Source: Myxococcota bacterium
Lineage (GTDB): Bacteria > Myxococcota_A > UBA796
Reading direction: 5' to 3'
Assembly (NCBI GenBank): GCA_029251165.1
Contig: JAQXDW010000095.1
Coordinates: 4,423-68,422, forward strand
DNA length: 64,000 nucleotides
Part shown: positions 1 to 64,000 of the stretch, in pieces
Numbering within the stretch: position 1 is the first letter of the stretch
Layout: every line of letters begins with the position of its first letter
The notes under the pieces: model-generated
What the model saw: only the letters and a program-made list of their open reading frames with translations
Told to the model about the DNA's origin: nothing
The model's database searches: none
Program-made: the position numbers and the translations under genes

Positions 1-811
1 CGAGGTTGGGGTCGAGCTCCGCGCCGGACTGGGTGAACATCGAGCGGATAATCGGGATCCCGGGAAGGAGGATGCCGCAGGCGATCAGGGCTGCGGCGTG
101 CGCACCGGTCATCACCAGGAGCACCGCAGGGATCAGCGCCCCGCCGACCAGGGTCAGCAGGAACTCTCCGCGCGCAAAACCAGGACCGAACCGGACCGCG
201 AGGGTGTTCTTGCCGACCTGGCTGTCTGAGGCGATGTCCCGCAGGTTGTTGACCACCAGGATCGCTGTCGACAGCAGGCCTGGCGCCAGCCCGGCGACGA
301 GCACCTCCGGGGGGACGGTGAGTGCCTGGACGAAGTAGGTCCCGCCGACGGCGACCGGCCCGAAGAACACCAGCACGAACAGGTCGCCGAGGCCCATGTA
401 CCCCAGGGGCTTCGGCCCGCCGGTGTACAGGATGCCCGAGATCACCGAGGAAACCCCGATGGCGACCACTGGCCAGCCTGCCCGCCATGTCAGGTAGGCA
501 ATCACCGGAACCATCAGCGCGAAGGTGATGATGAACGCCGCCTTCATCGCTGCGGGGGTGACGCGCCCGGACTGGGTCGCGCGCGCAGGGCCGACCCGCG
601 CGTCGGTGTCTGCGCCGTTGACGAAGTCGAAGTAGTCGTTGGCATAGTTGGTGCCGATCTGAATCAGCAGCGCCCCTGTCAGGGCAGCCAAGACCGCGCC
701 GGCATGGAACACGCCGTCGGAGATCGCCATCACGGTGCCGATGAGCACTGGTGCGAGGGCGGCGGGCAGGGTTCGCAGCCGGGCAGCGGAGATCCAGGTG
801 TTCTTGCTCAT
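1..811 (-). CDS. menA: 1,4-dihydroxy-2-naphthoate polyprenyltransferase (3' end runs off the window)
   Basis: Own translation from ATG 811: MSKNTWISAARLRTLPAALAPV...QIGTNYANDYFDFVNGAD...LYTGGPKPLGYMGLGD...VNNLRDIASD...GKNTLAVRFG. These are UbiA/MenA motifs. Start overlaps the menD stop (ATGA). Confidence 0.93.
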   Translation of the reverse strand, partial: MSKNTWISAARLRTLPAALAPVLIGTVMAISDGVFHAGAVLAALTGALLIQIGTNYANDYFDFVNGADTDARVGPARATQSGRVTPAAMKAAFIITFALMVPVIAYLTWRAGWPVVAIGVSSVISGILYTGGPKPLGYMGLGDLFVLVFFGPVAVGGTYFVQALTVPPEVLVAGLAPGLLSTAILVVNNLRDIASDSQVGKNTLAVRFGPGFARGEFLLTLVGGALIPAVLLVMTGAHAAALIACGILLPGIPIIRSMFTQSGAELDPNL

Positions 812-2526
812 AGGTGCCTCAGGGCCGCTGCGATCGCTGCACGGTGCAGCTGCCGGTGGAGGTCGGCGTTGTCGACCCGGTCGGTGGTCACCTCGATGAG
901 GGTCGGCCGGGGGAGCGCTCGGAAGTCTGACAGCGCCGCCGACAGCGCCGCCCCGTCGCGGGCCTCCACCACGCTCAGCCCGAACGCTGCCGCGACGGGG
1001 GCCAGCTGCCAGGAGTGGGTGGTGGCGAAGTGGCTGTCGAAGCCATTCTTGAGTCCGGCGATGGGGAGAAACGAGAAGATCCCGCCGCCGCCGTTGTTGA
1101 TCACCACGGCTGCGACGGAAGGGGTGCTCCGAGCCAGGATCGCCAGGGAGGAGAGGTCGTGGAGGGTGGAGAGGTCGCCGATGAGCGCCGCCGAGGGCTC
1201 ACCCAGGCCCGCAGTCCAGCCCGCGGCACAGGCCAGCAGCCCATCGATCCCGCTGGCCCCACGGTTGGCCGCGAGGTTCGGGGGGCGGGGATCGGCGAAC
1301 AGATCGAGATCGCGGATCGGCATGCTGTTGCCGGCGAACACGGGCAGCCCGGCTGCCGCGATTCGCCGGGCGATGTCCGGCTCGCTGCCGTCGGGGAGCA
1401 TCGGACCGACCGCGGCCTGCGCGGCCTGTGCCGCTGCAATGAGCGCCGGGTTTCCCGCGCCGACTCTCGGCAGCGCGCCGACCGCAGCGAGGTGGGCGGT
1501 GAGCTGAAGGGTCACGCAGTGGGCCGGATCGAGGCGTCCGGGGTCGGGGCGGATCACGACGTGGTGTGTCGGCGGGAGCTCGGCCAGCCAGGCGAGGTGG
1601 CGCTTGGAGAGCACCGGCCCGCCGAGGTGGAGGAGAACGTCTGGTGCGATCTTACGGCGGATCTCTGGAGATCCAAGCAAGGCATCCAGCATGGGCACCG
1701 TGCCGGTCAGCCCTGAGGTGAGGTCAGCCCAGACCGGCCAGCCCAGCGCGGTCGCGAGGGCCTGCGCGCTGGCCCGCTCGTCGGCATCATGGATCGCACC
1801 GATGACCACCAGGCCCCGTCGCGCGCTGCTGAGGATCTCCAGCAGCTCATCGCGATCCCCGGTCGCCGGGGTGAGCACGGGGAGCCGGGTGCGGGTCCAG
1901 GGATCCCCAGAGCGCAGCCACTGCTCAAGACGGGGATCCCTGACCGGGGGATCTCCGAGGTCGGGACCGCTGCCGGACAGTGGCTCGCGGAACATCAGGT
2001 TGAGGTGAACGGGACCGGGGGGCTGGCAGCGGGTGCGGTGGACCGCCTGGTCCAGCGTGGTCAGCAGCGCCTGGGGCGGCAGCCCGCTGCCGGGGCAGGG
2101 AACCTCTGCGTACCAGCGGGTGACGCCGCCGAACATCTTGACCTGATCGATGGTCTGGTTCGCCCCGGTGTCTCGCAGCTCAGGGGGGCGATCCGCCGAC
2201 AGCAGCAGCAGCGGAACCCCGGCAGCGTCCGCCTCAACAGCAGCCGGCAGGGCATTTGCCATTGCGGTGCCCGATGTGGTGATGAGCGCTGCGGGCTGCC
2301 CGGTCGCCCGTCCGATCCCCAGCGCGAAGAACGCAGCCCCGCGCTCATCGGTGATCACCGACTGCGGCAGGTCACGCCGCTCCGCCAAGGCAGCAGTCAG
2401 CGGGGTGGAGCGAGAGCCCGGGGCCGCGCAGAAGTGAGCCACGCCCGCCCGAGACAGCTCCTCGATGATCAGCCGACCGGCTTCGATGTTGTCTGTGGCG
2501 GTGCTCGGCGGACCGGTGCCGATCAC
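808..2526 (-). CDS. menD: SEPHCHC synthase (TPP-dependent)
   Basis: APGSRSTPL, DERGAAFFALG, TTSGTA, ADRPPEL, GANQTIDQ, NRGASGIDG, GDLS, NNGGGGIF motifs. GTG at 2526 overlaps the menF stop (GTGA). Confidence 0.95.
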   Translation of the reverse strand: MIGTGPPSTATDNIEAGRLIIEELSRAGVAHFCAAPGSRSTPLTAALAERRDLPQSVITDERGAAFFALGIGRATGQPAALITTSGTAMANALPAAVEADAAGVPLLLLSADRPPELRDTGANQTIDQVKMFGGVTRWYAEVPCPGSGLPPQALLTTLDQAVHRTRCQPPGPVHLNLMFREPLSGSGPDLGDPPVRDPRLEQWLRSGDPWTRTRLPVLTPATGDRDELLEILSSARRGLVVIGAIHDADERASAQALATALGWPVWADLTSGLTGTVPMLDALLGSPEIRRKIAPDVLLHLGGPVLSKRHLAWLAELPPTHHVVIRPDPGRLDPAHCVTLQLTAHLAAVGALPRVGAGNPALIAAAQAAQAAVGPMLPDGSEPDIARRIAAAGLPVFAGNSMPIRDLDLFADPRPPNLAANRGASGIDGLLACAAGWTAGLGEPSAALIGDLSTLHDLSSLAILARSTPSVAAVVINNGGGGIFSFLPIAGLKNGFDSHFATTHSWQLAPVAAAFGLSVVEARDGAALSAALSDFRALPRPTLIEVTTDRVDNADLHRQLHRAAIAAALRHL

Positions 2527-3818
2527 GATCCCACCGCCTGCTGCTGAACGGGGGGCTGCAGGAGACCGGTGAGGCGGCTGCTCTTGGCACCCAGCTCTGC
2601 CCACTCCGCTTCGGCCTGTGAGCCCTCGACGATGCCAGCACCGGTGCAGAACCGCAGCGAGTCACCGAGCACGAGCACCGAGCGGATGCCGACTGCAAAC
2701 TCCGCTGCGTCGTGGTCGACCCAGCCGACCGGTCCGGCGTACCAGCCGCGGTCGAAGGGCTCTGCGCGCGCGATGAACGCCCGCGCCCGATCTGTTGGGC
2801 GTCCGCAGACCGCAGGGGTCGGGTGCATCGCGGCGAGGAGATCGGTGTCGGAGGTGGTGCTGGAGAGGGTGCCGGTGAACGGGGTGTGCAGGTGCTGGAC
2901 CTGACTCAGCTGACGGATCTGGGGATGCGCGTCGCGAGAGAGCGCAGTGCACAGGGGGGCAAGATCGGCCTCGATGGCCTCGACCACATGGTGGTGCTCT
3001 GCTCGCTCCTTGGTGCTGGCGAGCAGCTCGGCGGCGAGACGCTGGTCGTCGTGGAGGGAGTCTCCCCGTCGACGGGTGCCGGCGAGGGCCTCCGTGGAGA
3101 GCGTCCGACCCTCGCGGCGGAACAGCCGCTCTGGAGAGCAGCCGACGAAGGCATGCCCGGCTGTGACCTCGAAGCCGAACACAAACCCGCCGGGCTGCTG
3201 AAGGCGGGCGAGCAGGGCGAACGGATCGACCGGAGCGTGAAGGGCGACGGTGGTCTGTCGGGCGAGCACGACCTTTCGCATCGCACCGGAGTCAAACGCA
3301 GCGGTCGCCGAACGGATGCCGCCGCTCCAGCCGGCAAGGTCCGGTGCCTGCGCGGTGATCGCGCCGATGATCGCATCGCCCGGTGGTGTCGCTTCAGCGG
3401 TGACGCCTGACAGGTCTGTGCCGCTGCGGCAGTCCAGGGTGAGGGTGAGCCCTTCCTCGGAGGACTCCAGTCGCAGGAGGGGCAGGAAGAAGCGCTGCCG
3501 ACCCAGCGGCGCCCAGGCATCATCGGTGGGAGCATCTGGATCAAATGCCATGCCGCCGAAGTAGCGCCCGCACAGCTCACCGGTGAGGTCAGCTCGGACA
3601 TCGGCGAAGCCCCACCCGGCGCACACGCTCCCGCTCCGATCGGCCCAGTACAGTCGATGACCCGCCGGCTGCGCGATCAGCCACGACAGCGGATCGACGG
3701 GCTGGACAATCCCGACTGTGAGCACCATGCCGGTCATGTCCACGGCACTGCCTCGAAGGGTCGCGAGGCCCTCGGCGAGGGTGCTCGCGTCAGGGTATCG
3801 GATGACGCGCAGGCTCAC
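2523..3818 (-). CDS. menF: Isochorismate synthase
   Basis: KVVLAR, SPERL, ALAGT, KERAEH, HPTPAVCG, RGWYAGPVG, GAGIV chorismate-binding motifs; men operon context. Confidence 0.92.
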   Translation of the reverse strand: MSLRVIRYPDASTLAEGLATLRGSAVDMTGMVLTVGIVQPVDPLSWLIAQPAGHRLYWADRSGSVCAGWGFADVRADLTGELCGRYFGGMAFDPDAPTDDAWAPLGRQRFFLPLLRLESSEEGLTLTLDCRSGTDLSGVTAEATPPGDAIIGAITAQAPDLAGWSGGIRSATAAFDSGAMRKVVLARQTTVALHAPVDPFALLARLQQPGGFVFGFEVTAGHAFVGCSPERLFRREGRTLSTEALAGTRRRGDSLHDDQRLAAELLASTKERAEHHHVVEAIEADLAPLCTALSRDAHPQIRQLSQVQHLHTPFTGTLSSTTSDTDLLAAMHPTPAVCGRPTDRARAFIARAEPFDRGWYAGPVGWVDHDAAEFAVGIRSVLVLGDSLRFCTGAGIVEGSQAEAEWAELGAKSSRLTGLLQPPVQQQAVGS

Positions 3819-4552
3819 CGCACGCCCACGTAGATGGTCGCGATTCCAAAGGTCAGGCGGTGCGCGGTCGCAGACGAGAACCCGGCGGTGGTCATCAGGT
3901 CGCAGAACGCCTGGCCGTAGGGAAAGGCCTCGATGGTGGTGTTCAGGTAGCGGTAGGCATCGCGATCACCGCTGACCAGCCCGCCGACCAGCGGCAGGAT
4001 GTGGCGGAGGTAGAAGAGGTGTCCGGCCCGCACGATGGCGCTCTTCGGCAGCGAGAATTCCAGGATGATCGCACGGCCGCCCGGCTTGAGCACCCGGCAC
4101 ATCTCAGCGAGCGCCTTGTCGACGTGGACCACGTTGCGGATGCCAAACGAGATGGTCACCGCGTCGAAGCGGCTGTCCTCGAGGGGCATGCTGGTGGCAT
4201 CGCCGTCGAGCATGGAGATGGTGTCAGACAGGCCGAGCTGGAGGACCTTCTCTCGGCCCTTCTCCAGCATCCCGGCGGACATGTCCATGCCCACCGCCTC
4301 GTTAAATCGCCCGGACTTCACCAGAGAGATCACCTGATCGCCGGTCCCGGTCGCCAGATCGAGCAGGACCATGTCGCGCTCTTTTGGCATGTGGGTGGCG
4401 ACCGTCTTGCGCCAGCGGATGTCGAGTCCAAACGACAGCAGGCGGTTGACCAGGTCGTAGGTCGGAGCGATGCGGTCGAACATCCGCCAGACGTCCGCGC
4501 GCTGGACGCCGCTGGGCTCTGTATGGATGTGGGTGTAGTTGTCGGAGCTCAC
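3815..4552 (-). CDS. menG: Demethylmenaquinone methyltransferase (UbiE/MenG)
   Basis: MFDRIAPTYDLVNRLLSFG, LDLATGTGD, FGIRNV, RVLKPGG, AYRYL. GTG start at 4552 overlaps the aroE stop. Confidence 0.93.
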   Translation of the reverse strand: MSSDNYTHIHTEPSGVQRADVWRMFDRIAPTYDLVNRLLSFGLDIRWRKTVATHMPKERDMVLLDLATGTGDQVISLVKSGRFNEAVGMDMSAGMLEKGREKVLQLGLSDTISMLDGDATSMPLEDSRFDAVTISFGIRNVVHVDKALAEMCRVLKPGGRAIILEFSLPKSAIVRAGHLFYLRHILPLVGGLVSGDRDAYRYLNTTIEAFPYGQAFCDLMTTAGFSSATAHRLTFGIATIYVGVR

Positions 4553-5454
4553 GCTTCCTCCAGGGCGGCCCGCATCTCGCGGACCGGGGGTGCTTCGTTG
4601 GTCCACCAGGCGAAGCTGAGTGCGGCCTGCTGAATGAGCATGCCGAGACCGGTCAGGGCACGGGCACCGTCGGCGCGGGCGGCTGCCAGCATCGGGGTGA
4701 CCAGCGGAGCGTAGACGAGGTCGACGACCACCTGATCGGGGGTAAAGCGGACCGGCCAGGGGCTCGCAGCACCGGTGGGGGTGCGCACGTTGTGCATACC
4801 GACCGGGGTGCAGTTGATGATGAGTGCGCCAGGGTCGATGGTGTCAGCGCGCATCGGCCAGGGCGTGACGGTGACCCTCTGGGTGGGAAAGTACCGGGCG
4901 AGGTCTTCGCAGAGTCGATCGGCCCGCTGAGAGGTTCGGTTGGCGATGATCATCGGTCCGCAGCCACGCTCCGCGAGCCCAAACGCCACTGCTCGTGCTG
5001 CGCCGCCCGCCCCGAGGATCACCACCGGTCGGCCCGGAAGGGAGATCTCGTTTGCCGAGAGATCAGAGATGAAGCCGATGGCATCGGTGTTGCCGCCGAT
5101 GAGTCGCCCGCTGGCGTCGATTCGGATGGTGTTGACGGCTCCGATTCGGTGGGCGGAGGGGGTGATCTCATCGAGATGGGGGATCACCGACTCCTTGAAC
5201 GGCATGGTGACGTTGGCGCCGACGAAGCCCATCGCCCGCATCCCACGGATCGCATCGACGAGCCGGGTCTCGTCCCCTGCTTGGACCGGCAGCGGCAGGT
5301 ACACCCAGTCCAGGCCCAGCGACGTGAACGCCTCGTTGTGCAGGCGCAGGCTCAGGGAGTAGCGGACGTCTCCACCCAGCAGACCGACGATCCGGGTGTG
5401 TCCGGTGATGCCTTGCTCTGCGGCGGCGTGGCTGCTCATGGCCTTGTCATTCAT
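4549..5454 (-). CDS. aroE: Shikimate dehydrogenase
   Basis: SLS..LHN, GANVTMPFKE, GAVNT, GNTD..GF, LGAGGAARA, NRT, DLVYAP, GLGMLIQQA. Probable ATG at 5454. Confidence 0.92.
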   Translation of the reverse strand: MNDKAMSSHAAAEQGITGHTRIVGLLGGDVRYSLSLRLHNEAFTSLGLDWVYLPLPVQAGDETRLVDAIRGMRAMGFVGANVTMPFKESVIPHLDEITPSAHRIGAVNTIRIDASGRLIGGNTDAIGFISDLSANEISLPGRPVVILGAGGAARAVAFGLAERGCGPMIIANRTSQRADRLCEDLARYFPTQRVTVTPWPMRADTIDPGALIINCTPVGMHNVRTPTGAASPWPVRFTPDQVVVDLVYAPLVTPMLAAARADGARALTGLGMLIQQAALSFAWWTNEAPPVREMRAALEEA

Positions 5455-6040
5455 TTCGGTGTCCTCCCCGGCGCAGCCGCATGGCAAGCCGTATGGACTC
5501 AAGGAAGCTGCGGAAGTCGAGGTGGGTGGTCCCGAGGAACACCATCAGCGCTTGCTCCATCACGTCGGCGAGCTGACGCATGCGCTTGATCCGATCGATG
5601 ACGTCAGAGGGGGCTCCGCTGCGGCGAGCTTCTTCTTCGGCTTCTGCCAGGGTGCTGCCCGCCTCTCGGATGACCCCTGCCTCTCGCCGCTGGATCATGC
5701 TGGAGATCATCGAGGTCAGCTCGGTGTTCGCCACATAGCGCCGGGTGCCGCTGCCCGGGTCGATGATGCGCTCGACGATGCCGAGGTTCTCCAGGTCGCG
5801 GGTGAGCATGGAGACGGCCCCCTTGGAGAGGTCGAGATCTCTCTGAAGCTCTGCGGCGCTCAGCGCGGCGTTGCGCAGGTACAGCAGCGCCCAGATCCGG
5901 CCGTGGTTTTGCTTGAATCCCCAGAAACCGATGACGCCACCGACGACATCGACAACCTTGACCTCCCACGATGCCAGCAGCTGTGACGTCGTGGGGGTGG
6001 GAGCTGCGGAGCCCCAGGGTCTGCCCAGCGCCGGGCTCAT
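5447..6040 (-). CDS. GbsR/MarR-family winged-helix transcriptional regulator
   Basis: FWGF...GRIWALLYL...LSAAELQRDLDLSKGAVSMLTRDLENLGIV...RRYV is typical of GbsR-type MarR proteins. ATG 6040 overlaps the upstream gene's stop. Confidence 0.8.
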   Translation of the reverse strand: MSPALGRPWGSAAPTPTTSQLLASWEVKVVDVVGGVIGFWGFKQNHGRIWALLYLRNAALSAAELQRDLDLSKGAVSMLTRDLENLGIVERIIDPGSGTRRYVANTELTSMISSMIQRREAGVIREAGSTLAEAEEEARRSGAPSDVIDRIKRMRQLADVMEQALMVFLGTTHLDFRSFLESIRLAMRLRRGGHRNE

Positions 6041-7026
6041 CCCGCCCGCTCCAGGGCAAAGCCCCGCCACATCATGGTTGCCCAGGCGGCCATCTCCGCG
6101 CAGCCAGGCCGCTCCTGGTACGGGCCGAGCGCATCGAGTGCTGCGGAGATCTCTTCACCGAGCATGTCGTAGGTCCGCGAGACCGCGCCGGTGTCGACGA
6201 CGGCCTGGCCGATGCGGTTGATCTCCTCAGGGGTCAGCGACTCCTTCCTCCAGGCGGCCTCCAGATCTCGGCGGAGGCCGTTGGAGGACTGGAGGGCGAG
6301 GATGAGCGGGTAAGAAGGGTTGGCGTTTCGGATGTCGGCGAACCGATCCTTGCCGATGTTCCCGCCGAGGATGTCCTTGAGATCGTCGGCCATCTGGAAG
6401 GCGACGCCGAAGCGATCACCGAACTGACCGAAGCCATCAAGGGCAGCATCATCTCCAGCCAGCCACGCCGCGCTGCGGCCGCACCAGCGGAACATCGCGC
6501 CGGTCTTTCCAAGCGCGATGTAGCGCCACTGCTGGATCGGCACATCGGTGCGCCCGCGAACATGGGCCTCCAGCATCGCTGCTCGGCTCATCGCCGCGAC
6601 AAGCTTCAGGGCTTCCTCGGTGATCGGGCGCTTCCAGCGGCGCAGGCCGTAGATGGCTTCTGACAGCAGCATGTCTCCGGCGAGGACGGCGGTGAGGTTG
6701 TCCCACCGCGCGTTGACCGTCTGGCGGCCGCGGCGCATGGTGCCTTCATCGATGACGTCATCGTGCATCAGGCTTGCGCCATGGATGAACTCCGCTGCCA
6801 TCGCGATGTCCGCCAGCGCATCTGTGTCGGCCTGGACGGCGAGGCCGAACATGTAGACCATGCGAGGACGAGCGCGCTTGGCCTCGCCAGCGAGGCACAG
6901 GTGGCGTGCGGCGTCGGCCATGACCGGGAGATCGGACCAGGAGGCCTCAGTGTCCCAGGAGAGGGCGACGTCGATGCGATGCTCGACCTCGGCAAGAAAG
7001 GCAGGCTGCTCTGCGATGCTGTTCAT
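6037..7026 (-). CDS. Polyprenyl diphosphate synthase (menaquinone side chain)
   Basis: KRARP, ASLMHDDVIDEGTMRRG (first DDxxD), GKTGA, AFQMADDLKD (second DDxxD). First gene of the men operon. Confidence 0.92.
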   Translation of the reverse strand: MNSIAEQPAFLAEVEHRIDVALSWDTEASWSDLPVMADAARHLCLAGEAKRARPRMVYMFGLAVQADTDALADIAMAAEFIHGASLMHDDVIDEGTMRRGRQTVNARWDNLTAVLAGDMLLSEAIYGLRRWKRPITEEALKLVAAMSRAAMLEAHVRGRTDVPIQQWRYIALGKTGAMFRWCGRSAAWLAGDDAALDGFGQFGDRFGVAFQMADDLKDILGGNIGKDRFADIRNANPSYPLILALQSSNGLRRDLEAAWRKESLTPEEINRIGQAVVDTGAVSRTYDMLGEEISAALDALGPYQERPGCAEMAAWATMMWRGFALERAG

Positions 7027-7032
7027 GCCGGA

Positions 7033-7061
7033 GATATATCGCCGTCAGAATCATAGTTCAA
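7033..7061 (-). promoter_or_regulatory. Putative sigma70 promoter of the men operon (leaderless)
   Basis: Minus strand reads TTGAAC-N17-TATATC-N6-ATG(7026); no Shine-Dalgarno. Confidence 0.55.
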
Positions 7062-7094
7062 GGCTTCTTGAACCTTTTTCAAGGCTTCTTGAAC
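7056..7094. promoter_or_regulatory. Tandem palindromic operator
   Basis: TTCAAGGCTTCTTGAAC occurs at 7057-7073 and 7078-7094 (21-bp period). Each copy is the inverted repeat TTCAAG-N4-CTTGAA. The first copy overlaps the -35. Confidence 0.7.
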
Positions 7095-7183
7095 TGCTCA
7101 CACGGATGGCGGCATGGTGTCTCGGCTTCCACCCAATTTCATGCGCGGATCATCATCGTATTTGTACCCTTCTTCGGTTGTCT

Positions 7184-8200
7184 TCAAGCACGCAGCACCA
7201 TCCGCCCCCGGAGCCCTCCCGCGAGCAATCTACGCTGCACCACATCGGCATCCTCCAGCGCGTGCTCTTCCGTCACAATCGACACAAAAGCCTGCCGTCG
7301 ATGCTCCGCCAGCACCGCCGCCATGTCCTGTGGGCTCGCGCCTCCGGGACCGATCACTGACTTCCCCATTGTGATCAGGTGTCCGAGGTTTACCGGGCTT
7401 CGCTCATTCGTCACGTTCCCCACAACCACCACCCGCCCCCCGACCCGCAGGCTCCGCACCGCTGCATTGAACGTCGGCACACCCACGCAGTCCAGCGCGA
7501 GGTCTGCTGGTGCGATGCTGTAGTGAAAGCGATTGTCCTTCGAGACCACCACCTGTGTGGCGCCCAGCGACTTCAGGTACGCCTCGTGCCCCGCTCGACG
7601 AACCACTGCGACCACTTCGTCAGCGAATCGCGCGGCGATCTGAACTGCAGCCGCCCCGACCCCACCGTTCGCCCCGGTGATCAGCACCCGCTCTCCCTTC
7701 ACGAGCTTTCCGGCAGTCACCAGGCTGCGCCATGCCGTCCCGAAGGTGCAGTGCAGGCTCGCGGCCATTCCCGCGTCCATGTCTTTATCTGCTCGATATA
7801 AACCGTTACACGGTAATATAAGGTGTCTTGCGTAGGTCCCGTCAGCGAGCAGGCCCAGCACCCAGGCACCAGACTGACACAGCGACGTCTCGCCTGCTGA
7901 GCAGGTGGTGCAATCTCCACAATTGTTACGGTGTAACGTTGCTACACGGTCTCCGATGGACCACTCCGATCCCGCTCCGACCGCCACAATCCGGCCCACA
8001 CCCTCGTGTCCGGGCACCACGGGGGTCTGGAGGAACGGGATGCGCCCGTCGCGATCGATGAGGTCGCGGTAGCACACCCCGGTGGCCTCGATGGCGACGG
8101 TGACCTGTCCCGGTCCGGGCTGCGGCACCGTGCCATCTCCCGTCACCACCGCGAGGTCTGCATCCCAGCCCGACTCCGTCATCACGATCTTCTCAATCAT
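7184..8200 (-). CDS. Zinc-dependent medium-chain alcohol dehydrogenase/reductase
   Basis: GVCYRD, PGHEGVG, CGDCTTC...C structural Zn site, ITGANGGVG. Confidence 0.88.
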   Translation of the reverse strand: MIEKIVMTESGWDADLAVVTGDGTVPQPGPGQVTVAIEATGVCYRDLIDRDGRIPFLQTPVVPGHEGVGRIVAVGAGSEWSIGDRVATLHRNNCGDCTTCSAGETSLCQSGAWVLGLLADGTYARHLILPCNGLYRADKDMDAGMAASLHCTFGTAWRSLVTAGKLVKGERVLITGANGGVGAAAVQIAARFADEVVAVVRRAGHEAYLKSLGATQVVVSKDNRFHYSIAPADLALDCVGVPTFNAAVRSLRVGGRVVVVGNVTNERSPVNLGHLITMGKSVIGPGGASPQDMAAVLAEHRRQAFVSIVTEEHALEDADVVQRRLLAGGLRGRMVLRA

Positions 8201-8216
8201 CCTTGTGTCACCTTTG

Positions 8217-8828
8217 TTACGGTTTATTCATCGGTCGCGGTGCATTGCTCGGGTTGTGGCACGTGCTCTCTCCGGCGCGCAGGGCTGACGCGGCCCGCTC
8301 GCAGGCCCTTTGAAGCACCGGAGAGCCTTCGCAGGTGCCCACCTGATCGCAGACCACCGCCTCCGCGAGGTGGTGTCCCAACCAGTCCGCCAGGATGCCG
8401 TCCCAGGCGGTGACCGAGGCCAGCGCCGCAGCACTCGGACGCGCCGCACGCCACCGCTGCACCGCATGGCTCACGCAGTGTGGTGCGTTCTCTTCCGCCC
8501 ACGCTCCGCACCGCTCCACCTGGACCAGCAGCGCCGACTCTGCCCGAAAGTCCAGGACGTCCAGTCGACAGTCTGCGTCTCCGCAGGCCGTCAGCAGCGC
8601 CTCGGTGCTCACTCCGCTGCCCGGCTGAAGGCGCGCCTCTACCCACCGCGCCCGGCACCGATCCTCCCAGGCTCCAGCTGCTGCGCAGTGTGCCGCATCG
8701 GTCAGTCCACCCGCGAGCGATGCCACGCAGTAGCCGTAGACATCAGGGATCTCAGCGTAGCCGCGACATCCCTCCGTGGCCCCTGCTGGGACCTCGGGTT
8801 GGCAGGCCTGGAGGAGAAGGAGGAGCAC
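8217..8828 (-). CDS. Cys-rich putative lipoprotein
   Basis: MLLLLLQAC lipobox-like start; many paired Cys; GC3-biased frame. Confidence 0.65.
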   Translation of the reverse strand: MLLLLLQACQPEVPAGATEGCRGYAEIPDVYGYCVASLAGGLTDAAHCAAAGAWEDRCRARWVEARLQPGSGVSTEALLTACGDADCRLDVLDFRAESALLVQVERCGAWAEENAPHCVSHAVQRWRAARPSAAALASVTAWDGILADWLGHHLAEAVVCDQVGTCEGSPVLQRACERAASALRAGESTCHNPSNAPRPMNKP

Positions 8829-8861
8829 GTGGGCATGGTACCCCGGTGGTATGCTGACTCC

Positions 8862-9788
8862 ATGAAGATCGTGGTGACAGGTGGTGCTGGCTTCATTGGC
8901 TCAGTGCTCGTTCCCCGGCTCTTAGATGCCGGCCATCATGTCCACGTCGTGGACAACCTCATGTTCGGCGGGCAGGGAATGCTGCCGCTGTTCATCAACC
9001 CTCGCTTCTCGTTCGCCGAGGTCGACGTCACCCACCGTGACAAGCTCGCTCCCGAGCTTGCTGGCGCGGACGTGGTGATCCACCTCGCGGCATTGGTCGG
9101 CTATCCGCTGTGCAAGAAGCTCCCGGAGCGTGCCCAGGTGGTCAACGTCCAGGGTGCCCGCAACGTGCTGGAGCTGGCCCCGAAGGGCTGCCGGATGGTC
9201 TACGCCTCGACCGGCAGCAATTACGGTGAGGTCGAGGGCATCTGCACCGAGGCCACCCCGCTCAATCCGCTGTCTCTCTACGGACACACCAAGACCGACG
9301 CCGAGACCCTGTTCCTGGCCCATGAGAACTCGGTCTCGCTGCGGTTCGCCACGGCGTTTGGCATCTCGCCCCGGCTGCGGCTGGACCTGATGATCAACGA
9401 CTTCACCTGGCAGGCGATCCACCAGCGCTACCTCGTCGTCTACGAGAAGCACTTCCGGCGCACCTTCATCCACGTCATCGACATCGCCCGAGCGATCATC
9501 CACGTCATGGATCCCGGCGTCTGTAGCGGCCACAAGGTGTTCAACGTCGGGCACAATTCCCTGAACTACACCAAGGAAGACATCGTCAACCTCATCAAGG
9601 ATCGGGTGGACTTCATGGTCCACTACGCCGAGTTCGGCACCGATGCCGACAAGCGCGACTATGAGGTCGACTACTCCCGGATCAGCGAGTCTGGCTTCAA
9701 GACGATCATCGACATCAACACCGGACTCTCCGAGATGGTCGGTGCGCTGAAGCTGATGCGGATCAAGAACCCCTACAGCAACGTCTGA
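8862..9788 (+). CDS. NAD-dependent nucleotide-sugar epimerase/dehydratase
   Basis: MKIVVTGGAGFIGS, HLAALVG, YGHTK (YxxxK). True start is ATG 8862. Confidence 0.9.
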   Translation: MKIVVTGGAGFIGSVLVPRLLDAGHHVHVVDNLMFGGQGMLPLFINPRFSFAEVDVTHRDKLAPELAGADVVIHLAALVGYPLCKKLPERAQVVNVQGARNVLELAPKGCRMVYASTGSNYGEVEGICTEATPLNPLSLYGHTKTDAETLFLAHENSVSLRFATAFGISPRLRLDLMINDFTWQAIHQRYLVVYEKHFRRTFIHVIDIARAIIHVMDPGVCSGHKVFNVGHNSLNYTKEDIVNLIKDRVDFMVHYAEFGTDADKRDYEVDYSRISESGFKTIIDINTGLSEMVGALKLMRIKNPYSNV

Positions 9789-10711
9789 TGCCGATGGACT
9801 GGTCCGGTCTTCGGGTGCTGGTCACCGGGGGCCGTGGGTTCCTCGGTCGCTACATCGTCGCTGCGCTGGAGGCGCGGGGAGCCGAGCCGGTCGCGGTGGG
9901 CCGCGCAGAAGCCGACCTCTGCGATCAGGCCGCCACTGAGGCGATGGTCGCGGCTGTCCAGCCCCACGCGGTGATTCACTGCGCGGTGGAGGGCGGGGGC
10001 ATCGGCTGGATGCGGGACCACCCCGTCGAGTCCGGGCTCAACAGCACCCGGATGAACATCAACATCCTCTCTGCTGCCCAGCAGCATGGGGTGTCGCTGT
10101 TCGTGGGGGTCTCCTCCGCCTGCGTCTACCCCCGGCTCTGCCCGGTTCCGTTTGAGGAGTCCGACATCTGGAAGGGCTATCCCGAGCCGATCAACGGCCC
10201 CTACGCCCTCTCCAAGCGCCTGATGATGGACCTCGGCGCGGCCTGCACCCGGCAGTACGGCCTCAAGACTGTCTTTCCGATCCTCGCCAACCTCTACGGC
10301 CCCTACGATCACACCGACTCCCGTCGGGCGCATGTGGTGGCGGACCTGATGATCCGCTGCGCGTCGAGGCCGGAGTCGCTGACGGTGTGGGGAACCGGCA
10401 GCGCGAGTCGGGAGTTCCTCTATGCTGCAGACGCTGCGGAGGGGATCCTGGCGGCCGCTGCGGGACCGGCAGGGGCGATCAACATCGGCAGCGGAGAGGA
10501 GGTGAGCATCCTCGACCTTGCCCGTGCAGTGCTCACAGCCTGGAGGCTGGACATCCCCATCCTCCTCGACCGCAGCAAGCCGGACGGACAGCCCCGGAAG
10601 TGCCTGTCGGTGGAGCACGCCGCGTCGGTGCTCGGCTGGCGGGCGCCGACCAGCCTCGCGGACGGTCTCGCAGAGACGGCGGAGTGGTATGACGGCGTGC
10701 TGGGCGGGTGA
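9788..10711 (+). CDS. fcl: GDP-L-fucose synthase-like epimerase/reductase
   Basis: VTGGRGFLG, GGGIG, SSACVYP, YALSK, NLYGP, VWGTGSASREFLY, KPDGQPRK. Confidence 0.8.
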   Translation: MPMDWSGLRVLVTGGRGFLGRYIVAALEARGAEPVAVGRAEADLCDQAATEAMVAAVQPHAVIHCAVEGGGIGWMRDHPVESGLNSTRMNINILSAAQQHGVSLFVGVSSACVYPRLCPVPFEESDIWKGYPEPINGPYALSKRLMMDLGAACTRQYGLKTVFPILANLYGPYDHTDSRRAHVVADLMIRCASRPESLTVWGTGSASREFLYAADAAEGILAAAAGPAGAINIGSGEEVSILDLARAVLTAWRLDIPILLDRSKPDGQPRKCLSVEHAASVLGWRAPTSLADGLAETAEWYDGVLGG

Positions 10712-10790
10712 GGGGACTCACGCCTTCGCCTGAGGAGAGCGCTCTACCGGAACGGAATACAGATGCCGTCTGGTTGTCTACGTTTAATCA

Positions 10791-10820
10791 GTGGTTTTCG
10801 TTTTGTTTTGAGAAAACCAC
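10791..10820. other. AT-rich inverted repeat (terminator or operator)
   Basis: GTGGTTTTC-N12-GAAAACCAC in an AT-rich intergenic region. Confidence 0.4.
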
Positions 10821-10961
10821 CTAAAACCTGCCCCTTAATTTCACCCCTGACGTTTCTCCTATGAGCCGCACAGACAAGCACTGTGCCTCACTGGGGAAGT
10901 GAAGACACGCGGGATGTTCCGTTGTGTTTTTCGTAGCTGTCACCACTCGAGGGGGAAGACA

Positions 10962-11426
10962 ATGATGATCCGTTCCATGCTCACGCTGCTGCTGCTGGGC
11001 CTCACGGCCTGTGACCTGGGAGAATTCAAGATCGACATCAACACCGATGGCATCGGTGACGAGGAGGACTTCGAGGGTGAAGAAGACTTCGAGGGTGAGG
11101 AGGACTGTGAGGAAGAAGACGAAGAGGACTGTGAGGAGGGGTGGGGCGACGAAGACGAGTGCGAGGCGCTGCTCGAGGAGGTCGAGGAGTACCTTGAGGA
11201 GTCGGGTCTCGACAGCGAAGAGCTGATTTCGCTGCTGGAAGAGGGGGAGACGGAGGAGGTGATGGCGCTGCTGGAAGAGTCCGGCATCGAGGCGGACGAG
11301 GAGCTGCTCGAGGAGATCACCGCGTGCTTCGACGAAGAGGACGAGGATGAGGATGAGGATGAGGACGAGGATGAGGACGAGGACGAGGATGACGAGGATG
11401 ACGAGGACGAGGATGACGAGGACTGA
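10962..11426 (+). CDS. Extremely acidic lipoprotein with poly-Asp/Glu tail
   Basis: MMIRSMLTLLLLGLTAC lipobox; purine-rich RBS upstream; last 31 residues are all D/E. Confidence 0.75.
   Translation: MMIRSMLTLLLLGLTACDLGEFKIDINTDGIGDEEDFEGEEDFEGEEDCEEEDEEDCEEGWGDEDECEALLEEVEEYLEESGLDSEELISLLEEGETEEVMALLEESGIEADEELLEEITACFDEEDEDEDEDEDEDEDEDEDDEDDEDEDDED
11337..11423 (+). repeat. Coding GAGGA(C/T) hexamer microsatellite
   Basis: Imperfect tandem GAGGAC/GAGGAT units encoding (ED)n. Confidence 0.85.
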
Positions 11427-11705
11427 GCGTCTGCTGAGCTGACGTGACGGCCCGCGTGTACACCGATGCTTCGGGGTACATCGCGGGCGACTGTCGTCTG
11501 GTGTGGTCCTGCCTCGGAGTGCATGTCGGACCTGCTGGTACACGCCATCGATGGCAGCGCGCTGCTCAGGCTGCGGTGTCGGCGCTCAAAGGAGCTGGCG
11601 GTCTGCTGCGTGCTGAGCCCTGTAAGCCCTCATCCGAGCCCTGCGCTCGCGGCTCCGGCACACCCACAGCGGCTCCCCTTGGCGTCGCGCAGGGCCCCGG
11701 GCGGA

Positions 11706-13295
11706 TCATGGATCTTCACGTCCCGCGCGCGCAATCTGTCTCCCTCCGAGGTTCGCTGACAGCCCGGTGAACCCCTGAAGCTCGGTGATCGAGGCGATCT
11801 GTCCATCAACCACCGCCCGAAAGATCCCCCCACGAGCCCCCACCTGCAGTCCAAAGACCGGCCCGAGCGGAAGGTGCACACCGCCGCCGGCCCACACCCC
11901 GGGTGCCACAGTCTCCGCAGTAAACACCTCGACTCCCTCGATGTCGCCTTCTTCGTAGTCGTAGTTGTCCAGGCGCTGCGTGATCCAAGCGGCCTGAGCA
12001 CCTGCACTGACGGAGAGATCCAGCCTCGGCTGGTGACGCTCAACGAGCACCCCTCCGGCGAGCCGACTCGACGCGGTCAGCAGCTCGCCTCCCCAGGACT
12101 CCATCGCTCCTCGACCGGTACCGATGACCCCGACGATCCCGAGTCCGGGCCGCAGGAGGTGGCGGACCTCTGCCTCGATCCCGAGGTGAGATGGCGTGCC
12201 CGACAGCAGCGGCGGTGCTGCGGTGCCGTGGAGGGAGAGCCGAAGCGGGCGGAGGTTCCAGCCACCCCGCGCCAGCGGATCGCCGAGCGCGATGGAGTCC
12301 ATCTGGGCATCCTCCAGCCAGCGGTCTCCGCCCCACACCAGGTCCACCTCTGCGAGCAAGACGTCTTCCTGGCGCACCTTCCGCACGAGGTAGCGGCCGG
12401 TCGGCAGCGCGAGACGCCGCTGCTCTCCGGCAGTCTTTTCGATTCGGGCGACCACCAGCCCGGTGCTGACCGAGACGACGGTGTAGGTGCCCTCCAGCTC
12501 TTCGGGCAGCAGCAGTCCGGCCGCGCGGCTGGAGATCCGGGTGAGCACCACCGAGCCGACACCCTCCAGATCGTACCGACGCTCTGGGCGCTGGATGCTG
12601 CTGGCGGCGGCGGTGGAGGTGATGGTCTCGGTCCGGGCGTAGGTGTAGGCCTCTTCCAGTGAGATCTCACCGTCGCCGTCGCCGTCGGCGCTGCCCCGCA
12701 GTCCGCTGAGCAGCGACTGGGTGAACACGCCGCCGCCGAAGGCATCTGCCTCTCGGGCGACCTCGGCGGGGCCTGTGGAGGTGATGACTGCGAGGCCGGA
12801 CATGGTGAGGGTGTCGTCCACTACGATCTCGACCGCCTCGACCGGTGTGCCGCCCCGGCTGCGGGTCAGCACGCCAGAGCCGCAGGCATCCACGAACGCG
12901 ATCCGCACCTCCGCAGCGCTCGACTCCAGCCACCGCCGCAGGACCGCCATCGGCAGCAGGTTGCCGGAGAGGTGCAGCCCGTCGGGACTGGCGTGGCCGG
13001 AGTAGAAGAAGATGAGCATGACGTCATCGCCCCGGGCAGTGATCTCCCGGATCTGGGCCTCGGTCTGGAACACCGCCTCGCGGACCGCAGCGGCGCTCGT
13101 GCCGGTCAGCAGCAGCGTGCGGTCCCGAGACAGCGCCCCCTGCTGCTGGAACAGCCGGGCCATGTCTCGGGCCTCTTGCTCGGCGTAGGTCAGCTCGGCG
13201 TCCTCGCCAAAGCCGATGTTGTTTCCGATAAAGACACCGACCCGCACCGTCTCGGCGCGGGCGATCATCCCAGCCAGCAGCAGGGCAGTGCTCAT
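11706..13295 (-). CDS. Exported caspase-like (peptidase C14) protein with beta-strand-rich C-terminus
   Basis: Signal-like MSTALLLAGMIARA; IGNN.G, L.YAEQEA, FFYSGHA (His), FVDACGSG (Cys), GGVFT..LL.GLRG.AD.DGDG.ISL.EAY. ATG 13295 overlaps the upstream stop. Confidence 0.85.
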   Translation of the reverse strand: MSTALLLAGMIARAETVRVGVFIGNNIGFGEDAELTYAEQEARDMARLFQQQGALSRDRTLLLTGTSAAAVREAVFQTEAQIREITARGDDVMLIFFYSGHASPDGLHLSGNLLPMAVLRRWLESSAAEVRIAFVDACGSGVLTRSRGGTPVEAVEIVVDDTLTMSGLAVITSTGPAEVAREADAFGGGVFTQSLLSGLRGSADGDGDGEISLEEAYTYARTETITSTAAASSIQRPERRYDLEGVGSVVLTRISSRAAGLLLPEELEGTYTVVSVSTGLVVARIEKTAGEQRRLALPTGRYLVRKVRQEDVLLAEVDLVWGGDRWLEDAQMDSIALGDPLARGGWNLRPLRLSLHGTAAPPLLSGTPSHLGIEAEVRHLLRPGLGIVGVIGTGRGAMESWGGELLTASSRLAGGVLVERHQPRLDLSVSAGAQAAWITQRLDNYDYEEGDIEGVEVFTAETVAPGVWAGGGVHLPLGPVFGLQVGARGGIFRAVVDGQIASITELQGFTGLSANLGGRQIARAGREDP

Positions 13296-14041
13296 GGCAT
13301 GTCGTCCTCTCCCTTCACGATCATCACCGATCGCTGCTGGTCTGCGGCACCGGGCAGGACATCGAGATCCGCCAGCGGTGCCCGCCACGCGCGCTGGACC
13401 GCACCGGAGACGATCGCCTCGGTGATCTCTTCGTCGTCGAGCAGGAAGAAGATGCGCTCGCTTCCCGCATAGTCGTCGAGCACCACCGCATGCTCCGTGG
13501 TCTCCCCCTTTCCGATCGGCTCGCTGGTCAGGTAGGGCTGCAGCGTGCCGTCGTCCTGGAGGTTGTAGACGGCGATGTAGCCGTCGGACTCGGCGGTGAT
13601 GATGTACTGGATGCGATCGCCGGCCTGCGCACGGATGAGGCTTGCCTGGGTGTCGGCTTGCCCGTCTCGGACTCGGACGATCTCCAGTCCGATGCCCTCA
13701 CCTCGGGCCACCATGCCGCCAGGGGTTGCGGGGTCGGTGATGGTGACGGCGAGGATGGCGGCAGCGGCCGCCGCGAGCCCGCCGAGCAGCATCGGCGGCG
13801 GACTCAGGATGCGCCGCCACCACGGCTCGACCTCGGCGGGCAGCCGAAGGACGGGCATGCCCTGTGCGGCATCGGTGACCTCGGCATGGATGCGCTGTAC
13901 CCGGTCGTCGAGCGAAGGATCCGCAGCACGGGCGGCAGCGAGGGCCTCGGCGCGGGCCGGGTCCAGGCGTCCAAGCGCTGCGAACTCCAGCTCCAGCCGG
14001 GTGAAGGTGTCGGAGGGGTCTGCGGGCATGTCGGCTCTCAT
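13292..14041 (-). CDS. Putative membrane anti-sigma factor with DUF4384-like extracytoplasmic domain
   Basis: Short helical N-terminus, one TM (LLGGLAAAAAAILAVTI), then GDRIQY...GYIAVY...VVLDD..GSERIFF. Translationally coupled to the ECF sigma. Confidence 0.65.
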   Translation of the reverse strand: MRADMPADPSDTFTRLELEFAALGRLDPARAEALAAARAADPSLDDRVQRIHAEVTDAAQGMPVLRLPAEVEPWWRRILSPPPMLLGGLAAAAAAILAVTITDPATPGGMVARGEGIGLEIVRVRDGQADTQASLIRAQAGDRIQYIITAESDGYIAVYNLQDDGTLQPYLTSEPIGKGETTEHAVVLDDYAGSERIFFLLDDEEITEAIVSGAVQRAWRAPLADLDVLPGAADQQRSVMIVKGEDDMP

Positions 14042-14544
14042 GGTGACTCCACGGCGAGCAGGGGGGGGTCGGCACCGAGCAGGGCACGCGCGCGTGCCTC
14101 CAGCCGCGCCAGGTTGCGCCGGATGGTGCGCTGGGAGGTGTCGAAGTGCTCGGCGATCTCCTGGATTCGCCAGCCCTCGCCCAGCCGCAGCCGCAGCATC
14201 GCGGCGTCTCGGGGGCCGAAGCGATCGAGGAGGCGTCGGACATCGAGCTGGGAGCCGGCGCCAGCTCGCTCGGGGGCGGGCAGGCTGAGCCAGGTGAGGG
14301 GATCGTCTTGCCAGGGGCGGCGCTTTCGCAGCACGTCGAGGGAGGTGTTCCGCGCGATGGTCTGGAGCCAGGCGAGGGGGTGTCGTCCGTCGAACCGTCG
14401 CCGAGCCTTCCAGGCGCGCAGGAAGGTCTCCTGGAGGGCCTCGTCGGCGTCGGCTTCGTTGCCGCAGATCGATCGACACCGTGCGCGAACAGCCGGTCCG
14501 TAGTCGGCGTAGAGCGACTGGAATTCTGCCTGCGTCAAGCTCAT
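14038..14544 (-). CDS. ECF sigma-70 factor
   Basis: LYADYGPAV..., ADADEALQETFLRAW, WLQTIARNTSLDVLRKR (region 2); EGWRIQEIAEHFDTSQRTIRR (region 4). ATG 14544. Confidence 0.9.
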   Translation of the reverse strand: MSLTQAEFQSLYADYGPAVRARCRSICGNEADADEALQETFLRAWKARRRFDGRHPLAWLQTIARNTSLDVLRKRRPWQDDPLTWLSLPAPERAGAGSQLDVRRLLDRFGPRDAAMLRLRLGEGWRIQEIAEHFDTSQRTIRRNLARLEARARALLGADPPLLAVESP

Positions 14545-15209
14545 TCGTCGCACGCTGCGGTCAGTCCGCCGAGCCCGGTGCCGGTGAACACCATCTGGGC
14601 GGCTCCGGAGAGCCAGGAGATGGACACGACGCGCACTCCCTCCTCCTCCTGCTCCACCAGGTCCTCCTCCGACAGCGGATAGAGCGAAGCCGCGAGGGAA
14701 CCCCGGGCCAGCGCGAGCTCTGGCAGCATGCCGACCCACTGGCTGCCCTCGGTGAATTCGCCGTCGTCTCCATCCAGCATGAGATCTTCGGTGAGCGCAT
14801 CGAGGTCACCCTCGCCCAGCAGCAGCGCTCGGGAATCCACAGCGCCCCATGCGCCAGGCTCGTCAGCCAGCTCTTCTGCCTCTGCGACCTCGTCGGGATC
14901 GACCCGCTCCGGGTTGACCAGGACCAGCAGCCCCAGCGCCCAGCGATACGCGCCCTCTTCGATCCAGACCGGAGACTCGTAGAGCTCGGGAGGCTCGGCG
15001 TAGACCCGGCCCATGGTCAGCTCTGGCGCGATGTCCTCCAGCGCGATGAGGCTGCACTCCGCGAGCAGTCCCTCGTCGTCGTCGATGAGCCACCGAAGCG
15101 ACCACGCCGGCTCTGTTGGAAGCGGTGGAATGTCCGACAGCTCCGCCAGGGCATCTCCGCTGAGGAGCCCATCGCCGCAGCCGGCCAGGACGAGTATGAG
15201 CATCGGCAT
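14541..15209 (-). CDS. Acidic lipoprotein, first gene of the ECF-caspase operon
   Basis: MPMLILVLAGC lipobox; stop overlaps the sigma start (ATGA). Confidence 0.7.
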   Translation of the reverse strand: MPMLILVLAGCGDGLLSGDALAELSDIPPLPTEPAWSLRWLIDDDEGLLAECSLIALEDIAPELTMGRVYAEPPELYESPVWIEEGAYRWALGLLVLVNPERVDPDEVAEAEELADEPGAWGAVDSRALLLGEGDLDALTEDLMLDGDDGEFTEGSQWVGMLPELALARGSLAASLYPLSEEDLVEQEEEGVRVVSISWLSGAAQMVFTGTGLGGLTAACDE

Positions 15210-15375
15210 CGTGTGGATCTGCTCCGGTCTGACAGAGAAACGAACCGCACACGATTATGGGGCGTTTTTCTGTTTTTTTTTGGACGCTGTCCAAAATCGC
15301 TGTCGACTGAAGTCGCTGGGAGCGGCATGAGAGAGTGTCCATCAGCGTGCTATGCTCGCCGCCGGAGGAGCCGCC

Positions 15376-16356
15376 ATGGTCCTGCTGCTGCTGAGTGCCT
15401 GCCTGGAGCGGGTGACTGGCGAGGACGTACCACTGGACCCTGCATTCTACGCCGCCCATGAAGGTGAGCATGGCGAGGGTGGGGTCGGCGGCGGGAGCGC
15501 AATCCCGTTCTCTGATGTCGACGGAGAGAAGGTCACGGTTCGCGGCGTGGTCGAGTCGGTCATCGCTGACCTGCCGGTCGACATCGACGTCCGCGTGCCG
15601 GATCCCGCCGCGCCTGGAGGGGTCGCGGGGAAAGGAAAGATCCTCCTTGATTTTCCCGGTGAATTTGAGCTGAGTGTGCCCCGTGGACTGGGCACGCTGG
15701 AGCTTCAGGCCTTTCAGGATGCAGACTCCGACGGCCCGACCGGCGACGATCCCTTCGCCGCTGCATGGCTGGAGGTGGGCGAGGTTGATGTCACCGATGT
15801 CGTCCTCGTCCTGGAGGCGGGTGCGCGCGGAGGCGGCCCGGTCCACGAGGCCGCGCCTCCGGGTGCCCCAGGCGGCGGTCCGGGCGGCGGTCCGGGCGGC
15901 GGCGGAGGCCCCAGCGCGGCAGGCCCAGGGGGCAACCCCGATCCGTTCGCCGGCATCGCGGGGGATCGGGTGGTGCTGTCGGGAGAGCTGATCTGCGACT
16001 GCACCGGCAGCGTCGACCTCGACCTGTTCGCACCAGATAGCGCCGCGCCGGGCGGCCGCCGGATGCTGGGCAAGATGAAGATGGCGGTGGGAGGGTACGA
16101 GCTGCACGTCCCTGAGCACTTCGGACCGCTGATCCTGGAGGGCTTCGTCGACACCACCGGCGACGGACCCTCCCCCGGCGATGCGATGGGGAAGTACACC
16201 GGAAACCCCGTCAACATCGGTGACAACGATATCGACAGCGTCGACATCACACTGCTTGTCCCTGCCGACGGCATGATGCCCCAGGGCGATCCCAAGCCCC
16301 CGCCGAAGCCTGAGGATCTCCAGCCGGCCAGCCCGCCACCGAGCGGCGGGATCTGA
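15376..16356 (+). CDS. Lipoprotein with two repeated beta-sandwich-like domains and a Gly/Pro linker
   Basis: GGAGG RBS then MVLLLLSAC; internal duplication (PDPAAPGG..GK / PDSAAPGG...GK; AFQDADSDGP / GFVDTTGDGP). Confidence 0.75.
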   Translation: MVLLLLSACLERVTGEDVPLDPAFYAAHEGEHGEGGVGGGSAIPFSDVDGEKVTVRGVVESVIADLPVDIDVRVPDPAAPGGVAGKGKILLDFPGEFELSVPRGLGTLELQAFQDADSDGPTGDDPFAAAWLEVGEVDVTDVVLVLEAGARGGGPVHEAAPPGAPGGGPGGGPGGGGGPSAAGPGGNPDPFAGIAGDRVVLSGELICDCTGSVDLDLFAPDSAAPGGRRMLGKMKMAVGGYELHVPEHFGPLILEGFVDTTGDGPSPGDAMGKYTGNPVNIGDNDIDSVDITLLVPADGMMPQGDPKPPPKPEDLQPASPPPSGGI

Positions 16357-16441
16357 TCGCCCGGGCGTGACGCGAGGTGGCGGACTGGCCGCAGCGATGA
16401 CGCAGTTTTGGACATGAGATGACGGACAGTCCTGAGGACAT

Positions 16442-16450
16442 TGCTATAAT
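16442..16450 (+). promoter_or_regulatory. Extended -10 promoter element
   Basis: TGcTATAAT about 70 bp upstream of the 16522 start. Confidence 0.5.
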
Positions 16451-16521
16451 GCCTGCCGTGCTGTTGCTGTCGTCGGCCTTCTGGTAAGGTCCGGCCTCCT
16501 GACGGCGACTGGAGTGCCGAA

Positions 16522-18153
16522 ATGGGCGTGTTGATAATCAGTGCACTGATGGGTGTGGCTCTTGCCGCAGACTCTCCGGAGAGCGTCGGCGATCTCACCA
16601 TCTCTGAGTTCATGGCTGAGCCACAGGAGGTCCCCAATTACACCGGGGAGTGGTTCGAGCTGTACAACGCCTCGGGCAAGGAGCTGGATCTGCAAGGTCT
16701 GGTCGTGCGCGGGGACACCGACTCCGGCTTCACGGTGACCAGCTCGGTCATCGTGCCCGCTGGAGACTATGTGGTGCTCGGAGTGGGAGACTGCGACGAC
16801 TACACCAGCTGCTCCTCCAACCAGTACAACGGCGGGATCGCGATGGACTACGTCTACGATCGCACCACCTTTGAGCTGGACGAGGACGGCGACACGATCC
16901 GCATCGTCTTCAACAGCCTCAACATCGATCAGGTCAGCTGGAGCTCTACCTGGCCGATCCAGAACGACTACGCGCTGCAGGCGAACACCAACGCCTACGA
17001 TCTGGAGTGGGCCAACAACCTCAACCACAATTGGTGCTCCTCAGACGCCCGCTACGGAGACGAGGCCCTCTACGGAACCCCGGGCGAGGCCAACCAGCCC
17101 TGCGACGACTCCAACCTCGACGACGACGGCGACGGCTACACCGAGGCCAACGGCGACTGCGACGACACCGACCCCTACGTCCATCCCGGCGCCTATGACG
17201 GCTCGGTCCACGACGACACCACCGGCGACTACACCCTCGGCGAGGGCTGCTGCGGCAACATCGACGACGACGCGGACTGCGACGGTGTGCGAGACGATGG
17301 TGACCTCGACCGCGACGGCGACGGCTACTCCGAGATCAACGGCGACTGCGACGACAGCGACGCTGAGCGCAACCCGGGCGCGGTCGAAGAGGACGGCTAC
17401 ACCGGAGTCGATGACGACTGCAACGACTGTGTGGACGACTTCGACGATGACGAGGATGGCTACTCGGACTGTCCTGAGTGGTCCTCGCCCTTCGACGAAG
17501 ATCCCGCACAGGCGGACTGCGACGACGACAACGAGACCGCCTTTCCCGGCGCCAGCGAGGCTCCCTACGACGCGATCGACAACGACTGCGACGGCTTCGA
17601 CCAGTGCGACGTCGACGGCGACGGCTACCTCGCGCTGCCCGAGACGGTCTGCTCAGGCCTCGACGCTGACGGCGACGGGGTGCTGGACTGCTGCGCGGAG
17701 GAGGACTTCGAGAACCATCCCGACGGCGCGAAGGTCGAGGGGGACTGCGACGACAACAACGCCGCGGTCAACCCAGGCAGCACCGAGGGCTCAGTGGAGA
17801 CCGGCGGTCAGGCGGACGGCATCGACAACGACTGCAACGGCACCATCGATGATCCCTACCAGGATCTCGATCAGGACGGCTGGGCGGGCTCTGATGGCGA
17901 CTGCAACGATGACCCCGATGATCCAAACGCCATCTTCATCTACCCCGGCGCGGAGGAGCTCTGTGATGACTTCCTCGACAACGACTGCGATGGTCTGTTC
18001 AACGATGGCTGCGAGAACCGAGGCAAGTACGCTTCCTTAGAGGGTGGAAGTCTCTGCGGGCTGAGTCCGCGCGGATCCAATAAGAGTGCGGTGCTGCTGC
18101 TGCTGACCCTGATCGCTGTGGTCGTGCGGGCGCGTGGAGAGAGATCATGCTGA
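16522..18153 (+). CDS. Surface protein: lamin-tail domain + Asp/Cys-rich (MopE-like) repeats + MYXO-CTERM-like anchor (TraA-like architecture)
   Basis: Signal peptide; LTD motifs GDLTISEFMAEP, GEWFELYN, GTPG..N; DCDD...PGA.E..D.IDNDC.G repeats; C-terminal GGSLCG-linker-TM-RARGER. Confidence 0.8.
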   Translation: MGVLIISALMGVALAADSPESVGDLTISEFMAEPQEVPNYTGEWFELYNASGKELDLQGLVVRGDTDSGFTVTSSVIVPAGDYVVLGVGDCDDYTSCSSNQYNGGIAMDYVYDRTTFELDEDGDTIRIVFNSLNIDQVSWSSTWPIQNDYALQANTNAYDLEWANNLNHNWCSSDARYGDEALYGTPGEANQPCDDSNLDDDGDGYTEANGDCDDTDPYVHPGAYDGSVHDDTTGDYTLGEGCCGNIDDDADCDGVRDDGDLDRDGDGYSEINGDCDDSDAERNPGAVEEDGYTGVDDDCNDCVDDFDDDEDGYSDCPEWSSPFDEDPAQADCDDDNETAFPGASEAPYDAIDNDCDGFDQCDVDGDGYLALPETVCSGLDADGDGVLDCCAEEDFENHPDGAKVEGDCDDNNAAVNPGSTEGSVETGGQADGIDNDCNGTIDDPYQDLDQDGWAGSDGDCNDDPDDPNAIFIYPGAEELCDDFLDNDCDGLFNDGCENRGKYASLEGGSLCGLSPRGSNKSAVLLLLTLIAVVVRARGERSC

Positions 18154-19976
18154 TTGCGCTGGCGCTGTCGCTGTCCGCCCAGGCCCAGGACAATGAAGAC
18201 GCGCAGGATCACACCATCGACTTCGAGCTGTTCCGGCCCTACCCGGACGCCATGGGCTACCTCGGGGTGCCCTCCGCAGCGACCCTGGGTCACCTGCAGG
18301 TCGGGTTCTCGTTCTGGGGCAACTATCAGAACGATCCGCTCGTCTTGAGCTACGATGGAGAGCGTGTCGCACCGAAGGCTGCGCTGGTCGATGGTGACGA
18401 CGGCGACGGCGTCGTCGATGACCGGTTCACCAGCAATGTTCAGGTCGGAATCGGCCTGTCCCGGTACTTCTCGCTGACCGCTGATGTCCCGCTCATCTTC
18501 TGGCAGGATGGCTACTCTCTCGACGGCATCGACAACCCGATCGTCGAGCCCGACGCCCTGATCACGTCTGGCGTCGGAGACGTCCGGCTTCAGCCCAAGG
18601 TGGTGGCGCTGGACCGGGATCGCATGCCGGTCGGCCTGTCCATCGCCGTGCCCGTGAGCGTGCCCACTGGCGGTGGCGGCTCGTTCCTCGGAGAGGAAGC
18701 CTTCACCATCACTCCGACCGTGATCACTGAGGTCTCCAACGGCTCGATCATGGCGCGGGAGTACACCGTGCGGTCATCGTTTGTGCTCGGCTATCGGGTG
18801 CGGGACCAGGGACGACTCCGAGACGTCCGTCTGGCAAACGAGATGGTCTATGGAGCCGCCCTGGGCTTCCACCCGGCGGATCCGATTGAGCTGATGATCG
18901 AGGCACGCGGCAACGTCGGCGGCTCTCGTACCGCGCAGAACCCGGCAGAGGTCCTCGGCGGCGCCAAGTTCCTCATCGGCCGCTACGTCAACATCAACGT
19001 CGGCGGCGGCGCGGGCATCGTGTCGGGACTCGGTGCGCCGGACTACCGCCTCGTCTTCGGCCTCAGCCTCGCTCCGTCCTTCGACCCCAACGCCCGGGAC
19101 TCTGACAAGGACGGCATCTCCGACGGCATGGATCGCTGTCCGAAGGATCCTGAGGATCTCGACGGCTTCCAGGACGAGGACGGCTGCCCGGACCTCGACA
19201 ACGACGTCGACAACATCCCCGACACTCAGGATCAGTGCCCCAACGATCCTGAGGACGACGACGGCTGGCTCGACAACGACGGCTGCCCGGACACCGACAA
19301 CGACAAGGACGCCATCCTCGACGTCGCCGATCGCTGCCCCAACGATGCTGAGACCGCCAACGGCTACATGGACGACGACGGCTGCCCCGACGAGGCGCCC
19401 ATCGACGACACCGACGGTGATGGCTACCGCGACGACGTCGACCGCTGCCCATACGATGCCGAGGACTTCGACGGCTTCCAGGACGAGGACGGCTGTCCAG
19501 ACCTCGACAACGACAACGACGGCATCTCCGACAGCGTCGATCAGTGCCCGACGGTTCGCGAGGTGTTCAACGGGGTCGATGACGAGGACGGCTGCCCGGA
19601 CGAGGGACGGGTCGTGGTCGAGTCCGGCTCGATCAAGATCCTGGAGAAGATCTACTTCGAGTCTGGCAAGGCAACGATCCAGGCGCGCTCCAACAGCCTC
19701 ATCGATGAGATCGCTGCCACCATCGAGTCCCGTCCGGAGATCCTCAAGATCCGGGTCGAGGGTCACACCGACAGCGTCGGCGGCGACATGAACAACCTGC
19801 GGCTGTCGCAGTCCCGCGCAGAGGCGGTGGTCACGGCCCTCGTCCAGCGCGGCATCTCGAGCGATCGCCTCGACGGCGTCGGCTTCGGTGAGATGCGCTC
19901 GATCGCGACCAACGACACCGAAGAGGGACGCGCAGAGAACCGCCGGGTCGAGTTCATCATCGTCGATCGCAAGTAG
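18147..19976 (+). CDS. Outer-membrane beta-barrel + thrombospondin type-3 repeats + OmpA domain (TraB-like architecture)
   Basis: Signal peptide; amphipathic strands over the first ~310 aa; five D.D.D.I/Y.D..D.CP...DGCPD units; C-terminal IYFESG, EGHTD, NLRLSQSRA, NRRVEF. Confidence 0.88.
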   Translation: MLIALALSLSAQAQDNEDAQDHTIDFELFRPYPDAMGYLGVPSAATLGHLQVGFSFWGNYQNDPLVLSYDGERVAPKAALVDGDDGDGVVDDRFTSNVQVGIGLSRYFSLTADVPLIFWQDGYSLDGIDNPIVEPDALITSGVGDVRLQPKVVALDRDRMPVGLSIAVPVSVPTGGGGSFLGEEAFTITPTVITEVSNGSIMAREYTVRSSFVLGYRVRDQGRLRDVRLANEMVYGAALGFHPADPIELMIEARGNVGGSRTAQNPAEVLGGAKFLIGRYVNINVGGGAGIVSGLGAPDYRLVFGLSLAPSFDPNARDSDKDGISDGMDRCPKDPEDLDGFQDEDGCPDLDNDVDNIPDTQDQCPNDPEDDDGWLDNDGCPDTDNDKDAILDVADRCPNDAETANGYMDDDGCPDEAPIDDTDGDGYRDDVDRCPYDAEDFDGFQDEDGCPDLDNDNDGISDSVDQCPTVREVFNGVDDEDGCPDEGRVVVESGSIKILEKIYFESGKATIQARSNSLIDEIAATIESRPEILKIRVEGHTDSVGGDMNNLRLSQSRAEAVVTALVQRGISSDRLDGVGFGEMRSIATNDTEEGRAENRRVEFIIVDRK

Positions 19977-20340
19977 ACGGCTGAGGCGTGTGCATGACAC
20001 GGGCCTCTCCGTGTCGCCTCTGCGTTCCCCGGTCCCGGCCTCAGCAGGAGGCTCGGGAAAAGGCGGAGAGTTCAGTCTTGCGCCGCCTTGTTGGCGGTCA
20101 GTCCTTGTTTGTTGGGTTCTCTGTGCCCTCTTGTTGTATGATGATGGCCCAGTCCCCTTCGTGAGGTCACCGTGGAGACCCTCAGCTTGTCTGCCGTCTG
20201 CCTGGTCTGCATCACCGAGACGCTCGACCCCAGCGGACCGCAGCGCGCTGGAAAAGATGCCGCCATCACGGCCTGTTGTCTCCGCTGGGGTGAACAGCAC
20301 GGACATGAACCTGGCTGCGGCTGAGAACTGAATTGTGAGG

Positions 20341-21723
20341 ATGGAGATGAGATCACTGGTATTGATGAGCCTGTGCGTGGGTGCTCTGTTGGTTGGCTGT
20401 GGTGACAAGGATGTCACCACCGACACCGCTGACCTGGACACGGACGACACCACCGACACCGACACCGATGACACCGACACCGATGACACCATGGTGCCCG
20501 AGGAGCCGGTTCAGGTGCTCATCGAGGGTGTGGTCCGGGTGCAGCTGTACACCGAAGATGAAGACGGCGAGCGCACCTACATCTCCTGGGGAGACAGCTA
20601 CGGCAGCACCTACCCGTTCGGCTCGATCTTCCTGACCTCCTACACCGAGGGGAAGTCTGGAGACATCGACTACTATGGCTCCACGATCGTTGCAGCCGCT
20701 GACGTCACTCCGGACACCGGCAACGAGTACGCCATCACCATCAACCTCTCGGAAGATGGAACGGTCAGCCTGTACGCTGCGGTGGATTACTGGGGCGACA
20801 ACATCATCGGAACCGATGAGCCCATCGGAGTCTACCCCGGCGAGGTTGAGATCATCGAGGGCGAGGATGTGGAGGGACTGGACATCACGATCCTGGTTCC
20901 CTACTACGACTTCGACGGCAAGGGCGGCGACGTCGGCAGCAAGGGTGGCGACATCGGCAGCAAAGGCTCAGGCTGTGACGATGTCTCGATCACCGGTGAC
21001 ATCGACCTCACCCGAGACTTCTCCGGCGGCCGCGCGGTGGGGATGCTGGTGGACAATGCCGGCAATGGGCCCTACGACTGGGGCTGGTCGGATCTCACCG
21101 CGACCAAGAGCGGAGCCACCGGCACCTACGCCATCAGCACCTGCGAGGACTACGGCACCTTCCAGCTGCGCGGTGCCTGGGACAGCAACGGCAACGAGCT
21201 GATCGATCCGGCGGATCTCTGGGGAAGCTACGCCAACAGTGACGGCGTGGATGCAAACCCGATCGCCATCGGCTCGAACAATCTGCCAGGCTACGACATC
21301 CTCATCCCGCTGGGGAGCGGTGGCCTGTCGGTCATTCCCTACAGCCGCCTGTCGGGCACCCTCGATGTCGGCGGGGGAACCTTCGACGACCTGCCCGAGG
21401 ACACCAGCGCGGTCTACGTGGTTGCCCTGAAGTACCGTCCGACGACCGGCATCTCCCTGGCGACCCTCTACGAGCAGGCCTACGACGTGCAGGTGTTCGA
21501 GCCGGATGACTTCTCCGGTCAGTCGATCCTCGACTGGTCGCTGAGCGTGCCGTCGAACAGCATCATCTACCTGTGGGCCTACGCCGACTCCAACAACATC
21601 GAGACCGTCAACGAGTCTGGCGAGTTCCTGGCCTCGGGCGGAGACGACGACAACGGCAAGATCGTCACCAGCAGCGGCCTGAGCGAGGGCAACCACATGA
21701 CCCTCGGACAGGCTCCGGATTAG
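20341..21723 (+). CDS. Acidic surface lipoprotein with DT-rich linker and repeated beta-domains
   Basis: LLVGC lipobox; (DTD)n linker; three domains containing YAAVDYWGD / GAWDSNGN / AYADSNN. Confidence 0.8.
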   Translation: MEMRSLVLMSLCVGALLVGCGDKDVTTDTADLDTDDTTDTDTDDTDTDDTMVPEEPVQVLIEGVVRVQLYTEDEDGERTYISWGDSYGSTYPFGSIFLTSYTEGKSGDIDYYGSTIVAAADVTPDTGNEYAITINLSEDGTVSLYAAVDYWGDNIIGTDEPIGVYPGEVEIIEGEDVEGLDITILVPYYDFDGKGGDVGSKGGDIGSKGSGCDDVSITGDIDLTRDFSGGRAVGMLVDNAGNGPYDWGWSDLTATKSGATGTYAISTCEDYGTFQLRGAWDSNGNELIDPADLWGSYANSDGVDANPIAIGSNNLPGYDILIPLGSGGLSVIPYSRLSGTLDVGGGTFDDLPEDTSAVYVVALKYRPTTGISLATLYEQAYDVQVFEPDDFSGQSILDWSLSVPSNSIIYLWAYADSNNIETVNESGEFLASGGDDDNGKIVTSSGLSEGNHMTLGQAPD

Positions 21724-21747
21724 GGGCGTCCTGCCCGTTGAACAGAG

Positions 21748-21778
21748 CGCCGAGGTCATCCCGACCTCGGCGTCTTTC
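21748..21778 (+). terminator. Rho-independent terminator
   Basis: CGCCGAGGTC-ATCCC-GACCTCGGCG stem-loop followed by TCTTTC, 25 bp after the stop. Confidence 0.65.
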
Positions 21779-21957
21779 GTGGGGCTTCTTCACACGGATC
21801 CAGGACCGGAGTGTCTCAGGGCGACTCCAGGATCTGGCCGGAGGAGGCGTCTGTCTGGAGAGGCGGACGAGAAATCTTGAGCCGATCCGGCAGGAAAGCG
21901 AGGGGTGTTGTGCTACAAAGAGGCCCCCGTCCGGTCTGAAAACCCAGGAAGAAGATC

Positions 21958-22896
21958 ATGAACCGCAGCACCCTCGGACTCCTCGCCGCCCTGACCGGCC
22001 TCAGCTTCTATGGCCTCGACGCCTTCGCCGGCGCCAAGGCCTCCAGCTTCAAGTCGGAGCGGAAGCGTGGTGAGAACTACTTCAACGCCAACTCTGCCAC
22101 TGACGGAAACCCGGAGACTGCCTGGCTGGTTCCTGGAGAGAGCGAGAACAAGGGCGAGTGGATCATGATCGATGTGCCCAAGGTCACCATCGACAAGCTG
22201 GGCATGAACATCGGCTATGCGCTGAGCGAAGAGACCTTTCAGGACTATGCTCGGATCAAGTCGGTCTCCATTGAGCTGTTCCAGTACGACGACATGCAGA
22301 CCCTGGAGCCCGTCCCCGGTCAGGTCACCGCGAGCTTTGAAGACAAGGCGGGCTTCCAGGTCGTCGACATCGACAACATGGAGATCACCTCGACCTCCGG
22401 TGGCAAGGTCAAGATCACCATCACCGAGGTCTACGAGGGGCGGGACTATCCCAACTTCGGCCTCTCTGAACTGCTGGTCTACCCCACGGAATTCGAGGTC
22501 GCGACCGCGATCAATGACGTCTCCGATGAGTCTGGTGACCACAGCCGTCTCGACCTCGTCGATGACAGCAGCCGCACCTTCTGGGCCGCAGATGCCGAGG
22601 GTGCCTCGATCAATTGCGAGGTCACCGGGTACACCATCTCCAGCATCGGCATCCAGCCTGGACCATCCTCCTACGCCCGCCCCAAGACCGTCAAGATCAC
22701 CGCTGGTCCCCGCACAGTGACGGTCGAGCTGGCGAACACCGCCTCGGTGCAGTGGTTTGAGATCCCCTCGACCTCTGGCTTCGCTGGATACTGGTCGGAC
22801 GTGACCGTGGAGATCGTGGAGGTCTACCCCGGCTCCAACCCTCAGGTCGCCATCGCTGAGCTGGACCTGAAGGCGGTTGCATACGACGGCTTCTAG
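21958..22896 (+). CDS. Exported protein with two discoidin/F5-8C-like glycan-binding domains
   Basis: Signal peptide; ASS...NSATDGNPETAW...GEWI and DLVDDSSRTFW; both halves end I.EVY.G...SEL/AEL. Confidence 0.75.
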   Translation: MNRSTLGLLAALTGLSFYGLDAFAGAKASSFKSERKRGENYFNANSATDGNPETAWLVPGESENKGEWIMIDVPKVTIDKLGMNIGYALSEETFQDYARIKSVSIELFQYDDMQTLEPVPGQVTASFEDKAGFQVVDIDNMEITSTSGGKVKITITEVYEGRDYPNFGLSELLVYPTEFEVATAINDVSDESGDHSRLDLVDDSSRTFWAADAEGASINCEVTGYTISSIGIQPGPSSYARPKTVKITAGPRTVTVELANTASVQWFEIPSTSGFAGYWSDVTVEIVEVYPGSNPQVAIAELDLKAVAYDGF

Positions 22897-22903
22897 GCTC
22901 TCC

Positions 22904-24208
22904 ATGGTCTGGAAGCGGGAGCTGATCGCTGCTGCAGTGCTTTCGGCTGTCGTCGCGCTGCTGTGTGCCTTCTACTTCGCCCGTTTTCACCTGGAGTGGC
23001 CGGTGGTGGGCCGCGACTTCGTGCAGGTCTGTGTGGAGACCGCCGCGCGTCGTGACGGCACGCCGTCGCTCTACCCGCAGCGGACCCCGACGGCAGGACT
23101 GCTTCCGGGGCTGCTGGCTCGCAGCCTGGGCATCATCGATGGGCTGCTGGTCGGCGCGCTGCTGTCGAGCATGGTGGTCATCGGCGGGGTGTACCTGTGG
23201 GCGCGGTCGCTGGCAGATGCCCGGGCTGGTGCTGCGGCTGCGGTGCTGGTCGGTGCGTTCACGCCGCTGGCGGTGCTGCCCCGGTTCGTTCACTTCTACC
23301 CGGAGGTGATCGCTGCGATGGTGGCCTGTGTGGCGCTGTCCGCGGCGGCCGCGCGGTGGCCTGGGTGGCAGACGGCGCTGCTGGCTGGGCTGGGCGCAGG
23401 GGCTGCGCTGGCGGTGGACGGACGCGGGCTGCTGTGGGCTGTGCCGGCGCTGCTGGTTGCAGGGATTGGTCTGCGACGCTGGAGCGTGCTGCTGCTGCCG
23501 GGGGTGGGGCTGTCTCACTGGCTGGCTGGTCTCCTCCTCCCGGCACACACTCCGCGCCTGGAGACGCAGATCGCCTGGTTCGTCCGCGACCTCGGCGGCG
23601 TCCCGCCCGCGCTCCCGCTGAAGCCTGCGCGCTTCCTGTGGGGGCACAGCAGCCTGGCGGATCTTCCGAGCACGGTGGGCTATCTGCTGGCCGCCCAGGC
23701 CCCCTCTGCACCGGGCAACGCCGCCCAGCGGGCGATCCACATCGATCCATGGCTGCCGGTGCTGGCGATCGGGCTGCTCGCTGCGGTCTTCGTCCTCCGC
23801 AAGGCTCCGCAGCGGGTGGGGATCCTGGCGGTGACCGCCGCGCCGTTCGCCCTGGCGCTGTACGGCGCGGCGACCGGACAGGTCTCTCCCCGGCACCTCG
23901 CGATGGCCTGGCCGTTCGCGCCGGTGGTGCTCGGGATCGGGCTGTCGGCGACCCGGCTCCACCCCGCAGGACTGTGTGGCGGCTGCCTGGCGGTGGTGAT
24001 CGGCCTGGCGGCGGCGGACTTCGGCGGAGACATTCACCAGACCCCTGACGTCGACGCCCTGCTCGCGGCCCACCCTGACGCGGATCCAGCGGCTGTCGCG
24101 CGCCTGGAATTCAACGACCCAGCGTGTCGGTCGGCGCTCGAGGCGGACCTCGCTGCCGGGCATCCGTGGGGAAGTCGGCTGTACCGGCGCTGGCCGCCGG
24201 TGCGGTGA
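22904..24208 (+). CDS. Polytopic membrane protein, GT-C/ArnT-PMT-like glycosyltransferase
   Basis: About 10 hydrophobic segments; N-terminal loop GRDF; PRH motif near the last TMs. Confidence 0.55.
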   Translation: MVWKRELIAAAVLSAVVALLCAFYFARFHLEWPVVGRDFVQVCVETAARRDGTPSLYPQRTPTAGLLPGLLARSLGIIDGLLVGALLSSMVVIGGVYLWARSLADARAGAAAAVLVGAFTPLAVLPRFVHFYPEVIAAMVACVALSAAAARWPGWQTALLAGLGAGAALAVDGRGLLWAVPALLVAGIGLRRWSVLLLPGVGLSHWLAGLLLPAHTPRLETQIAWFVRDLGGVPPALPLKPARFLWGHSSLADLPSTVGYLLAAQAPSAPGNAAQRAIHIDPWLPVLAIGLLAAVFVLRKAPQRVGILAVTAAPFALALYGAATGQVSPRHLAMAWPFAPVVLGIGLSATRLHPAGLCGGCLAVVIGLAAADFGGDIHQTPDVDALLAAHPDADPAAVARLEFNDPACRSALEADLAAGHPWGSRLYRRWPPVR

Positions 24209-24211
24209 GGG

Positions 24212-24772
24212 CTACCCTGCGTCGTGAGCGCTGGCGAGCCGACCCATTTGCGGCTGGAGAGCCTCTTCTTCCTCCTTCGCAGGGGGCACGGCGTCCTCGC
24301 CGTGCTCTTCAGGCGGAAGCTTCCCCATCATCACCTCCAGCGGCTCAGGGGGCGGCGCGGTGGCCTCGACTTCACCGAGGATCATCTCCGGCCCCTCCTC
24401 AAACATCGACCAGAATGCATCGGAGATCTTCTCCAGCAGGGACTGCTCTCCGCAGGAGTCAACGGACGCACTGGGAAGGACCGCAGCAGCAGCGGTGCCG
24501 CCGATGAGCAGTCCACCAGCCACCATCCCGGCTCGGGCCAGGAACACCCGCCGGGAGGGCTTGAACCGGACGGTGCCGTCGGAGTTGGCGGTGTAGCGGA
24601 CGCAGGGCTCCTCGACGGTGGCGAGGACCGCAGTGGCCTGGGGCTCGGTCATCTCAGAGAGATCGTGGACGTGCTTGCTGCACGCGCTGCAGAAGCGCTT
24701 CTTCTCGTCGCCGTTCATCTCGGACCAGTCGGCATGGCAGGGTTCGTTGATGCGGAGGGTGTCGCGGTTCAT
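24212..24772 (-). CDS. Membrane protein with N-terminal Cys/His (PC...W..M.G....RFC..C...VHD) domain
   Basis: EPCHADWSEMNGDEKKRFCSACSKHVHDLSEMT...PCVRY, then SRRVFL, a TM segment and an acidic tail; GAGG RBS. Confidence 0.75.
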   Translation of the reverse strand: MNRDTLRINEPCHADWSEMNGDEKKRFCSACSKHVHDLSEMTEPQATAVLATVEEPCVRYTANSDGTVRFKPSRRVFLARAGMVAGGLLIGGTAAAAVLPSASVDSCGEQSLLEKISDAFWSMFEEGPEMILGEVEATAPPPEPLEVMMGKLPPEEHGEDAVPPAKEEEEALQPQMGRLASAHDAG

Positions 24773-24826
24773 GGTGGCCTCTCGTTCTGTGTAGAGAGGA
24801 CGCGACGAGTGCCCCGGGGCTTACAG

Positions 24827-26347
24827 TCAATCCACCGGCATCGTCTCTCCGCGCACTGCCCAGGCTGCGCTGCCGTCCGCACCGAGGACGTCCGGAGTGC
24901 CGAGTCCGGCGGCCACGTCCTCGGCATAGCCGGGCATCGCCAGGACGATCATCTCCGGGAGGTCGATCTCTTCGGGCACGGGCGGCGGCTGGGGAAAGGC
25001 GAGCCCGGCGAGCCACATTCCGGCGTCGGTCTCGATGGGGGCGCCGGGGCGGTTGGGGGAGAGCCGGAGCGGGCGCTGGTGGATCCGCTGGTCGAGCAGC
25101 GGACGCTGGAAGTGGATCCCGGGACCCGCTGCGGGAACGACGAGGACGTGCTCTCCGGGCAGGTCGGCGAGCATGTGGGCGGCGTCGGGGGCGTCCAGCG
25201 GGGTGATGGGCAGCGGGACCGGCGCTGGCGAGAGCAGGGCGAGGTCGACAGCGAGCAGCAGGGCGGCAGGAAGGCGCGCCCTCTCTGGCAGCCGCATGAC
25301 CCCGCGTGCGGCCAGCGCTGACATCGCGACCCCGCCGATCAGCAGAGCCCGTCCGTGGTGGTTGAGCAGGTCACCCAGCGGCAGGAGGTGGGCGAGGGCG
25401 GCGACGGGGTTTGGAACTCCTGTGGGCTCTCCGGCGACGGAGATGACCGGACCCAGTGCCAGCAGCGCGCACCCCACGAGCACCACCCACCACCGGCTCC
25501 ACCCGCTGCGCACCGCCAGCAGCAGCGGCACGATTCCGAGGTAGCCGGGGTGGATGCGGACGAGGGCATCGCCGGGATCCTGACGTCCAGGGGCGATGAG
25601 GCTGAGGAGGTCGATGCCGTGCCAGGGGTTGAGTCGCCACAGGGGCTCCGCACGCGCGATGACGCTGCCGGCGCGGTGTCCGGCGCCGCCGAGTCGGTCG
25701 GCATGGACCAGCGCGAGGGGAGCGACGATGAGTCCGGCGAGCAGCCCGCCGAGGAGCAAGCCCGGCCAGGCGCGACGGTTGCTGGCGAGGGTCAGCCCGA
25801 CCGCCACCACCGCCGCCACCCAGGCGATCACCAGCCCGCACCACGCCGCCAGACCCAGCGACAGCCCGGCGAGCACCCCGGACCATGGCCGGTCTCGTCC
25901 GATGAGCGCCAGCCCCGCCGCGATGAGTCCGAGCCCGCCGTCCTCGGTGAGTCCCGACATCAGCGAGCCCAGCAGGGCAGGCCACAGCGCCAGGGTCAGC
26001 CCCCCGGTGAGGGGATCGCCGTCTTCCTGCTTCGCCAGGAACGCCCCGCCAGCGAACGCCAGGGCCACCGCGAGCAGGATCCAGGCGTTGTAGCCGACCA
26101 GGGGGCCGAACATGCGCCACAGTCCGGCGGCGAAGGCGGTGGGCAGCGGATCGATGACCGGCCAGGAAGCGGCGCCCTCAGCGAGCGAGGTGCCCGCTGG
26201 CCAGCCGGGCAGGGCCTCGCTGTGCCACCACTGCACCCAGGCATGCCCGTAGACCTCACCGCCGGGGCTGGCGAGCAGGCCGGGGTGAACCACGAGGCGT
26301 GCGGCGACAAGCAGGAGCACCGCGATGGCTGCGAGGACGAGCGGCAT
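24827..26347 (-). CDS. Polytopic membrane protein, GT-C-like
   Basis: Many TMs; GHAWVQWW loop, YNAW, GYLG, DQRIHQRP soluble C-terminal domain. Resembles the divergent neighbour. Confidence 0.65.
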   Translation of the reverse strand: MPLVLAAIAVLLLVAARLVVHPGLLASPGGEVYGHAWVQWWHSEALPGWPAGTSLAEGAASWPVIDPLPTAFAAGLWRMFGPLVGYNAWILLAVALAFAGGAFLAKQEDGDPLTGGLTLALWPALLGSLMSGLTEDGGLGLIAAGLALIGRDRPWSGVLAGLSLGLAAWCGLVIAWVAAVVAVGLTLASNRRAWPGLLLGGLLAGLIVAPLALVHADRLGGAGHRAGSVIARAEPLWRLNPWHGIDLLSLIAPGRQDPGDALVRIHPGYLGIVPLLLAVRSGWSRWWVVLVGCALLALGPVISVAGEPTGVPNPVAALAHLLPLGDLLNHHGRALLIGGVAMSALAARGVMRLPERARLPAALLLAVDLALLSPAPVPLPITPLDAPDAAHMLADLPGEHVLVVPAAGPGIHFQRPLLDQRIHQRPLRLSPNRPGAPIETDAGMWLAGLAFPQPPPVPEEIDLPEMIVLAMPGYAEDVAAGLGTPDVLGADGSAAWAVRGETMPVD

Positions 26348-26371
26348 GATCGGCAGTGTACTCTGGGCTCC
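26348..26371. promoter_or_regulatory. Putative bidirectional leaderless promoter
   Basis: Plus-strand TACTCT (26359-64) lies 7 nt before ATG 26372; minus-strand TACACT (26360-55) lies 7 nt before ATG 26347. Confidence 0.55.
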
Positions 26372-28132
26372 ATGCCTGTGCTGATCAGCTTTCTGTTGGC
26401 GCTGTACTGCCTCCGTCCGGTCTGGTGGCGTCCGGACGCGGTCCTGATCGGCGGCTGGGCGCATCCGGACACCCTGTCCAACCACTGGCTGCTGGCCTGG
26501 GTCGCGGAGCGCCTGTCGCGCGGACAGGGGATCCTGCACAACGACGACTACTACTGGCCCGTCGGCGATGCCCCAGTGCTGGCCGGCAACGGCGGGGAGG
26601 GTGTGGCGTATCTGCCGTTCCACCTGATGCTGGGCTGGCCGACCGCCGTCGCGCCCTACGCGGTGATGATCCTCACCCTCAACGGGGTCGCTGGCGCGGC
26701 GCTGGCCCGGTCAGTGGGGGCGAGCGCACCGGCATCCTGGCTCGCTGCTGCGGCGACGGTCTGCTTCCCCTACACCCTCCAGGAGCTGTCTGCGGGGCGG
26801 TTCTCCCAGGTGAGCATCTGCTGGGGAATGTTCGCGCTGGCGGCTTTCTTCCGGCTGCTGGAGGAGCCGAGCCGCAGGCAGGCGGCGCTGTGCGGCGTGA
26901 TGCTGGCTTTGGCCGGTTTTTTCTATTGGTACTACGCCTTCTTTGCGTGTCTTGCGATCGGTGTGATCCTCCTGGGCCGCTGGCGAGACATCCCATGGCG
27001 AGCGGTCGCCGGAGCGCTGGGCTTCTCCGCGATCCTGATCGCACCGTGGCTGGTGCTGTTCCTCGCCAACTTCACGGCAATTCCCGGAGCTGCGGAGGCC
27101 TTCCCCAGCCCCCACGCCGCGATGAAGTCGGCACCGCTCACCCCCCGGCTGCTCGTCGGCCCCGGCCCCGATGCTCACCACACCATGTCTGCGGTGCCCT
27201 GGCTCCTCGGCTTGGCCGGACTCGTCTTCGTCCGGCGGCGCTGGCAGGCGCGCGCGCTGGTGGGGATCGCGGCCCTGTTCGCGGTGCTCTCCCTGGGGCC
27301 TGCGGGCGGACTGTACACCGCGCTGTATGGCCTCGCCGAGCCGCTGCAGCGGTTCTGGTGGCCGCTGCGGCATGTGGTCCTCCTCAACGCCGCCTGGGCT
27401 GCGCTGGCGGCCCTGGCGCTGACGGCTCTTCTGGCCCGCGTGCCGGCCCGCTGGCGGCCGGTGGTTGGTCTCCTCGCGGTGCTGGCAGTGCCGGTCGGGC
27501 TCGCCGCGCAGGGCATCGAGGCGAACCCGAAGTACACCGCCATCTCGCTGCCGCCCCCGGCCTATCCCGCCCTGGCCGACGACCCGGGCCACGTCCTCAT
27601 CGAGCCCCCCCTGCTGCCGGCCCTGGCCTCCACCCAGCAGACCCTCATCTACCAGCGATACCACCGCCAGCGGCTCCTCGGCGGCCACGCCCTGTGGGTC
27701 GAGCGGCTGCGACCGCCGGCCTGGGACGACGCGGCGGCAGCAAACAGCTTTCTCGCCGCCCTCCAGCAGCTAGAGCGCGGGGAGGCGGGAGAACAATTCA
27801 CCTTCTCAGCGGACGACCTTCAGGTGCTCCTCGATGCGGACGTCCGCTACCTCTCGATCAACCGCGAGCTGTTCCCGCTCAACTTCAAGACCCTCGTTCG
27901 CCGGTACCGGGACATCGCCGACGCCCTGTTTGGCGCGCCGGTCCAGCGTGCCGCCGGGCTGTGGATCTGGGACCTGCGGCAGTGGAGCGGGGAGAGCACG
28001 GTCGCGATCGCGCCCTGGAGCTGGCCAGCCGGGGTTCGCCCCGGCGGACCTGAGATCGCCATCAGCGGACGGCGGCCGGCCAGCGTCAGTTTCGGAGAAG
28101 TGGAGCCAGCATCTGGTCTAATGCCTCCATGA
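26372..28132 (+). CDS. Polytopic membrane protein, GT-C-like
   Basis: DTLSNHWLLAWV, YYWPVG, YWYY, RFWWPLRH, YQRYHRQRLLGG. True start ATG 26372; stop overlaps the fadD-like start. Confidence 0.7.
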   Translation: MPVLISFLLALYCLRPVWWRPDAVLIGGWAHPDTLSNHWLLAWVAERLSRGQGILHNDDYYWPVGDAPVLAGNGGEGVAYLPFHLMLGWPTAVAPYAVMILTLNGVAGAALARSVGASAPASWLAAAATVCFPYTLQELSAGRFSQVSICWGMFALAAFFRLLEEPSRRQAALCGVMLALAGFFYWYYAFFACLAIGVILLGRWRDIPWRAVAGALGFSAILIAPWLVLFLANFTAIPGAAEAFPSPHAAMKSAPLTPRLLVGPGPDAHHTMSAVPWLLGLAGLVFVRRRWQARALVGIAALFAVLSLGPAGGLYTALYGLAEPLQRFWWPLRHVVLLNAAWAALAALALTALLARVPARWRPVVGLLAVLAVPVGLAAQGIEANPKYTAISLPPPAYPALADDPGHVLIEPPLLPALASTQQTLIYQRYHRQRLLGGHALWVERLRPPAWDDAAAANSFLAALQQLERGEAGEQFTFSADDLQVLLDADVRYLSINRELFPLNFKTLVRRYRDIADALFGAPVQRAAGLWIWDLRQWSGESTVAIAPWSWPAGVRPGGPEIAISGRRPASVSFGEVEPASGLMPP

Positions 28133-29886
28133 CCACCATTCCCCACCGCCTGTTCGCTCAGGGCGACGCTCTCGGCAGCGCGCCGGCCTACCACGAGAAG
28201 ATCGGGGGCGACTGGGTCGTCACCGACTGGCAGACCTATGCCGACACCACCCGTCAGGTCGCCCGTGCCCTCATTGGCCTCGGACTTCAGCCCAACGGTC
28301 GGGTCTGCATCCTGTCCTTCAACCGCCCGGAGTGGGTGCTCGTTGATGTCGGCTGCATGGCTGCAGGGGGCGTGCCGGCGGGGATCTATGAGACCTGCTC
28401 TGCGGAGGAGGTTGCCTACATCCTCCAGCACTCTGAGGCCCGCCTGGCGTTTGTCGAGAGCGAGGAGCAGTGGAACAAGATCGCGGAGAATCGAGCTGAG
28501 CTGTCGGATCTGAAGGCGGTGGTGACCTTCCGGGGGGTGCCCGAGATCGACGATCCGCTGGTGATGTCCTGGGCGGACTTCCTCACCCATGCAGGCGGGG
28601 TGGCGGACGGTGCGGTGGCGGAGCGACTGGACGGCCTGAAGCCGGACGCGCCCGCGACCTTCATCTACACCTCTGGCACCACCGGTCCCCCCAAGGCGGT
28701 GATGCTCTCGCACAACAACCTCGCCTGGACTGCAGACGCGGCCATCGGCATTGTCGGCCTCGGACCAACCGACAGCACCGTCTCTTACCTCCCGCTGTCG
28801 CACATCGCCGAGCAGATGTTCACCATCCTCGCCCCGATCACCGCCGGCAGCCAGGTCTACTACGCCCAGTCTCGCGAGACGATGGCGGAGAACATCGTCG
28901 AGGTCCAGCCCACCGTGTTCCTCGGCGTCCCGCGGGTGTGGGAGAAGATGCACGCCAAGATCACTGCCGGCCTGGAGAATGCGCCGCCGATGAAGAAGCG
29001 GCTGGCGGGCTGGGCGCTGGGTGTGGGGCAGCGGGTCAATGCCCTGCGCAACCGCAGCGCGACTCCGGGCCTGCTGCTGACGCTCCAGTACCGGCTGGCT
29101 CGGCGGCTGGTCTACGACAAAGCACGTCCGAAGTTTGGCATGGGCCGGGTGCGGGTTGCAGTCACCGGGGCTGCCCCGATCGCTCCAGAGATCATCGCGT
29201 TCTTCGCTGGACTCGATCTCCAGATCCATGAGGTCTACGGGCAGTCCGAGGACTGCGGCCCGACCAGCTTCAACCGGCCCGGCGCGACGAAGATCGGCAC
29301 TGTCGGTCCCGCAATTCCGGGAGTGACCATCAAGATCGCAGGAGACGGCGAGATCCTGGTGTCTGGCCCCAACGTCTTCCTCGGCTACTACAAGGACCCC
29401 GCCGCCACCGCTGAGGCCCTCACCGATGGCTGGCTGTACTCTGGTGACCTCGGACAGCTCGATGAAGACGGCTTCCTGAGCATCACCGGCCGCAAGAAGG
29501 ACATCATCATCACTGCCGGGGGCAAGAACATCGCGCCCAAGAACATCGAGGCGGCGCTGAAGAACCTGCCGCTGGTCAGCCAGGCCGTGGTCATCGGCGA
29601 TCGCCGAAAATTCATCTCGGCGCTGATCACGCTCGACCCGGACGTCGCAGCGCAGCGCAGCACCGCAGCGGCTCCCCACGAAGATGCCGCAGTTCGCGCG
29701 GAGCTTCAGCGCGGTGTCGACAGCGTCAACGAACGGTTTGCCCGGGTCGAGCATGTCCGGAAGTTCACCATCCTTCCCCGAGACCTCGACGTCGAGAACA
29801 AAGAGCTGACCCCGACCCTGAAGGTCAAGCGCCGCATCGTCAGCGACAATTGGGCGGAGGTCATCGAGGCGATGTATGCCGACTGA
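28129..29886 (+). CDS. fadD: Long-chain fatty acid--CoA ligase (AMP-binding)
   Basis: IYTSGTTGPPK, YLPLSHIAE, VYGQSE, SGDLG, GRKKDIIITAGGKNIAP, ELTPTLKVKR. Confidence 0.88.
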   Translation: MTTIPHRLFAQGDALGSAPAYHEKIGGDWVVTDWQTYADTTRQVARALIGLGLQPNGRVCILSFNRPEWVLVDVGCMAAGGVPAGIYETCSAEEVAYILQHSEARLAFVESEEQWNKIAENRAELSDLKAVVTFRGVPEIDDPLVMSWADFLTHAGGVADGAVAERLDGLKPDAPATFIYTSGTTGPPKAVMLSHNNLAWTADAAIGIVGLGPTDSTVSYLPLSHIAEQMFTILAPITAGSQVYYAQSRETMAENIVEVQPTVFLGVPRVWEKMHAKITAGLENAPPMKKRLAGWALGVGQRVNALRNRSATPGLLLTLQYRLARRLVYDKARPKFGMGRVRVAVTGAAPIAPEIIAFFAGLDLQIHEVYGQSEDCGPTSFNRPGATKIGTVGPAIPGVTIKIAGDGEILVSGPNVFLGYYKDPAATAEALTDGWLYSGDLGQLDEDGFLSITGRKKDIIITAGGKNIAPKNIEAALKNLPLVSQAVVIGDRRKFISALITLDPDVAAQRSTAAAPHEDAAVRAELQRGVDSVNERFARVEHVRKFTILPRDLDVENKELTPTLKVKRRIVSDNWAEVIEAMYAD

Positions 29887-30409
29887 GGGCGTGCGCCGCT
29901 CCCGGGAGTACCGAGCCATCGCAGACCACTACGGCGAGCGGTGTGCGCAGCGCAGCGGGGTGCGGCTCATCAACCACATCGACGAGGGCATTGCCTTGCT
30001 GGCGCACCTGGGGGCAGGCGAGCAGGCGATGCGGGCCTTCTGCATCCACCCGCTCCTCCAGTCCGACGCTGACCTCGCCGCTGTCGACCTCGCCGCGCTG
30101 AGCGATGACGTCGTGGTGATGGCCCTGGCGATGGAGTACCGAAGCGTCGCGAATGCCTACTCATCATCGATGGGAGCGCGGACACCGGCAGACATTCGGC
30201 TGTCTCCGCTGACGGCGGTCAACGACATGCTGCGCGCGGACAAGGTCCAGAACTACAAGGACTTCTTGCGGTTTCACGACGGGGTGCACGCACACAGTGA
30301 CAGGCTGCACCGATACTTCCAGGCGTGGCTGCGGCGGCTGGGCGTGTGGGAGCGGTTTGAGGCGCTCTGTGCGGTGACAGCACCCCCCGCAGGAGCTGCT
30401 CAGGGCTGA
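29876..30409 (+). CDS. Hypothetical protein, divergent HD/Mesh1-like fold
   Basis: RSGVRLINHIDEG...AFCIHPLLQ...DMLRADKVQNYKDF parallels the SpoT/Mesh1 hydrolase motifs. Confidence 0.6.
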   Translation: MPTEGVRRSREYRAIADHYGERCAQRSGVRLINHIDEGIALLAHLGAGEQAMRAFCIHPLLQSDADLAAVDLAALSDDVVVMALAMEYRSVANAYSSSMGARTPADIRLSPLTAVNDMLRADKVQNYKDFLRFHDGVHAHSDRLHRYFQAWLRRLGVWERFEALCAVTAPPAGAAQG

Positions 30410-30520
30410 GCGCTCTCGCGGGTGCCAGATTTTTGTTTAAATTCTGCCGAATTGTTGTCTGTTTGTTGTCCGAAAAGCAATGGCAAACGCCGATTAACCT
30501 TCATCTTATGGAGGTGGTTG

Positions 30521-31918
30521 ATGCTGTGGGTACTTGGACTGGGATGCTCGGAGCCGGTGATCGAGGAGCGACCATGGAGTGCAGATCCCATCCTGCTGAC
30601 CATCAGCGTTCATGGTCACAACTATGGGCTCGACACCAGCAATGAGGACGCAGCGTCGTACCGCGAAGAGCGCTACACGAGCCATCAGACGGAGCTGCTC
30701 TGGCTTGCAGACCTCGCAGAGTCTGAGGGCATGCTGCTCAGCGTGCAGCTCAACGGCGAGTATGCCCGAGATGCCATCGCCTTCGACGACACCGCGCACC
30801 TCGATGCCTTGCAGGATGCCGGACACGAGCTGTCGGTTCACTTTCATCGCTTCCACCTCGATCCGGAGGGCAGCAGCTGGCTGGAGTACGAGGCGCACGA
30901 GGCGAGCGAGGCGCGGGTTCGGCAGACCTGGGCAGACCACATCAATGCGTTCGAGGATGCTGTCGGGACCGCGCCGATTCGTGTGGATGCCGCCACCGGC
31001 ATCGACACCCCTGAGCAGCTCGCCCTGCTCGATGACCTGGAGGCGGAGTACGGCATCGAGGTCAGCCACAACCTGGGAGAGCGCCTGTCGTACACTCCCT
31101 GGAACATCAAGCCGATGACCCCCTATCGCCGGGCTGTAGGGGCCTACACCCGCTCCGATCCCGACGGACAGTCGATCACCACCAGCGCGCTGGGGCAGGT
31201 CACCAACGCGCCCCCTCAAGGGCACCACGCCGTCTACAGCTCGCCCGATCAGATCCGCCGACACCTCCTGGTCTTGGAGGCGGAGCGTCGACACCAGGCG
31301 CTTGCTGGGGTGGACGATCCGGTCTGGCAGTTCGGGATCATGACCCACCTCGACCTCAACGCCGCCAACCGCCTGCCGGTGGAGAACATGGTCCGGGAGC
31401 TGGCGGAGCAGACCCGCCGCGATGGCCTCGCCGTGCCGGCCACCGACTCGATTGTGCTCGATGCGTTTGAGGCGTGGGAGGTTCGGAACCCGGGAGCGGT
31501 CGCGTTCTCGTTTGACTGGGAGGGCTGGCTGGCTGGCGATGATGTGTCGCTGCCCTATGCCCTGGAGGGGGTCATCTGCGGCCTGAAAGACACGGAGCAT
31601 CACGCCTCCATTGTGCCCTCATCAGGGGTCTATGGGGTCGAGCTGAAGGGCCGGGAGATCATGCGCGAGCCTCCAGATGAGCGAGGCTTTCCGGGAGAGA
31701 TGGCCGTCGGGGATGCACTGGGTCCGATCTACATGCTGTGGAGCGAGCAGCACAGCGACACCACCATCGACTTCTCTCCCAAGCTCTCCGGCACAGTCTG
31801 GGTCATGGATGGCCTCTCCGGTGAGATCACCACCCAGGATGCTGGGCAGCTGACGGTCCCCACCGCCCCCATCCTCGTCACCCGAGACCCCGCCCTGCTG
31901 GATGGGTGCGAGGCATAG
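30521..31918 (+). CDS. Lipoprotein, possible polysaccharide deacetylase/GH38-57-like metal-binding barrel
   Basis: MLWVLGLGC; SVHGH, GHELSVHFH, IMTH His motifs. Confidence 0.55.
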   Translation: MLWVLGLGCSEPVIEERPWSADPILLTISVHGHNYGLDTSNEDAASYREERYTSHQTELLWLADLAESEGMLLSVQLNGEYARDAIAFDDTAHLDALQDAGHELSVHFHRFHLDPEGSSWLEYEAHEASEARVRQTWADHINAFEDAVGTAPIRVDAATGIDTPEQLALLDDLEAEYGIEVSHNLGERLSYTPWNIKPMTPYRRAVGAYTRSDPDGQSITTSALGQVTNAPPQGHHAVYSSPDQIRRHLLVLEAERRHQALAGVDDPVWQFGIMTHLDLNAANRLPVENMVRELAEQTRRDGLAVPATDSIVLDAFEAWEVRNPGAVAFSFDWEGWLAGDDVSLPYALEGVICGLKDTEHHASIVPSSGVYGVELKGREIMREPPDERGFPGEMAVGDALGPIYMLWSEQHSDTTIDFSPKLSGTVWVMDGLSGEITTQDAGQLTVPTAPILVTRDPALLDGCEA

Positions 31919-32091
31919 CAGCGCGCCGTCACTGGCTTGGAAGCATCACGACCTGAATTAAACAATTGAGATTCAATTCCAACGGCTCTGGTCTGATGGG
32001 CAGCCCGGCGAGAAGACGAAAACACCAGACAGAAAGAAAAATTGTCAGAACACCGACCCTGCTGGCGAACAGGTCTGTCAGGAGGTCAGGT

Positions 32092-32394
32092 GTGGATGTG
32101 ATAGCGCTGAATGCCGCAGATGTTGATCTGAAGCGACGGGAGATCCGCCGCGCGGAGCAGACCCTTCGACTGACCCGGATCGAGCACCGGCTGATGCAGT
32201 GGTTTGCCCGACATCCCGGCGAGCTGTTCAGCCAGGCAGAGCTGCTGGAGGCTGTGTGGGGCTACCTGCCCGGGACGCGATCTTGCACGGTCTACACCAC
32301 CATCCAGCGCCTCCGACGGAAGCTGGAGATCGATCCCCGACACCCTCGTCATCTCCAGACGGTCTATGGTGTCGGCTATCGGTTCGAGCCGTGA
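32092..32394 (+). CDS. Stand-alone OmpR/PhoB-type winged-helix DNA-binding domain
   Basis: LTRIEHRLM..FARHPGELFSQAELLEAVWGY...TIQRLRRKLEIDP..P..LQTVYGVGYRF; AGGAGG RBS before GTG 32092; no receiver domain. Confidence 0.8.
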   Translation: MDVIALNAADVDLKRREIRRAEQTLRLTRIEHRLMQWFARHPGELFSQAELLEAVWGYLPGTRSCTVYTTIQRLRRKLEIDPRHPRHLQTVYGVGYRFEP

Positions 32395-33074
32395 GCATGC
32401 TCTGGGCGCTCACGGCTCGGTCGATGCCGGAGACGACGCTCTCCTCGAACGAAGAGGCGGTGATGCCCAGGACCCCGGAGCAGCTCCTCACTGACACCCT
32501 CTGCGGCAGCACTGAGGCTCGGGAGGGACTGATGCGCTGCCTCCTGCCGGTGATTCATGCCCGGGTTGGTCGCGCGGTCCTGCGCCATGGTCCCGCCTCG
32601 GTCCACAACAACCTCCGGATGGAGGTCGAGGATCTGGTGCAGGAGATCTGCCTGTCGCTGTTTACCGATGACTGTCGGATCCTGCGCAGCTGGTCGAGCC
32701 GCCACGGCGTCCCGCTGGCAGGCTTTGTGGGCATGGTGTCTCGTCGGCGCACGATCTCGCTGCTGCGGCGGCGCTGGCAGACCGAGACGCCGGTCCCCGA
32801 CGAGCTCCTGGCGCAGGCTGCGGGAGCGGCCGCTCTGGAGGACGATCTGATCCGCCGAGATCTTCTGATGCGCGCATTTGCGGTTGTGGAGTCGGCGCAG
32901 AAGCCGCTGGGCCGACAGATGCTGCGGATGCTGTTTATCGAGGGGCTCCCGGTGTCTGAGATTGAGGCACAGACCGGTCGCAGCGCAGCGGCAATTTACC
33001 AGTGGCGCCACCGGCTGATCGGGGCGCTCCAGCAGGTGCTCCAGCAGCTTAAGGCTGAGGCAGGTGACGAATGA
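32391..33074 (+). CDS. ECF sigma-70 factor (start uncertain: 32391, 32397 or 32463)
   Basis: EVEDLVQEICLSLF...LRSW...L.GFV.MVSRRRTISLLRRR; EGLPVSEIEAQTGRSAAAIYQWRHRL. Confidence 0.85.
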   Translation: MSMLWALTARSMPETTLSSNEEAVMPRTPEQLLTDTLCGSTEAREGLMRCLLPVIHARVGRAVLRHGPASVHNNLRMEVEDLVQEICLSLFTDDCRILRSWSSRHGVPLAGFVGMVSRRRTISLLRRRWQTETPVPDELLAQAAGAAALEDDLIRRDLLMRAFAVVESAQKPLGRQMLRMLFIEGLPVSEIEAQTGRSAAAIYQWRHRLIGALQQVLQQLKAEAGDE

Positions 33075-33829
33075 AGTCAGACAACAGCCCTGATGAGCTC
33101 GACATGGAGCACCTCGATGCGCGCTGGGATGCGCTGTCGGCAGGAGAGCTGAGCGACGAAGAGGCCGCCGCGCTCGCTGCGCTGGATCCTGCCGCAGCGC
33201 TGGCCCTCGCGCCGCTCGGCTCAGGCTTTGCAAGCCGCCTCAGCGCGGAGCTGGCGGTGATCCCGCTGCCGTCCGCGCCGGCCCCGCGCCGTCGCCGATG
33301 GCTCTGGGCTCCCCGGCTGCTGGCTGCCCTGGCGGTGCTGTGTGTGGTCCGGCTCGGGGTGGTGCTCAGCACGTCGCCGACGGCGCTCCCGAGCTATCGG
33401 CTGCTCGCCCGCCCCGGTGACCTCCCTGAGCGCTCGAACAGCGCCGACTCGGATGCGGTCATGACCCTGGCGACCGGCTCTGCGATGCGTCTCCTCATCC
33501 GCCCCCACACCCGACCCGAGTCCCCCACGCAGGTCGCGGTGTTCTCGCAGACGGCACAGGGGTGGGCGCCGATGTCGCTCAAGGTGTCCTCGGACGGCGG
33601 CGTGCATCGACTGGTGGGCACGGTTGGGGATGACCTCTCGCTGCCGGCCGGCCACCACACCCTGCTGATCGGCGTCGGGCCGGCGGGTCCGGTCGGGCTG
33701 CTGGAGCGCGCGGCTCCGGTGCGGGGGTGGCGTGCGACCTTCTCCGCAGATGCCCTGGACACCGCCATGCAGGACCCGCCTGAGCACTGGACCTTCTGGC
33801 AGCATGAGGTCATCATCTCTACGAAATGA
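33071..33829 (+). CDS. Putative membrane anti-sigma factor
   Basis: Helical N-terminus (WDALSAGELSDEE), PRRRRW + TM, extracytoplasmic beta-domain. ATGA-coupled to both the sigma and CHAT genes. Confidence 0.65.
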   Translation: MKSDNSPDELDMEHLDARWDALSAGELSDEEAAALAALDPAAALALAPLGSGFASRLSAELAVIPLPSAPAPRRRRWLWAPRLLAALAVLCVVRLGVVLSTSPTALPSYRLLARPGDLPERSNSADSDAVMTLATGSAMRLLIRPHTRPESPTQVAVFSQTAQGWAPMSLKVSSDGGVHRLVGTVGDDLSLPAGHHTLLIGVGPAGPVGLLERAAPVRGWRATFSADALDTAMQDPPEHWTFWQHEVIISTK

Positions 33830-36114
33830 TCTTCCTCGCGCTGCTTGGCTGTATGCAGCCACCGTCACCGGCCACGCTGCCGCTGATGTTTGATGGCTGT
33901 GCAGCGGTGGAGGCCGGCCCGCGCTGCCTGATGCGTGGCGCGTCGGTGCGCCTGTGGATCGAGGCGCTCCCGCCGCTGGACGTGCGCGTTGATGGACAGC
34001 TGGTGACAGTGCTCGCCCAGGTCGAGGGCGGCGGGGTGCTGCTGGACGTGCCGACTCCGGTCGGCGCCGAAGAAGTGGTGATTGCCGATGAAACCGGGCG
34101 GATCGGACGGCTCCTGCTGGGGGAAGCGCCGCCCGATGCTGTGGAGCAGCCAGCGCTGCTGGCGGGGCTGTCTTTGGTAGAGGCTGCGATTCATCGCGGC
34201 GACGTCGTGGCTGCAGAGGCGCACCTCCAGCAGCTCCAGGCGGTGCTTCCCGGAGACATCCGCTCGGCGTGGCAGGTCGCGCACTGGCAGGGAGAGCTGG
34301 CGGGCTATCGCGGTGATCACCGCGCCGCGATGGGGCACTACCGGATGGCGAACCAGCTCGCAGGGCGACTGCTGGATCCCGTCAACACCACCACCTTGGT
34401 CCGGCTGGCCGAGAACCTCGCGGCGGTGGGGCGCCATCGAGAGGCGCGCCAGCTCCTGCGGGATGTCCAGGGCTGTGTGGCGCAGGAGGCTCGGGCATGG
34501 CTGATGCTGGAGGCTGTGGAGCTGAGTGATGTGGAGCGGGCACCGATCCGGTCGCTCGACTGCCGCGGGGTCTCCCGAGTGGCGCTCTCCAAGGCCCGCG
34601 ATGCCTTGAGGCTGGAGGACCTCGATGCGATGGCTGCAGCGCTCCAGGATGCCGCACCGCAGGGACACGACGAGGCGCTGTGGGCACTGTACCTCCAAGG
34701 CCGACTCCACCAGCGCCGCGGCGAGCTTGCTGTGGCACGCGAGGTGATGGACAGGGTGATCGCCTCGACCGGAGAAGCCTCTCCGCGCCACCGATGGCAG
34801 TCGCTGGTGGCTCAGGGGGAGATCCTCGCCGCGCTCGGGCAGCACACCGAGGCCATCGTGGTGCTCCACGAGGCCCGTGCGGTCCTGCTGCGTCACAGCC
34901 TGATGGTCCCGCTCCACAACGGCCGCGATCGCTTCCTCAGCCGGGGACTGTCTGCTGACCGGCTGCTGGTGACCGTGCTGCTGGAGGACGGACAGGTCGC
35001 AGAGGCCCTGACGGTGATTCGAAGCGCACGACTCCAGCTCCTCCAGGGACTGCTGGTCGAGCAGTTCTCTGTGTCGGATCAAGCACGCTGGACTGCTGCA
35101 GTGAAGCACTACCAGGAGGCGCGCGCGGCGGTGACACCAGCGCAGTGGACCGCCACCGGAGAGCAGAGCCGGGTCTTGATGACCCTGCGGCGCCGGCAGA
35201 AGGAGGTCGCCCGTCAGGCCTTTGACGCCGGCACTCCCCAGAGCCTGCCTACACTGTCGCTGCGATCACCGGAGCCTGGCGAGCTGATGCTGGCGTGGTT
35301 TGAGCTGGGAGAGGGCTGGGTGGGAATCGCGGCCAGCTCGGATGCGATCCTCGCAGCTTCGATTGATGGAGTCGAGCCCGATGCCTCTCCCGAGGAGCGT
35401 GCGAGGCTGCTGGCCCCGTTTGCCACCCAGATCGCATCCGCTGACGTGCTCACCCTGCTGCCGCATGGCCCGCTTCGTGGCGAAGACCTGCACATGCTGC
35501 CCCTTGATGGTCGGCCCTTGCTGGCACACCTCCCGGTCCGCTACAGCCTCGATCTGCCCCCTCGGAGCCCTCGTCCAGCCGGGACCCGCGCAGCTGTCGT
35601 CAGCGATCCCCGGCTCAACCTGCATGGCGCACGGGAGGAAGCCGATCTGGTCGCTGCTGCGCTGGGTCAGGCTGGGTGGGTGGTGGACACCCTCTCCGGG
35701 ACCGAGGCCGCTCGCAGCCCGCTGCTGTCGCTGCTGTCGGGCGTCTCCATGCTGCACTACGCCGGACACGGGGAGCGCAACAACATCGTGACGGAGAGTG
35801 CGTTTCTGGTCGCAGCCGGCGAGCGACTGACTGTGGGTGACCTGCTCACCCTGGCTCAGGCTCCGCAGACTGTGGTGCTCTCCACGTGTGATGGTGCCGC
35901 CTCTCCGGCGGTTGCTGCCGAGAGTCTCGGGCTCGCTCAGGCATTCCTTCTGGCGGGGGCAGAGCAGGTCATCGCAGCGGTGGAGCCAGTCCAGGACCGC
36001 GACAGTCGCGTGCTGATGGAGCACCTGTACGCGAGCCCAGCCGATCCCGTTGGCGCATGGCGGGATGCCGTGCTCGCGTCAGACGCGGCTCCGTATCGGC
36101 TGATGGTACCCTGA
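33826..36114 (+). CDS. Lipoprotein with TPR-like repeats and C-terminal CHAT protease domain
   Basis: MIFLALLGC; helical repeats; LPHGPL...LHML, DPRLNL..AREEA, LHYAGHG (His), VVLSTCDG (Cys), GLAQAFLLAGA..VIA. Confidence 0.88.
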   Translation: MIFLALLGCMQPPSPATLPLMFDGCAAVEAGPRCLMRGASVRLWIEALPPLDVRVDGQLVTVLAQVEGGGVLLDVPTPVGAEEVVIADETGRIGRLLLGEAPPDAVEQPALLAGLSLVEAAIHRGDVVAAEAHLQQLQAVLPGDIRSAWQVAHWQGELAGYRGDHRAAMGHYRMANQLAGRLLDPVNTTTLVRLAENLAAVGRHREARQLLRDVQGCVAQEARAWLMLEAVELSDVERAPIRSLDCRGVSRVALSKARDALRLEDLDAMAAALQDAAPQGHDEALWALYLQGRLHQRRGELAVAREVMDRVIASTGEASPRHRWQSLVAQGEILAALGQHTEAIVVLHEARAVLLRHSLMVPLHNGRDRFLSRGLSADRLLVTVLLEDGQVAEALTVIRSARLQLLQGLLVEQFSVSDQARWTAAVKHYQEARAAVTPAQWTATGEQSRVLMTLRRRQKEVARQAFDAGTPQSLPTLSLRSPEPGELMLAWFELGEGWVGIAASSDAILAASIDGVEPDASPEERARLLAPFATQIASADVLTLLPHGPLRGEDLHMLPLDGRPLLAHLPVRYSLDLPPRSPRPAGTRAAVVSDPRLNLHGAREEADLVAAALGQAGWVVDTLSGTEAARSPLLSLLSGVSMLHYAGHGERNNIVTESAFLVAAGERLTVGDLLTLAQAPQTVVLSTCDGAASPAVAAESLGLAQAFLLAGAEQVIAAVEPVQDRDSRVLMEHLYASPADPVGAWRDAVLASDAAPYRLMVP

Positions 36115-36210
36115 GGCGTTCCGGCGCCGACGCTGCCCCGCGGAGGACGTGTCTGGTGGTGTGGTCGGGCTGCCCCGTGCGCCTGTTTGGAGCACGACCG
36201 GGCTCGACAA

Positions 36211-37068
36211 TCACCGACACTCGCTCACCGAGCGGTACACCAGCCGCTGCTCATACCCGACCGTAAGCCCGAAGACGCCCAGCAGCACAGACCAGCTCTC
36301 TCGGCTCGGCAGCAGGATTCCCTCCACGACCTGGCCCCGCAGGTGGAGCTGTCCGTCCATGACCTTCATCCGCAGCGGCCAGTCTCCGAGCGTCAGCCGC
36401 TTCGGCAGCACCGAGTCCAGCTCTGTCGCCGTCTTCCCGCCGCCTGGAAAGAACGCCGTCGCTGTCAGAAGCGGCGCGTTTCGCTTGTCCGATGTCGGCA
36501 CTTCGATCACCAGCTCCGCCCCGCTCCGTGGATCACTCCAGCGCATGAAGCTGGTCGTGATCGATCCGGAGAACCACGCATCGATGGAGTCCCGCAGCAG
36601 GTTCATGCTTTCTTCGGGATCTCCCTCGCTGATTGAGAGCGAGAGGCTCCGAGCGTCCTCCTCTTCTGGTGGAGTGTCGGCGGAGGCATCCCCGCGGTCT
36701 GTCTCCTCTGCGTTGAGGTTGGTGACAATGCTCGGATCGATCGCTCCGACCAGCGGCATGATCGGCAGGTCCACCGTCAGGTCGCCGTCCGAGCTGGTGA
36801 CCGCATACGAGAACGATGTCCAGACCCCATTCTCCAGTCGCCCGGAGAACGTGCCGCTCCCGGTGACCGACTCGCTGCCGCTGCTGGAGAACACGGAGGC
36901 GGGCTGGTACAGCGCCAGCTCAGCGGAGAGGAAGCCGGTGATGTCCCAGCACTTCCCGACGGGCCCGTGGGTCAGGGCGAACGCAGCATCCTCCCAGGCG
37001 TCGACATCATCGAGGTTGAGGTTGGGGGGAGGGGCACCAGCAGCGGCAGCGATGAGCAGGAGCATCAC
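36211..37068 (-). CDS. Exported hypothetical protein
   Basis: Signal peptide, GC3-biased frame, GTGA overlap with the upstream gene. Confidence 0.65.
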   Translation of the reverse strand: MMLLLIAAAAGAPPPNLNLDDVDAWEDAAFALTHGPVGKCWDITGFLSAELALYQPASVFSSSGSESVTGSGTFSGRLENGVWTSFSYAVTSSDGDLTVDLPIMPLVGAIDPSIVTNLNAEETDRGDASADTPPEEEDARSLSLSISEGDPEESMNLLRDSIDAWFSGSITTSFMRWSDPRSGAELVIEVPTSDKRNAPLLTATAFFPGGGKTATELDSVLPKRLTLGDWPLRMKVMDGQLHLRGQVVEGILLPSRESWSVLLGVFGLTVGYEQRLVYRSVSECR

Positions 37069-37844
37069 TGATCCTCGGTGGAGAGGTTGGGGGTGAGGTT
37101 GATTCCCAGGCCGACCTCCCAGCGCAGTCCCTGGGCGGTCTGCTGGAAGCTACCCTGGCCAGAGAGCCGAACCCAGCCCCGCTCACGGGCCAGCCCGAGC
37201 AGCGCGATCGGCTCGAGGTCTCCGGGACGCTGGCCGGCGATGATGGTGTCGAGACCAGCCCCGATGTAGGGGGAGAACGAACCGGCTTCCACCGACAGGA
37301 TCCCCCGCCCGCCCACCAGCAGAGCGGGATCGAGGGTGGCATCTTCGTAGCGGGCCTGCTCGTAGCGCAGGATGGGGCCGATTCGGAGTCCGACGGGGCC
37401 GATCCAGGGCCCGGCGAGGGTGCTGAGGGACACTGCGCTGCCGCCAACTCCGGCGAGGGGAATGTCCGCAGAGAGTCGGGTCTCTCCAGCGAGGGAGAAT
37501 TCACCTTCGGTCAGCTGAAACCAGCGGTGTCCTCCAGCGATGCCCAGCCGACTGGAGGTGCTGCGGTCGAGGCCGCCGTAGGAGAGGGTGGGGCGGAGGA
37601 AGAGCCGCCCCCGCAGCCGGGGAGCGATGAGCCCAGCCGGCAGGGTGCTGCTGCCCCTCAGCATCTCCCGAATCTCCACAGGCATCGCCTCGGTGTCTTC
37701 GACGCCGGCTTCGAAGTGGTTCAGCGCCGACTCCAGCTCCCCCTCGGCGTTGAGGAGAAAGGTCCGGGGAGCCTCCTCAGCGGGAGCCTCCTCAGCGGGG
37801 GAGTCGTCTTGGGCGAGCGCAAGAGCAGAGAGCAGAAAGATCAT
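37065..37844 (-). CDS. Exported protein, probable small outer-membrane beta-barrel
   Basis: Signal peptide; alternating strands (SPYIGAGL, LRWEVGLGINL). Confidence 0.6.
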   Translation of the reverse strand: MIFLLSALALAQDDSPAEEAPAEEAPRTFLLNAEGELESALNHFEAGVEDTEAMPVEIREMLRGSSTLPAGLIAPRLRGRLFLRPTLSYGGLDRSTSSRLGIAGGHRWFQLTEGEFSLAGETRLSADIPLAGVGGSAVSLSTLAGPWIGPVGLRIGPILRYEQARYEDATLDPALLVGGRGILSVEAGSFSPYIGAGLDTIIAGQRPGDLEPIALLGLARERGWVRLSGQGSFQQTAQGLRWEVGLGINLTPNLSTEDQ

Positions 37845-38172
37845 CGTGACACGGGAGCTGGAGACTTAGGGCAGACGTGCATCGGGGCCTCGTATTCAGA
37901 TCTCGATGGCGTTGGTCTCCAAGAGTGTACTGCCGGCTCGCGCGGACGGCAGCGCTGGGGCTTCTGACCCGCTCCGAGGTCGCGATGACCCTGGAGCGAC
38001 CGCAGCGTGATGGGCCGAGCCTCTTCGAGTGGTTCGTGTCGATGCGCGCTGCTTGTCTGCGGTCCTCAGCCTCGGGGCGATTGCTCGGGGCGATTGATGT
38101 CGAAGGACGCTCTCGCTGTGCTGCCAGAGTGGACCGCTCACCGGCGCTGCCAGGAGGCCGCCTCGAGCAGCA

Positions 38173-39114
38173 TTACTCTGCGTTGAAGATCGTCAGCTGC
38201 CCGCTGTCTCCATCCAGCGCATACCCAAATCCGCCATCCAGCCAGATTCGATCGGGCATTCCCGACACCGCGATGGCCTCTGCGCTCGTCTCGGCAGGCG
38301 CCGCTGGATCCGTCAGGTCCAGCACCTCCACGCCACCCTCAACGCCGACGTACAGCATCCCATCCAGCACCGTCACCCCTGATGTCGCTGCTCCCTGCCA
38401 CGCTCCGACCTCCGCGAGGTTCTCTGGATCCCGCGCATCCAGCACCAGGATTCCGTCCAGGCCGAGGCTCAAGTAGATGTAGTCGGTCTCTCCCATGGAC
38501 ATCATCGCCCTGTCCACGCTCACCGGCGGAAGCCACTCGCCGATGACCTCCAGATCGGTGCTCAGCACCTGGATCTCGCCGAACTCCGTCAGCAGGAACA
38601 TGCCCTCGGGGCGGCTGGAGAGGGTGGTCGGCACGCCGCCGGAGAGGGAGATCAGATCGATGGAGCGCATGTCGGCGTCTTCCTTGTACTCGATCTTCTC
38701 CAGCACGGGCTCGTCACCGTCCAGTCCGGTCAGCCACGCGCGTCCTTCTCCGGGGTCGACGGTCAGGCCGCGGACGTCGTAGCCGGTGATGTACTCCCCA
38801 CGGATCATCATGTTGTTGGGCGAGTAGGAGCGGAAGGCACGATCAGTGCCTGCAAACACCCGGTTGCCGACGATGTCGAGCTCCCGGCAGGCCTCGCTCT
38901 CGTAGTAGACCTCTCTGGCCTCCGGGGAGGCGGGGTCGGAGACGTCCCACAGCTGCAGTCCGCCGCTCTCTCGGCAGGTGTAGACTGCATTTCCAGCGGC
39001 CACCATGTCTTCAGAGACCCCGACGAGGGTCTCGCTGAGGATCTCGCCGTATGCTCCCTCGACGACAGGGGGAGCGGGCTCAGGAGCGATGCAGGCCAGG
39101 GTGAGCAGAAGCAT
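38173..39114 (-). CDS. LVIVD-repeat (beta-propeller) lipoprotein
   Basis: MLLLTLAC; GLQLWDVSDPASP, GILVLDARDPENL, GVEVLDLTDPAAP repeats. Confidence 0.8.
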   Translation of the reverse strand: MLLLTLACIAPEPAPPVVEGAYGEILSETLVGVSEDMVAAGNAVYTCRESGGLQLWDVSDPASPEAREVYYESEACRELDIVGNRVFAGTDRAFRSYSPNNMMIRGEYITGYDVRGLTVDPGEGRAWLTGLDGDEPVLEKIEYKEDADMRSIDLISLSGGVPTTLSSRPEGMFLLTEFGEIQVLSTDLEVIGEWLPPVSVDRAMMSMGETDYIYLSLGLDGILVLDARDPENLAEVGAWQGAATSGVTVLDGMLYVGVEGGVEVLDLTDPAAPAETSAEAIAVSGMPDRIWLDGGFGYALDGDSGQLTIFNAE

Positions 39115-39151
39115 GACCCCATTGTAGTTCCATCGGGCAGTGCACGACGAC

Positions 39152-40948
39152 TTAAGGCAGCGTCACCTGGCAGAGCGCGGCGACGGCCCTGATCTCGGCC
39201 TCTCGCCGTCGACGCTCCTCGATGAGCGAGGAGAACAGCGCGGGATCGATCCGATCCTGCTGCTCCAGTCCGGCAAGCACGGCATCGACGACAAGCTCGG
39301 GGGCGACATCCTGGCTCGGCAGGCTGCGCACGATCGACTTTCCGCCGGGCAGCACCGCCAGCCACCACCGCAGCTCGACGGGGATGAACAGCTTGAGCAG
39401 GAGGTGCTTGAGGGCCTCGCGGGGGGCGGTAGGGGGCAGCCACCGCAGGGTGGTGCCTCGGCTGTACAGCTCGATGCTGGCGGTTCGGTCGATGAGGCTG
39501 GACAGCTCATTGCGCAGGCCATCGGAGGCGAGGATGCGGCCGAGCTGGCTGCTCAGCGCACGCCCGGCGTCGTCGGTTGGCGCTTCCTCCCAGAACCGCG
39601 CGCTCAAGGCCTCGGCGACCTCGGTGAGGTCAGCGGCGTTCTCTGAGCCGATCAGCATCCGCTCCTCGGAGAGGTTGTCCAGCGTACAGGTGCAGTCTGG
39701 ACCGAGGACTGCGCTGATCAGTGCACAGAGAACGAAGCGATCCTGGAAGCTGAGGGGAGTGGTGAACCGCAGCACCATGCCCTCCTGCACTCCGAGCACG
39801 ACCTGCCGGGCTGGCTGAGGGAGGCGCTCTGGGGTCTCGATGAGCAGTCCGAGCTGGTGGGCCTCGGCGAGGTGCTCGACGGACCAGCCGCTGACGGCGT
39901 GGGTGCGGTGATCGATCCGAGCGCCGGTGAGGGGCGCGGACAGCTCGACATTGCGGAGCTCAGCGGCCCTGAGGTCTGCGCCGACCATGCTGCCGCAGGT
40001 GGAGAAGTCGAGACCTTCGAGCTGGGCGTAGCGGAGGTCGGTCCCCTCCAGGCGGGTCAGCTCCAGTCGACAGCCCTGTAGGTTCGCTCCCCGCATGTCC
40101 GCGCCGGAGAGATCGGCGCCCCGCAGGTCACACTCGCTGAGGTCAGCGTGCCGGAGGTCGGCTCCAGAGAAGTTGACCCGCTGTAGCTGTCCGCAGCTGA
40201 GGTCTGCACCGATGAGGCTGGCTCCAGGCAGCTCTGCGTCGAAGAAGGCGTGATCGTGGATCGACTCTCCAGCGTGGACCCGGGCGAGCAGCTGTGCGCC
40301 CTTCTCCGCCGGCTGCACCCTCTGAAATGCGCCCGGCGGACGGGGACGCCCCGGCTTCTTTCGAGCGCGGGGCAGCGAGCGTGGTGCGGGGAGAGCGGGC
40401 GGCTCGGGTGGGCGTGCTGCGCGCAGTGGTGGATGCGTCGGCTCCTGAAGATTCGCCAGCGCGCTCTCGTGTCCTCTTCGGGGCAGTACTTCAGTCGGTG
40501 GTTCTGAGATGCCCTTGGTGTGCAGGAGTGCTGAGGACTCGGGGATCTCGAAGACGTCGGTGTCCTCGCGGTCGGAATCATCGCGAGAGCCGGCGATGGC
40601 GGCATCCTCGGTGCTGAGCTTCTCGCCTGGTGCGCCGGCGCGTCGCGGCGCTGGGGCACCGATGCTGATGTTGCCTCGAGAGGCATCCTGAGCGTCGGGC
40701 TTGGACAGGGACAGCGGGGGCGGTGGTGTACCGACGTCTGGAAGCTCTGCGCCGCTCGGCAGGGCCGCTGAGAGCGTCGGCGCAGCCTCAGACGGGAGCG
40801 CTGGGGCCGGAGGCGCTTCTGGATGCTGTGGTGGGGATTCGGACCCATGGGTCGGCGGCCATCGCTCCTCGCCGGGGACGTCCAGAAGGTCGGAATGCTC
40901 GGGCTGACCGAACAGATTCCGAAACGCACCTGGCCGCTTCCGTGACAT
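39152..40948 (-). CDS. Pentapeptide-repeat protein with disordered N-terminus and helical C-terminal domain
   Basis: A(D/N)Lxx repeats (GADLRHADLSECDLRGADLSGADMRGANL); Pro-rich N-terminus; C-terminal LFIPVELR...LP...IDPALF..L.EER.RR..EI. Confidence 0.8.
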   Translation of the reverse strand: MSRKRPGAFRNLFGQPEHSDLLDVPGEERWPPTHGSESPPQHPEAPPAPALPSEAAPTLSAALPSGAELPDVGTPPPPLSLSKPDAQDASRGNISIGAPAPRRAGAPGEKLSTEDAAIAGSRDDSDREDTDVFEIPESSALLHTKGISEPPTEVLPRRGHESALANLQEPTHPPLRAARPPEPPALPAPRSLPRARKKPGRPRPPGAFQRVQPAEKGAQLLARVHAGESIHDHAFFDAELPGASLIGADLSCGQLQRVNFSGADLRHADLSECDLRGADLSGADMRGANLQGCRLELTRLEGTDLRYAQLEGLDFSTCGSMVGADLRAAELRNVELSAPLTGARIDHRTHAVSGWSVEHLAEAHQLGLLIETPERLPQPARQVVLGVQEGMVLRFTTPLSFQDRFVLCALISAVLGPDCTCTLDNLSEERMLIGSENAADLTEVAEALSARFWEEAPTDDAGRALSSQLGRILASDGLRNELSSLIDRTASIELYSRGTTLRWLPPTAPREALKHLLLKLFIPVELRWWLAVLPGGKSIVRSLPSQDVAPELVVDAVLAGLEQQDRIDPALFSSLIEERRRREAEIRAVAALCQVTLP

Positions 40949-41226
40949 TCAGACAAGACCTCCGATCGGATCCTACCTGATCCGACGTGGCCTGAGCCGC
41001 TCGCTGTGGTGAAGTCTCGGCGTGCCCTCTCTGCATGTCGGTGATGGTTTTTTGTTGGCTGATCGTGTGGAGTCAACGGTTGCGCTGCTGTCCGCTGCCT
41101 TGAGCTCGTCTTCTGAAGAGGATGCGGCAGAAGCGCTGGCCACAGTGCGGCCCAAGGCGGTCCCTCGCGGCGATGCTGGAGGCGTGTGGTGCGACGATGG
41201 GAAGACAAAAATGCTACAACGTCTCC

Positions 41227-42330
41227 GTGCTGTGGACCCTCATGTGTGCACCTGCGGCCGGGGGCGAGACGGTCGATGCCTCGCTGCCCATTGCGCTGCC
41301 GATCACCGAAGCCGTCGGTATGGGTGGCGCGGGGCTTGCGCTGGCCCGAGGGGCGACGGGGCTGCTGTATCACCCCGCCTCCGCAGCCTGGCGCCGGGAA
41401 GAGGACACCAAGCACATCGGGCTGAGCACTGCGCTGAGCCTGATGCGGGTCGGTGCGGACGAGCCGGTGGACCTCTCCAACACCGCCATCGATGGTGCGC
41501 AGTGGGCAGGGTGGCTGCTCGGCACCGGGGCCTCAGGGTTTGTGGGGCGGAGCGGCGGCGGGGCCAGCGTGAGCGCGCTTCAGTACGCGCGTGACGACAC
41601 CCGGATTCGGATCGGTGACGGCCACGTCGCCCTCTCACGGCTCTCTGTGAACCACCATGTCGCGGGCGGCCTGGGGCTGCGCATGCTGCTGGTTGAGGTC
41701 AATGTCGATGGTACGTCCAGCTGGTTTCAGGGCTTCGGCGCAGAGGCCGGCGCGGTGATGTCAGATGCCAGCGGAGGCTGGAACCTCGGCGGGGTGATCC
41801 GCAGCCCGGTGCGCGCGGCTGTTCGAGAGAGCAGCCTGGACATCGATGCTGTGGCCCTGCCCTGGCAGGTGTCGATGGGGGGCGCCTGGGTCAGCCGGGC
41901 GGCGAACCGCAGCACACGCCTGCCGGTGCGTCTGGCGGTCGACCTTGTGGTGGACGGACCGGTGAGCGACGGGGTGACCCTGGAGCCGCTGCTGCACGAC
42001 GAGGTCGTCCCCCGGGGAGGTGGGCTGAGCTACTCCCCACGGATCGGCGGAGAGCTGGAGGTGCTCCCGGAGCGGCTCCGGCTTCGGGGTGGCAGCTACA
42101 TCGAGCCGGCTCGAAGTGTGGATGCTGCCCCCCGGATTCATGGAACCGCTGGGTTTGAGGTGAAGCTGTTTCACCTGAAGCTTCCCTGGGGGCTGCTGGA
42201 CAACGACCTGACCTGGGAAGGCTCGGTGGACATTGCGGATCGCTACACCAACGCCAGCTGGATCGGCATCGGGCTGTGGCACCGCGGTGTCGTCGGGGGC
42301 CAGGGCGCGATCGGTCCATCGGTGGAGTGA
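41227..42330 (+). CDS. Outer-membrane beta-barrel protein (FadL/PorV-like N-terminal motif)
   Basis: AVGMGGAGLALARGATGLLYHPAS plug-like motif; strand pattern; LRLRGGSY.EP. Start assigned to GTG 41227 (TACAAC-N6). Confidence 0.6.
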   Translation: MLWTLMCAPAAGGETVDASLPIALPITEAVGMGGAGLALARGATGLLYHPASAAWRREEDTKHIGLSTALSLMRVGADEPVDLSNTAIDGAQWAGWLLGTGASGFVGRSGGGASVSALQYARDDTRIRIGDGHVALSRLSVNHHVAGGLGLRMLLVEVNVDGTSSWFQGFGAEAGAVMSDASGGWNLGGVIRSPVRAAVRESSLDIDAVALPWQVSMGGAWVSRAANRSTRLPVRLAVDLVVDGPVSDGVTLEPLLHDEVVPRGGGLSYSPRIGGELEVLPERLRLRGGSYIEPARSVDAAPRIHGTAGFEVKLFHLKLPWGLLDNDLTWEGSVDIADRYTNASWIGIGLWHRGVVGGQGAIGPSVE

Positions 42331-42366
42331 GGGCAGCCCTGTCTCCGCTTCGCTGACTGGGCGCGG

Positions 42367-45300
42367 CTACCACGTCACCTCGCCCAGCTCGATCCAGCCA
42401 TCGTCCACCATGATCACAAACGGCCTCGCCTCGATCCGCAGCCCTCCCGCGCCGTCGTGTCGGATGATCTGGAGGGTGCCGGTGCCGTAGCCCATCGGTC
42501 CGCGCCGGTAATAGTGGGCCTGGATGCGGTAGGGACCGGCAGCGGGGATCCCGTTGATCACGAAGCACTCTGGGCCGTAGCCAGTGGTGACATCTGCGAG
42601 CAGCTGGCCGCCGGAGGCGAGGTGGCGGGATGAGTAGCAGGCGTGGTCGCCGGAGCGATCGTAGATATGAAGGTCGACGTCGTTGGCGTCGGTCTCCCAG
42701 GACAGCACCATCCGCATCGACGGACCCTCCGGCCAGCACCCGCCGGCCTCGCGGAGTCGTGCACGGATGGCATCTTCCTCGACCGGAGACGCCGCGGCCC
42801 AGCCCGCAGCGAGCAGGCCGAGATCGTCGAGAAGCACCTGCCTCACCCCGGGGTAGCGGCTCTCGGGCCACCGCGCGGTCAGGCCAGCACAGATGGCCTC
42901 AAAGGCATCCGCCCACGCCGTGAGTCGAGCGAGCGCCCAGGCGAGCAGCCGGTGGCCAGAGGGGTGATCAGGCCGCTGCTGGACCGCGACGGCAAAGGTG
43001 TCGACCGCCAGAGCCTGTCCTGGCACGAGGCGCTCCAGGCGCTCTCCGGCGACCCGGCGGAGGTCTGCGCGGCCGGCGTAGAGGTCGACGAGGCTGCCAT
43101 AGGCTCGCGCAGCCTCGGGGGCATCACCGCTGGCCTCCAGGGCACGCCCCAGCGCCAGCAGCGCGAGCACGTTGCCGGGATCCTCGCTCCGCCAGTGGCG
43201 TGCCTCCGCCAGTGCATCGTCCCACAGCTCCTCGGCGAGCTGCTCCTGGATGGAAGCGAACCGGCCAGAGAGCGGAGCGGGATGATCGGGGATCGCCTCA
43301 GAGGCGGACCTGTGCCGCGCAGGGGCCTGTGGCCGAGGCGGCGGAGCATGGCGACTCATCCGAGGCGCTGGGAGGGGTGCGGTCTGCGGGCGTGGGGTAT
43401 CTGCCGGCCCGTGGAGTGGTGGTGCAATGGAATACGCTGCGACTTCGACGTCGTCGTCCTCTTCGGGCACCGCCTCGCACGCTGTGAATGTCATCGCGTC
43501 AGCCATGTCGAGATCGGCCATGTCGTCTGCCGGCGCCTCCGGCGGCTCCATGGACCCTCTGAGCCCAGGCGCCTGACCTGAAGGTGCGGGTGCCGACGCC
43601 GTGGTGCGCTTGCGTGCCTGAGATTTTGGAGCGCGCTCGGTCTTCTCCGCAGGTGTGAGCACTGGCTGCCGGCTGTCGAGGACCACCACACCGTCTGCGT
43701 CGAGGGTGAGGATGTCAGCGAGGGTGTCGCGATCGAGGCCGTAGCGGGTGTAGTCCTCGGCGGTCTCCAGCACGAGCAGGGCGGTGTGGTCGCACAGCAC
43801 ACGGCTGGCGATGGACCGGTCGATGATCTGCCGCGTGAGCGCGGCGCGCTGCTCGGGATCGGCGGAGGCCGCTGCGGTCAGGGCGCGGATGTGGGCGGCA
43901 GCGGCGGCGCGGGCGAGCAGCGGACGTGCGACGGTCGCGACCGAGATGCTCCGCTGCGGTCGGGCACCGGAGACCTCGAACTGCGCCGGCTGGTCGGCGG
44001 GCAGCTCTGCGTAGACGAGCACCTCCTCTCCCGGCTGCGCACCGTCGATGGTGCTCGGCCAGACCCACGCTGCGCCGGGCAGGTCGATGGTGATGCCGGA
44101 GCGGGTGGCCTGCTCCAGCTTCTCGACGAGACAGTCGGTCTCCAGATCACAGACCACGCCGTCTGCTACGAGCACACCTCGAGCGAGCCCGGTGGGGGTG
44201 TCTGCGTCTCGGATGCCGCCGGCCAGCAGTACGTCGAGGCGCCTCGCTCCGGTGGCTGCGAGGGCCGGGCGCAGCGCGTCGAGGGTGGTCGCTCCGGCGG
44301 TGGGCAGGCCGTCGCTGATCAGCAGCAGACGGTCGTCACAGGCGCTCACCTCCAGCGCCGCCTCCAGGTTGCTCGCCCCCATCGCCTCGGGCCAGTGCTC
44401 TACTGCAAATGACGAGAGTGGACCCTCGTACAGGAGGTGGCAGGTCTGGTCGAACCCGCAGACCGTGAGCGGAATTCCCCCGGCACCTCGGGCGATGAGG
44501 CTGCGCACGAGCGCGTCGAGCTTCTGGATCGTGGTGGGCAGGATGAGGGCCTGAGAGGCGGAGGTGTCGACCAGGATGGTCAGCGCGGTCAGCAGCTCGG
44601 GTGGTGCATCGAGATCGAGCTTGAGCCGGGCAACCAGCAGCGATCCGCTGCGCAGGCCGACCTGGGACTCTTCGCAGCCCAGGGAGATGACGAGGTCTCC
44701 TTCGGGGCGATGGTTGTGCTCGGAGAATGCGAACCGCTGTGGCGGGGTGGCGTCCCAGGACTCCAGCGTGACCGCCACCGACAGGTTCTCCAGCACCGGC
44801 AGCCCGCTCAGCGGCAGGACGTAGGGCGCGCTGGCGGAGGACAGCTCCTGAGACCAGGCGATGCGGATGTGCTTACGGCTGCGGGCCGGGATGGGGTAGA
44901 CCCGCGCGGAGAAGCGGTTCCCAGGGGCCTTCTCCATCAGCGCAGGGTCCTGTGCTCGGTGGAGGAAGTCCTCATAGATTCGCCTGGCGCGCTGCTTCTC
45001 GACGACCTCGCCCTCTTGCCACTGCGATCCGATCTTCATCGAGAACCGGCTAACGGCTGCGCCGGGGGGCAGGGTGATCTCGAACCGGCCCTCCAGCTCT
45101 CGATCCTCGGGGTTGTCGAACGTGAGGGTCAGCTCAGTCAGCGCGAGGGGATCCTGGATGTGACCACGTGCAGACAGGCGGTGCAGGCGCAGACCGGTGC
45201 CGTCGGAAGCGGTGAGTGACATCGGCTCATCGTCGCGGGTCATCCGCCACTCGGGACTGAGGTGAGCCGCGAGGCGGCTGTCTTCGGTCATGGTTTCCAT
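42367..45300 (-). CDS. VIT + vWA + TPR + YfaP/DUF2135-like protein
   Basis: LTASDGTGL, FDNPEDRELEGRF, GEVVEKQRARRIYE..LH...DPALME (VIT); LVDTSASQ (MIDAS); LSWETDANDVDLHIYD, DVTTGYGPE (YfaP-like). Confidence 0.85.
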   Translation of the reverse strand: METMTEDSRLAAHLSPEWRMTRDDEPMSLTASDGTGLRLHRLSARGHIQDPLALTELTLTFDNPEDRELEGRFEITLPPGAAVSRFSMKIGSQWQEGEVVEKQRARRIYEDFLHRAQDPALMEKAPGNRFSARVYPIPARSRKHIRIAWSQELSSASAPYVLPLSGLPVLENLSVAVTLESWDATPPQRFAFSEHNHRPEGDLVISLGCEESQVGLRSGSLLVARLKLDLDAPPELLTALTILVDTSASQALILPTTIQKLDALVRSLIARGAGGIPLTVCGFDQTCHLLYEGPLSSFAVEHWPEAMGASNLEAALEVSACDDRLLLISDGLPTAGATTLDALRPALAATGARRLDVLLAGGIRDADTPTGLARGVLVADGVVCDLETDCLVEKLEQATRSGITIDLPGAAWVWPSTIDGAQPGEEVLVYAELPADQPAQFEVSGARPQRSISVATVARPLLARAAAAAHIRALTAAASADPEQRAALTRQIIDRSIASRVLCDHTALLVLETAEDYTRYGLDRDTLADILTLDADGVVVLDSRQPVLTPAEKTERAPKSQARKRTTASAPAPSGQAPGLRGSMEPPEAPADDMADLDMADAMTFTACEAVPEEDDDVEVAAYSIAPPLHGPADTPRPQTAPLPAPRMSRHAPPPRPQAPARHRSASEAIPDHPAPLSGRFASIQEQLAEELWDDALAEARHWRSEDPGNVLALLALGRALEASGDAPEAARAYGSLVDLYAGRADLRRVAGERLERLVPGQALAVDTFAVAVQQRPDHPSGHRLLAWALARLTAWADAFEAICAGLTARWPESRYPGVRQVLLDDLGLLAAGWAAASPVEEDAIRARLREAGGCWPEGPSMRMVLSWETDANDVDLHIYDRSGDHACYSSRHLASGGQLLADVTTGYGPECFVINGIPAAGPYRIQAHYYRRGPMGYGTGTLQIIRHDGAGGLRIEARPFVIMVDDGWIELGEVTW

Positions 45301-45419
45301 TTAATCCTCATGGGAGAAGCAAATTGCGTGCTTTTAGATGGACAACGCACGCCGTGTTGAGTTGGTGACAGGGTATTTCGACCGGTCGATGAGGGCTGCA
45401 TCCACTAAGATCATTGGCG

Positions 45420-46757
45420 ATGCTCGCGTTGGTCCTCGGATGTACTTTTCCCGGCTCCGTCTCTCCCATCCTCCCGGGAGACGGTGAGACTGTGCCCCCT
45501 TTGGTCACACCCCGCTCTCCGAGCCTCAGCGCAGAACCGGATCCCCTGAACATCCTCGTGGTGATCAGTGACGACGTCGGCATCGAGGCCAGCGCTTGCT
45601 ACAGCGACGTTCTCGACGTCGACCGCGCACCCCAGCCGACCATTGAGGGCCTGTGTGCCGATGGACTTCGGTTCACTGATGCCTGGTCCTACCCGCTGTG
45701 CTCGCCGACCCGGGCTGCCATGATGACTGGCCGCTATGGCTGGCGGACCAATGTGGGACGGGCGCTGGATGAAGACATGGAGTCGCTCTCTCCCGACGAG
45801 GTCACGCTGCCCGACCTCATCGATGGAGACACCGCCTACATCGGCAAGTGGCACCTCACCGGGCTCGACCTCCCGGAGCACCCCCATGAGCTTGGCTGGG
45901 CGCACTTCTCTGGCACCTTGTACGGCGCGGTCCCCGACTACTGGTCCTACGAGAAGGTCGTCAACGGCGAGAAGGTCGATGTCCAGGGCTATGCAACCAC
46001 CGAGGTGGTCGACGATGCCCTGGACTGGCTGGCGGAGCAGGACGACGAGCCGTGGATGATGTGGGTCAGCTTCAACGCTCCGCACACGCCCCTGCATGCG
46101 CCGCCCATCGAGCTGCACAGCGCCGACCTGAAGACACTAAGCATGGAGAGCCAGCCGGTGCCGTTCTTCCAGGCGATGATCGAGGCGATGGATACCGAGC
46201 TGGGGCGGCTCCTCGACAGCGTCGATCGGGACAACACGGTCATCATCTACCTCAGTGACAACGGCACCGATGCCTCCGTCAATCAGAGCATCTACCGCAA
46301 CAGCAAAGGCAGCCTCGGACAGGGCGGGGTGCATGTGCCGTTGATCATCAGCGGCCCCGGCATTCCGACCGGAGATGTCGACGCGATGGTCCACGTCACC
46401 GACCTCTACAACACCATCCTTGAGCTTCGCGGACTGCCGCCTCTGGAGGATGACGAGCACGACAGCATCAGCATGCTGCCCTATCTCCTCGATCCGGCGC
46501 ATCCGCCGCAGCGCGAGCTCATGCTCACCGAGCTGTTCGGACCGCAGGTGCCGGAGTCACTGGCGGGCCGGTCGGCACGAACCGCGGACTATAAGCTTGT
46601 TCGCTTGTTCGCTGGGGGGGAGCGACTCTATAATCTCCGCGAGGATCCCATCGGGGAGGTCGATCTCATGCTGAAGCCACTGACCGAATCGCAGCAAGCG
46701 GCAGCATACCTGCTGGGCGACTACCTCGAACAGATCGAAGCACAGGCAGGCTTTTGA
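45420..46757 (+). CDS. Sulfatase (formylglycine type), lipoprotein
   Basis: LVLGC; NILVVISDDVG, CSPTRAAMMTGRY, IGKWHL, APHTPLH, SDNG. Confidence 0.9.
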   Translation: MLALVLGCTFPGSVSPILPGDGETVPPLVTPRSPSLSAEPDPLNILVVISDDVGIEASACYSDVLDVDRAPQPTIEGLCADGLRFTDAWSYPLCSPTRAAMMTGRYGWRTNVGRALDEDMESLSPDEVTLPDLIDGDTAYIGKWHLTGLDLPEHPHELGWAHFSGTLYGAVPDYWSYEKVVNGEKVDVQGYATTEVVDDALDWLAEQDDEPWMMWVSFNAPHTPLHAPPIELHSADLKTLSMESQPVPFFQAMIEAMDTELGRLLDSVDRDNTVIIYLSDNGTDASVNQSIYRNSKGSLGQGGVHVPLIISGPGIPTGDVDAMVHVTDLYNTILELRGLPPLEDDEHDSISMLPYLLDPAHPPQRELMLTELFGPQVPESLAGRSARTADYKLVRLFAGGERLYNLREDPIGEVDLMLKPLTESQQAAAYLLGDYLEQIEAQAGF

Positions 46758-48349
46758 GACTGAGTGTCTGGGATCTCGCAGCGCTGGCCGTTGTGGTTGC
46801 GGTTGCCGTCGCACAGGTCTCTTTTTTATTGGCAGACGGACGCATCCCGAGCGATCCAGGTTTGTATTACCGAGATCTACCTCAGCGCTATGCCGACTGG
46901 CAGGCCCTGGACTTCTCCGCGATCTTGACCGGACTGATTGACTCAACGGGCTGGTACAACGCCCTGATCGCACTTGTGATGGTGTGCTTTGGGGTCAGTC
47001 CAGAGCTGTTCGCGATATTCGGCGTGCTCTGGGTCACCCTCATCCTGATGGGGGTCGGGCTGATCGCCCGCCGGCTCCACAGCCCGCATGCGGGACTGGC
47101 GGCAGTGTCCTTGACTGCGGCGATGCCGGCGATCTTCCTGATGGGGCGGACCGCCTGGATTCACACTCCAGAGACCGCGATGATCCTCCTGCTGGTGGCG
47201 GTGTGGTGCCACGATCGCACCCTGGAGCGTCGCCGGACGGTGGTGGCGATGGCGCTGCTGGGCGTGCTCACGGTGGCGCTGCGCCCCTCGGGAGTGATCT
47301 GGGTGGGCCTGCTCACTCCGCTGCTGATCCTGGGCTCCCCGCGTCGGTGGCTGCGCATCCTCGCCGTGGCGCTGCCCTGGATGCTGTCGCTGGCGGTTCC
47401 CCTGAGCAACGCCGAGCGCTACATACTCGCCAAGGCTCAGGCCCGAGAGCGCTACGCCGAGCAGCTCCCGGATCTCATGGTGCAGATCATTGCCCTGGTC
47501 GGTCACCTGCCGCTTGGGCTGGTCGGCGTGGGTCTCGTCGCTGGTGGGATCTCGCTGCTTGTCCGTCGGCCGAAGACGCTGGAGTCGATGGTGTTCGTGC
47601 TGCTGCTGTGGCCGGGAGGGGCGCTGCTGCTGTGGGCGGCGTTCAAGACCGGCCTCGACAACTTCCCGCTCATCGCGCCGGGGCTTGCCATCCTTGCAGC
47701 CTGGGGACTGGCTCGGCTGGCGCGTCCGCTCGTGCTGGTGACGGTGCCGGTGTTTCTGCTCGTCTACATCCCCCAGTGGATTCCCACGGCCTCCCTCATG
47801 GGGCTGCACCGCATTCCCGGCGCCGGGCTGTACCTCCACGGCAGCGACATCAAGAACCACTACCGGGTCTACCAGCGGTATGGATGGGCAGACCTGAAGG
47901 CCCTCATTGCTGCGACGTGTGGCGAGGAGCAGTGCATCATCGCCATCGATCAGGGGCTGCTGGAGCCGTTCAGCGAGGACATCGGCGCCCTGGAGCTGTT
48001 CCTGGCCCAGGCCCGCACGGTCGAGCTGGTCACCATCCGCCACGGCACGCTCCATCCCAGCCTCGACATCGACGCCCTGGTGGAGTTTCACTGTGACTCT
48101 CAGGCCGATCGCCAGTGGCGTCAGCGGTTCCCGGACAGCATCGACAACCTCACCACGATCCTGGACGACTATGCCCTCCAGCCTGCGTGGAGCCGGCTGG
48201 TGCGCGATGGCTGCGAGGTGATCTGGATGACCCCTGATGGTGGGCTGCTCGATCCCGACGCGATGCCCGAGACCGGACTGCGCATCCTGCCGATCGCTCC
48301 GAAGCCGCCAGAGCGGAACGGCGGAGCGGTGGTGCCGTCATTTCCGTAG
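46754..48349 (+). CDS. GT-C/ArnT-PMT-like membrane glycosyltransferase
   Basis: About 11 TMs; early PSD loop; soluble C-terminal domain; TTGA overlap with the sulfatase. Confidence 0.6.
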   Translation: MRLSVWDLAALAVVVAVAVAQVSFLLADGRIPSDPGLYYRDLPQRYADWQALDFSAILTGLIDSTGWYNALIALVMVCFGVSPELFAIFGVLWVTLILMGVGLIARRLHSPHAGLAAVSLTAAMPAIFLMGRTAWIHTPETAMILLLVAVWCHDRTLERRRTVVAMALLGVLTVALRPSGVIWVGLLTPLLILGSPRRWLRILAVALPWMLSLAVPLSNAERYILAKAQARERYAEQLPDLMVQIIALVGHLPLGLVGVGLVAGGISLLVRRPKTLESMVFVLLLWPGGALLLWAAFKTGLDNFPLIAPGLAILAAWGLARLARPLVLVTVPVFLLVYIPQWIPTASLMGLHRIPGAGLYLHGSDIKNHYRVYQRYGWADLKALIAATCGEEQCIIAIDQGLLEPFSEDIGALELFLAQARTVELVTIRHGTLHPSLDIDALVEFHCDSQADRQWRQRFPDSIDNLTTILDDYALQPAWSRLVRDGCEVIWMTPDGGLLDPDAMPETGLRILPIAPKPPERNGGAVVPSFP

Positions 48350-49696
48350 GCGGCCAGCGATCAGCGGGGTGGCATCGGGGACGGAGAGTGCGGCGGCTGC
48401 GGAGCGATCCTGAGCGGAGAGGATGCGCGCTGCCGTCCATCGAACGACCTCTGGGGCGGCGGTGTCCTGGATGACACGCGCGAAGAAGTCCGCCGGCGGT
48501 GAGGAATTCTTCAGGCGTCCGGAGGCCTCCAGGATGGCGAGCATGCGGTCGATGTTCGGGTCTGGATCAGTGGCCCGGCGGCTGTCTCCGGTGCAGTAGA
48601 TCGCGGGGATGGTGTCCTCGTGGGCCTGGTCCTCGGGCCAGAAGTCGGGGCGCTTTCGAGAGGTCGGGCGGTGGGTCTTGCCATCGGACTCTGGAGGGGT
48701 CTGACGGGCGAGGGTGGACTGGAGGGCGGCGCTCAGCGCGTCGAGTGAGACCGACCAGTCGGTGCGACGCTCCAGCATCCGATAGGCTGCGGCGAGCCGG
48801 ATGTGGGGCTGGGCCGCTTCGGGCAGCACCGCCGCGAGCTGGCCGGTGATCTCGTCAGCGTGGAAGTACGCCTGCCAGGTCCATGATGCCCACATCCGAT
48901 CGGCGTATAGCCCGCCGAGCTCTCCGCCTCCGACGGCTGCGGAGAAGTCCGCCGCAGCCTGCCGTGCCGCCTCGATGTCTGCCGCTGAGAAGCCGTCGGC
49001 GGGCGGGATGTCGGGCATGGCGAGGGTGAGGGTGTGGTGGAGGCAGCCGTGCACAAAAGACTGTGTCGCGACGCACAGCGTCACCGCCTGGGCCCACTGC
49101 GAGGAGCGCTTCGTCCGAGCGATGGCCTCGGCGGTCTCAAACAGGCACTCCCAGTAGGTCTCCTCCAGGCTCGACACACCGGATCGACAGATCGCTCCGG
49201 CGGTCTCCAGATCTCCCGCCAGGGCGGTGAGGGTGGCCTTCTCGGTGACGCAGGTCGTGTCCTTGCCGCACTCCCCGAGCGCGATCTTCTGGCGGCGAAG
49301 CCAGGAGGCCGGCTCTGCACGGGGGGGCAGGAGGATGTTTCGAGACGGGCCCCCGCCTGGGCGGGGTGTGAACGCGGTGACCTGCCGGTTCTTGCTCTGG
49401 GTGAGGTGCGGACGGGCCTTGATCCGGGTGCAGTGTTGTCCACCGGGGCTGTCTGCCGGCAGCGCCCCGCAGATCGTGGGCTGCTGCTGAGGATGGCTGG
49501 TGAGCAGGAACTGCACGAGGGTCTGCTGCTCGATGGGATCGAGGCCGGGCAGGGAGGCGAGCACGACATCGGGCTCGGTCTGCCAGGACTGCGCCAGGAT
49601 CTCATGGCGACACATCGGGTCGGGGCAGGCGGTCCAGGCGGAGGCGGGCTCGGGGGCAGGGGCGTCGGTGCAGCCGAGGAGAAGGGACAGGAGCAT
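48338..49696 (-). CDS. Cys-rich helical lipoprotein
   Basis: MLLSLLLGC; multiple Cys pairs; RPHL motif. Confidence 0.7.
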   Translation of the reverse strand: MLLSLLLGCTDAPAPEPASAWTACPDPMCRHEILAQSWQTEPDVVLASLPGLDPIEQQTLVQFLLTSHPQQQPTICGALPADSPGGQHCTRIKARPHLTQSKNRQVTAFTPRPGGGPSRNILLPPRAEPASWLRRQKIALGECGKDTTCVTEKATLTALAGDLETAGAICRSGVSSLEETYWECLFETAEAIARTKRSSQWAQAVTLCVATQSFVHGCLHHTLTLAMPDIPPADGFSAADIEAARQAAADFSAAVGGGELGGLYADRMWASWTWQAYFHADEITGQLAAVLPEAAQPHIRLAAAYRMLERRTDWSVSLDALSAALQSTLARQTPPESDGKTHRPTSRKRPDFWPEDQAHEDTIPAIYCTGDSRRATDPDPNIDRMLAILEASGRLKNSSPPADFFARVIQDTAAPEVVRWTAARILSAQDRSAAAALSVPDATPLIAGRLRK

Positions 49697-49871
49697 AGTG
49701 ACCCCATCGTGCCACATCCCGGCGCGCGTGCCAGCGCAGAGGGCTGTCGCAGGCGCCAGGCTCGCGCGTGTGTCCAAGGGGGCCGCTCCGCTGAGGAGGC
49801 GCGGCTGTCGGCAGGCGAAGGCCTCTGCGCCGCTCCACTGGGTTCGATCCGCTGGGACCGCGCGGCGCTCG

Positions 49872-50435
49872 CTACTGGCGGATGCCCTCCAGGCTGATCG
49901 TCAGCTCAATGGGGCCGGGAATGCTGTCGGTCATCTCGGTCATGCCGTAGTCGGCGCGCTCGATGGAGACCGTCGTGTGGAAGCCCGCGCGGTGTCCTCC
50001 CCAGGGGTCGCTGCCCTCGCCGGTCGCCGTCAGATCGACCGTGATCTCTCGGCTCACGCCGTGCAGGGTGAGGGTTCCAGTGACGGCGTAGACCCCGCCG
50101 CTCTTGTCGGAGACGCTGGCGGAGACGAAGGTGATCTCCGGATGCTGCGCGGCGTCGAAGAAGTCCGGTCCGCGGAGGTGCTGATCCCGCTTGTCCTGGT
50201 CGGTGTCTACGCTGTCGGCCTGGACGACGAGGGACAGGCTCAGCGCGGTCGGTGTGCTGCGGTCCCAGTTGAAGTGACCGGAGATCGTATTGAACCGACC
50301 ATAGGTGTAGGACACGCCGAGGTGGCTGGCCTTGAAGATGACCGCTGAGTGGTCATCGTCGATGCTGTAGGGGGCAGCAGCAGCAGCGCCGCCACCCAGC
50401 AGGGCAGCGGCGAGTACAGCGAGCGCAGTGAGCAT
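49872..50435 (-). CDS. yceI: YceI-family polyisoprenoid-binding protein
   Basis: YSIDDDHSAVIFKASHLG...GRF, SVDT...RDQHLRGPDFFDAAQHPEITFVS, GTLTLHGVS, DPWG. Confidence 0.9.
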   Translation of the reverse strand: MLTALAVLAAALLGGGAAAAAPYSIDDDHSAVIFKASHLGVSYTYGRFNTISGHFNWDRSTPTALSLSLVVQADSVDTDQDKRDQHLRGPDFFDAAQHPEITFVSASVSDKSGGVYAVTGTLTLHGVSREITVDLTATGEGSDPWGGHRAGFHTTVSIERADYGMTEMTDSIPGPIELTISLEGIRQ

Positions 50436-50521
50436 GGGGTCCCTCGACGGGTGGTGGTGACCGCATCTTATCGAAGACGCCCACCAGCCTGCCTCAGGCC
50501 CCTGTCAGTCTCAGCCCTTGA

Positions 50522-51004
50522 CTACAGCTCCATCGTCCATGGCACGGAGAGGTGACCATCATCATCGATGAGCGTGAACTCGACGACGTAGCCGGTGGAG
50601 GACTCACACCAGAGGTCGTAGTCCCGCTCTCGCCAGAAGGTCGTGCACTTTCCGGTGCCACAGTAGAGCGTCTCGGCGAACATGAACTCGCCGTCTGGGT
50701 TGTAGACATTGATGCCTTCGAAGGCGTTGTCAATGTTGGGATCACCCTGAGGATCTTCAAAATCAACCGCTGCGACCCAGCGGTAACCGTTCTCCCCTCA
50801 ACAATCGACGTAGTCACACCAGGCGTCAGCAGACAGAATCTGCGGAGCATCCGGGTGATCATCTACAACCTCTGAGTAGTTGTTGTTGTCCTGTCCGGAC
50901 ATGTTGCTAATGTTGATGGCCGTCTCGTCATCATCATCTTCGAAGTCACTTCCGCGACCGCAACCGATGAGAAGGAGTCCGCCCAAGAGGGCTAGTCTTT
51001 CCAT
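50522..51004 (-). CDS. 160-codon lipoprotein with in-frame TGA at codon 69 (candidate selenoprotein, otherwise pseudogene)
   Basis: GGAGG RBS, MERLALLGGLLLIGC; ...AWCDYVDC-TGA-GENGYRWVAAVDFEDPQG... stays open for 91 more codons to TAG at 50524-50522. Confidence 0.7.
50766..50784 (-). promoter_or_regulatory. SECIS-like stem-loop
   Basis: ACCGCUG-GGUCG-CAGCGGU (7-bp stem) begins 13 nt after the in-frame UGA. Confidence 0.5.
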
Positions 51005-51170
51005 TGGAGAACCTCCAGAGATTCTCGGACAGCGTACCCTGGAATCGGCCAATCAAGGCGATATCTTCCGTAAGATACGTGTCAGCAGGCGGGAGCAGGA
51101 GGTCCGCTCGCTCCCGAGGTTATCCCCACGTTCTCTGCTCAGTCGTGCAATCTCGCTGCTCGCTGGACTC

Positions 51171-52412
51171 TCAGTACAGCGCGAACGGCAGGACGATCTT
51201 TTCGTCAATTTCGCTTGAAAATCGCCAAGAATAAGCCCGCAGAACGATGCACTTCTCCAGGGCATCGTCCCCGGTGGTGTTGGCGTTGACCTCCGCCATC
51301 ACGACCCGACCGCCGAGGATGTCCACCTCGACCTCGAGGCGACCGGAGAGGGTGGGATCGTCGCGGAGGCGGCGCTCATAGCAGGATCGGATCTGGCGCT
51401 GGTAGTCTCGGACCTGATCGCGGATGGCGGCGGACGGCGCCCCCCTGCGGGGTGCGTGGGTGATCGGCTCTGGGAGCCACTGCTCTGGCTCTGGTCGGGT
51501 GAGCGGCGCGGCGGCGATGAGCACCTCACCGACCTCAGCGCGATCGATCTGAACGGTGAGATCACCGATCCGGCTGCTGCTGCCTCGCGGGCCTTCCTGC
51601 TGGGTGAGGTCGACGTAGTCCTCGAGGCTCTCCAGGTCGGTCTGCCGAAGGAGGGCGATGATGTCGTTGGGGAGGTCAGGATCGGGGAGTCCACCAGCCT
51701 CGGGCTGATCGAGCATTAGCTCGCGGAGACGCTGGTCGAGGTTGCGGGGAGCCTCGCCAAACAGCCGCCCGCTCTCGCCGCCGGTCGGCTCCATGACATC
51801 GGCGACGGCATCCAGCTCTGGCGGCGGCGGCTGGTCTCCGTCGTCCTCATCGGGGGCGGGCGGGGTGGTGTCCATCGGAATGGAGACGAACCGGTCAGGG
51901 ATGTCGCTGAGCTGGACCCGATCTGGGATGGTGGTGCCCAGGGCAAACAGCACCAGCGCAGCCATGAGGGTCGAGAACAGCGACAGCGCGGCCAGCAGAG
52001 GGCCGGAGTCCGGCTCCAGCAGCCGGGGTCGGAACTGGCCGGAGCGGGGAAGCGCCTCGGGCGCTTCTTGGGTGAAGGTGACGTCGAGGGTCAGCCCGCC
52101 GAGCCGAAGCTCCAGCCGATCCGCAGCCGTCAGCGGCAGCCGTCCCCCCGGTCTCCAGAGGCTGCTCAGCTCTCGGCAGCCGTCGCCGCGCCAGAGGGTT
52201 CCCTCCAGGGCCGCCGACAGCTGGAGCTGGTGCCCGTCATCTCCTGCAGTGATGAGGGTGTGGGAGTCGGAGAGGCCCGGAAGTGAGAAGGTGTCCGTCG
52301 GCCTCGGCCCCAGGATCACGTGCTCGGTCAGCGGCAGCCGGCGCACGCTGTCAGGCCCATCCCCGGTGCGGAGGGTGAGCTTTAGAGCACGAGGCTGGTG
52401 GTGGGGACTCAT
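51171..52412 (-). CDS. AgmX/PglI C-terminal (TonB-C-like) domain membrane protein, GltG-like
   Basis: N-terminal FHA-like beta region, one TM, Pro/acidic linker, C-terminal QIRSCYERRLRDDPTLSGRL...CI....W.F...PF. Confidence 0.75.
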   Translation of the reverse strand: MSPHHQPRALKLTLRTGDGPDSVRRLPLTEHVILGPRPTDTFSLPGLSDSHTLITAGDDGHQLQLSAALEGTLWRGDGCRELSSLWRPGGRLPLTAADRLELRLGGLTLDVTFTQEAPEALPRSGQFRPRLLEPDSGPLLAALSLFSTLMAALVLFALGTTIPDRVQLSDIPDRFVSIPMDTTPPAPDEDDGDQPPPPELDAVADVMEPTGGESGRLFGEAPRNLDQRLRELMLDQPEAGGLPDPDLPNDIIALLRQTDLESLEDYVDLTQQEGPRGSSSRIGDLTVQIDRAEVGEVLIAAAPLTRPEPEQWLPEPITHAPRRGAPSAAIRDQVRDYQRQIRSCYERRLRDDPTLSGRLEVEVDILGGRVVMAEVNANTTGDDALEKCIVLRAYSWRFSSEIDEKIVLPFALY

Positions 52413-52585
52413 CTGGACTCTATGGGACTCTCGATCGATCGGATCGGTTCAGAAATCCTGGACTTGAATTCTTTGTGCGCCGACGAGCGAGTATAGACAA
52501 CCCGCTCGGTTGTCTTCATTCTCTGCGGAGTCTCTTCAGATCTCAAGCCCTGTTCGGATAGATGGGCTCCCGCTGCTGGCCGCGA

Positions 52586-53191
52586 TCAGTTGCTCGGAGC
52601 GTCTCGGCTGGACTCCCAGTTCTGGTACAGCATCCGGGACCGCTCCAGCTCTGCGGGGGTCATGGTCTCTTCGAGAGACTCCTTGACCTTCTTGGCCCGC
52701 TCGTTCTCGACGGGGGTGCAGCGCTGCTGGGAGATCGAGAACCACATGTGGGCGACGGGGTAGTCCTGCTCGACGCCGCGACCGTAGACGTAGCGGACGC
52801 CGAGGTTGAACCGGGCTCCGAAGTGCCCGCCCTCGGCAGCCCTGCGGTACCAGTCCAGCGAGGTCTCGTCGTTCTGCTCGACACCGCGACCCTGGGAGTA
52901 CATGAAGCCGATGTTGTTCATCGCCCATGGATCGCCCTTGTCGGCGGCCCACTGGTACCAGCGCATCGCCTCGGAGTAGTCCTGCTCGACGCCGCGGCCG
53001 TGGTCGTAGAGCACGCCGATGTTGTAGTGCGCCTCGACCACGCCTTGCTCTGCCGCAGCCCGGTACCAGCGCATTGCCTCGTCGAAGTCCTGGGGCGCGC
53101 CGATGCCGTTGTCGTAGTGCTGCCCGAGCTTGAACTGAGCCTCGGGGTTGCCTTCCTGTGCCATGGCCTTGATGTGATCGAGGGTATCCAT
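52586..53191 (-). CDS. Sel1-repeat protein
   Basis: Four AQF.LG.Y..G.GV.QD..EA..WY..AA..G repeats. Confidence 0.92.
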   Translation of the reverse strand: MDTLDHIKAMAQEGNPEAQFKLGQHYDNGIGAPQDFDEAMRWYRAAAEQGVVEAHYNIGVLYDHGRGVEQDYSEAMRWYQWAADKGDPWAMNNIGFMYSQGRGVEQNDETSLDWYRRAAEGGHFGARFNLGVRYVYGRGVEQDYPVAHMWFSISQQRCTPVENERAKKVKESLEETMTPAELERSRMLYQNWESSRDAPSN

Positions 53192-53222
53192 TGGGGTCTC
53201 CGGGGGTGCGGTGGATCTTAGC

Positions 53223-54803
53223 TCAGAGGGGCTCGACCTCATGCAGTTCTAGACCCGGGGCGTTCTGGAGGGCGAAGTTCATCGGCCAGAGGCTGTCGGA
53301 GAGGAGAACGGGCTGGTCGTTGCGATCGCGGAGGACGGGGTAGTCGCGACGATCCTCCAGCCACTTCAGGGCCTCCTCAGAGCCGCTGATCCAGCGGGCA
53401 TACTGATAGGACAGCCGCTCCAGGATGCACTTGACCCGGTACTCATTGAGCAGCCGCTCCTTGAGGACTTCAAACTGGAGCACGCCGACCGCGCCGAGGT
53501 AGGGCGCCTGTCGACCGACATCGGGACGGTAGAAGAGCTGGATGACGCCCTCGTGGGCGAGCTGAGTCAGCCCGGCATCGAGCTGCTTGCGCTTCATCGG
53601 ATCCTTGAGGATGACCCGCGCGAAGTGCTCCGGAGCAAACCGGGGGATCCCGTCATACGCCAGCCGACGACTGACCGCGAGGGTGTCTCCGATCCGGAGC
53701 TTGCCCGGATCGTACAGGCCGACGATGTCACCGGGAAAGGCCTCCTCGACGATGCTGCGCTCCTGCGCCATGAAGGTGTGAGGGTTGGAGAGCCGGAGCT
53801 GCTCTCCGGAGCGGCCGATGGTGACATCGATGCCGCGGGTGAACTGCCCGCTGACCACCCGCATGAACGCCACCCGGTCTCGGTGACGGGGGTTCATGTT
53901 CGCTTGGATCTTAAAGATAAAGCCGGTGAATTCGTCATCATCAGGCCGGATCTCTTCGCCGTCGCTCGTCATGCGAGAGCCTGGTGAGGCCGACTCCGCT
54001 GCGACGAACTTCAGCAGCGGCTCGACGCCAAAGTTGGTCAGGGCGCTGCCCCAGAAGATCGGAGACAGCTCACCCGCGAAGAACTCCTCCTCGGTGAACG
54101 GATCCCCGGCTCCCTCCAGCAGCTCCAGCTCTTCGAGGACCTCGTTGTAGACCTTGCTGCCCAGGCGCTCCTCGGCATCGTCGAGGTGCATGGTCTCGGT
54201 GGTGAGGACGCTGGCGCCCTTGTCTCCGCCAGAGAACAGCAGGACCTGGCGGGTGCGCAGATCGACGACGCCCTGGAACTCCTTGCCCATTCCGATCGGC
54301 CAGTTGATCGGAGCGACCCGGAGGTTGAGGGTGGAGGAGATGTCCTCGAGGAGGTCGAGGGGGTCGAGGCCGGGGCGGTCCAGCTTGTTCATGAAGGTGA
54401 TCATGGGCAGGTTGCGCATCCGGCAGACCTCGAAGAGCTTGCGCGTCCGAGACTCGACTCCCTTGGAGTGATCCACCAGCATCACCGCGCTGTCGACGGC
54501 GGCGAGGACCCGGTAGGTGTCCTCGGAGAAGTCCGCGTGGCCGGGGGTGTCCAGCAGGTTGAGCGCTGCGTTCTCGTACTCGAACTGGAGCACCGAGGAG
54601 GTGATCGAGATCCCGCGCTCCTGCTCCAGCTTCATCCAGTCGCTGACCGCATGGCGGGAGGACTTCCGGGACTTGACCGATCCGGCGAGGTGGATGGCAC
54701 CGGAGTACAGCAGCAGCTTCTCGGTGAGGGTGGTCTTACCGGCATCGGGGTGCGAGATGATTCCGAACGTCCGGCGACGTCGGGCCTGCTCTGCGACGGA
54801 CAT
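53223..54803 (-). CDS. prfC: Peptide chain release factor 3
   Basis: RRRTFGIISHPDAGKTTLTEKLLL, SDWMKLEQERGISITSS, DTPGHADFSEDTYR, FKIQANMNPRHRDR, GAVGVLQFEV. Confidence 0.97.
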   Translation of the reverse strand: MSVAEQARRRRTFGIISHPDAGKTTLTEKLLLYSGAIHLAGSVKSRKSSRHAVSDWMKLEQERGISITSSVLQFEYENAALNLLDTPGHADFSEDTYRVLAAVDSAVMLVDHSKGVESRTRKLFEVCRMRNLPMITFMNKLDRPGLDPLDLLEDISSTLNLRVAPINWPIGMGKEFQGVVDLRTRQVLLFSGGDKGASVLTTETMHLDDAEERLGSKVYNEVLEELELLEGAGDPFTEEEFFAGELSPIFWGSALTNFGVEPLLKFVAAESASPGSRMTSDGEEIRPDDDEFTGFIFKIQANMNPRHRDRVAFMRVVSGQFTRGIDVTIGRSGEQLRLSNPHTFMAQERSIVEEAFPGDIVGLYDPGKLRIGDTLAVSRRLAYDGIPRFAPEHFARVILKDPMKRKQLDAGLTQLAHEGVIQLFYRPDVGRQAPYLGAVGVLQFEVLKERLLNEYRVKCILERLSYQYARWISGSEEALKWLEDRRDYPVLRDRNDQPVLLSDSLWPMNFALQNAPGLELHEVEPL

Positions 54804-54843
54804 GGCGCGCTCCTTGGTGGGCGGACTTAACCGCCGCCGGGGC

Positions 54844-55599
54844 TCACCGCTTCCGACGCCCCTTTCGGATCCCCTTCTCGGCTTCCTCCCGAATGAATCG
54901 GTTGACTCCGCCGGGCTGCTCGGCGAGGACCATCTCGACGATGTCGGGGCTGGAGACCGCCCAGGTGCGCATCACCCGGGCGACGGCCTTGCGGACATGG
55001 GGGTCGCGATCCTTCAGCGCACGGGGGAGCACGCCCTGGAGAAGGGCATCGATCGGCTCCTGGACGAACGCGACCTTCTTCTGCTTGAGCCGCGCCCGGA
55101 GCGCTGCTGCGGCAGGACCCTCGATGGGGATGGGCAGGGTGGCCATCAGCGCGATGACTGCGGTGCGGCGCCGGATCGGAGAGGACTCGGAGAGCAGCTC
55201 GTTGAGGTGCTCGACGAACGGCTCGCCGGTCGCCAGGAGGCCGGGGCCGAGCAAGAGCCAGCCGATGGCATCAGCGGTGTCGAGGTCATCAGCGACCTCC
55301 ATCCAGCGCTCGGCGAGGTCGAGGGCGGAGTCGGGGGCGTCAGGGAGCGCGGCGGCGGTCAGCCCGATCGCGACGAGGCCGTCTTCGTGGGCGGTCCGGA
55401 ACAGCCGCGCGAGCCCCTCGCAGTCCTGAGGCAGGGTCACGCCGTTGTTCTTCCAGGCAGACACCAGGACGGAGACAACCTCTCGGGAGGGCACCCCACG
55501 AAGCCCCTTGAGCGGTGAGATATGACGCGAGACCCGGCGGGCGTGGCCTTCATCGGCGACGGCTTCGAGCTGGGAAGAGATGGTCTGGGGACTGAGCAT
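54844..55599 (-). CDS. DNA alkylation repair (AlkD-like) HEAT-repeat protein
   Basis: LRGVP, LF...HED, W....D..DTAD, DRDPHVRKAVARVMR, RFIREEA.K. Confidence 0.65.
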   Translation of the reverse strand: MLSPQTISSQLEAVADEGHARRVSRHISPLKGLRGVPSREVVSVLVSAWKNNGVTLPQDCEGLARLFRTAHEDGLVAIGLTAAALPDAPDSALDLAERWMEVADDLDTADAIGWLLLGPGLLATGEPFVEHLNELLSESSPIRRRTAVIALMATLPIPIEGPAAAALRARLKQKKVAFVQEPIDALLQGVLPRALKDRDPHVRKAVARVMRTWAVSSPDIVEMVLAEQPGGVNRFIREEAEKGIRKGRRKR

Positions 55600-55650
55600 C
55601 GGTGTGGCTTATCACGATGGCTGCGCGCTATCCTAGAAGGAGGAGGGCCG

Positions 55651-57627
55651 ATGCACTTGTTTGTCTTGTTGATGGTGCTCGCATGCGACACCACAGACAC
55701 TGTCGTTGAGGGCGGCAGCCTGTCGACAGCAGATGCAGACGGTGACGGCTACACCGAGGGCACCGGAGACTGCGACGACTCCAGCGCCGCGCTCTCGCCC
55801 AGCGCCATCGAGGTCTGCGACGGCATCGACAATGACTGCGACGGCGAAATCGATGAGGGCGCGACCCAGACCCTCTACGCAGACCGTGACGACGACGGCT
55901 ACGGCGACCCCGACGACACCGTAGAGGTCTGCAGCCAGCTGTCTGGCTACGTCATCATCGGGACCGACTGCGACGACACCACCTCCGATGTCTATCCTGG
56001 CGGCCTGGAGGTCTGCGACGAGCGCGACAACGACTGCAACGGGGTGGTCGATGAGGGCGTCGGCAGCGTCTACTATGCCGATCCAGATGCCGACGGTGCC
56101 GGGGATCCCCAGTCCACCATCATCGCCTGCCAGCCGCCCGCTGGCTACGTCATCAACGACACCGACTGCGACAGCGCCGACGGCAGCGTCTCGCCCAACG
56201 CCGTCGAGCTGTGCGATGACATCGACAATGACTGCGACGGGGAGACCGACGAAGACGACGCCGCAGACGCGGCCACCTGGTACGCCGATGCCGACTCCGA
56301 TGACCACGGAGATCCGAACACCACCCTCGTCTCTTGCGCGGCGGACATCGGCTACATCGACGTCGCTGGAGACTGCGACGACTCCGATGACGACAGCTAC
56401 CCCGGCGGCGAGGAGGTCTGCGACGGGGCGGACAACGACTGCGACGGAGAGACCGACGAGGCCTCCGCGACCGACGCAGAGACGTACTACGCCGACAGCG
56501 ACAGCGACGGCTACGGCACCGACGCCTACACCACCGCTGCCTGCGAGCCGCCCGCTGGCTATGTCGAGAACACCGACGACTGCGACGACACCGATGCCGC
56601 CACCAGCCCGGACGGCGAGGAGGTCTGCGACGGAGCGGACAACGACTGCAACGGGGACATCGATGATGGCGTGATGATCCCGTGGTACCTCGACTACGAC
56701 GGCGATGGTTACGGCGATCCAGACGCCGAGGTCTCAGCCTGCGAGGCGCCCAGCGGGCTGTACCTCGCGGACGCTGGAGACTGCGACGACCTCAACGACG
56801 CGATCAACCCCGACGCCGCCACGGTCTGCGACGACGCCGACAACAACTGCGACGGCAACATCGACAGCGACGACGACGGCGACGGCTACTCCGATCTCCT
56901 CTGCGGCGGAACCGACTGCGACGACACCGACGCCTCGGTCCTCCCCGAGGTCGGCGGCGGCTGCCCGATGGGCCTCTCTTGCAAGGACATCCTCGATGCC
57001 GGCCTCTCCAGCGGCGACGACGTCTACATGATCGACATCGACGGCTACGGCGAGGGCCTGGACTCCTGGGAGGTCTACTGCGACATGACCACCGATGATG
57101 GAGGCTGGACGCTGCTGGGCAAGACGGTGAAGTCCGGGCTGTCCACCACCGAGCGAACCACCATCACCGGCGGAGACTGGCAGGCCTACAGCAGCGACGG
57201 CTACGGCGATCCAGAGACGTCGTCCAGGCTCTTCTGGCTGCCCCTGGAGCAGTGGTATGAGCTGACCGCGCTGTTCCCAGACAACGTCCTGTGGATCGCG
57301 GACTCCGACATCGATCTGCAGATGCAGAACGTCTCCGTCAGCGACGAGGGAAACGACTTCGAGATCGACTGGGACGGTGCGGTCGCTGGCTACAACGAGA
57401 TCCTCTCTGGGGACATCCGCGGCCTGCCGTTTACGACCCATGACGAGGACAACGATGGCTGGGTGTCGGGCAACTGCGCGAGCGGCTACGTCGGCGACAA
57501 CGGCGGCTTCTGGTACGACAACTGCTACGAGAGCAGCATGCTGCACGCCGACGGCAACATCTACTCCTGGGCGGAGGATGCCGCGACCTCAGTCAGCAGC
57601 ATGTACCTGTACTTCCGCGAAGACTGA
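55651..57627 (+). CDS. Lipoprotein with MopE-like Asp/Cys repeats and C-terminal fibrinogen-related domain
   Basis: AGGAGG RBS, LMVLAC; repeated Y.D.D.DGYG...C...GY....DCDD...P...EVCDG.DNDC.G; SCKDIL, VYCDMTTDDGGWTL, FTTHDEDND...NCA...GGFWYDNC. Confidence 0.88.
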   Translation: MHLFVLLMVLACDTTDTVVEGGSLSTADADGDGYTEGTGDCDDSSAALSPSAIEVCDGIDNDCDGEIDEGATQTLYADRDDDGYGDPDDTVEVCSQLSGYVIIGTDCDDTTSDVYPGGLEVCDERDNDCNGVVDEGVGSVYYADPDADGAGDPQSTIIACQPPAGYVINDTDCDSADGSVSPNAVELCDDIDNDCDGETDEDDAADAATWYADADSDDHGDPNTTLVSCAADIGYIDVAGDCDDSDDDSYPGGEEVCDGADNDCDGETDEASATDAETYYADSDSDGYGTDAYTTAACEPPAGYVENTDDCDDTDAATSPDGEEVCDGADNDCNGDIDDGVMIPWYLDYDGDGYGDPDAEVSACEAPSGLYLADAGDCDDLNDAINPDAATVCDDADNNCDGNIDSDDDGDGYSDLLCGGTDCDDTDASVLPEVGGGCPMGLSCKDILDAGLSSGDDVYMIDIDGYGEGLDSWEVYCDMTTDDGGWTLLGKTVKSGLSTTERTTITGGDWQAYSSDGYGDPETSSRLFWLPLEQWYELTALFPDNVLWIADSDIDLQMQNVSVSDEGNDFEIDWDGAVAGYNEILSGDIRGLPFTTHDEDNDGWVSGNCASGYVGDNGGFWYDNCYESSMLHADGNIYSWAEDAATSVSSMYLYFRED

Positions 57628-57639
57628 GCCGCCGGGCGT

Positions 57640-58728
57640 CTACCTTCTTGCCTGTGCCTCCCAGTGCTTCCGAGCCTCTGCCTCCAGCGGCAGGTCCGCC
57701 AGCAGCACCCTGACCGCTTCCCAGGGCTGCACCGGGATGCGGGTGACCGGCTCTCGGGTGCGACGGAGGATGGCCTCGAACAGGGCGGCCGCAGCGATGA
57801 TCGGCGCCGTCTCCATCAAGCCCGGCAGGATGCGAACCTCAAAGGTGCACTTCTCGGGGGTGTCTCGGACGAGGTTGAGGAGGTTGAAGTCGCAGTACTT
57901 GCTCAGCTTCACCGTGCGCAGTCGCTGGCGTGCCATGGACCAGGGCAGGCGGGTGAAGTCGTCGGCCTCGGTGCAGGTCCGCAGCGCATCGGGCCAGCTC
58001 CCCAGCCGAACACAGCGGGGGTTCGTGCCCACCAGGCGCTTGAGCACGTCTCCCCAGGCCTCCAGCAGCCGCACGAGGTTGCGCAGGACGGTGGCGGACT
58101 TCAGCGCAGCACCGTCGAAGTGGATGTGGGTGGCGGACTCTGCGGGCAGGGTGAAGCCGAGGCGGGCTGCGGGCTGGAGGAGGGTCGCGAGGCGGCGCGT
58201 GTGGTCGGCGTCGATGGGAGGGGTGATCAGCTCGCAGGGGCGGTGGCGCTCTCCGGGCAGCGGCGCGGCGATGGCCACGGAGGCTCCGGTCTCGTCGAGG
58301 ACCCGCAGCATGCCACCCGCCCCCTCCTGAAGCGGCACCCCAAACAGCGCCGCGAGGCCCTCAACGGCTCCTCGGATGCCGGCATCTGCCCTGCCGTGGC
58401 GCTGGGCGAGCCGCAGCAGCCGCAGGTCATCGCTGACCACCCGGAACCACCCAGGCTCGGGGGCGTGGCTGCGATCGAGGTCTGCCTGGAGGGTGAGATC
58501 ATCGACGCAGCGGGCGATGAGGTTGCCGTCGACATCGTGTGCGGCGAACGCGAGGGTGAGGTTGTGGAAGGAGGGCAGTCCGGAGACCTGGCTGGGCTCA
58601 GACTGGGGAAGAAAGTACGGGCGCACCTCGCCAGCGGGTCCGGCGAGGTGCGCGGCGAGGTCTCGTCGGCTGCGTGTCGGCGGGGCCATCAGCTCCACCT
58701 CGACTCCGACTCTCCAGCGAATCTCCAT
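57640..58728 (-). CDS. Amidoligase-family (COOH-NH2 ligase) protein
   Basis: VGVEVEL, CELITPPI, ATHIHFD, KY..FNL, TFEVRI. Confidence 0.75.
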   Translation of the reverse strand: MEIRWRVGVEVELMAPPTRSRRDLAAHLAGPAGEVRPYFLPQSEPSQVSGLPSFHNLTLAFAAHDVDGNLIARCVDDLTLQADLDRSHAPEPGWFRVVSDDLRLLRLAQRHGRADAGIRGAVEGLAALFGVPLQEGAGGMLRVLDETGASVAIAAPLPGERHRPCELITPPIDADHTRRLATLLQPAARLGFTLPAESATHIHFDGAALKSATVLRNLVRLLEAWGDVLKRLVGTNPRCVRLGSWPDALRTCTEADDFTRLPWSMARQRLRTVKLSKYCDFNLLNLVRDTPEKCTFEVRILPGLMETAPIIAAAALFEAILRRTREPVTRIPVQPWEAVRVLLADLPLEAEARKHWEAQARR

Positions 58729-58815
58729 GCCTGCCTCCGGTCACCCCATATGCTCCTGCACCCAAGCCGTCCGCTGGATCGGCGTGCCCATCCCAGGGCA
58801 CCACAGGCCCCGTCG

Positions 58816-59793
58816 TCACGGAAGCGATCCCGGCGGCGCTGGCTGCGGGGAGCGCGCGCTGAGGCGCTGCGAGAGCTCCGCAGAGAGCACCTCTGCCAGA
58901 ACGCGCTGGCCGTCGGCGTTGAGGTGACAGCACGGATCCAGCCGCAGGGCCTCGTGGTCGTGGGCGGTCAGCGCGGCGGCGACATCGAGGGTGGTCATCC
59001 CGCGCCGCGCGGCCTCGTCGCGGAAGAGGGCGTAGCCAGGCGGTGGGCGTGCGGCCGTCTCTGCAAACGACTGAGACAGCGGCGGCATCATCGGCAGGAT
59101 GACCGCGGCGTCACCGACGAGCGCGGCGAGGCGGTCCAGCGCGGGGCCTGAGAAGTCACTCCAGAGGCTGGAGCCGGTCTGACGGCTCGGGGCCTCGACG
59201 GCCTGAGTGAGGACTGCAAACCGATACAATGCAGATCCTGCGAACAATGTTCGGTTTAGCCCGGCGGGCAGGCCAAAGGAATCGGGGACGCCGCCTTCGT
59301 CTACAGCGAGCGTGCCGAAGTTGTAGGCCGTCTGACCGACCATCGAGAAGTGGTTGGGGCTGTTCTGCCAGATCTCCCAGATCACCACCGACGGAGAGAG
59401 GTCTGGCAGGACGTGGTGGGCAGCGGCCGCCTGGGTGGAGAAGCCTGAGGCGGGCTGGGCGAGGTTGACCACGCAGCCATCGACCGTCTGGGCGAGGTGG
59501 GCACCGAGGGTGTCAGGGTAGTCCAGCTGCACCCCGAACAGGATCGAGCTGCCGAGGATGACCACCTCCGCTCGGCCTCGCTCTGCCACACAGTCTGTCT
59601 GCTCTCTCGCTCCCCGGCTGTGGCTGCGCCAGGAGATCTCCCCGTCGAGCACGGTCAGCTCGGCCTGGCTCGATGAGACCGACTGGACCCTCGGGGTCGG
59701 CTGGCTGCGCAGCACCCCCTCCGCGACCATCAGGCTCACCCCCAGCGAGGCGATGCTCAGCAGTGCTCCCCAGCCTCGCTGTTGGTTGGACAT
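58816..59793 (-). CDS. SGNH/GDSL-like membrane-anchored hydrolase/acyltransferase
   Basis: N-terminal TM + AEGVLR; ILGSSILFG, VNLAQPASG, DPCCHLNADG (DxxH). Confidence 0.7.
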   Translation of the reverse strand: MSNQQRGWGALLSIASLGVSLMVAEGVLRSQPTPRVQSVSSSQAELTVLDGEISWRSHSRGAREQTDCVAERGRAEVVILGSSILFGVQLDYPDTLGAHLAQTVDGCVVNLAQPASGFSTQAAAAHHVLPDLSPSVVIWEIWQNSPNHFSMVGQTAYNFGTLAVDEGGVPDSFGLPAGLNRTLFAGSALYRFAVLTQAVEAPSRQTGSSLWSDFSGPALDRLAALVGDAAVILPMMPPLSQSFAETAARPPPGYALFRDEAARRGMTTLDVAAALTAHDHEALRLDPCCHLNADGQRVLAEVLSAELSQRLSARSPQPAPPGSLP

Positions 59794-59938
59794 TGTCGCA
59801 GCCTACCGCAGCGAGGGGGGACCGATGCCACCGCAGCACCGAGGCGGACGCCGTGCACGGCATTTTTCGGGGTAGGGAGTTCCAGTATCATCTGGTGGTG
59901 GTTGTTTTCTCCCGACGTACCCGGCAGGAGCGCGGCTG

Positions 59939-61048
59939 ATGGTTGCCCTCTTTTTGACCATTGCGCATGCCGAAGAGCCCCGCGATCCCCTCAGCTGGTA
60001 TGCCCTGCCGACCATCGACTACAGCAGCGACTTTGGCCTCGGCGGCGGCTTGGCCAGTGGGCTGTACTTCGAGCGTCCCGACATGGCGCCCTACAAGGCT
60101 GCCGTCGAGCTGGATCTCTATGCGACCACGAAGCGTGTCCAGGAGCACTCGCTGTGGTTTGAGGTTCTCCAGCTCGCCGAGCAGCCGCTGCGGCTTCAGG
60201 CTGAGGTGGGCTTCCTCGCGACCGTCAGCGACAACTACTGCGGCGTCGCTGGTGAGCCGGACTGCACCACGACAGCAGGAGACCGCAACCTGCTCCGCTA
60301 CTCGGCACCCACCGCACGCGTCGCTGCGCTCTGGAGTCCCCTGGAGCGGGCGGGGGTGATGGCTGGGCTTGAGGGGGCGGTGTACCGGCCCGGTGTGTTC
60401 AATGTGACCACGCCGTACCCCGACAGCCTGTACGCCGAGGCCTTCCCCGATGGCGAGCAGGGCCGCTACACCGCTGCGATGGTTGGCCTGCTGACCGACT
60501 CTCGGGATGATGAGATCAACCCCACCCGTGGACTGCGGGCCGATGCCTCTGTGCGCGGGGGTGGCGGGGTGATCGGCAGCGCGTGGACGAGCCTCGGCCT
60601 CAACGCCTCTGGGATCGGCTTTGCCCCCATCACCCCCCACCTGACCGCCGCGACCCGTCTTGTCTTCGACGCGATCTGGGGCGAGGTGCCCACTCCGCAG
60701 CTCGGTCAATTTGGCGGCTGGTCCGGCGGTCAGGGGATGGGCGGTGACATGGGGCGTGGGATCCGCTCGCGGCGCTACATTGGTCGCAGGAAGGCGCTGG
60801 GTCAGCAGGAGCTTCGCTGGATGCCGCTGACGGTCGACATCGCAAGGACCGCGGTCACCCTCGGCGGGGTTGGCTTCTTCGACGCCGGACACGTCTCGGA
60901 CACCGACGCCGCAGTCACGGCCTGGGGAACAGGTGCCGGAATTCGGGTCGACATCGGCGGAGACTTCTTGATGCGCTACGACCTGGGGCTCAGTCCGGTC
61001 GAGGGCTGGCAGCCCTACAGCTACATCGACTTTGGGCATGCATTTTGA
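59939..61048 (+). CDS. Omp85/BamA-TamA-like surface-antigen beta-barrel (no POTRA domains)
   Basis: LPTIDYSSDFGLGGG, DSRDDEINPTRG, ELRW, FFDAGHV, GAGIR, terminal FGHAF. Confidence 0.8.
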   Translation: MVALFLTIAHAEEPRDPLSWYALPTIDYSSDFGLGGGLASGLYFERPDMAPYKAAVELDLYATTKRVQEHSLWFEVLQLAEQPLRLQAEVGFLATVSDNYCGVAGEPDCTTTAGDRNLLRYSAPTARVAALWSPLERAGVMAGLEGAVYRPGVFNVTTPYPDSLYAEAFPDGEQGRYTAAMVGLLTDSRDDEINPTRGLRADASVRGGGGVIGSAWTSLGLNASGIGFAPITPHLTAATRLVFDAIWGEVPTPQLGQFGGWSGGQGMGGDMGRGIRSRRYIGRRKALGQQELRWMPLTVDIARTAVTLGGVGFFDAGHVSDTDAAVTAWGTGAGIRVDIGGDFLMRYDLGLSPVEGWQPYSYIDFGHAF

Positions 61049-61569
61049 TGTCCGCGCCTCCTCAAGTCGCGTCGATGAGCAGACCTTGGAGGACGGCTCT
61101 CGGAGTCTGTCCGGCGGGCTGGGGCTCGGCGCGGACGGTGTCCTGCTCGGACGGCTCGGAGCAGGGATCGAGCATCGTGCTGACGGCGTCAGCAGCCAGC
61201 TTCAGGGGCCGCTCGACGCGCTCACGGCCCTCTCCGGCAACGCCACGCTCGGTCCAGATGGCAGCCAGACCCGCCTCTTCCTGGAGCACGGGCTCGACGA
61301 GGCGCTTCAGCAGCAGCTGTGGATGGAGCACTCCCAGAGCGGGGGAGCGTCGGCGCTGAGCCTCGGCGGCGAGATGCGCCGGAGCGTCGATGGCGTCAAC
61401 AGCTACATCAACGGCAAGTACAACGAGGATCAGACCTGGGTGGCTGCGGCTGGCATCTCTTCGGGGGAAGAAAAAGACCAGGTCTTCCTGGTTCCTGGAG
61501 GGCTTCGCCGGGCAAGGCATCGACAGCACGATTGACCGCGGGGCGCGGGCTGGCTTTCGCATTCGCTGG
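61038..61569 (+). pseudogene. Probable frameshifted remnant of a beta-strand-rich gene
   Basis: The frame ending ...GISSGEEKDQV continues plausibly in another frame as SWFLEGFAGQG...AGFRIRW after a one-base shift near 61485; no signal peptide. Confidence 0.35.
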
Positions 61570-61652
61570 TCGCCGGCTCAGCGACGGGCTGGCCTGCGAC
61601 GGACTGGCTGTGTCGGTAGCCTCAGCGGGCTGGCTGTGCCGGTCGTCTGGGC

Positions 61653-62315
61653 TCAGTCGTACTCAAACACCGGCTCTTCGTATTCCTGGATGTACTCATC
61701 CGGCACGAAGCTGGTTTCTTCGAAGCCCTCGTCGTCGCTGATCTCAGCGTCTGGATCCCAGACGTCGTCGTTGTCGTCGAGGACAACCTCAGGCTCTTCA
61801 GGAGCGGGCGGACGCTCGAAGCCGCTGTTGACCCATTCCTGTGCCGAGTCGATGGTCAGCTTGAAGCGGGGGTCGGTCTCGCAGCGGGCGACCTCGTGTC
61901 CGAAGGCGTCCTTTGCGGTGAGGACCCCCTGGGTCTCGTAGTCTCCCCGGTCGAGGTCAAAGTCGACGCTCAGCTTCTCGCCCTCTTCGGTGTAGATCGT
62001 CAGGACGTTTCGATCAGCGGTGCGGATCTGGTACTTCGATCGCGCGAGAAACTCCGTGGCAGACTTCACCCAGGTGTTGAAGGCGTGCTTTGAGAGGGGC
62101 TTGGGATCGACCTTGTTTCGGCCCATGGTCCATGGCGCCATGTACGCGGGCTCGGCATCGCCGTCGCGCGTCATGGTGATCGCCCAGCCGTCGCCATCTT
62201 CACGCTTGATGATGTTGGCGGTCCAGCCACGGTCTTTCCAGACCCAGACGATCTCCTTCTTGACCTTGAGCTTTTTCTTCTTCGGTAGCTTTTTCTTCTT
62301 CGGAGCCCTTGCCAT
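61653..62315 (-). CDS. Hypothetical protein with Lys-rich N-terminus and acidic C-terminus
   Basis: GGAG RBS; strongly GC3-biased; PWTMGRNKVDPKPL core. Confidence 0.75.
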   Translation of the reverse strand: MARAPKKKKLPKKKKLKVKKEIVWVWKDRGWTANIIKREDGDGWAITMTRDGDAEPAYMAPWTMGRNKVDPKPLSKHAFNTWVKSATEFLARSKYQIRTADRNVLTIYTEEGEKLSVDFDLDRGDYETQGVLTAKDAFGHEVARCETDPRFKLTIDSAQEWVNSGFERPPAPEEPEVVLDDNDDVWDPDAEISDDEGFEETSFVPDEYIQEYEEPVFEYD

Positions 62316-62367
62316 GATCCGTTCTCCCTGCTCCCTTCATGTATCTGGGCAGAAGTGATCAAAGCGG

Positions 62368-63231
62368 TCATAAAATGGCATTCAGTACAGATCGGTAGTT
62401 CGCTCGATTTAGCGGTGCGATCCAGCCGAGGGTGTCTCCCCAGGTCCAGGTCACCTGCTCCTCGGAGAGCTCCAGGATTCCCCAGCAGCGGCGCTGGAGG
62501 TGGCCCCGTCGAAACGCAAGGTGGTCCAGGCCGATGAGGGTGCTCCCGCCGGGGCCGGTGACGGCATCAAGGGCGATGTGGTGGTGGCCGAACAGGTGGA
62601 CCCTCGGGCGGATGCGCTCGCAGAGCTGGGTGAGGAGCTGCGAGCCCGAAGACAGCCCAGGAATTCTGGGGCCGGCGTGGGTGAGCAGCACAGCAGGAGT
62701 GGTGTCGATGAAGGTGGTGTTGATCAGCCTACGGGGCACCAGACGTGGGTCGCTGGCGGCGGTCTTCTTGTGGGCGATGCTCCCTCGTCCGCCCCGCTCA
62801 CGGCGGGGAGCCATGCCGCCCATTGCACCGATCCGGACCCCGGCGAGGGTGTACTGCTGGCCATCGGGAAGGAAGACGAGGCGGCCCCATGGATCGACCG
62901 CAGTCGGCCTCTGGAATCTGCTGAGGTAGTCGAAGTCTTCGTGGTTTCCGCGCATCCAGATGACCGGCCAGCCGTCGCCTCCGAGCAGCTCCGCGCCCTC
63001 TCTGCAGCCTCGAAGATACTGCGAGAAGCCCAGCTCGTCGGCATCGCGGGCAGCGCATCGGCGGGTGGCGTCGTCGAGTCGGGAGGGGTCGGGGTAGGCC
63101 CCCATGTCTCCGACCTGCAGCACCCCATCGAGCCTCCGGCCGGTCTCTCGCTCCCAGGCCCGGCTGAGCATGAGCATGAGCGTGAGCCGGCCATGGATGT
63201 CACCGAACACCGCGAATGTCTTCTTGTTCAT
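62368..63231 (-). CDS. Calcineurin-like metallophosphoesterase
   Basis: GDIHG, QVGD, RGNHE, LLTH, FGHHH motifs. Confidence 0.88.
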   Translation of the reverse strand: MNKKTFAVFGDIHGRLTLMLMLSRAWERETGRRLDGVLQVGDMGAYPDPSRLDDATRRCAARDADELGFSQYLRGCREGAELLGGDGWPVIWMRGNHEDFDYLSRFQRPTAVDPWGRLVFLPDGQQYTLAGVRIGAMGGMAPRRERGGRGSIAHKKTAASDPRLVPRRLINTTFIDTTPAVLLTHAGPRIPGLSSGSQLLTQLCERIRPRVHLFGHHHIALDAVTGPGGSTLIGLDHLAFRRGHLQRRCWGILELSEEQVTWTWGDTLGWIAPLNRANYRSVLNAIL

Positions 63232-63341
63232 GGTTGATCTTTGCCGGACCAGATCTAAAGTTCAGACCGGTCATGGGGTTTTCTTTGAACGTCGGATCGG
63301 CCAATTCGCTGCGCGGGCAGGAGAGACGAAGGGGAGCCTTG

Positions 63342-64000
63342 ATGGCACGGTGGATCGACGCGGTGATGTCGTGGCTGAAGTGGCCAGTCGCAGCCTGGGT
63401 TCTGCTCAGCGTACCCCAGCTTGCGCTGGCAGACCTCGACCTGATCCGGCGCAGCCTGAGGACCGCGCTTGCACCGTTCTGGCTTGGGATGGCGGGCTAC
63501 CTGGTGGTCTGGTGGCTCCTGCTTCGCCGTCAGATCTGGGGTCAGTTCCTCGCAACGCTCCTCCACGAGCTTACCCACGGCCTGTTCGCGCTGCTGACGC
63601 TCCATCGGGTTGTGTCTCTGAAGGCCACCTGGTCCAGCGGCGGCGAGATCCAATACACCGGCTCGGGCAACTGGCTGATCACGATCGCGCCGTACTTCTT
63701 CCCGCTCGCGATGCTGACAGCGGTGCCGATTCTGGTGGTGCTCCAGCCTGATGAGACGATCCGGCTGGCGCTGATCGGGGTGGTGTTTGGGTTCGAGAGC
63801 GCTGCGATGTGGCGGCAGGTTCACTGGGGACAGCCGGACCTACAGAAGGTGGGGGCCGTGTTCACGGTGGTCTTCCTGCCCGGGGCGCTGCTGTGGACGT
63901 ATGGAATGGTCCTCGCGCTCATTCTGGGCGGGGACTCCGGGATGGTGAGCTTTGTCTCCGACAACTGGTCATCGCACTGGAGACAGGTGTGGTCGCTGGG
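63342..64000 (+). CDS. M50-like membrane metallopeptidase (runs off the window; missing from the ORF track)
   Basis: Own translation from ATG 63342: MARWIDAVMSWLKWP...TLLHELTHGLFALLT...GGEIQY...NWLITIAPYFFP; HExxH motif; GGAG RBS. Confidence 0.8.
   Translation, partial: MARWIDAVMSWLKWPVAAWVLLSVPQLALADLDLIRRSLRTALAPFWLGMAGYLVVWWLLLRRQIWGQFLATLLHELTHGLFALLTLHRVVSLKATWSSGGEIQYTGSGNWLITIAPYFFPLAMLTAVPILVVLQPDETIRLALIGVVFGFESAAMWRQVHWGQPDLQKVGAVFTVVFLPGALLWTYGMVLALILGGDSGMVSFVSDNWSSHWRQVWSL

Follow-up and report, generated by a model that had tools for sequence, protein, structure and literature searches.

The locus studied lies in a 64,000-nt stretch of DNA (hereafter the window, to whose positions all coordinates refer) and consists of four minus-strand open reading frames encoding, in operon order, a lipoprotein, an ECF sigma factor, an anti-sigma factor, and a caspase-like protease; a predicted promoter precedes them and a gene for an Asp/Glu-rich lipoprotein converges on the last (Table 1). 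TCAT was found on the plus strand at all three junctions (14541-14544, 14038-14041, and 13292-13295), so the four genes are joined by the ATGA overlaps described in an earlier, sequence-only reading of the window. The same linkage is conserved in other genomes: of the 140 loci fetched, 133 have the sigma, anti-sigma, and caspase genes side by side, which is more than chance, and contig ends explain 3 of the 7 misses. One locus (L035) is missing the sigma gene and keeps the remaining genes, and at another (L173) the caspase gene stands alone. The caspase gene adjoins the anti-sigma gene in 138/140 loci and overlaps or abuts it in 119.

Table 1. Features of the locus (positions in the 64,000-nt window)
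Feature	Position	Strand	Description
Predicted operon promoter	15236..15271	-	A-tract, GCCCC, 16-nt spacer, CGTT
Lipoprotein gene	14541..15209	-	acidic, 222 aa, lipobox LAGC11, no known family
ECF sigma gene	14038..14544	-	168 aa, regions 2 and 4 only
Anti-sigma gene	13292..14041	-	249 aa, single-pass; ASD 15-61, helix 84-102, linker, DUF4384-like Ig sandwich 115-243
Anti-sigma R113-G114	13700..13705	-	candidate site-1 cleavage site; conservation, low-confidence linker
Caspase gene	11706..13295	-	529 aa; signal peptide, C14 16-253, beta-sandwich 260-336, barrel 351-516
Caspase R147-G148	12852..12857	-	candidate self-processing site; loop after catalytic Cys
Caspase R343-G344	12264..12269	-	candidate release site; junction before barrel
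Asp/Glu-rich lipoprotein gene	10962..11426	+	154 aa; convergent with caspase gene; no Pfam match
Second promoter-motif copy	10822..10857	+	upstream of convergent acidic lipoprotein gene; 19.9 bits

Sigma factor, anti-sigma factor, and lipoproteins

The second gene product matches Pfam Sigma70_r2 (PF04542, E 1e-19) and Sigma70_r4_2 (PF08281, E 4.6e-7) and scores 81 bits against TIGR02937 (cut-off 42.9); on these matches it is a short ECF sigma factor. The gene directly after it encodes a protein with a single hydrophobic segment (residues 84 to 102), and thus one membrane helix, as in class I (ASD/ZAS) anti-sigma factors. Its AlphaFold model (pLDDT 87) has three helices at residues 15 to 61 and an Ig-like sandwich outside the membrane, in agreement with the single transmembrane segment and extracytoplasmic domain first proposed for it. 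The protein matches PRK13920 (E 6.9e-5), and against DUF4384 it falls short of the threshold (E 0.057); among 72 family members, DUF4384 was detected in 17 and zf-HC2 in 6, and anti-sigma models match 21 and 17. The family profile reaches the N-termini of ChrR and DdvA weakly (E 0.03 to 0.8). The zinc ligands HxxxCxxC are present in 49/139 relatives and absent from the window protein, which by profile and architecture is a zinc-less member of the ZAS/ASD anti-sigma family and would bind the sigma factor encoded before it. [quoted passage not shown] Fold searches with the outer domain returned only generic Ig-like matches (best Z 8.6); no Csx30 chain was among these or the family-profile matches, an absence that excludes nothing. 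Two distant relatives (L155 and L159) bear the name "ActD-like protein" in public records, and one anti-sigma relative is identical in sequence to a recorded protein of the species Persicimonas caeni.

The operon lipoprotein has an LAGC lipobox with a Cys that is invariant in 19/19 sequences. It has no Pfam or NCBIfam match, 74 matches among 1.84 billion representatives, and, in a comparison with the Atlas, only matches below 0.8 and no lead. It was found in 34/182 genomes, all within the 36 that carry this caspase subfamily; judged by this distribution, it is dedicated to this subfamily of the module, and it is a candidate sensor or co-regulator. The convergent Asp/Glu-rich lipoprotein is a probable regulon member. 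Acidic proteins of similar composition are encoded upstream in the operon at five loci (L033-L036 and L042), and BLAST gave no link between these and the convergent lipoprotein.

A caspase with a predicted outer-membrane barrel

The fourth gene product matches Pfam Peptidase_C14 (E 1.2e-9), and PF00656 was found in 60/60 members of its family. The catalytic dyad noted in the sequence-only reading consists of H101 (in SGH) and C138 (in DAC) and is kept in 139/139 aligned relatives, and the domain aligns with the metacaspase 4 structure over 207 residues (Z 19.9, rmsd 3.0). Neither CHAT nor TPR was matched in the 72 anti-sigma factors or the 60 caspases at E 0.01. These comparisons place the protease, whose activity is predicted, among the C14 metacaspase-like enzymes and not with the CHAT proteins. 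Acidic residues occupy positions 41 (Asp or Glu; Glu in the window protein), 136 (Asp), and 182 (Glu) in 139/139 relatives each, as read from the alignment alone, and we take these to be the Arg/Lys pocket positions of metacaspases. The role of those pocket positions is in part described in PMC8283722. The pocket of this protease is, on the alignment, acidic and of the Arg/Lys-specific type.

The signal peptide, assigned by eye, is short and without a basic n-region; a hydrophobic N-terminal stretch is present in 137/139 relatives. At the other end, residues 351 to 516 are predicted to form eight strands that match OmpA (Z 18.9, rmsd 1.9, 134 aligned) and also OmpW, NspA, and OprF. A C-terminal aromatic residue is found in 63/139 relatives; the window caspase instead ends in a short basic tail. 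Both the export signal and the barrel-like C-terminus that had been read from the sequence are thus borne out, and the structural model predicts that the caspase is tethered in the outer membrane by an eight-stranded barrel, with its caspase domain presumably facing the periplasm. The envelope location first suggested for it also agrees with this model, in which protease and putative substrate are predicted to share a compartment.

A basic-Gly motif shared by protease and anti-sigma factor

A basic residue followed by a small one, in most cases Gly, recurs at three aligned places in the two proteins. In the anti-sigma factor the pair lies 10 residues outside the membrane helix (median of 14 residues from the inner membrane across relatives), in a low-confidence linker of the AlphaFold model at the edge of the Ig domain; the first position is basic in 135/139 relatives and the next is Gly, Ala, Ser, or Thr in 139/139. 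The caspase loop site (basic in 138/139, Gly in 139/139) falls in a disordered loop after the catalytic Cys (residues 140 to 165, pLDDT below 50), and the site at the barrel junction is basic in 139/139 and Gly in 136/139. The longer form R-x-[K/R]-small is found at the anti-sigma site in 89/139 loci, the caspase loop has R-x-[K/R]-G in 126/139, and both occur in 86, against a background of 0.003 per position. The window anti-sigma site, M-V-A-R followed by G, is without the Arg two places before the site. Lys accounts for 98/135 basic anti-sigma sites versus 633/3630 basic residues in these proteins, and DUF4384 proteins outside triads have [RK]G in only 3/29 cases within the 33 residues examined before the domain, a comparison that serves as a rough positional control. 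Four anti-sigma factors (L052, L067, L079, and L088) are without the basic residue at the aligned column, and in one of these loci (L067) the caspase loop site is non-basic as well.

Agreement between the two proteins in the use of Arg or Lys at the anti-sigma and loop sites had a raw p of 2.6e-11. Once kinship is corrected for, the independent pairs in agreement number 2 to 3, with none in disagreement (p 0.25 to 0.5), and 19 loci combine Arg in the anti-sigma factor with Lys in the caspase loop; this covariation lost its significance on the tree and was set aside as support.

The motif falls on the first Ig-domain residue and could be structural within the subfamily. The likely place for a cut is the linker that joins membrane helix and outer domain, not the interior of the domain. 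A motif common to protease and inhibitor suggests self-release of the protease and cleavage of the inhibitor by it, which would switch on envelope lipoprotein genes.

Promoter and predicted regulon

Upstream of its own operon, the sigma factor has a bipartite ECF-type motif, GCCCC-N16/17-CGTT, with the -35 element at 15263-15259 and the -10 element at 15242-15239. A matrix from whose training set this genus was left out gave it 30.9 bits, above the maximum of 24.0 in 10 shuffled genomes. The same arrangement lies no more than 1.8 kb upstream in 15/20 orthologous loci, a count that is not independent, as the pattern was read by eye from those same 20 loci. The score of the second copy was reached 1 to 4 times in shuffled genomes, which makes it weak alone, and own-genome matches of 17 to 20 bits are within the chance level. 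The motif also precedes unlinked envelope-lipoprotein genes; exported hydrolases (GDSL, trypsin, and M23) are also among the predicted targets, and targets other than the operon vary between genomes. The sigma factor would read this promoter, with a predicted output of envelope lipoproteins and not defence genes.

Proposed mechanism and alternatives

The computations show what the genes encode, how the products fold, the linkage, the conservation of the motif, the promoter sequence, and the presence of RseP. From these we infer a scheme for the topology, sigma binding, each cleavage and its order, and promoter use: a self-contained trans-envelope switch based on regulated proteolysis, with the caspase as its dedicated site-1 protease. 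At rest, the anti-sigma factor would keep the sigma factor at the inner membrane. The caspase, still a zymogen, would be suspended by its barrel on the periplasmic side of the outer membrane, at a distance from its substrate. A signal, which the operon lipoprotein or the barrel loops may sense, would activate the caspase, which would then cut its own loop after R147 and its tether after R343, in each case before the Gly. The freed enzyme would diffuse and cut the anti-sigma factor between R113 and Gly, removing the bulky Ig domain; RseP would then cut within the membrane, and the sigma factor, once free, would transcribe from GCCCC-N16/17-CGTT promoters, both that of its operon, as feedback, and those of a few genes for envelope lipoproteins. 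On balance we consider it probable that the caspase processes itself, detaches from the barrel, and carries out the site-1 cleavage after which RseP frees the sigma factor.

The caspase may instead be an output of the system. An ordinary ECF/anti-sigma pair would then be activated by general periplasmic proteases, the outer-membrane caspase would act on other envelope or prey proteins, and the basic-Gly site of the anti-sigma factor would be structural or cut by another trypsin-like protease. Since the promoter motif precedes the whole operon and would also drive the caspase gene, it fits a mere output equally well; the exported hydrolases among the other predicted targets and the lack of phylogenetically independent covariation of the sites point the same way. 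An output gene would, however, be expected to drift, as the other targets do, and the caspase gene keeps its place against the anti-sigma gene; moreover, the anti-sigma site matches both the loop motif of the caspase itself and its predicted specificity. We regard this explanation as rather unlikely.

Two further arrangements concern where and how the proteins would meet. The periplasmic part of the anti-sigma factor could be a bait or inhibitor whose basic-Gly linker occupies the caspase active site, loss of contact being the signal and the sigma factor being freed by a conformational route or another protease. A shared motif shows at most recognition by one pocket and not turnover, and PCaspase and its sigma factor have the gene of a protease inhibitor (PCi) as a neighbour (10.1101/2023.06.23.546230); but a site so close to the inner membrane would be hard to reach for a resting enzyme tethered by its barrel, and the proposed site-1 cuts of DdvA fall before a bulky domain, where this site also lies (PMC11506125), which together make a bait improbable. 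An N-terminal enzyme, a C-terminal barrel, and a candidate release site also make up an autotransporter-like layout, in which the caspase domain would be displayed on the surface or shed as a predation or matrix-processing protease and never meet the anti-sigma factor. The barrel, however, is eight-stranded and matches the OmpA, OmpW, NspA, and OprF structures, and we think such display very improbable. In eight-stranded OmpA-type barrels the two termini lie on the periplasmic side, and the barrel of an autotransporter is built of 12 strands.

Relation to known systems

The site-1 cut in the RseA system is made by DegS, an inner-membrane serine protease encoded elsewhere, whereas the candidate site-1 enzyme here is a co-encoded outer-membrane cysteine protease. 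A periplasmic site-1 cut, a site-2 cut by RseP, and release of an ECF sigma factor would be common to the module and to RseA-DegS-RseP and related cases of regulated intramembrane proteolysis (PMC10028731). A precedent is DdvS/DdvA of Myxococcus xanthus, in which a periplasmic caspase fold faces a juxtamembrane linker and RseP acts after removal of the outer domain (PMC11506125). Like the present module, it combines an ECF sigma factor, a ZAS-type single-pass anti-sigma factor, and a proposed linker cut by a periplasmic caspase fold followed by RseP; unlike it, DdvA has a TPR-CHAT part, with proposed cleavage, fused to the anti-sigma factor, where we find a separate C14 enzyme on an outer-membrane barrel, and its targets are CBASS/CRISPR genes, whereas here a small Ig sandwich forms the outer domain and lipoprotein targets are predicted. 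DdvA is a fused analogue of this module. No longer, fused anti-sigma form was found among 8000 candidates scored, which is weak evidence.

The sequence-only reading had drawn a parallel with the sigma factors linked to clan CD proteases in type III CRISPR systems and had proposed a CRISPR-independent cascade. The parallel stands as an analogy but not as membership, as no Cas or Csx match was found; independence from CRISPR is supported in that no Cas gene was found nearby, Cas7-11/Cmr, Csx29/30/31, and SAVED-CHAT genes were not found in the locus, and Cas1 was not found in the genome (90.75% complete). In type III-E systems the clan CD protease Csx29 cuts the Csx30 anti-sigma factor between its sigma-binding part and C-terminal domain (PMC10028731; 10.1101/2022.08.17.504292). 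Unlike the present module, Csx29/Csx30/CASP-sigma is cytoplasmic, RNA-triggered, and CHAT-based, needs Cas7-11 and Csx31, and has a soluble Csx30. The DUF4384 domain is common to the module and some Csx30 proteins, in that one group of Csx30 C-terminal domains is DUF4384 (the same two sources), a domain also detected in relatives of the module's anti-sigma factor. The SAVED-CHAT/PCaspase/PCc-sigma system of Haliangium ochraceum is likewise a Myxococcota case of a sigma factor with a C14 caspase next to it, with proteolytic activation, but it is cytoplasmic, responds to cyclic oligoadenylate via a second protease, cuts the sigma factor itself and many other proteins, and causes abortive death (10.1101/2023.06.23.546230).

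PADLOC, run on 15 proteins in and around the locus, left the four operon genes unmatched, its nearby matches being limited to a generic one to OmpA/MotB and a weak one to HTH, and no defence family is among 21 predicted target proteins; a defence role was set aside on these grounds.

In myxobacterial operons, 4/5 M. xanthus metacaspases accompany sigma-70 factors, and such operons also occur in Anaeromyxobacter, Haliangium, Sorangium, Ralstonia, and Fibrobacter (Asplund-Samuelsson et al. 2012, PMC3501461). Compared by description, these very probably have the same gene arrangement as the one found here; the relevant sections of that paper name no anti-sigma factor, barrel, cleavage site, promoter, or mechanism and lean to a role in cell death. 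No description of the proposed mechanism, nor an earlier one of the promoter or regulon, was found in a literature search that covered few subscription journals. We raise, tentatively and at rather less than even confidence, the broader idea of a widespread, CRISPR-independent trans-envelope class in which an outer-membrane-tethered zymogen frees itself at the type of site (R-x-[K/R], cut before Gly) that it then cuts in a co-encoded anti-sigma factor; a promoter and accessory lipoproteins of its own would insulate each paralogous copy, and this circuit, a housekeeping one, would be the stock from which Csx29/Csx30- and DdvA-type defence switches came.

To our knowledge, most bacterial caspase homologues have no known substrate. 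The module gives a named candidate substrate, three exact candidate cut sites, and a reporter promoter, and the role of myxobacterial metacaspases, in signalling or in cell death, becomes directly testable. If the proposed mechanism is true, the known site-1 proteases would be joined by one of a new kind, for which release from the outer membrane is the gate, and the sigma factors that caspases control in type III CRISPR systems would have a counterpart in the envelope.

A conserved sigma/anti-sigma/caspase triad

The four genes were expected from the sequence-only reading to be chained by ATGA overlaps, and at each junction in the window the stop codon does lie over the next start. Profile matches identify the second gene as an ECF sigma factor. 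The lipoprotein encoded by the first matched no known family. The host genome (G000; 8.0 Mb, 152 contigs, 90.75% complete) carries two further sigma/anti-sigma/caspase triads on other contigs, and a caspase 87% identical to that of the window is found in a relative labelled Myxococcota. The paralogous triads (L182, G000:C45:47125-50464, and L183, G000:C40:24178-27139) lack the lipoprotein gene and the operon's promoter motif; the L183 caspase is divergent and its loop motif is gone. In L041, a same-genus locus, the counterpart of the gene at 15352 is transcribed divergently from the operon, as in the window.

Features of the window
Feature	Position	Strand	Remarks
Lipoprotein gene	15209-14541	minus	first in operon
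ECF sigma gene	14544-14038	minus	second in operon
Anti-sigma gene	14041-13292	minus	third in operon
Caspase gene	13295-11706	minus	fourth in operon
Second promoter site	10822-10857	plus	19.9 bits, within chance by score
Acidic lipoprotein gene	10962-11426		convergent with operon; preceded by the 19.9-bit site
Shikimate dehydrogenase-like, HTH regulator, polyprenyl synthase-like and zinc alcohol dehydrogenase-like genes	4549-8200	minus	by eye; ordinary neighbours
Two NAD-dependent epimerase genes	~8860-10711	plus	ordinary neighbours
Divergent run of exported acidic proteins	15352-16356, 16522-18153, 18147-19976, 20335-21723, 21958-22896	plus	two lipoproteins with Asp-rich repeats, LTD protein with MopE-type repeats, OmpA-domain protein with TSP3-like repeats, F5/8-type protein

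Conservation of the gene neighbourhood, which the earlier reading had left to be surveyed, proved extensive: the order sigma, anti-sigma, caspase is kept in 133 of 140 fetched loci, a non-random set taken from the best matches listed with preference for places with upstream room. A duplicate of L041 (L001) and a distant caspase without these neighbours (L002) were left out. The seven loci without a full triad comprise three at contig edges, two without a sigma gene, one without a detectable anti-sigma and one caspase alone. Counting weak matches, the caspase profile hits 160 of 182 genomes of the class, and a wider profile hits 251 of 401 in the phylum sample. The lipoprotein gene occurs at 35 places in 34 of the 182 genomes, directly upstream and on the caspase's contig in 32 places, and all 34 genomes fall within the 36 (37 places) that have a full-length caspase of the window's subfamily (match at E below 1e-140); the remaining two have less than 1.1 kb of contig upstream of the caspase place. 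The core unit is thus the triad, and a single subfamily has the four-gene form. The orthologous operon of L035 (G081:C67) retains the promoter, acidic lipoprotein, lipoprotein, anti-sigma and caspase, with the sigma gene missing in between; in L039 (G174:C79:27417-27734), where the triad is intact, the lipoprotein gene is matched over part of its length, with a single TAG stop inside the match.

Predicted structures of the anti-sigma and caspase

The predicted fold of the third product (pLDDT 87) has the single transmembrane helix and outer domain anticipated for it, and consists of three helices and the membrane helix, then a linker modelled with low confidence that leads to an Ig-like sandwich. 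By sequence features we class its family as anti-sigma, since the zinc motif HxxxCxxC is kept in 49 of 139 relatives, anti-sigma models match 21 and 17 of 72 family members, and DUF4384 matches 17 of 72; the zinc ligands are absent from the window's own protein. Two relatives are labelled ActD-like in database records. Seven loci outside triads (L241, L243-L246, L248 and L252) encode proteins of 630 aa whose C-terminal DUF4384 lies near residue 495.

The caspase model (pLDDT 79) comprises a caspase domain (16-253; top structural match metacaspase 4, Z 19.9, rmsd 3.0, 207 aligned), a small sandwich, and an eight-stranded barrel whose top match is OmpA (Z 18.9, rmsd 1.9, 134 aligned), which upholds the barrel-like C-terminus first suggested. 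Both ends of eight-stranded barrels lie on the periplasmic side; the protease should therefore hang on the inner (periplasmic) face of the outer membrane. By its family matches the protease is a C14 enzyme and not a CHAT. The His/Cys dyad recognized earlier is kept in 139 of 139 relatives, as is each of the acidic positions D/E41, D136 and E182. In the alignment, E41 falls on the Asp that belongs to the metacaspase motif following the first strand, and a docking study counts the residues corresponding to D136 and E182 among those of an Arg-binding pocket (PMC8283722); we therefore predict specificity for Arg/Lys.

A basic-Gly motif at three sites

Across 139 anti-sigma/caspase pairs (138 loci plus the window), the anti-sigma column of R113 lies a median of 14 residues away from the membrane helix. 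It holds a basic residue in 135 (Lys 98, Arg 37) and lacks one in 4, and the next residue is G, A, S or T in all 139. This excess of Lys is not compositional, because Lys accounts for just 633 of the 3630 basic residues that these anti-sigmas contain. The caspase has two such sites. One, nine residues past the catalytic Cys within the disordered loop, is basic in 138 and then Gly in 139; the other, at the junction just before the barrel, is basic in 139 and then Gly in 136. R-x-[K/R]-small is present at the anti-sigma site in 89/139, at the loop in 126/139 and at both in 86/139, versus a background of 0.003 per position across the rest of the anti-sigmas; the upstream Arg is absent from the window's anti-sigma. 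As a rough, positional control, [RK]G was found in the 33 residues before the domain in 3 of 29 non-triad DUF4384 proteins; a thirtieth locus, set aside as a triad, has it.

The raw agreement in Arg/Lys choice between anti-sigma and loop (p 2.6e-11) has few events behind it and loses significance on a FastTree tree with the motif columns removed, where 2 to 3 independent pairs agree and none disagree (p 0.25-0.5). Arg in the anti-sigma accompanies Lys in the loop at 19 loci. In L067 (G162:C100) a hydrophobic residue replaces Lys/Arg at both sites, a possible joint change of specificity, although the acidic pocket is kept.

A proposed proteolytic cascade

A protease on the outer membrane poses a topological problem, because some 10 residues separate the candidate anti-sigma site from the inner membrane. 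If the caspase cleaved itself at the conserved basic-Gly that precedes the barrel, it would be set free and the problem would disappear; we therefore favour self-processing followed by anti-sigma cleavage. A signal would trigger the caspase to process itself at R147 and R343, the freed enzyme would make the site-1 cut at R113, RseP (present in the genome) would cut next, and the released sigma would have the operon and envelope lipoprotein genes transcribed. We infer every cut and their order, and consider this cascade probable, with appreciable room for doubt. That the caspase is a mere output of the sigma seems unlikely; less likely still, the anti-sigma linker would be a bait or inhibitor of the caspase, and display of the caspase on the surface we regard as highly improbable.

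The locus would work like DdvS/DdvA and RseA-DegS, yet it lies outside both systems, and it is not a member of type III-E. DdvA is a periplasmic CHAT fused to a ZAS anti-sigma, for which linker autoproteolysis ahead of RseP has been proposed (PMC11506125; PMC6061681). The CASP-sigma inhibitor Csx30 is cut by Csx29 (PMC10028731), some Csx30 having DUF4384 as C-terminal domain (10.1101/2022.08.17.504292), and PCaspase acts in a cytoplasmic cascade in which the sigma is cut (10.1101/2023.06.23.546230). DUF4384 may occur in ECF25 anti-sigmas (PMC7826278), CHAT neighbours are known for ECF54 (PMC8999054), and EACC2-caspase loci carry ECF genes (PMC8195603). A 2012 study noted sigma-70/metacaspase operons in M. 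xanthus and further genera but gave no mechanism for them (PMC3501461), and by term search a 2025 review mentions neither caspases nor the act operon (PMC12288465). Within the limited literature covered, we found no description of the triad's mechanism.

Promoter and predicted regulon

A motif (A-tract, GCCCC, 16-17 bases, CGTT) was located no farther than 1.8 kb upstream, in the window as well as in 15 of 20 orthologous loci, a non-independent count because the pattern was drawn from the same loci. ECF operons are usually autoregulated, and we infer on this basis that the operon's sigma reads this promoter. Three further tests were independent of that count. A matrix from 20 training sites, all from other genera, found four sites at 29.3-34.7 bits in G000, the window's operon among them, against a top score of 24.0 in ten shuffled genomes. 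Of 10 genomes that have the subfamily, 7 contain the exact pattern, at 17 sites in total, ten of these sites being away from the operon; no sites were found with the reversed pattern, or with the exact pattern in 5 genomes without the subfamily. Among other subfamilies, a weak match precedes the sigma gene in 1 of 116 loci.

At all 21 sites examined (the 17 plus four in G000, one at 17.4 bits), an ORF starts within 52 bases, and for 19 of them the product fits a permissive lipobox pattern, probably an overcount. Predicted targets include DUF1587/1595/1592/1588 lipoproteins in three genomes (in G000 with a DUF1552 gene next), CotH-family proteins (two genomes), GDSL, trypsin, M23 and GH43 enzymes, and family-less acidic proteins; no defence families were among the 21 sites' products. 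Genes resembling, by eye, the DUF1592-type protein of contig C147 adjoin the operon in L044, L046 and L047. The strongest site, at L219 (G000:C147:13013-17200), precedes a DUF1587/1595/1592/1588/1585 lipoprotein gene, and the locus also holds a DUF1552 gene and a 3-oxoacyl-ACP synthase III-like gene; this site supplies a candidate regulator for operons of the DUF1587/1595/1592/1588/1585 type.

Follow-up and report, generated by a model that had tools for sequence, protein, structure and literature searches.

DdvS/DdvA of Myxococcus xanthus (PDB 8ROT, 8RW5; PMC11506125, PMC6061681), and not Craspase, is the closest known system to the locus described here. DdvS is an ECF sigma factor, and DdvA is a membrane anti-sigma factor with a periplasmic TPR-CHAT part, so that zinc anti-sigma domain, single membrane helix and a TPR-CHAT with a His-Cys pair are found in one polypeptide (PMC11506125). 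DdvA without its TPR-CHAT is an RseP substrate, the H862A and C907A mutants still repress and no autoproteolysis was observed; according to the same structure paper, CHAT-based site-1 cleavage of an anti-sigma factor is unprecedented and its validation awaits the signal (PMC11506125).

The initial annotation had likened the locus to Craspase (Csx29/Csx30/CASP-sigma; PMC10028731; bioRxiv 10.1101/2022.08.17.504292). In this system, a separate TPR-CHAT protein, Csx29, cuts the sigma inhibitor Csx30 in the linker that joins its sigma-binding part at the N-terminus to a beta domain at the C-terminus (a DUF4384 domain in some Csx30), which provides a precedent for cleavage of a sigma inhibitor by such a protease. 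The shared TPR-CHAT fold is borne out (match of the CHAT protein in our window to Csx29: E 1e-15, TM-score 0.43); however, Craspase is described as cytoplasmic and RNA-triggered through Cas7-11, whereas the present proteins are membrane-bound and predicted to be exported. A precedent for cleavage after Arg is HetF/PatU3/HetZ of Anabaena, where the CHAT protein HetF cuts PatU3, the inhibitor by which a transcription regulator is sequestered, at R117|S118; in contrast to our locus, the CHAT domain of HetF lies on the cytoplasmic side and the TPRs are periplasmic, the genes are arranged otherwise and no subtilase is described (PMC9457339). In ECF54 of Actinobacteria (PMC7826278; PMC8999054), the sigma gene is already known to lie with genes for a CHAT/TPR protein and a subtilase, and proteolytic control has been proposed, but this group is described as restricted to Actinobacteria, without anti-sigma factor and with a GTATCAG/CTCC promoter.

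The locus is the core of a conserved cassette

The window, i.e. the whole analysed stretch of 64,000 nucleotides, carries four ORFs at positions 32092-36114, all on the plus strand, each overlapping the next by 4 bp (GTGA/ATGA/ATGA, with the sigma gene starting at GTG 32391), exactly as first annotated; no Rfam match was obtained at the locus. Our computational analysis confirms that the locus is the core of a conserved cassette, which comprises an ECF sigma factor, a single-pass anti-sigma factor and an exported Ig-TPR-CHAT protease, to which an exported subtilase is usually added. The copy in the window is a reduced cassette, without the subtilase and with a lineage-specific solo wHTH gene in first position. 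The sigma/anti-sigma/CHAT core had been recognised correctly by the initial annotation, which overlooked the usual fourth core gene, the subtilase, and the promoter at 32043-32069, and which counted the wHTH gene as part of the module, although it is present in only 2 of 63 loci and does not belong to the core.

Linkage was counted in 49 loci that had been selected on the protease only and that reach at least 4 kb to either side (the wider set comprises 63 loci), after two non-family loci (L102 and L107) had been left out. A sigma gene was found in 45/49 of these full-flank loci, with none nearby in the other four, an anti-sigma gene in 41/49 by HMM (45/49 when four fusions identified by eye are included) and a subtilase gene in 31/49, while by our own arithmetic, based on 17 sigma-like hits in 8 Mb, chance linkage would amount to about 2-3%. 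The cassette genes stay linked even where their order is divergent, convergent or permuted, which extends the proposed conservation of the triad to rearranged loci. The hosts are titled Myxococcota/Acidobacteriota and, by record titles, include the cultured Sorangium cellulosum So ce56, Pyxidicoccus and Polyangium. The cassette thus differs from ECF54 in its hosts, its membrane anti-sigma factor (41-45/49), its predicted exported enzymes and its -10 element. A tblastn search of 12 stretches with unrelated CHAT genes gave no sigma hit, which is a weak control because sigmas of other clades escaped the same search. In 62 related loci, examined to a distance of about 7 kb, no conserved neighbour family was detected beyond the four genes and, unlike for DdvS/DdvA, no CBASS/CRISPR neighbour; a Cas-like neighbour cluster or CRISPR/Cas7-11 was not seen near the cassette, and PADLOC, run on nine proteins, reported a partial CHAT match and nothing else. 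In the literature searched, mainly outside subscription journals, no description of the cassette was found.

The sigma factor (32391-33074, plus strand, 227 aa; TIGR02937, E 8.5e-11) belongs to a divergent clade common to most cassettes; it scored 41.8 bits against the TIGR02937 cut-off of 42.9, and the Pfam r2 and r4_2 matches also remained below cut-off. Its GTG start is supported by the congeneric ortholog, which has an ATG at the same position. In quick LG+G4 trees, which contain long branches, it fell into a 49-row clade (SH-aLRT 99) separate from 12 other ECFs of the genome. The sigma partners of the four zinc-finger anti-sigmas lie outside the main clade, and sequence comparison suggests that a change of sigma clade goes along with a change of the anti-sigma N-terminus.

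In 7/63 loci, a single ORF of about 1,100 aa covers both anti-sigma factor and protease; it runs from the inhibitor domain and membrane helix through two Ig domains and the TPRs to CHAT, with no second signal peptide. The fusion state changes twice on the tree, again a quick LG+G4 tree with long branches. Among all 63 loci, fusions of CHAT involve the anti-sigma factor and in no case the subtilase. These natural fusions place the protease outside the inner membrane, adjoining the Arg loop described below, and share the overall layout of DdvA, yet without the zinc motif. The locus in the window is a two-gene form of the known Myxococcus DdvS/DdvA system, with two overlapping genes instead of one polypeptide. 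It differs further from DdvA in that the protease is separate, predicted to be exported and equipped with an N-terminal beta-sandwich, in that the anti-sigma factor contains an Ig domain, within which the Arg loop is conserved, and in most cases lacks a zinc motif, and in the usual subtilase partner.

The TPR-CHAT protease is predicted to be exported

The last gene (33826-36114, plus strand) encodes an Ig-TPR-CHAT (clan CD) protease of 762 aa, whose assignment to the CHAT family holds (PF12770, E 8.3e-23, 81.7 bits, cut-off 24; HYAGH648G and LSTC688). The catalytic pair, His648 (35767-35769) and Cys688 (35887-35889), is intact and is present in 48/48 aligned members. Besides the TPRs and a C25/C34 pair, the predicted protein has a lipobox Cys9 (33850-33852), with LLG-C9 following a short hydrophobic leader without a basic N-region. 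By an export heuristic, the 63 loci comprise 30 with a lipobox, 13 with a hydrophobic leader without Cys, 7 fusions, 1 with no signal and 12 unclassified, so that export signals or fusion are found in 50/63. The protease is accordingly predicted to be exported, or is fused behind the anti-sigma membrane helix, which agrees with its earlier placement on the side of the anti-sigma outer domain.

The AF2 model of the protease (pLDDT 91.9) has a fold like Csx29, DdvA and separase. Among PDB sequences, the family profile matches DdvA 8ROT best (E 2.2e-10; catalytic domain alone, E 7.3e-13), and a PDB search with the single protease sequence gave no match. D724, considered as an Arg-binding S1 residue, was rejected, as it aligns with the Asp of the separase VTD motif instead; the modelled S1 residue of separase, Asp1082, lies four residues after this Asp. 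Position 598 is Asn in the window copy and Asp in 32/48 members. Prediction of a complex between CHAT and the anti-sigma outer domain gave a score of 0.00 in a run in which the controls were not folded, so that it speaks neither for nor against binding.

The putative anti-sigma factor contains a conserved juxtamembrane Arg

The middle gene (33071-33829, plus strand) encodes a putative anti-sigma factor of 252 aa with an acidic helical N-terminus (1-77), one hydrophobic helix that is predicted to span the membrane (83-101) and an Ig-like outer domain (102-252). The gene directly follows that of the ECF sigma factor, and its product has the single membrane helix and small N-terminal domain of a RIP-type anti-sigma factor; it has no Pfam match and a weak match to the NCBIfam 'anti-sigma factor' NF052375 (E 2.5e-4). 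The membrane helix is present in 144/150 further homologues. Some homologues have zf-HC2; the protein in the window lacks the HxxxCxxC motif. In the AF2 model (pLDDT 81.7), the outer domain is a beta-sandwich with Ig-like top structural matches (Z 7.9, rmsd 2.9, 99 aligned) and R121 lies in a coil.

R121, which is present in 45/48 anti-sigmas, belongs to a loop predicted to lie directly outside the membrane, and none of the six residues on either side exceeds 50% conservation except G115/G116. It was also found in 147/150 profile hits, which were ranked by a profile that itself contains the Arg; the following residue is G/S/A in 140/150 homologues, and the Arg is retained in the fused proteins as well. 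By analogy with R117|S118 of PatU3, R121|S122 (R121 codon 33431-33433) represents a candidate cut site, but an Arg conserved to this degree could also be needed for binding or for folding instead of cleavage.

The proposed parallel class of modules with C14 caspases exists, with a sigma gene upstream in 19/20 fetched loci. In 17/17 parsed cases (of 20), their anti-sigmas have [RK]G at a distance of 5-22 aa beyond the helix, compared to 18/152 in the control, and the choice of R or K tracks the caspase subfamily. This shared juxtamembrane [RK]G supports a wider class, and it is possible, as we tentatively suggest, that Myxococcota and Acidobacteriota contain a large undescribed class of switches for envelope signalling, with an exported caspase-fold (CHAT or C14) site-1 protease dedicated to each ECF anti-sigma factor and a juxtamembrane Arg/Lys-Gly code that matches the two, from whose split pairs the DdvA-type fusions would be derived. 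Comparison of the anti-sigma profile with that of the C14-module anti-sigmas gave a probability of 9.9% (E 0.003). DUF4384 (PF14326) matches the outer domain of 0/48 anti-sigma members and, weakly, 10/18 C14-module anti-sigmas; the outer domain had an Atlas feature score of 0.94 to a cluster with 33% DUF4384. At 50% identity, the outer domain alone falls into about 1,900 clusters (matches with E up to 1e-10), and it corresponds to no Pfam family.

A candidate proteolytic switch

Taken at the level of function, the cassette appears to be a widely conserved gene switch, whose exported caspase-like protease probably turns genes on by cutting the sigma factor's membrane inhibitor at one conserved Arg. 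The RIP mechanism that we favour, with modest confidence, includes a dedicated site-1 protease, i.e. the exported CHAT protein would cut the anti-sigma factor at R121 and free the sigma factor. At rest, the cytoplasmic helices of the anti-sigma factor would hold the ECF sigma factor and its outer Ig domain would shield the membrane helix, with the tethered Ig-TPR-CHAT protease presumably residing in the same compartment as this domain. An envelope or protein signal, probably read by the TPR/Ig part of the protease, may then trigger cleavage after Arg121, which lies about 20 residues beyond the membrane on its outer side, whereupon RseP, which is encoded in this genome (TIGR00054, above cut-off), would cleave the helix and release the sigma factor. 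The freed sigma factor would transcribe from GTCAGAA-N15-CGAA promoters, the predicted targets being the solo wHTH gene and the whole operon in the window and, in relatives, the anti-sigma/CHAT pair, which would reset the switch, as well as the subtilase and further exported proteins. If this is true, a large uncharacterised family of clan CD cysteine proteases would have dedicated site-1 functions outside the cytoplasm. In the split form, enzyme and substrate are distinct proteins, R121|S122 is the candidate scissile bond, and a promoter suitable for a reporter is at hand.

That the H862A and C907A mutants of DdvA still repress, without autoproteolysis being observed, counts against cleavage by CHAT. 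It would fit a TPR-CHAT that serves as a sensor or steric guard on the anti-sigma Ig domain and is released by the signal, so that a general site-1 protease or the subtilase cuts first and R121 is a docking residue; the bulky domain of DdvA indeed blocks RseP (PMC11506125), and the fusions are equally compatible with a shield. We nevertheless consider such a guard unlikely, given the invariant His and Cys (48/48), the basic-then-small motif at the same place in two types of clan CD modules, with R or K following the caspase subfamily, and the subtilase, which is missing nearby in 18/49 full-flank loci and whose family is without a detected member in this genome (90.75% complete; no tblastn hit, two generic HMM hits).

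The predicted promoter of the cassette

A promoter for the cassette's own sigma factor is predicted at 32043-32069 on the plus strand (-35 TGTCAGAA, 32043-32050; -10 GCGAA, 32065-32069). GTCA-N19-GAA was found de novo upstream of relatives' subtilase genes (16/42 vs 0.0 in shuffles), and the cassette pattern is GTCAGAA-N15-CGAA, similar in style to the DdvS promoter (GTAA-n16-CGT) but different from it (GTCA-n18-CGA, GTCAG-n17-CGAA). With a matrix of 31 sites, many from related Acidobacteriota and none from the window or its ortholog, the site at 32043 was the top score in the 8-Mb genome (23.8 bits). It is kept in the congeneric ortholog, to which DNA homology begins at 32041. At 17 bits the motif was missing in 33/63 loci, k-mers upstream of 49 sigma genes revealed no motif shared by the whole family, and no sigma-70 promoter was found at the locus.

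The promoter lies between the sigma and anti-sigma genes in 14 loci, which would make CHAT itself sigma-induced, and the subtilase has its own promoter in 15 loci. Together with the intact subtilase triad (D 41/41, H 41/41, S 39/41, the other two being truncated) and weak subtilase-like fragments that remain in some loci without subtilase, this would suit a protease cascade or output module, in which the sigma factor mainly drives protease secretion and CHAT acts on the subtilase propeptide or an outside protein and not on the anti-sigma factor. We regard this as rather improbable, since purifying selection maintains CHAT and the Arg loop in this lineage, where a cognate subtilase is lacking, and since the fusions of CHAT involve the anti-sigma factor and never the subtilase.

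A genome-wide regulon was not detected: 3 sites reached at least 20 bits, compared to 10, 0, 0 and 1 with permuted matrices, and the exact pattern gave 3 matches in this genome vs 1 in the control and 2 in the congener vs 0. That promoter matches elsewhere do not exceed chance could point to a decaying remnant, which has lost its subtilase, part of the TPR region and its regulon; the CHAT protein is the shortest of 48 members, with several TPR-region blocks (about 100 consensus columns) missing, and dN/dS relative to the ortholog is 0.31-0.38 for the three genes other than wHTH, i.e. relaxed relative to wHTH (0.115). Decay is nonetheless highly improbable in our view, as these values are well below 1, the promoter is conserved, and ORFs, catalytic pair, lipobox and R121 are intact in three related copies (window, 67% ortholog and 93% metagenomic relative).

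The wHTH gene

The first gene (32092-32394, plus strand) encodes a stand-alone OmpR/PhoB-type wHTH protein of 100 aa without receiver domain (PF00486, E 2.9e-22), which by its sequence and distribution (2/63 loci) appears as a lineage-specific first gene behind the promoter. In the favoured switch, in which CHAT cuts the anti-sigma factor, it would probably relay or damp the response. A frameshifted wHTH-sigma fusion was ruled out because the ortholog shows the same overlap. The closest wHTH matches within the genome (41-45%) include N-termini of wHTH-ATPase proteins.

Gene content of the window operon and conservation of the cassette

The four genes that the initial annotation had described were borne out, i.e. 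a wHTH gene (32092..32394), an ECF sigma factor (32391..33074), a middle gene (33071..33829) and a TPR-CHAT protease (33826..36114), all on the forward strand and indeed with a 4-bp overlap at every junction. The GTG start assumed for the sigma factor is supported as well, ATG being found there in the congeneric ortholog. The wHTH protein (100 aa) is OmpR-type without a receiver, the sigma factor is divergent, the middle gene encodes a single-pass protein of 252 aa without a Pfam match, and the TPR-CHAT protein (762 aa) carries a lipobox, His648 and Cys688; the nearest named relatives are from records titled Myxococcota.

The cassette to which this operon belongs, comprising an ECF sigma factor, a single-pass anti-sigma factor, an exported Ig-TPR-CHAT protease and usually an exported subtilase, is real. 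Protease relatives were taken from related genomes, and an 11-sequence alignment yielded 61 loci of the genome collection; removing two non-family loci and adding the window together with three relatives brought the set to 63. Only the protease served to select loci. The HMMs for its partners had the first loci as seeds, and these loci remain in the counts; as the loci include kin, the counts are not independent. Among the 49 loci whose flanks reach 4 kb or more in both directions, conservation of the triad, which the initial annotation had proposed to count, was confirmed: 45 had an ECF sigma factor within 4.5 kb (chance expectation about 2-3%, by arithmetic from 17 sigma-like hits in the window's 8-Mb genome) and 41 an anti-sigma domain by HMM, with four more containing it in a fusion overlooked by the HMM. 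The subtilase was present in 31/49 and all four genes in 25/49. The most frequent order was sigma, anti-sigma, CHAT, subtilase (26/63), besides divergent, convergent and permuted orders. The catalytic triad of the subtilase is intact (D 41/41, H 41/41, S 39/41). By record title the hosts are Myxococcota and Acidobacteriota, and a match at E 1e-40 was found in 38/401 sampled genomes of the phylum. Around the cassette loci there was no further conserved neighbour family beyond close relatives, and none represented a defence system.

Four loci (L049, L065, L083, L091) are titled Pseudomonadota, and their proteases fall among Myxococcota in the tree; the titles are probably mislabels. Four subtilase-less loci, L079:5582-7960 (-), L092:4677-5336 (-), L085:1001-2251 (-) and L070:9225-9659 (+), each have a small exported gene weakly resembling the N-terminal or C-terminal part of the subtilase (E 6e-5 to 3e-3). 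The proteases of L066, L074 and L097 are without the N-terminal beta-sandwich, and L066 contains a second CHAT fragment and a second subtilase in tandem.

The window copy is reduced. The subtilase is absent from it and its ortholog, no member of the cassette subtilase family was found in the window's genome (90.75% complete), and the protease is the shortest among 48; the congener, which holds the ortholog, has a second cassette copy with a subtilase. Its wHTH, although found in 2/63 loci, is the most constrained of the four genes (dN/dS 0.115 vs 0.31-0.38). We regard it as highly improbable that this reduced copy is a decaying remnant. Directly upstream and syntenic in the congener, but before the promoter, lies a 498-aa probable lipoprotein without a Pfam match (30422-31918, +). 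A broken CHAT C-terminal fragment is located about 750 bp from another wHTH in the congener (L046:3294-4502, -).

A conserved arginine in the outer domain of the putative anti-sigma factor

The outer domain of the middle gene was modelled as an Ig-like sandwich (structural match Z 7.9, a common level) and is homologous across cassettes, including those with a zinc anti-sigma N-terminus and a sigma factor of another clade. This homology supports the assignment of the middle gene as a putative anti-sigma factor, and it links the outer domain with the protease, not with the sigma factor. The anti-sigma gene of L032:8500-9216 (-) is seemingly frameshifted between zinc and outer domains, by assembly error or as a pseudogene.

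A predicted loop some 20 residues beyond the helix contains Arg121, ahead of the most variable segment. This arginine is kept in 45/48 sequences, in another count in 46/50, and in 147/150 top library hits, with G/S/A as the next residue in 140, although the ranking profile itself contains the Arg. The CHAT protease HetF cuts PatU3 at R117|S118 (PMC9457339). Arg-specific clan CD enzymes are described as keeping an acidic residue around beta1-alpha1, where the cassette protease has conserved D594 (45/48) and E605 (43/48); an equivalent of separase Asp1082 is not conserved in the family. We somewhat favour a reading in which CHAT would be a signal-gated site-1 protease cutting the putative anti-sigma factor at R121 (R121|S122), whereupon RseP, which is present in the window's genome, would act and the sigma factor would then fire its own promoter. 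That CHAT acts instead as a sensor or shield is, in our judgement, unlikely.

A promoter motif associated with the cassette

The motif GTCA-N19-GAA was found upstream of 16/42 subtilase genes vs 0.0 in shuffles. Counting training sites, 30/63 loci have sites of at least 17 bits, located before the anti-sigma gene (14), the subtilase gene (15) or the sigma gene (6), and other sites precede genes often starting with signal-peptide-like leaders. A cascade in which the protease is part of the output is a quite unlikely alternative to cleavage of the anti-sigma factor by CHAT. At 17 bits, no site was found in the five cassettes with another sigma clade, nor in 28 other loci. The window site (32043-32069), left out of training, is the best in the whole genome and marks where homology with the ortholog begins; the operon thus probably controls its own transcription, and the wHTH would be the first target. 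A wider regulon was not detectable.

TGTCAG-like words at 32043 and two directly before the wHTH start (32043-32091) are possible wHTH binding repeats, conserved only in part in the ortholog. Three loci (L051:7911-10250, L054:11327-11758, L097:11109-13475) share an uncharacterised protein family downstream of the subtilase, in L051 and L097 behind a promoter site, which makes it a possible output.

Fusions, known systems and C14 modules

In 7/63 loci a single ORF, about 1,100 aa long and with just one membrane helix, encodes both anti-sigma factor and protease. These fusions all lie in one 13-row clade and may have a single origin; two changes are required on the tree. The same fused layout is seen in DdvA, to which the family profile matches best in the PDB; there, CHAT was put forward as a site-1 protease, a role that could not be demonstrated (PMC11506125). 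The cassette would function like DdvS/DdvA, Csx29/Csx30 and HetF/PatU3, and it has its gene set in common with ECF54; judged by the features described as defining them, it belongs to none of these systems. The literature search, covering papers in part, found no description of the cassette.

The second module type that had been noticed in the window was corroborated. Its C14 caspase has matches in 122/151 genomes of the order, and in 20 loci fetched from more than 300 matches (10 close, 10 distant) a sigma factor lies upstream of the caspase in 19. In all 17 parsed loci (three unparsed), the product of the intervening gene shows [RK]G at a distance of 5-22 residues beyond its helix, compared with 18/152 membrane proteins as control; R-G occurs with close caspases (8/8) and K-G with distant ones (9/9), i.e. 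in two subfamilies. Homology between the anti-sigma domains of the cassette and of the C14 modules is only suggestive. The window's own C14 module (11706-15209, -) has an anti-sigma factor with A-R-G just after the helix, and a third module on another contig of the same genome (G000:C45:47122-50449, -) consists of a sigma factor, a zinc-finger anti-sigma factor with T-K-G and a caspase.

Follow-up and report, generated by a model that had tools for sequence, protein, structure and literature searches.

The candidate selenoprotein gene occupies positions 50522-51004 on the minus strand of the window, the analyzed stretch of 64,000 nucleotides from an uncultured marine member of the Myxococcota. 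It comprises 160 codons, with selenocysteine (Sec) proposed at codon 69, and ends with a TAG stop. A Shine-Dalgarno-like GGAGG, read directly from the DNA, is located at 51012-51016 (minus strand), 7 nt 5' of the ATG at 51004, and the block that holds it is conserved in all four orthologue DNAs (alignment columns 19-30). The open reading frame caller ended the gene at the TGA of codon 69 (50798-50800, minus strand). As the earlier note had claimed, the frame stays open for 91 further codons, to the TAG at 50524-50522, and the read-through peptide given there was an exact match on re-translation. Translation likewise yields the five Cys residues that had been counted besides the lipobox Cys15, namely Cys63, Cys68, Cys115, Cys120, and Cys133. 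The TGT codon of Cys68 (50801-50803, minus strand), the putative dyad partner of Sec69, directly precedes the TGA. Public annotation records the gene only as a hypothetical protein of 67-68 residues (P0090), and gene callers also predict a 53-residue ORF starting at ATG108 (P0002).

A YceI-like gene (49872-50435; Pfam PF04264, E 2.4e-42) is found 86 nt downstream on the same strand and is probably co-transcribed with the candidate gene. Such a gene adjoins four of four Sec-type loci and none of the non-Sec homologue loci examined. The upstream neighbor (51171-52412, minus strand) encodes a 413-aa protein whose family was not recognized and which has no Pfam match; it is also present upstream in the orthologous loci L049, L050, and G001, at 69-96% identity. 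Other neighbors include Sel1-repeat and RF3 genes, and no thiol-redox or metal-handling gene was found as a conserved neighbor of the Sec-type loci.

Protein architecture

The protein begins with a putative lipoprotein signal peptide, MERLALLGGLLLIGC (50960-51004, minus strand), whose lipobox L-I-G-C is encoded by codons 12-15 (50960-50971). Lipoboxes follow the pattern [LVI][ASTVI][GAS]C, which the signal peptide fits, and Cys15 is at least 90% conserved in a 76-sequence alignment of the family. Residues 16-49 (50858-50959, minus strand) form an acidic low-complexity linker that is predicted to be disordered, with AF2 pLDDT values of 50-65 over residues 1-50; the linkers of homologues are rich in D, T, and G and variable in length.

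The remainder of the protein, residues 50-160 (50525-50857, minus strand), is modeled as a fibronectin-III (FN3)-like beta-sandwich that contains Cys63, Cys115, Cys120, and Cys133, and the domain block has AF2 pLDDT values of 88-97. When the model was superposed by VIA-align on solved FN3 domains, which are seven-stranded sandwiches, the best Z was 9.4 (rmsd 2.4 A over 92 residues), a score shared by numerous FN3 domains, and the FN3 matches ranged over Z 9.4-8.0, rmsd 2.3-3.6 A, and 85-101 residues. The FN3-like assignment of the model holds at the level of the fold only. Neither the candidate protein nor the family members gave a Pfam FN3 sequence match, Pfam returned only a sub-threshold DUF7668 (E 0.84) for the candidate protein, and Foldseek against the PDB gave no match at E <= 1e-3. 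Foldseek matches to CopC-like proteins (E ~0.02-0.04) were not counted as evidence for copper binding. In the AF2 model, strands 55-68 and 71-83 are joined by a turn, and residues 68-69 are located there.

Conservation of the UGA and of the downstream reading frame

A sequencing error at the TGA, raised as a concern in the earlier note, was ruled out. Contigs from two DNA runs belonging to two studies cover the TGA with no difference, contigs of two RNA libraries bridge it (being assembled contigs, these are no proof of transcription), and the same TGA occurs in three further assemblies.

Both the TGA and the hairpin that follows it are kept in four of four DNAs, those of the source genome (G000) and of L049, G001, and L050, whose protein identities to G000 are 98%, 90%, and 74%, respectively. 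Because the proteins diverge by 10-26%, the orthologues are not assembly copies of one sequence. Nine predicted-protein clusters (46-100% identity) stop exactly at ...CDY(V/T)(D/E)C, and other protein fragments begin just past this site. The fragment clusters, including the most diverged (P0064, P0005, P0006, P0007, and P0012), are known as protein only, and the TGA and the hairpin were seen in the DNA of the four orthologues.

The codons past the TGA display the pattern expected of coding sequence. Between G000 and L050, codons 70-106 have a dS of 0.74, a dN of 0.097, and an omega of 0.13, and 13 of the 19 differences fall at codon position 3. Omega among the orthologues is 0.07-0.11 upstream of the TGA and 0.13-0.18 downstream. 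In the orthologue alignment, conservation collapses directly past the TAG, as it does in the intergenic DNA 5' of the gene.

The 53-residue ORF predicted from ATG108 could be taken to indicate two separate genes, a short lipopeptide followed by an independently translated C-terminal protein. This arrangement is highly improbable. No in-frame ATG, GTG, or TTG occurs from codon 70 to codon 107 in any of the four orthologues, yet codons 70-107 carry the invariant W76 and DPQG motifs and evolve at an omega of 0.13. Both parts are in one frame in four of four DNAs, and the homologues are single ORFs.

A lipoprotein pseudogene, in which the TGA came from a simple nonsense mutation and the hairpin is there by chance, would fit the public annotation of a 68-residue hypothetical protein, as well as the non-Cys residues of distant homologues at the site and the hairpins of similar strength found in a few non-Sec homologues (both described below). 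A pseudogene would not, however, be expected to share its TGA with orthologues down to 74% protein identity and with fragment ends down to 46%. Nor would it be expected to display an omega of 0.13-0.17 past the TGA together with a third-position bias, no frameshift, no further stop, and conservation that ends exactly at the TAG. Together with the compensatory change in the stem and the rarity of the hairpin, these observations leave the pseudogene with very little probability.

The Sec form appears to be narrowly distributed. A strict profile search found it in G000 only among 401 sampled genomes of the phylum, and in G000 and G001 only among 182 genomes of the class; it is limited to one genus-level lineage of marine Myxococcota. 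Seven order-level matches that had been flagged with one TGA proved to have ordinary terminal stops, and none of the seven inspected has Cys at the Sec site.

A parent family lacking Sec

Homologues that lack Sec are widespread: 88 of the order's 154 genomes have the parent family, frequently with multiple copies per genome. These homologues run through the Sec site as one ORF, and the TGA thus cuts a single domain. They share the motifs DAP.I..ADAWC, DPQG, C..G.C, and D.DG..S.P, and no Pfam or NCBIfam model was found for the family (NCBIfam 0 of 5; no Pfam family common to more than two of 76 members). In the parent family the D64 insertion is absent, the C-terminus is usually ...GRQ(G), and YceI is not a neighbor. 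In a quick tree, the Sec-type sequences group together as a separate clade with a long branch.

Comparison within the family supports the vicinal Cys-Sec pair that the earlier note had proposed, since Cys63, Cys115, Cys120, and Cys133 are family-wide whereas Cys68 and Sec69 occur only in the Sec subfamily. The parent family has Thr, Asp, or Gly at position 68 and Thr or Val at position 69; Cys is found at neither position in any of 73 homologues, and Thr is the commonest residue at both. The computational checks suggested at the outset all favored a selenoprotein apart from the homologue comparison, which gave a divided answer. The orthologues do have the TGA and the hairpin, but the distant homologues have Thr, Val, Asp, and other residues at the site and never Cys. 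The earlier note had taken a non-Cys residue at this position in homologues, combined with the lack of a hairpin, as a sign of an ordinary nonsense mutation. That argument does not apply here because the TGA orthologues are a conserved subfamily of their own, with purifying selection downstream and a compensatory change in the stem.

No Cys-bearing homologue, which would complete a Sec/Cys pair, was found in searches of the order, class, and phylum; such a pair is the usual accompaniment of a Sec gene and not a mechanistic requirement. Among 5.8 billion protein clusters, a word-based search returned no close relative at near-full length, and a protein-atlas search with homologue P0003 gave weak leads only (best score 0.85, below the 0.9 line). 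According to the Discussion of PMC12013277, known selenoproteins now all seem to have Cys homologues, and the deep-Sep pipeline would discard exceptions. No description of this family was found in the portions of the literature consulted, and the supplementary sets of the GOS and deep-Sep papers may contain it.

The hairpin downstream of the UGA and the Sec machinery

A perfect 7-bp stem with a GGUCG loop, beginning 13 nt past the UGA, is present as claimed. The putative SECIS upper stem-loop, ACCGCUG/GGUCG/CAGCGGU, spans 50766-50784 on the minus strand, with the 5' arm ACCGCTG at 50784-50778, the loop GGTCG at 50777-50773, starting 20 nt after the UGA, and the 3' arm CAGCGGT at 50772-50766. 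In isolation the hairpin folds at -12.0 kcal/mol (z -2.5), and 1 of 200 shuffles was as good. Longer RNA windows around it are not unusually structured (z -1.5 for 71 nt and -1.3 for 46 nt).

The genome was scanned for perfect Watson-Crick stems of at least 7 bp with a loop of 3-6 nt starting with GGT, located 17-23 nt downstream of a TGA. Such hairpins follow 19 of the 235,307 TGA triplets of the genome (8e-5), and these 19 cases include selD and an ArsC-family Sec candidate. Bacterial SECIS criteria, as given in the Fig. 2 legend of PMC13188914, specify a loop of 3-9 nt, an upper stem of 4-16 bp, a G in the first two loop positions, a distance of 16-37 nt from the UGA, and an MFE <= -7.5 kcal/mol. 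The hairpin passes with its 5-nt loop, 7-bp stem, 20-nt spacing, and energy of -12.0 kcal/mol. Among 43 non-Sec homologues, there are two in which the corresponding 27 nt fold at <= -10 kcal/mol and four that pass loose SECIS criteria with a stem of at least 7 bp; because some non-Sec homologues also pass, the published criteria are lenient for a family as GC-rich as this one.

The hairpin matches the SECIS pattern of the genome's own Sec genes, which have GGU at 20 nt (selD), GGUCU at 18 nt (Fdh-like), GGUC at 17 nt (ArsC-like), and GG at 22 nt (Rdx). It is identical in L049 and G001, and these two copies are consequently uninformative about covariation. In L050, a C-G pair of the stem is replaced by A-U in a compensatory change, the loop is invariant, and the hairpin still folds at -10 kcal/mol. 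On one side of this pair the change leaves an Arg codon synonymous, and on the other it replaces Ala by Ser; the covariation amounts to one event in one sequence.

The earlier note had made its proposal depend on Sec machinery in the genome, and the genes were all found, with tRNA-Sec, selA, selB, and Sec-type selD each above curated cut-offs. In the source genome, the tRNA-Sec scored 65.3 bits and has the anticodon UCA, the profile scores of selA, selB, and selD were 501, 311, and 354 bits, and selD has its own in-frame TGA in the usual place. The orthologue genome G001 has tRNA-Sec and selB, and selB is above cut-off in 131 of the 154 genomes of the order. Counting against this, the source genome is a MAG with 7.75% contamination, and the candidate gene and the Sec machinery are on different contigs.

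Read-through of the UGA could also take place without Sec. The hairpin might, for instance, make the stop leaky, with Trp or Cys inserted by near-cognate decoding, and the full-length product would then be selenium-free. Selection downstream of the UGA demonstrates read-through and not the identity of the inserted residue, and there is no Cys homologue and thus no Sec/Cys pair pointing to Sec. The spacing of the hairpin and its GGU loop are, however, those of verified Sec genes in this genome, and both gene-bearing genomes (G000 and G001) have Sec machinery. A sense codon would yield far more product, yet the UGA is kept in four DNAs and nine fragment clusters; its retention despite the lower yield argues that the special meaning of the codon is under selection. 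The adjoining, subfamily-specific Cys68 also fits a Cys-Sec dyad. Read-through by an ordinary amino acid is thus improbable, though not as improbable as a pseudogene or a pair of genes.

Proposed mechanism and significance

Taken together, it is very likely that the lipoprotein gene at 50522-51004 is a real selenoprotein gene, and it would then represent a new selenoprotein family. The explanation as a whole, a 160-residue exported Sec lipoprotein in which UGA69 is recoded by SECIS and SelB and Cys68-Sec69 may serve as an envelope redox center, is assigned a probability of about 0.85.

The analysis shows the UGA, the SECIS-like element, the Sec machinery, conservation with selection, and the predicted fold. 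From these we infer that Sec is in fact inserted, that the protein is exported and lipidated, how its disulfides pair, and what its chemistry and function are. SelB carrying Sec-tRNA(Sec) would bind the stem-loop past UGA69, and the bound complex would recode the UGA as Sec; with the codon recoded, the ribosome would continue to the TAG. The product would be exported via its lipoprotein signal peptide and lipid-anchored at Cys15. An FN3-like body would be held on the disordered acidic linker of ~35 residues and presumably stabilized by two disulfides formed from the four family-wide Cys. The Cys68-Sec69 dyad would be displayed at the exposed tip of the first beta-hairpin and could form a reversible selenenylsulfide, acting as an envelope redox center, possibly together with the co-transcribed YceI-like protein. 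The redox-active role is a proposal, and the main alternative function is a binding site for a soft metal or metalloid.

Both products of the gene might be made: when selenium or SelB is scarce, a lipopeptide of 68 residues with a C-terminal Cys, and through Sec insertion the full-length protein, so that the UGA would work as a selenium-dependent switch. Bacterial Sec insertion is inefficient and competes with release factor 2, with read-through at 1-3% of the level of common amino acids, according to PMC8659212, and the N-terminal part alone has the full signal peptide and lipobox. The 68-residue form would, however, break off after the first beta-strand of the domain, which in every homologue is a single unit, and the fragment displays no sign of a function of its own. 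The switch is thus a doubtful, if conceivable, addition. It would supplement the selenoprotein explanation and does not exclude it.

Discovery of bacterial selenoproteins leans heavily on Cys homologues aligned with the UGA, and this gene is a well-supported candidate that breaks the pattern. On balance, though by no wide margin over doubt, we favor the view that the family is the first among bacterial selenoproteins whose Sec did not take the place of a catalytic Cys. In this view, Sec arose de novo in a non-enzymatic envelope lipoprotein with an FN3-like fold, at a loop position otherwise occupied by Thr or Val, and a neighboring Cys and an insertion of one residue came with it. De novo Sec may have made use of a pre-existing hairpin propensity of the coding sequence, the 'proto-SECIS' of some non-Sec homologues. 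If this is true, Sec can be recruited to build a new reactive center on a binding scaffold, and pipelines that rely on Sec/Cys pairs systematically miss such genes, so that the prokaryotic selenoproteome would be larger than catalogues suggest.

If confirmed, the gene would extend the exported selenoproteins by a new family built on an FN3-like scaffold that is not enzymatic, and it would supply a natural vicinal Cys-Sec center in a bacterial envelope lipoprotein. It would also represent a recent, datable birth of a Sec codon and SECIS inside a coding sequence, within one genus-level lineage. The setting of this birth would be an order with selB in 131 of 154 genomes and a Sec-free parent family in 88 of 154.

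Comparison with known systems

The candidate resembles canonical SelB/SECIS genes such as E. coli fdhF and the genome's own selD in having an in-frame UGA with a stem-loop in the coding region directly after it. As in those genes, GG(U) opens a small apical loop ~20 nt downstream, and tRNA-Sec, selA, selB, and selD are present. The likeness to the fdhF loop that had been drawn beforehand is a rough one. The fdhF SECIS, according to PMC8659212, has essential G23 and U24 in the apical loop and a bulged U17; the candidate has GGU in its loop (G24-G25-U26) but, unlike fdhF, has no counterpart of the bulged U17.

With its parent family the protein shares the lipobox, the acidic linker, the ~110-residue domain, and the four conserved Cys. 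Eukaryotic thioredoxin reductase (TrxR), a flavoenzyme, carries Gly-Cys-Sec-Gly as its C-terminal tail, with recoding directed by a SECIS in the 3'-UTR. The candidate is similar in having adjacent Cys and Sec followed by Gly (D-C-U-G) in an exposed, probably mobile element, and by analogy this site could form the same eight-membered selenenylsulfide ring. Unlike the Sec of TrxR, Sec69 lies inside the 160-residue chain, where a small FN3-like domain makes a beta-hairpin turn, and no flavin, nucleotide, or oxidoreductase domain was found in the candidate protein by Pfam.

The SAO system (MerB-like, SaoB, SaoX, and SaoC), as outlined by Haft & Gwadz (bioRxiv 10.1101/2022.07.06.499078), features a Cys-Sec (CU) dipeptide at which database entries are usually truncated. 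Its CU proteins are described in the same preprint as ABC-transporter binding proteins, MerB relatives, and CC-COOH proteins, encoded in a nine-gene neighborhood of strict anaerobes, and several are exported or have lipoprotein signal peptides. Judged against that description, the candidate differs in its FN3-like fold, its YceI-like and 413-aa neighbors, and its marine Myxococcota host, and its locus contains neither the nine-gene neighborhood nor an ABC substrate-binding or MerB-like fold. By the same description, it is like the SAO selenoproteins in its Cys-Sec dipeptide, in the truncation of database entries at CU, and in its lipoprotein signal.

Gene layout and selenocysteine machinery

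The candidate gene, on the minus strand, begins with an ATG at 51004, preceded by GGAGG (51016-51012), and reaches a TGA at codon 69 (50800-50798), beyond which the frame stays open for 91 codons and ends at a TAG (50524-50522). A perfect 7-bp stem, ACCGCUG/CAGCGGU (50784-50778 and 50772-50766), begins 13 nt 3' of the TGA and closes a GGUCG loop (50777-50773). Every element described in the earlier note (TGA, open frame and hairpin) is present in the sequence. Its main reading, a new selenoprotein, is supported by the machinery of the genome, conservation of the TGA, selection downstream of it and the SECIS assignment. UGA69 would be recoded as selenocysteine (Sec) by the standard bacterial SelB/SECIS mechanism, to which we assign a probability of roughly 0.85.

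The source genome (G000) is a MAG of 8.0 Mb with 90.75% completeness and 7.75% contamination; the window lies on its contig C87. It contains the Sec machinery: tRNA-Sec (65.3 bits, the gathering score being 47; anticodon UCA by ARAGORN) and selA, selB and selD, whose profile scores of 501, 311 and 354 bits all exceed the curated cut-offs. selD itself holds an in-frame TGA (...VECAG-U-ASKLG...), and an Fdh-like molybdopterin protein and an Rdx/SelW-like protein hold one each. These three genes formed the in-genome SECIS reference set; their TGAs, outside the window (C24:43482, C130:44235 and C121:239995), are followed 18-22 nt downstream by a GG-loop hairpin. tRNA-Sec and selB were also found in G001, a second genome of the same genus (g1), and selB passed its cut-off in 131 of the 154 genomes of the order. 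Also outside the window, an ArsC-family ORF (PF03960, 37.6 bits; contig C6, TGA 331086, plus strand) reads ...ICTRT-U-STCRKA..., with a 7-bp hairpin and GGUC loop 17 nt after the UGA, and is probably a further selenoprotein of this genome.

Conservation of the TGA and evidence for translation beyond it

Homologues of the read-through protein occur in 37 of 61 related genomes and, by profile search, in 88 of the 154 genomes of the order. Every homologue is a single ORF that runs across the position of the TGA, which therefore cuts through one domain. The TGA stands at the same codon in four independent DNAs, namely the genomes G000 and G001 and two metagenome contigs, L049 and L050; protein identity is 98% for L049, 90% for G001 and 74% for L050. 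When 1.84 billion representatives were searched exhaustively with HMMER and short proteins were sought by a word-based search, nine clusters of predicted proteins, seen as proteins only, of 67-69 residues and 46-100% identity were returned, all terminating at ...CDY(V/T)(D/E)C; further fragments start directly past this point. From their sequences, these fragments appear to be the gene-caller footprint of a Sec codon. The TGA of the window recurs unchanged in contigs assembled from two DNA runs, which belong to two studies. Contigs from two metatranscriptome libraries span both TGA and hairpin, though such RNA-library contigs are no proof of transcription. Low-depth contigs from RNA libraries show two departures from the window, one in the spacer at 50790 (Asn to Ile, codon 72) and one at 50762 (Asp to Glu, codon 81, a variant shared by L049, G001 and L050); both spare the TGA and the stem.

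Downstream of the TGA, 12 of the 15 differences between G000 and G001 fall at third codon positions (omega 0.16). With L050 in place of G001, codons 70-106 gave a dS of 0.74, a dN of 0.097 and an omega of 0.13, and third positions account for 13 of the 19 differences. The near-invariant W76 and a DPQG motif fall within codons 70-107, where no in-frame ATG, GTG or TTG is present in any orthologue. Conservation at the nucleotide level drops away directly past the TAG, as it does in the intergenic region on the 5' side. With selection on codons 70-106 and no internal start, this segment is translatable only by read-through of UGA69. This rules out a pseudogene, in which the TGA would be an ordinary nonsense mutation, as well as two separate genes.

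Synonymous divergence between G000 and G001 (window 50522-51004 against 1501-1986 of the G001 locus, L021) is 0.89 upstream of the TGA and 0.175 downstream, for which recombination and RNA-level constraint are possibilities. In the comparison with L050 the two values lie much closer together, at 1.30 upstream and 0.91 downstream.

The downstream hairpin as a probable SECIS element

The isolated hairpin has an MFE of -12.0 kcal/mol (z -2.5), equalled in 1 of 200 shuffles; longer windows around it are not unusual in structure (z -1.5 for 71 nt, -1.3 for 46 nt). Chance occurrence was assessed by a whole-genome scan for a 3-6-nt loop starting GGT and a perfect closing stem of at least 7 bp, 17-23 nt downstream of a TGA. 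Only 19 of 235,307 TGA triplets (8e-5) have such a hairpin, among them those of selD, the candidate and the ArsC-family ORF.

The published bacterial SECIS consensus comprises four criteria, including an MFE below -7.5 kcal/mol (PMC13188914, legend to its Fig. 2), and the candidate passes it with a stem of 7 bp, a loop of 5 nt beginning with GG, 20 nt from UGA to loop and its MFE of -12.0. The hairpin also fits the pattern of the genome's own elements. Apical loop and UGA-to-loop distance are GGU and 20 nt in selD, GGUCU and 18 nt in the Fdh-like gene, GGUC and 17 nt in the ArsC-like gene, (A)GGA(U) and about 22 nt in Rdx, and GGUCG and 20 nt in the candidate. In E. coli fdhF, G23 and U24 of the apical loop are essential and the stem-loop begins 11 nt after the UGA (PMC8659212). 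In that numbering the candidate loop reads G24-G25-U26, and unlike fdhF its hairpin lacks a bulged U.

Both TGA and hairpin are kept in L049, G001 and L050. The hairpin is identical in the first two, which are therefore uninformative on covariation. In L050 the fifth stem pair changes from C-G to A-U: an Arg codon goes from CGC to CGA, which is synonymous, and GCG becomes UCG, replacing Ala by Ser. These two substitutions make a single compensatory event costing one amino-acid change. The L050 hairpin keeps its loop unchanged and has an MFE of -10 kcal/mol.

As a control, the equivalent 27 nt of 43 homologues without the TGA were folded, with a mean of -5.6 kcal/mol; two reach -10 kcal/mol or lower and four pass loose SECIS criteria with a stem of at least 7 bp. 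Since some non-Sec homologues fold similarly, the hairpin is weaker as stand-alone evidence, and the coding sequence of the family has some intrinsic hairpin propensity at this site. Hairpins of 6-7 bp occur at the SECIS place (codons aligned to residues 74-80) at five non-Sec loci (L073, L069, L072, L075 and L065). One example, CCAGUG-GUCGG-CACUGG, lies 20 nt downstream of the aligned codon. Such a pre-existing propensity may have eased the birth of the SECIS element.

Protein family and predicted structure

The read-through protein has a lipoprotein signal peptide with lipobox LIGC (residues 1-15; Cys15 is conserved in at least 90% of 76 family members), an acidic stretch (residues 16-49) of low confidence in the structure prediction, and a predicted all-beta domain (residues 50-160, block pLDDT 88-97). 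No model in Pfam or NCBIfam covers the family, which the earlier note had likewise not recognised, and Foldseek returned no match to the domain at E <=1e-3. In VIA-align it falls among fibronectin-III-like sandwiches, many FN3 domains scoring equally well (best Z 9.4; 92 residues superposed at an rmsd of 2.4 A); this common scaffold implies no function.

Cys 63, 115, 120 and 133 are invariant or nearly so family-wide, and conservation and topology point to putative disulfides C63-C133 and C115-C120. Cys68, Sec69 and an inserted Asp64 are confined to the Sec subfamily. In the 73 other members the residues at position 68 include Thr (25), Asp (12), Gly (8), Ala (7), Ser (6) and Glu (6), and those at position 69 include Thr (34), Val (11), Asp (5), Ser (5), Glu (5) and Gly (4); none has Cys at either position. 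Of the two features sought in homologues, TGA with hairpin was found in orthologues and Cys at the site was not found in the 73 members. Most non-Sec members end in ...GRQ(G), often followed by a TDASGR tail, and the Sec type has neither. Tandem duplicates of non-Sec members occur in some genomes (L028 1049-2158; L038 897-1905), with up to five copies seen per genome.

Distribution and genomic neighbours

Among reference genomes the Sec type is found in genus g1 only (2 of 154 in the order, 2 of 182 in the class), and in a phylum sample of 401 genomes in G000 only. The remaining clusters are metagenomic, and the gene-bearing runs carry seawater, marine or sediment metagenome labels. In a quick ML tree three Sec-type sequences form a single clade with SH-aLRT 100; its stem is long, at 1.61 changes per site, and its position within the family is not settled.

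The same two neighbours flank the gene at all four Sec-type loci: a protein of about 415 aa that belongs to no known family, and a YceI-like gene (PF04264) that follows on the same strand 58-86 nt downstream. No YceI gene was present at the non-Sec loci examined (about 1.5 kb of flank each). The YceI family consists of periplasmic isoprenoid-quinone-binding proteins, and the conserved neighbour suggests a possible electron partner. In G001 an additional ORF, about 216 aa long (L021 793-1443, plus strand) and by eye similar to a LuxR/GerE-type regulator, separates the conserved 413-aa gene from the Sec gene; it is absent in G000, L049 and L050. Elsewhere in the window, release factor 3 (prfC; 53223-54803, minus strand) lies 2.2 kb upstream of the candidate, and a 701-aa protein (55522-57627, plus strand) has six MopE-type putative copper-binding motifs and a fibrinogen C domain.

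Comparison with known selenoproteins

Together these results support a new protein family in which a UGA is recoded in the canonical SelB/SECIS manner. In public collections the candidate is present only as a 67-68-residue hypothetical protein. Full-text literature searches, and searches within a 2026 selenoproteome review, the deep-Sep and GOS papers and the Haft preprint, turned up no comparable lipoprotein or Myxococcota selenoprotein; supplementary sequence sets might include it. According to the deep-Sep Discussion, every selenoprotein known so far now seems to have homologues with Cys, and candidates lacking them are filtered out (PMC12013277). Judged from the aligned relatives found, the unusual trait here would be a Sec with no Cys counterpart, the kind of case that the deep-Sep filters discard.

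The predicted structure places the Cys68-Sec69 dyad at a turn between strands 55-68 and 71-83. Selenoproteins of the SAO system contain CU dipeptides, some being exported or lipoproteins, and their authors connect them with the handling of metals or organometals (bioRxiv 10.1101/2022.07.06.499078). A soft-metal site at the dyad is considered less likely than a redox-active selenenylsulfide in the envelope, which is tentatively favoured. The exposed adjacent Cys-Sec followed by Gly resembles the selenenylsulfide centre of thioredoxin reductase.
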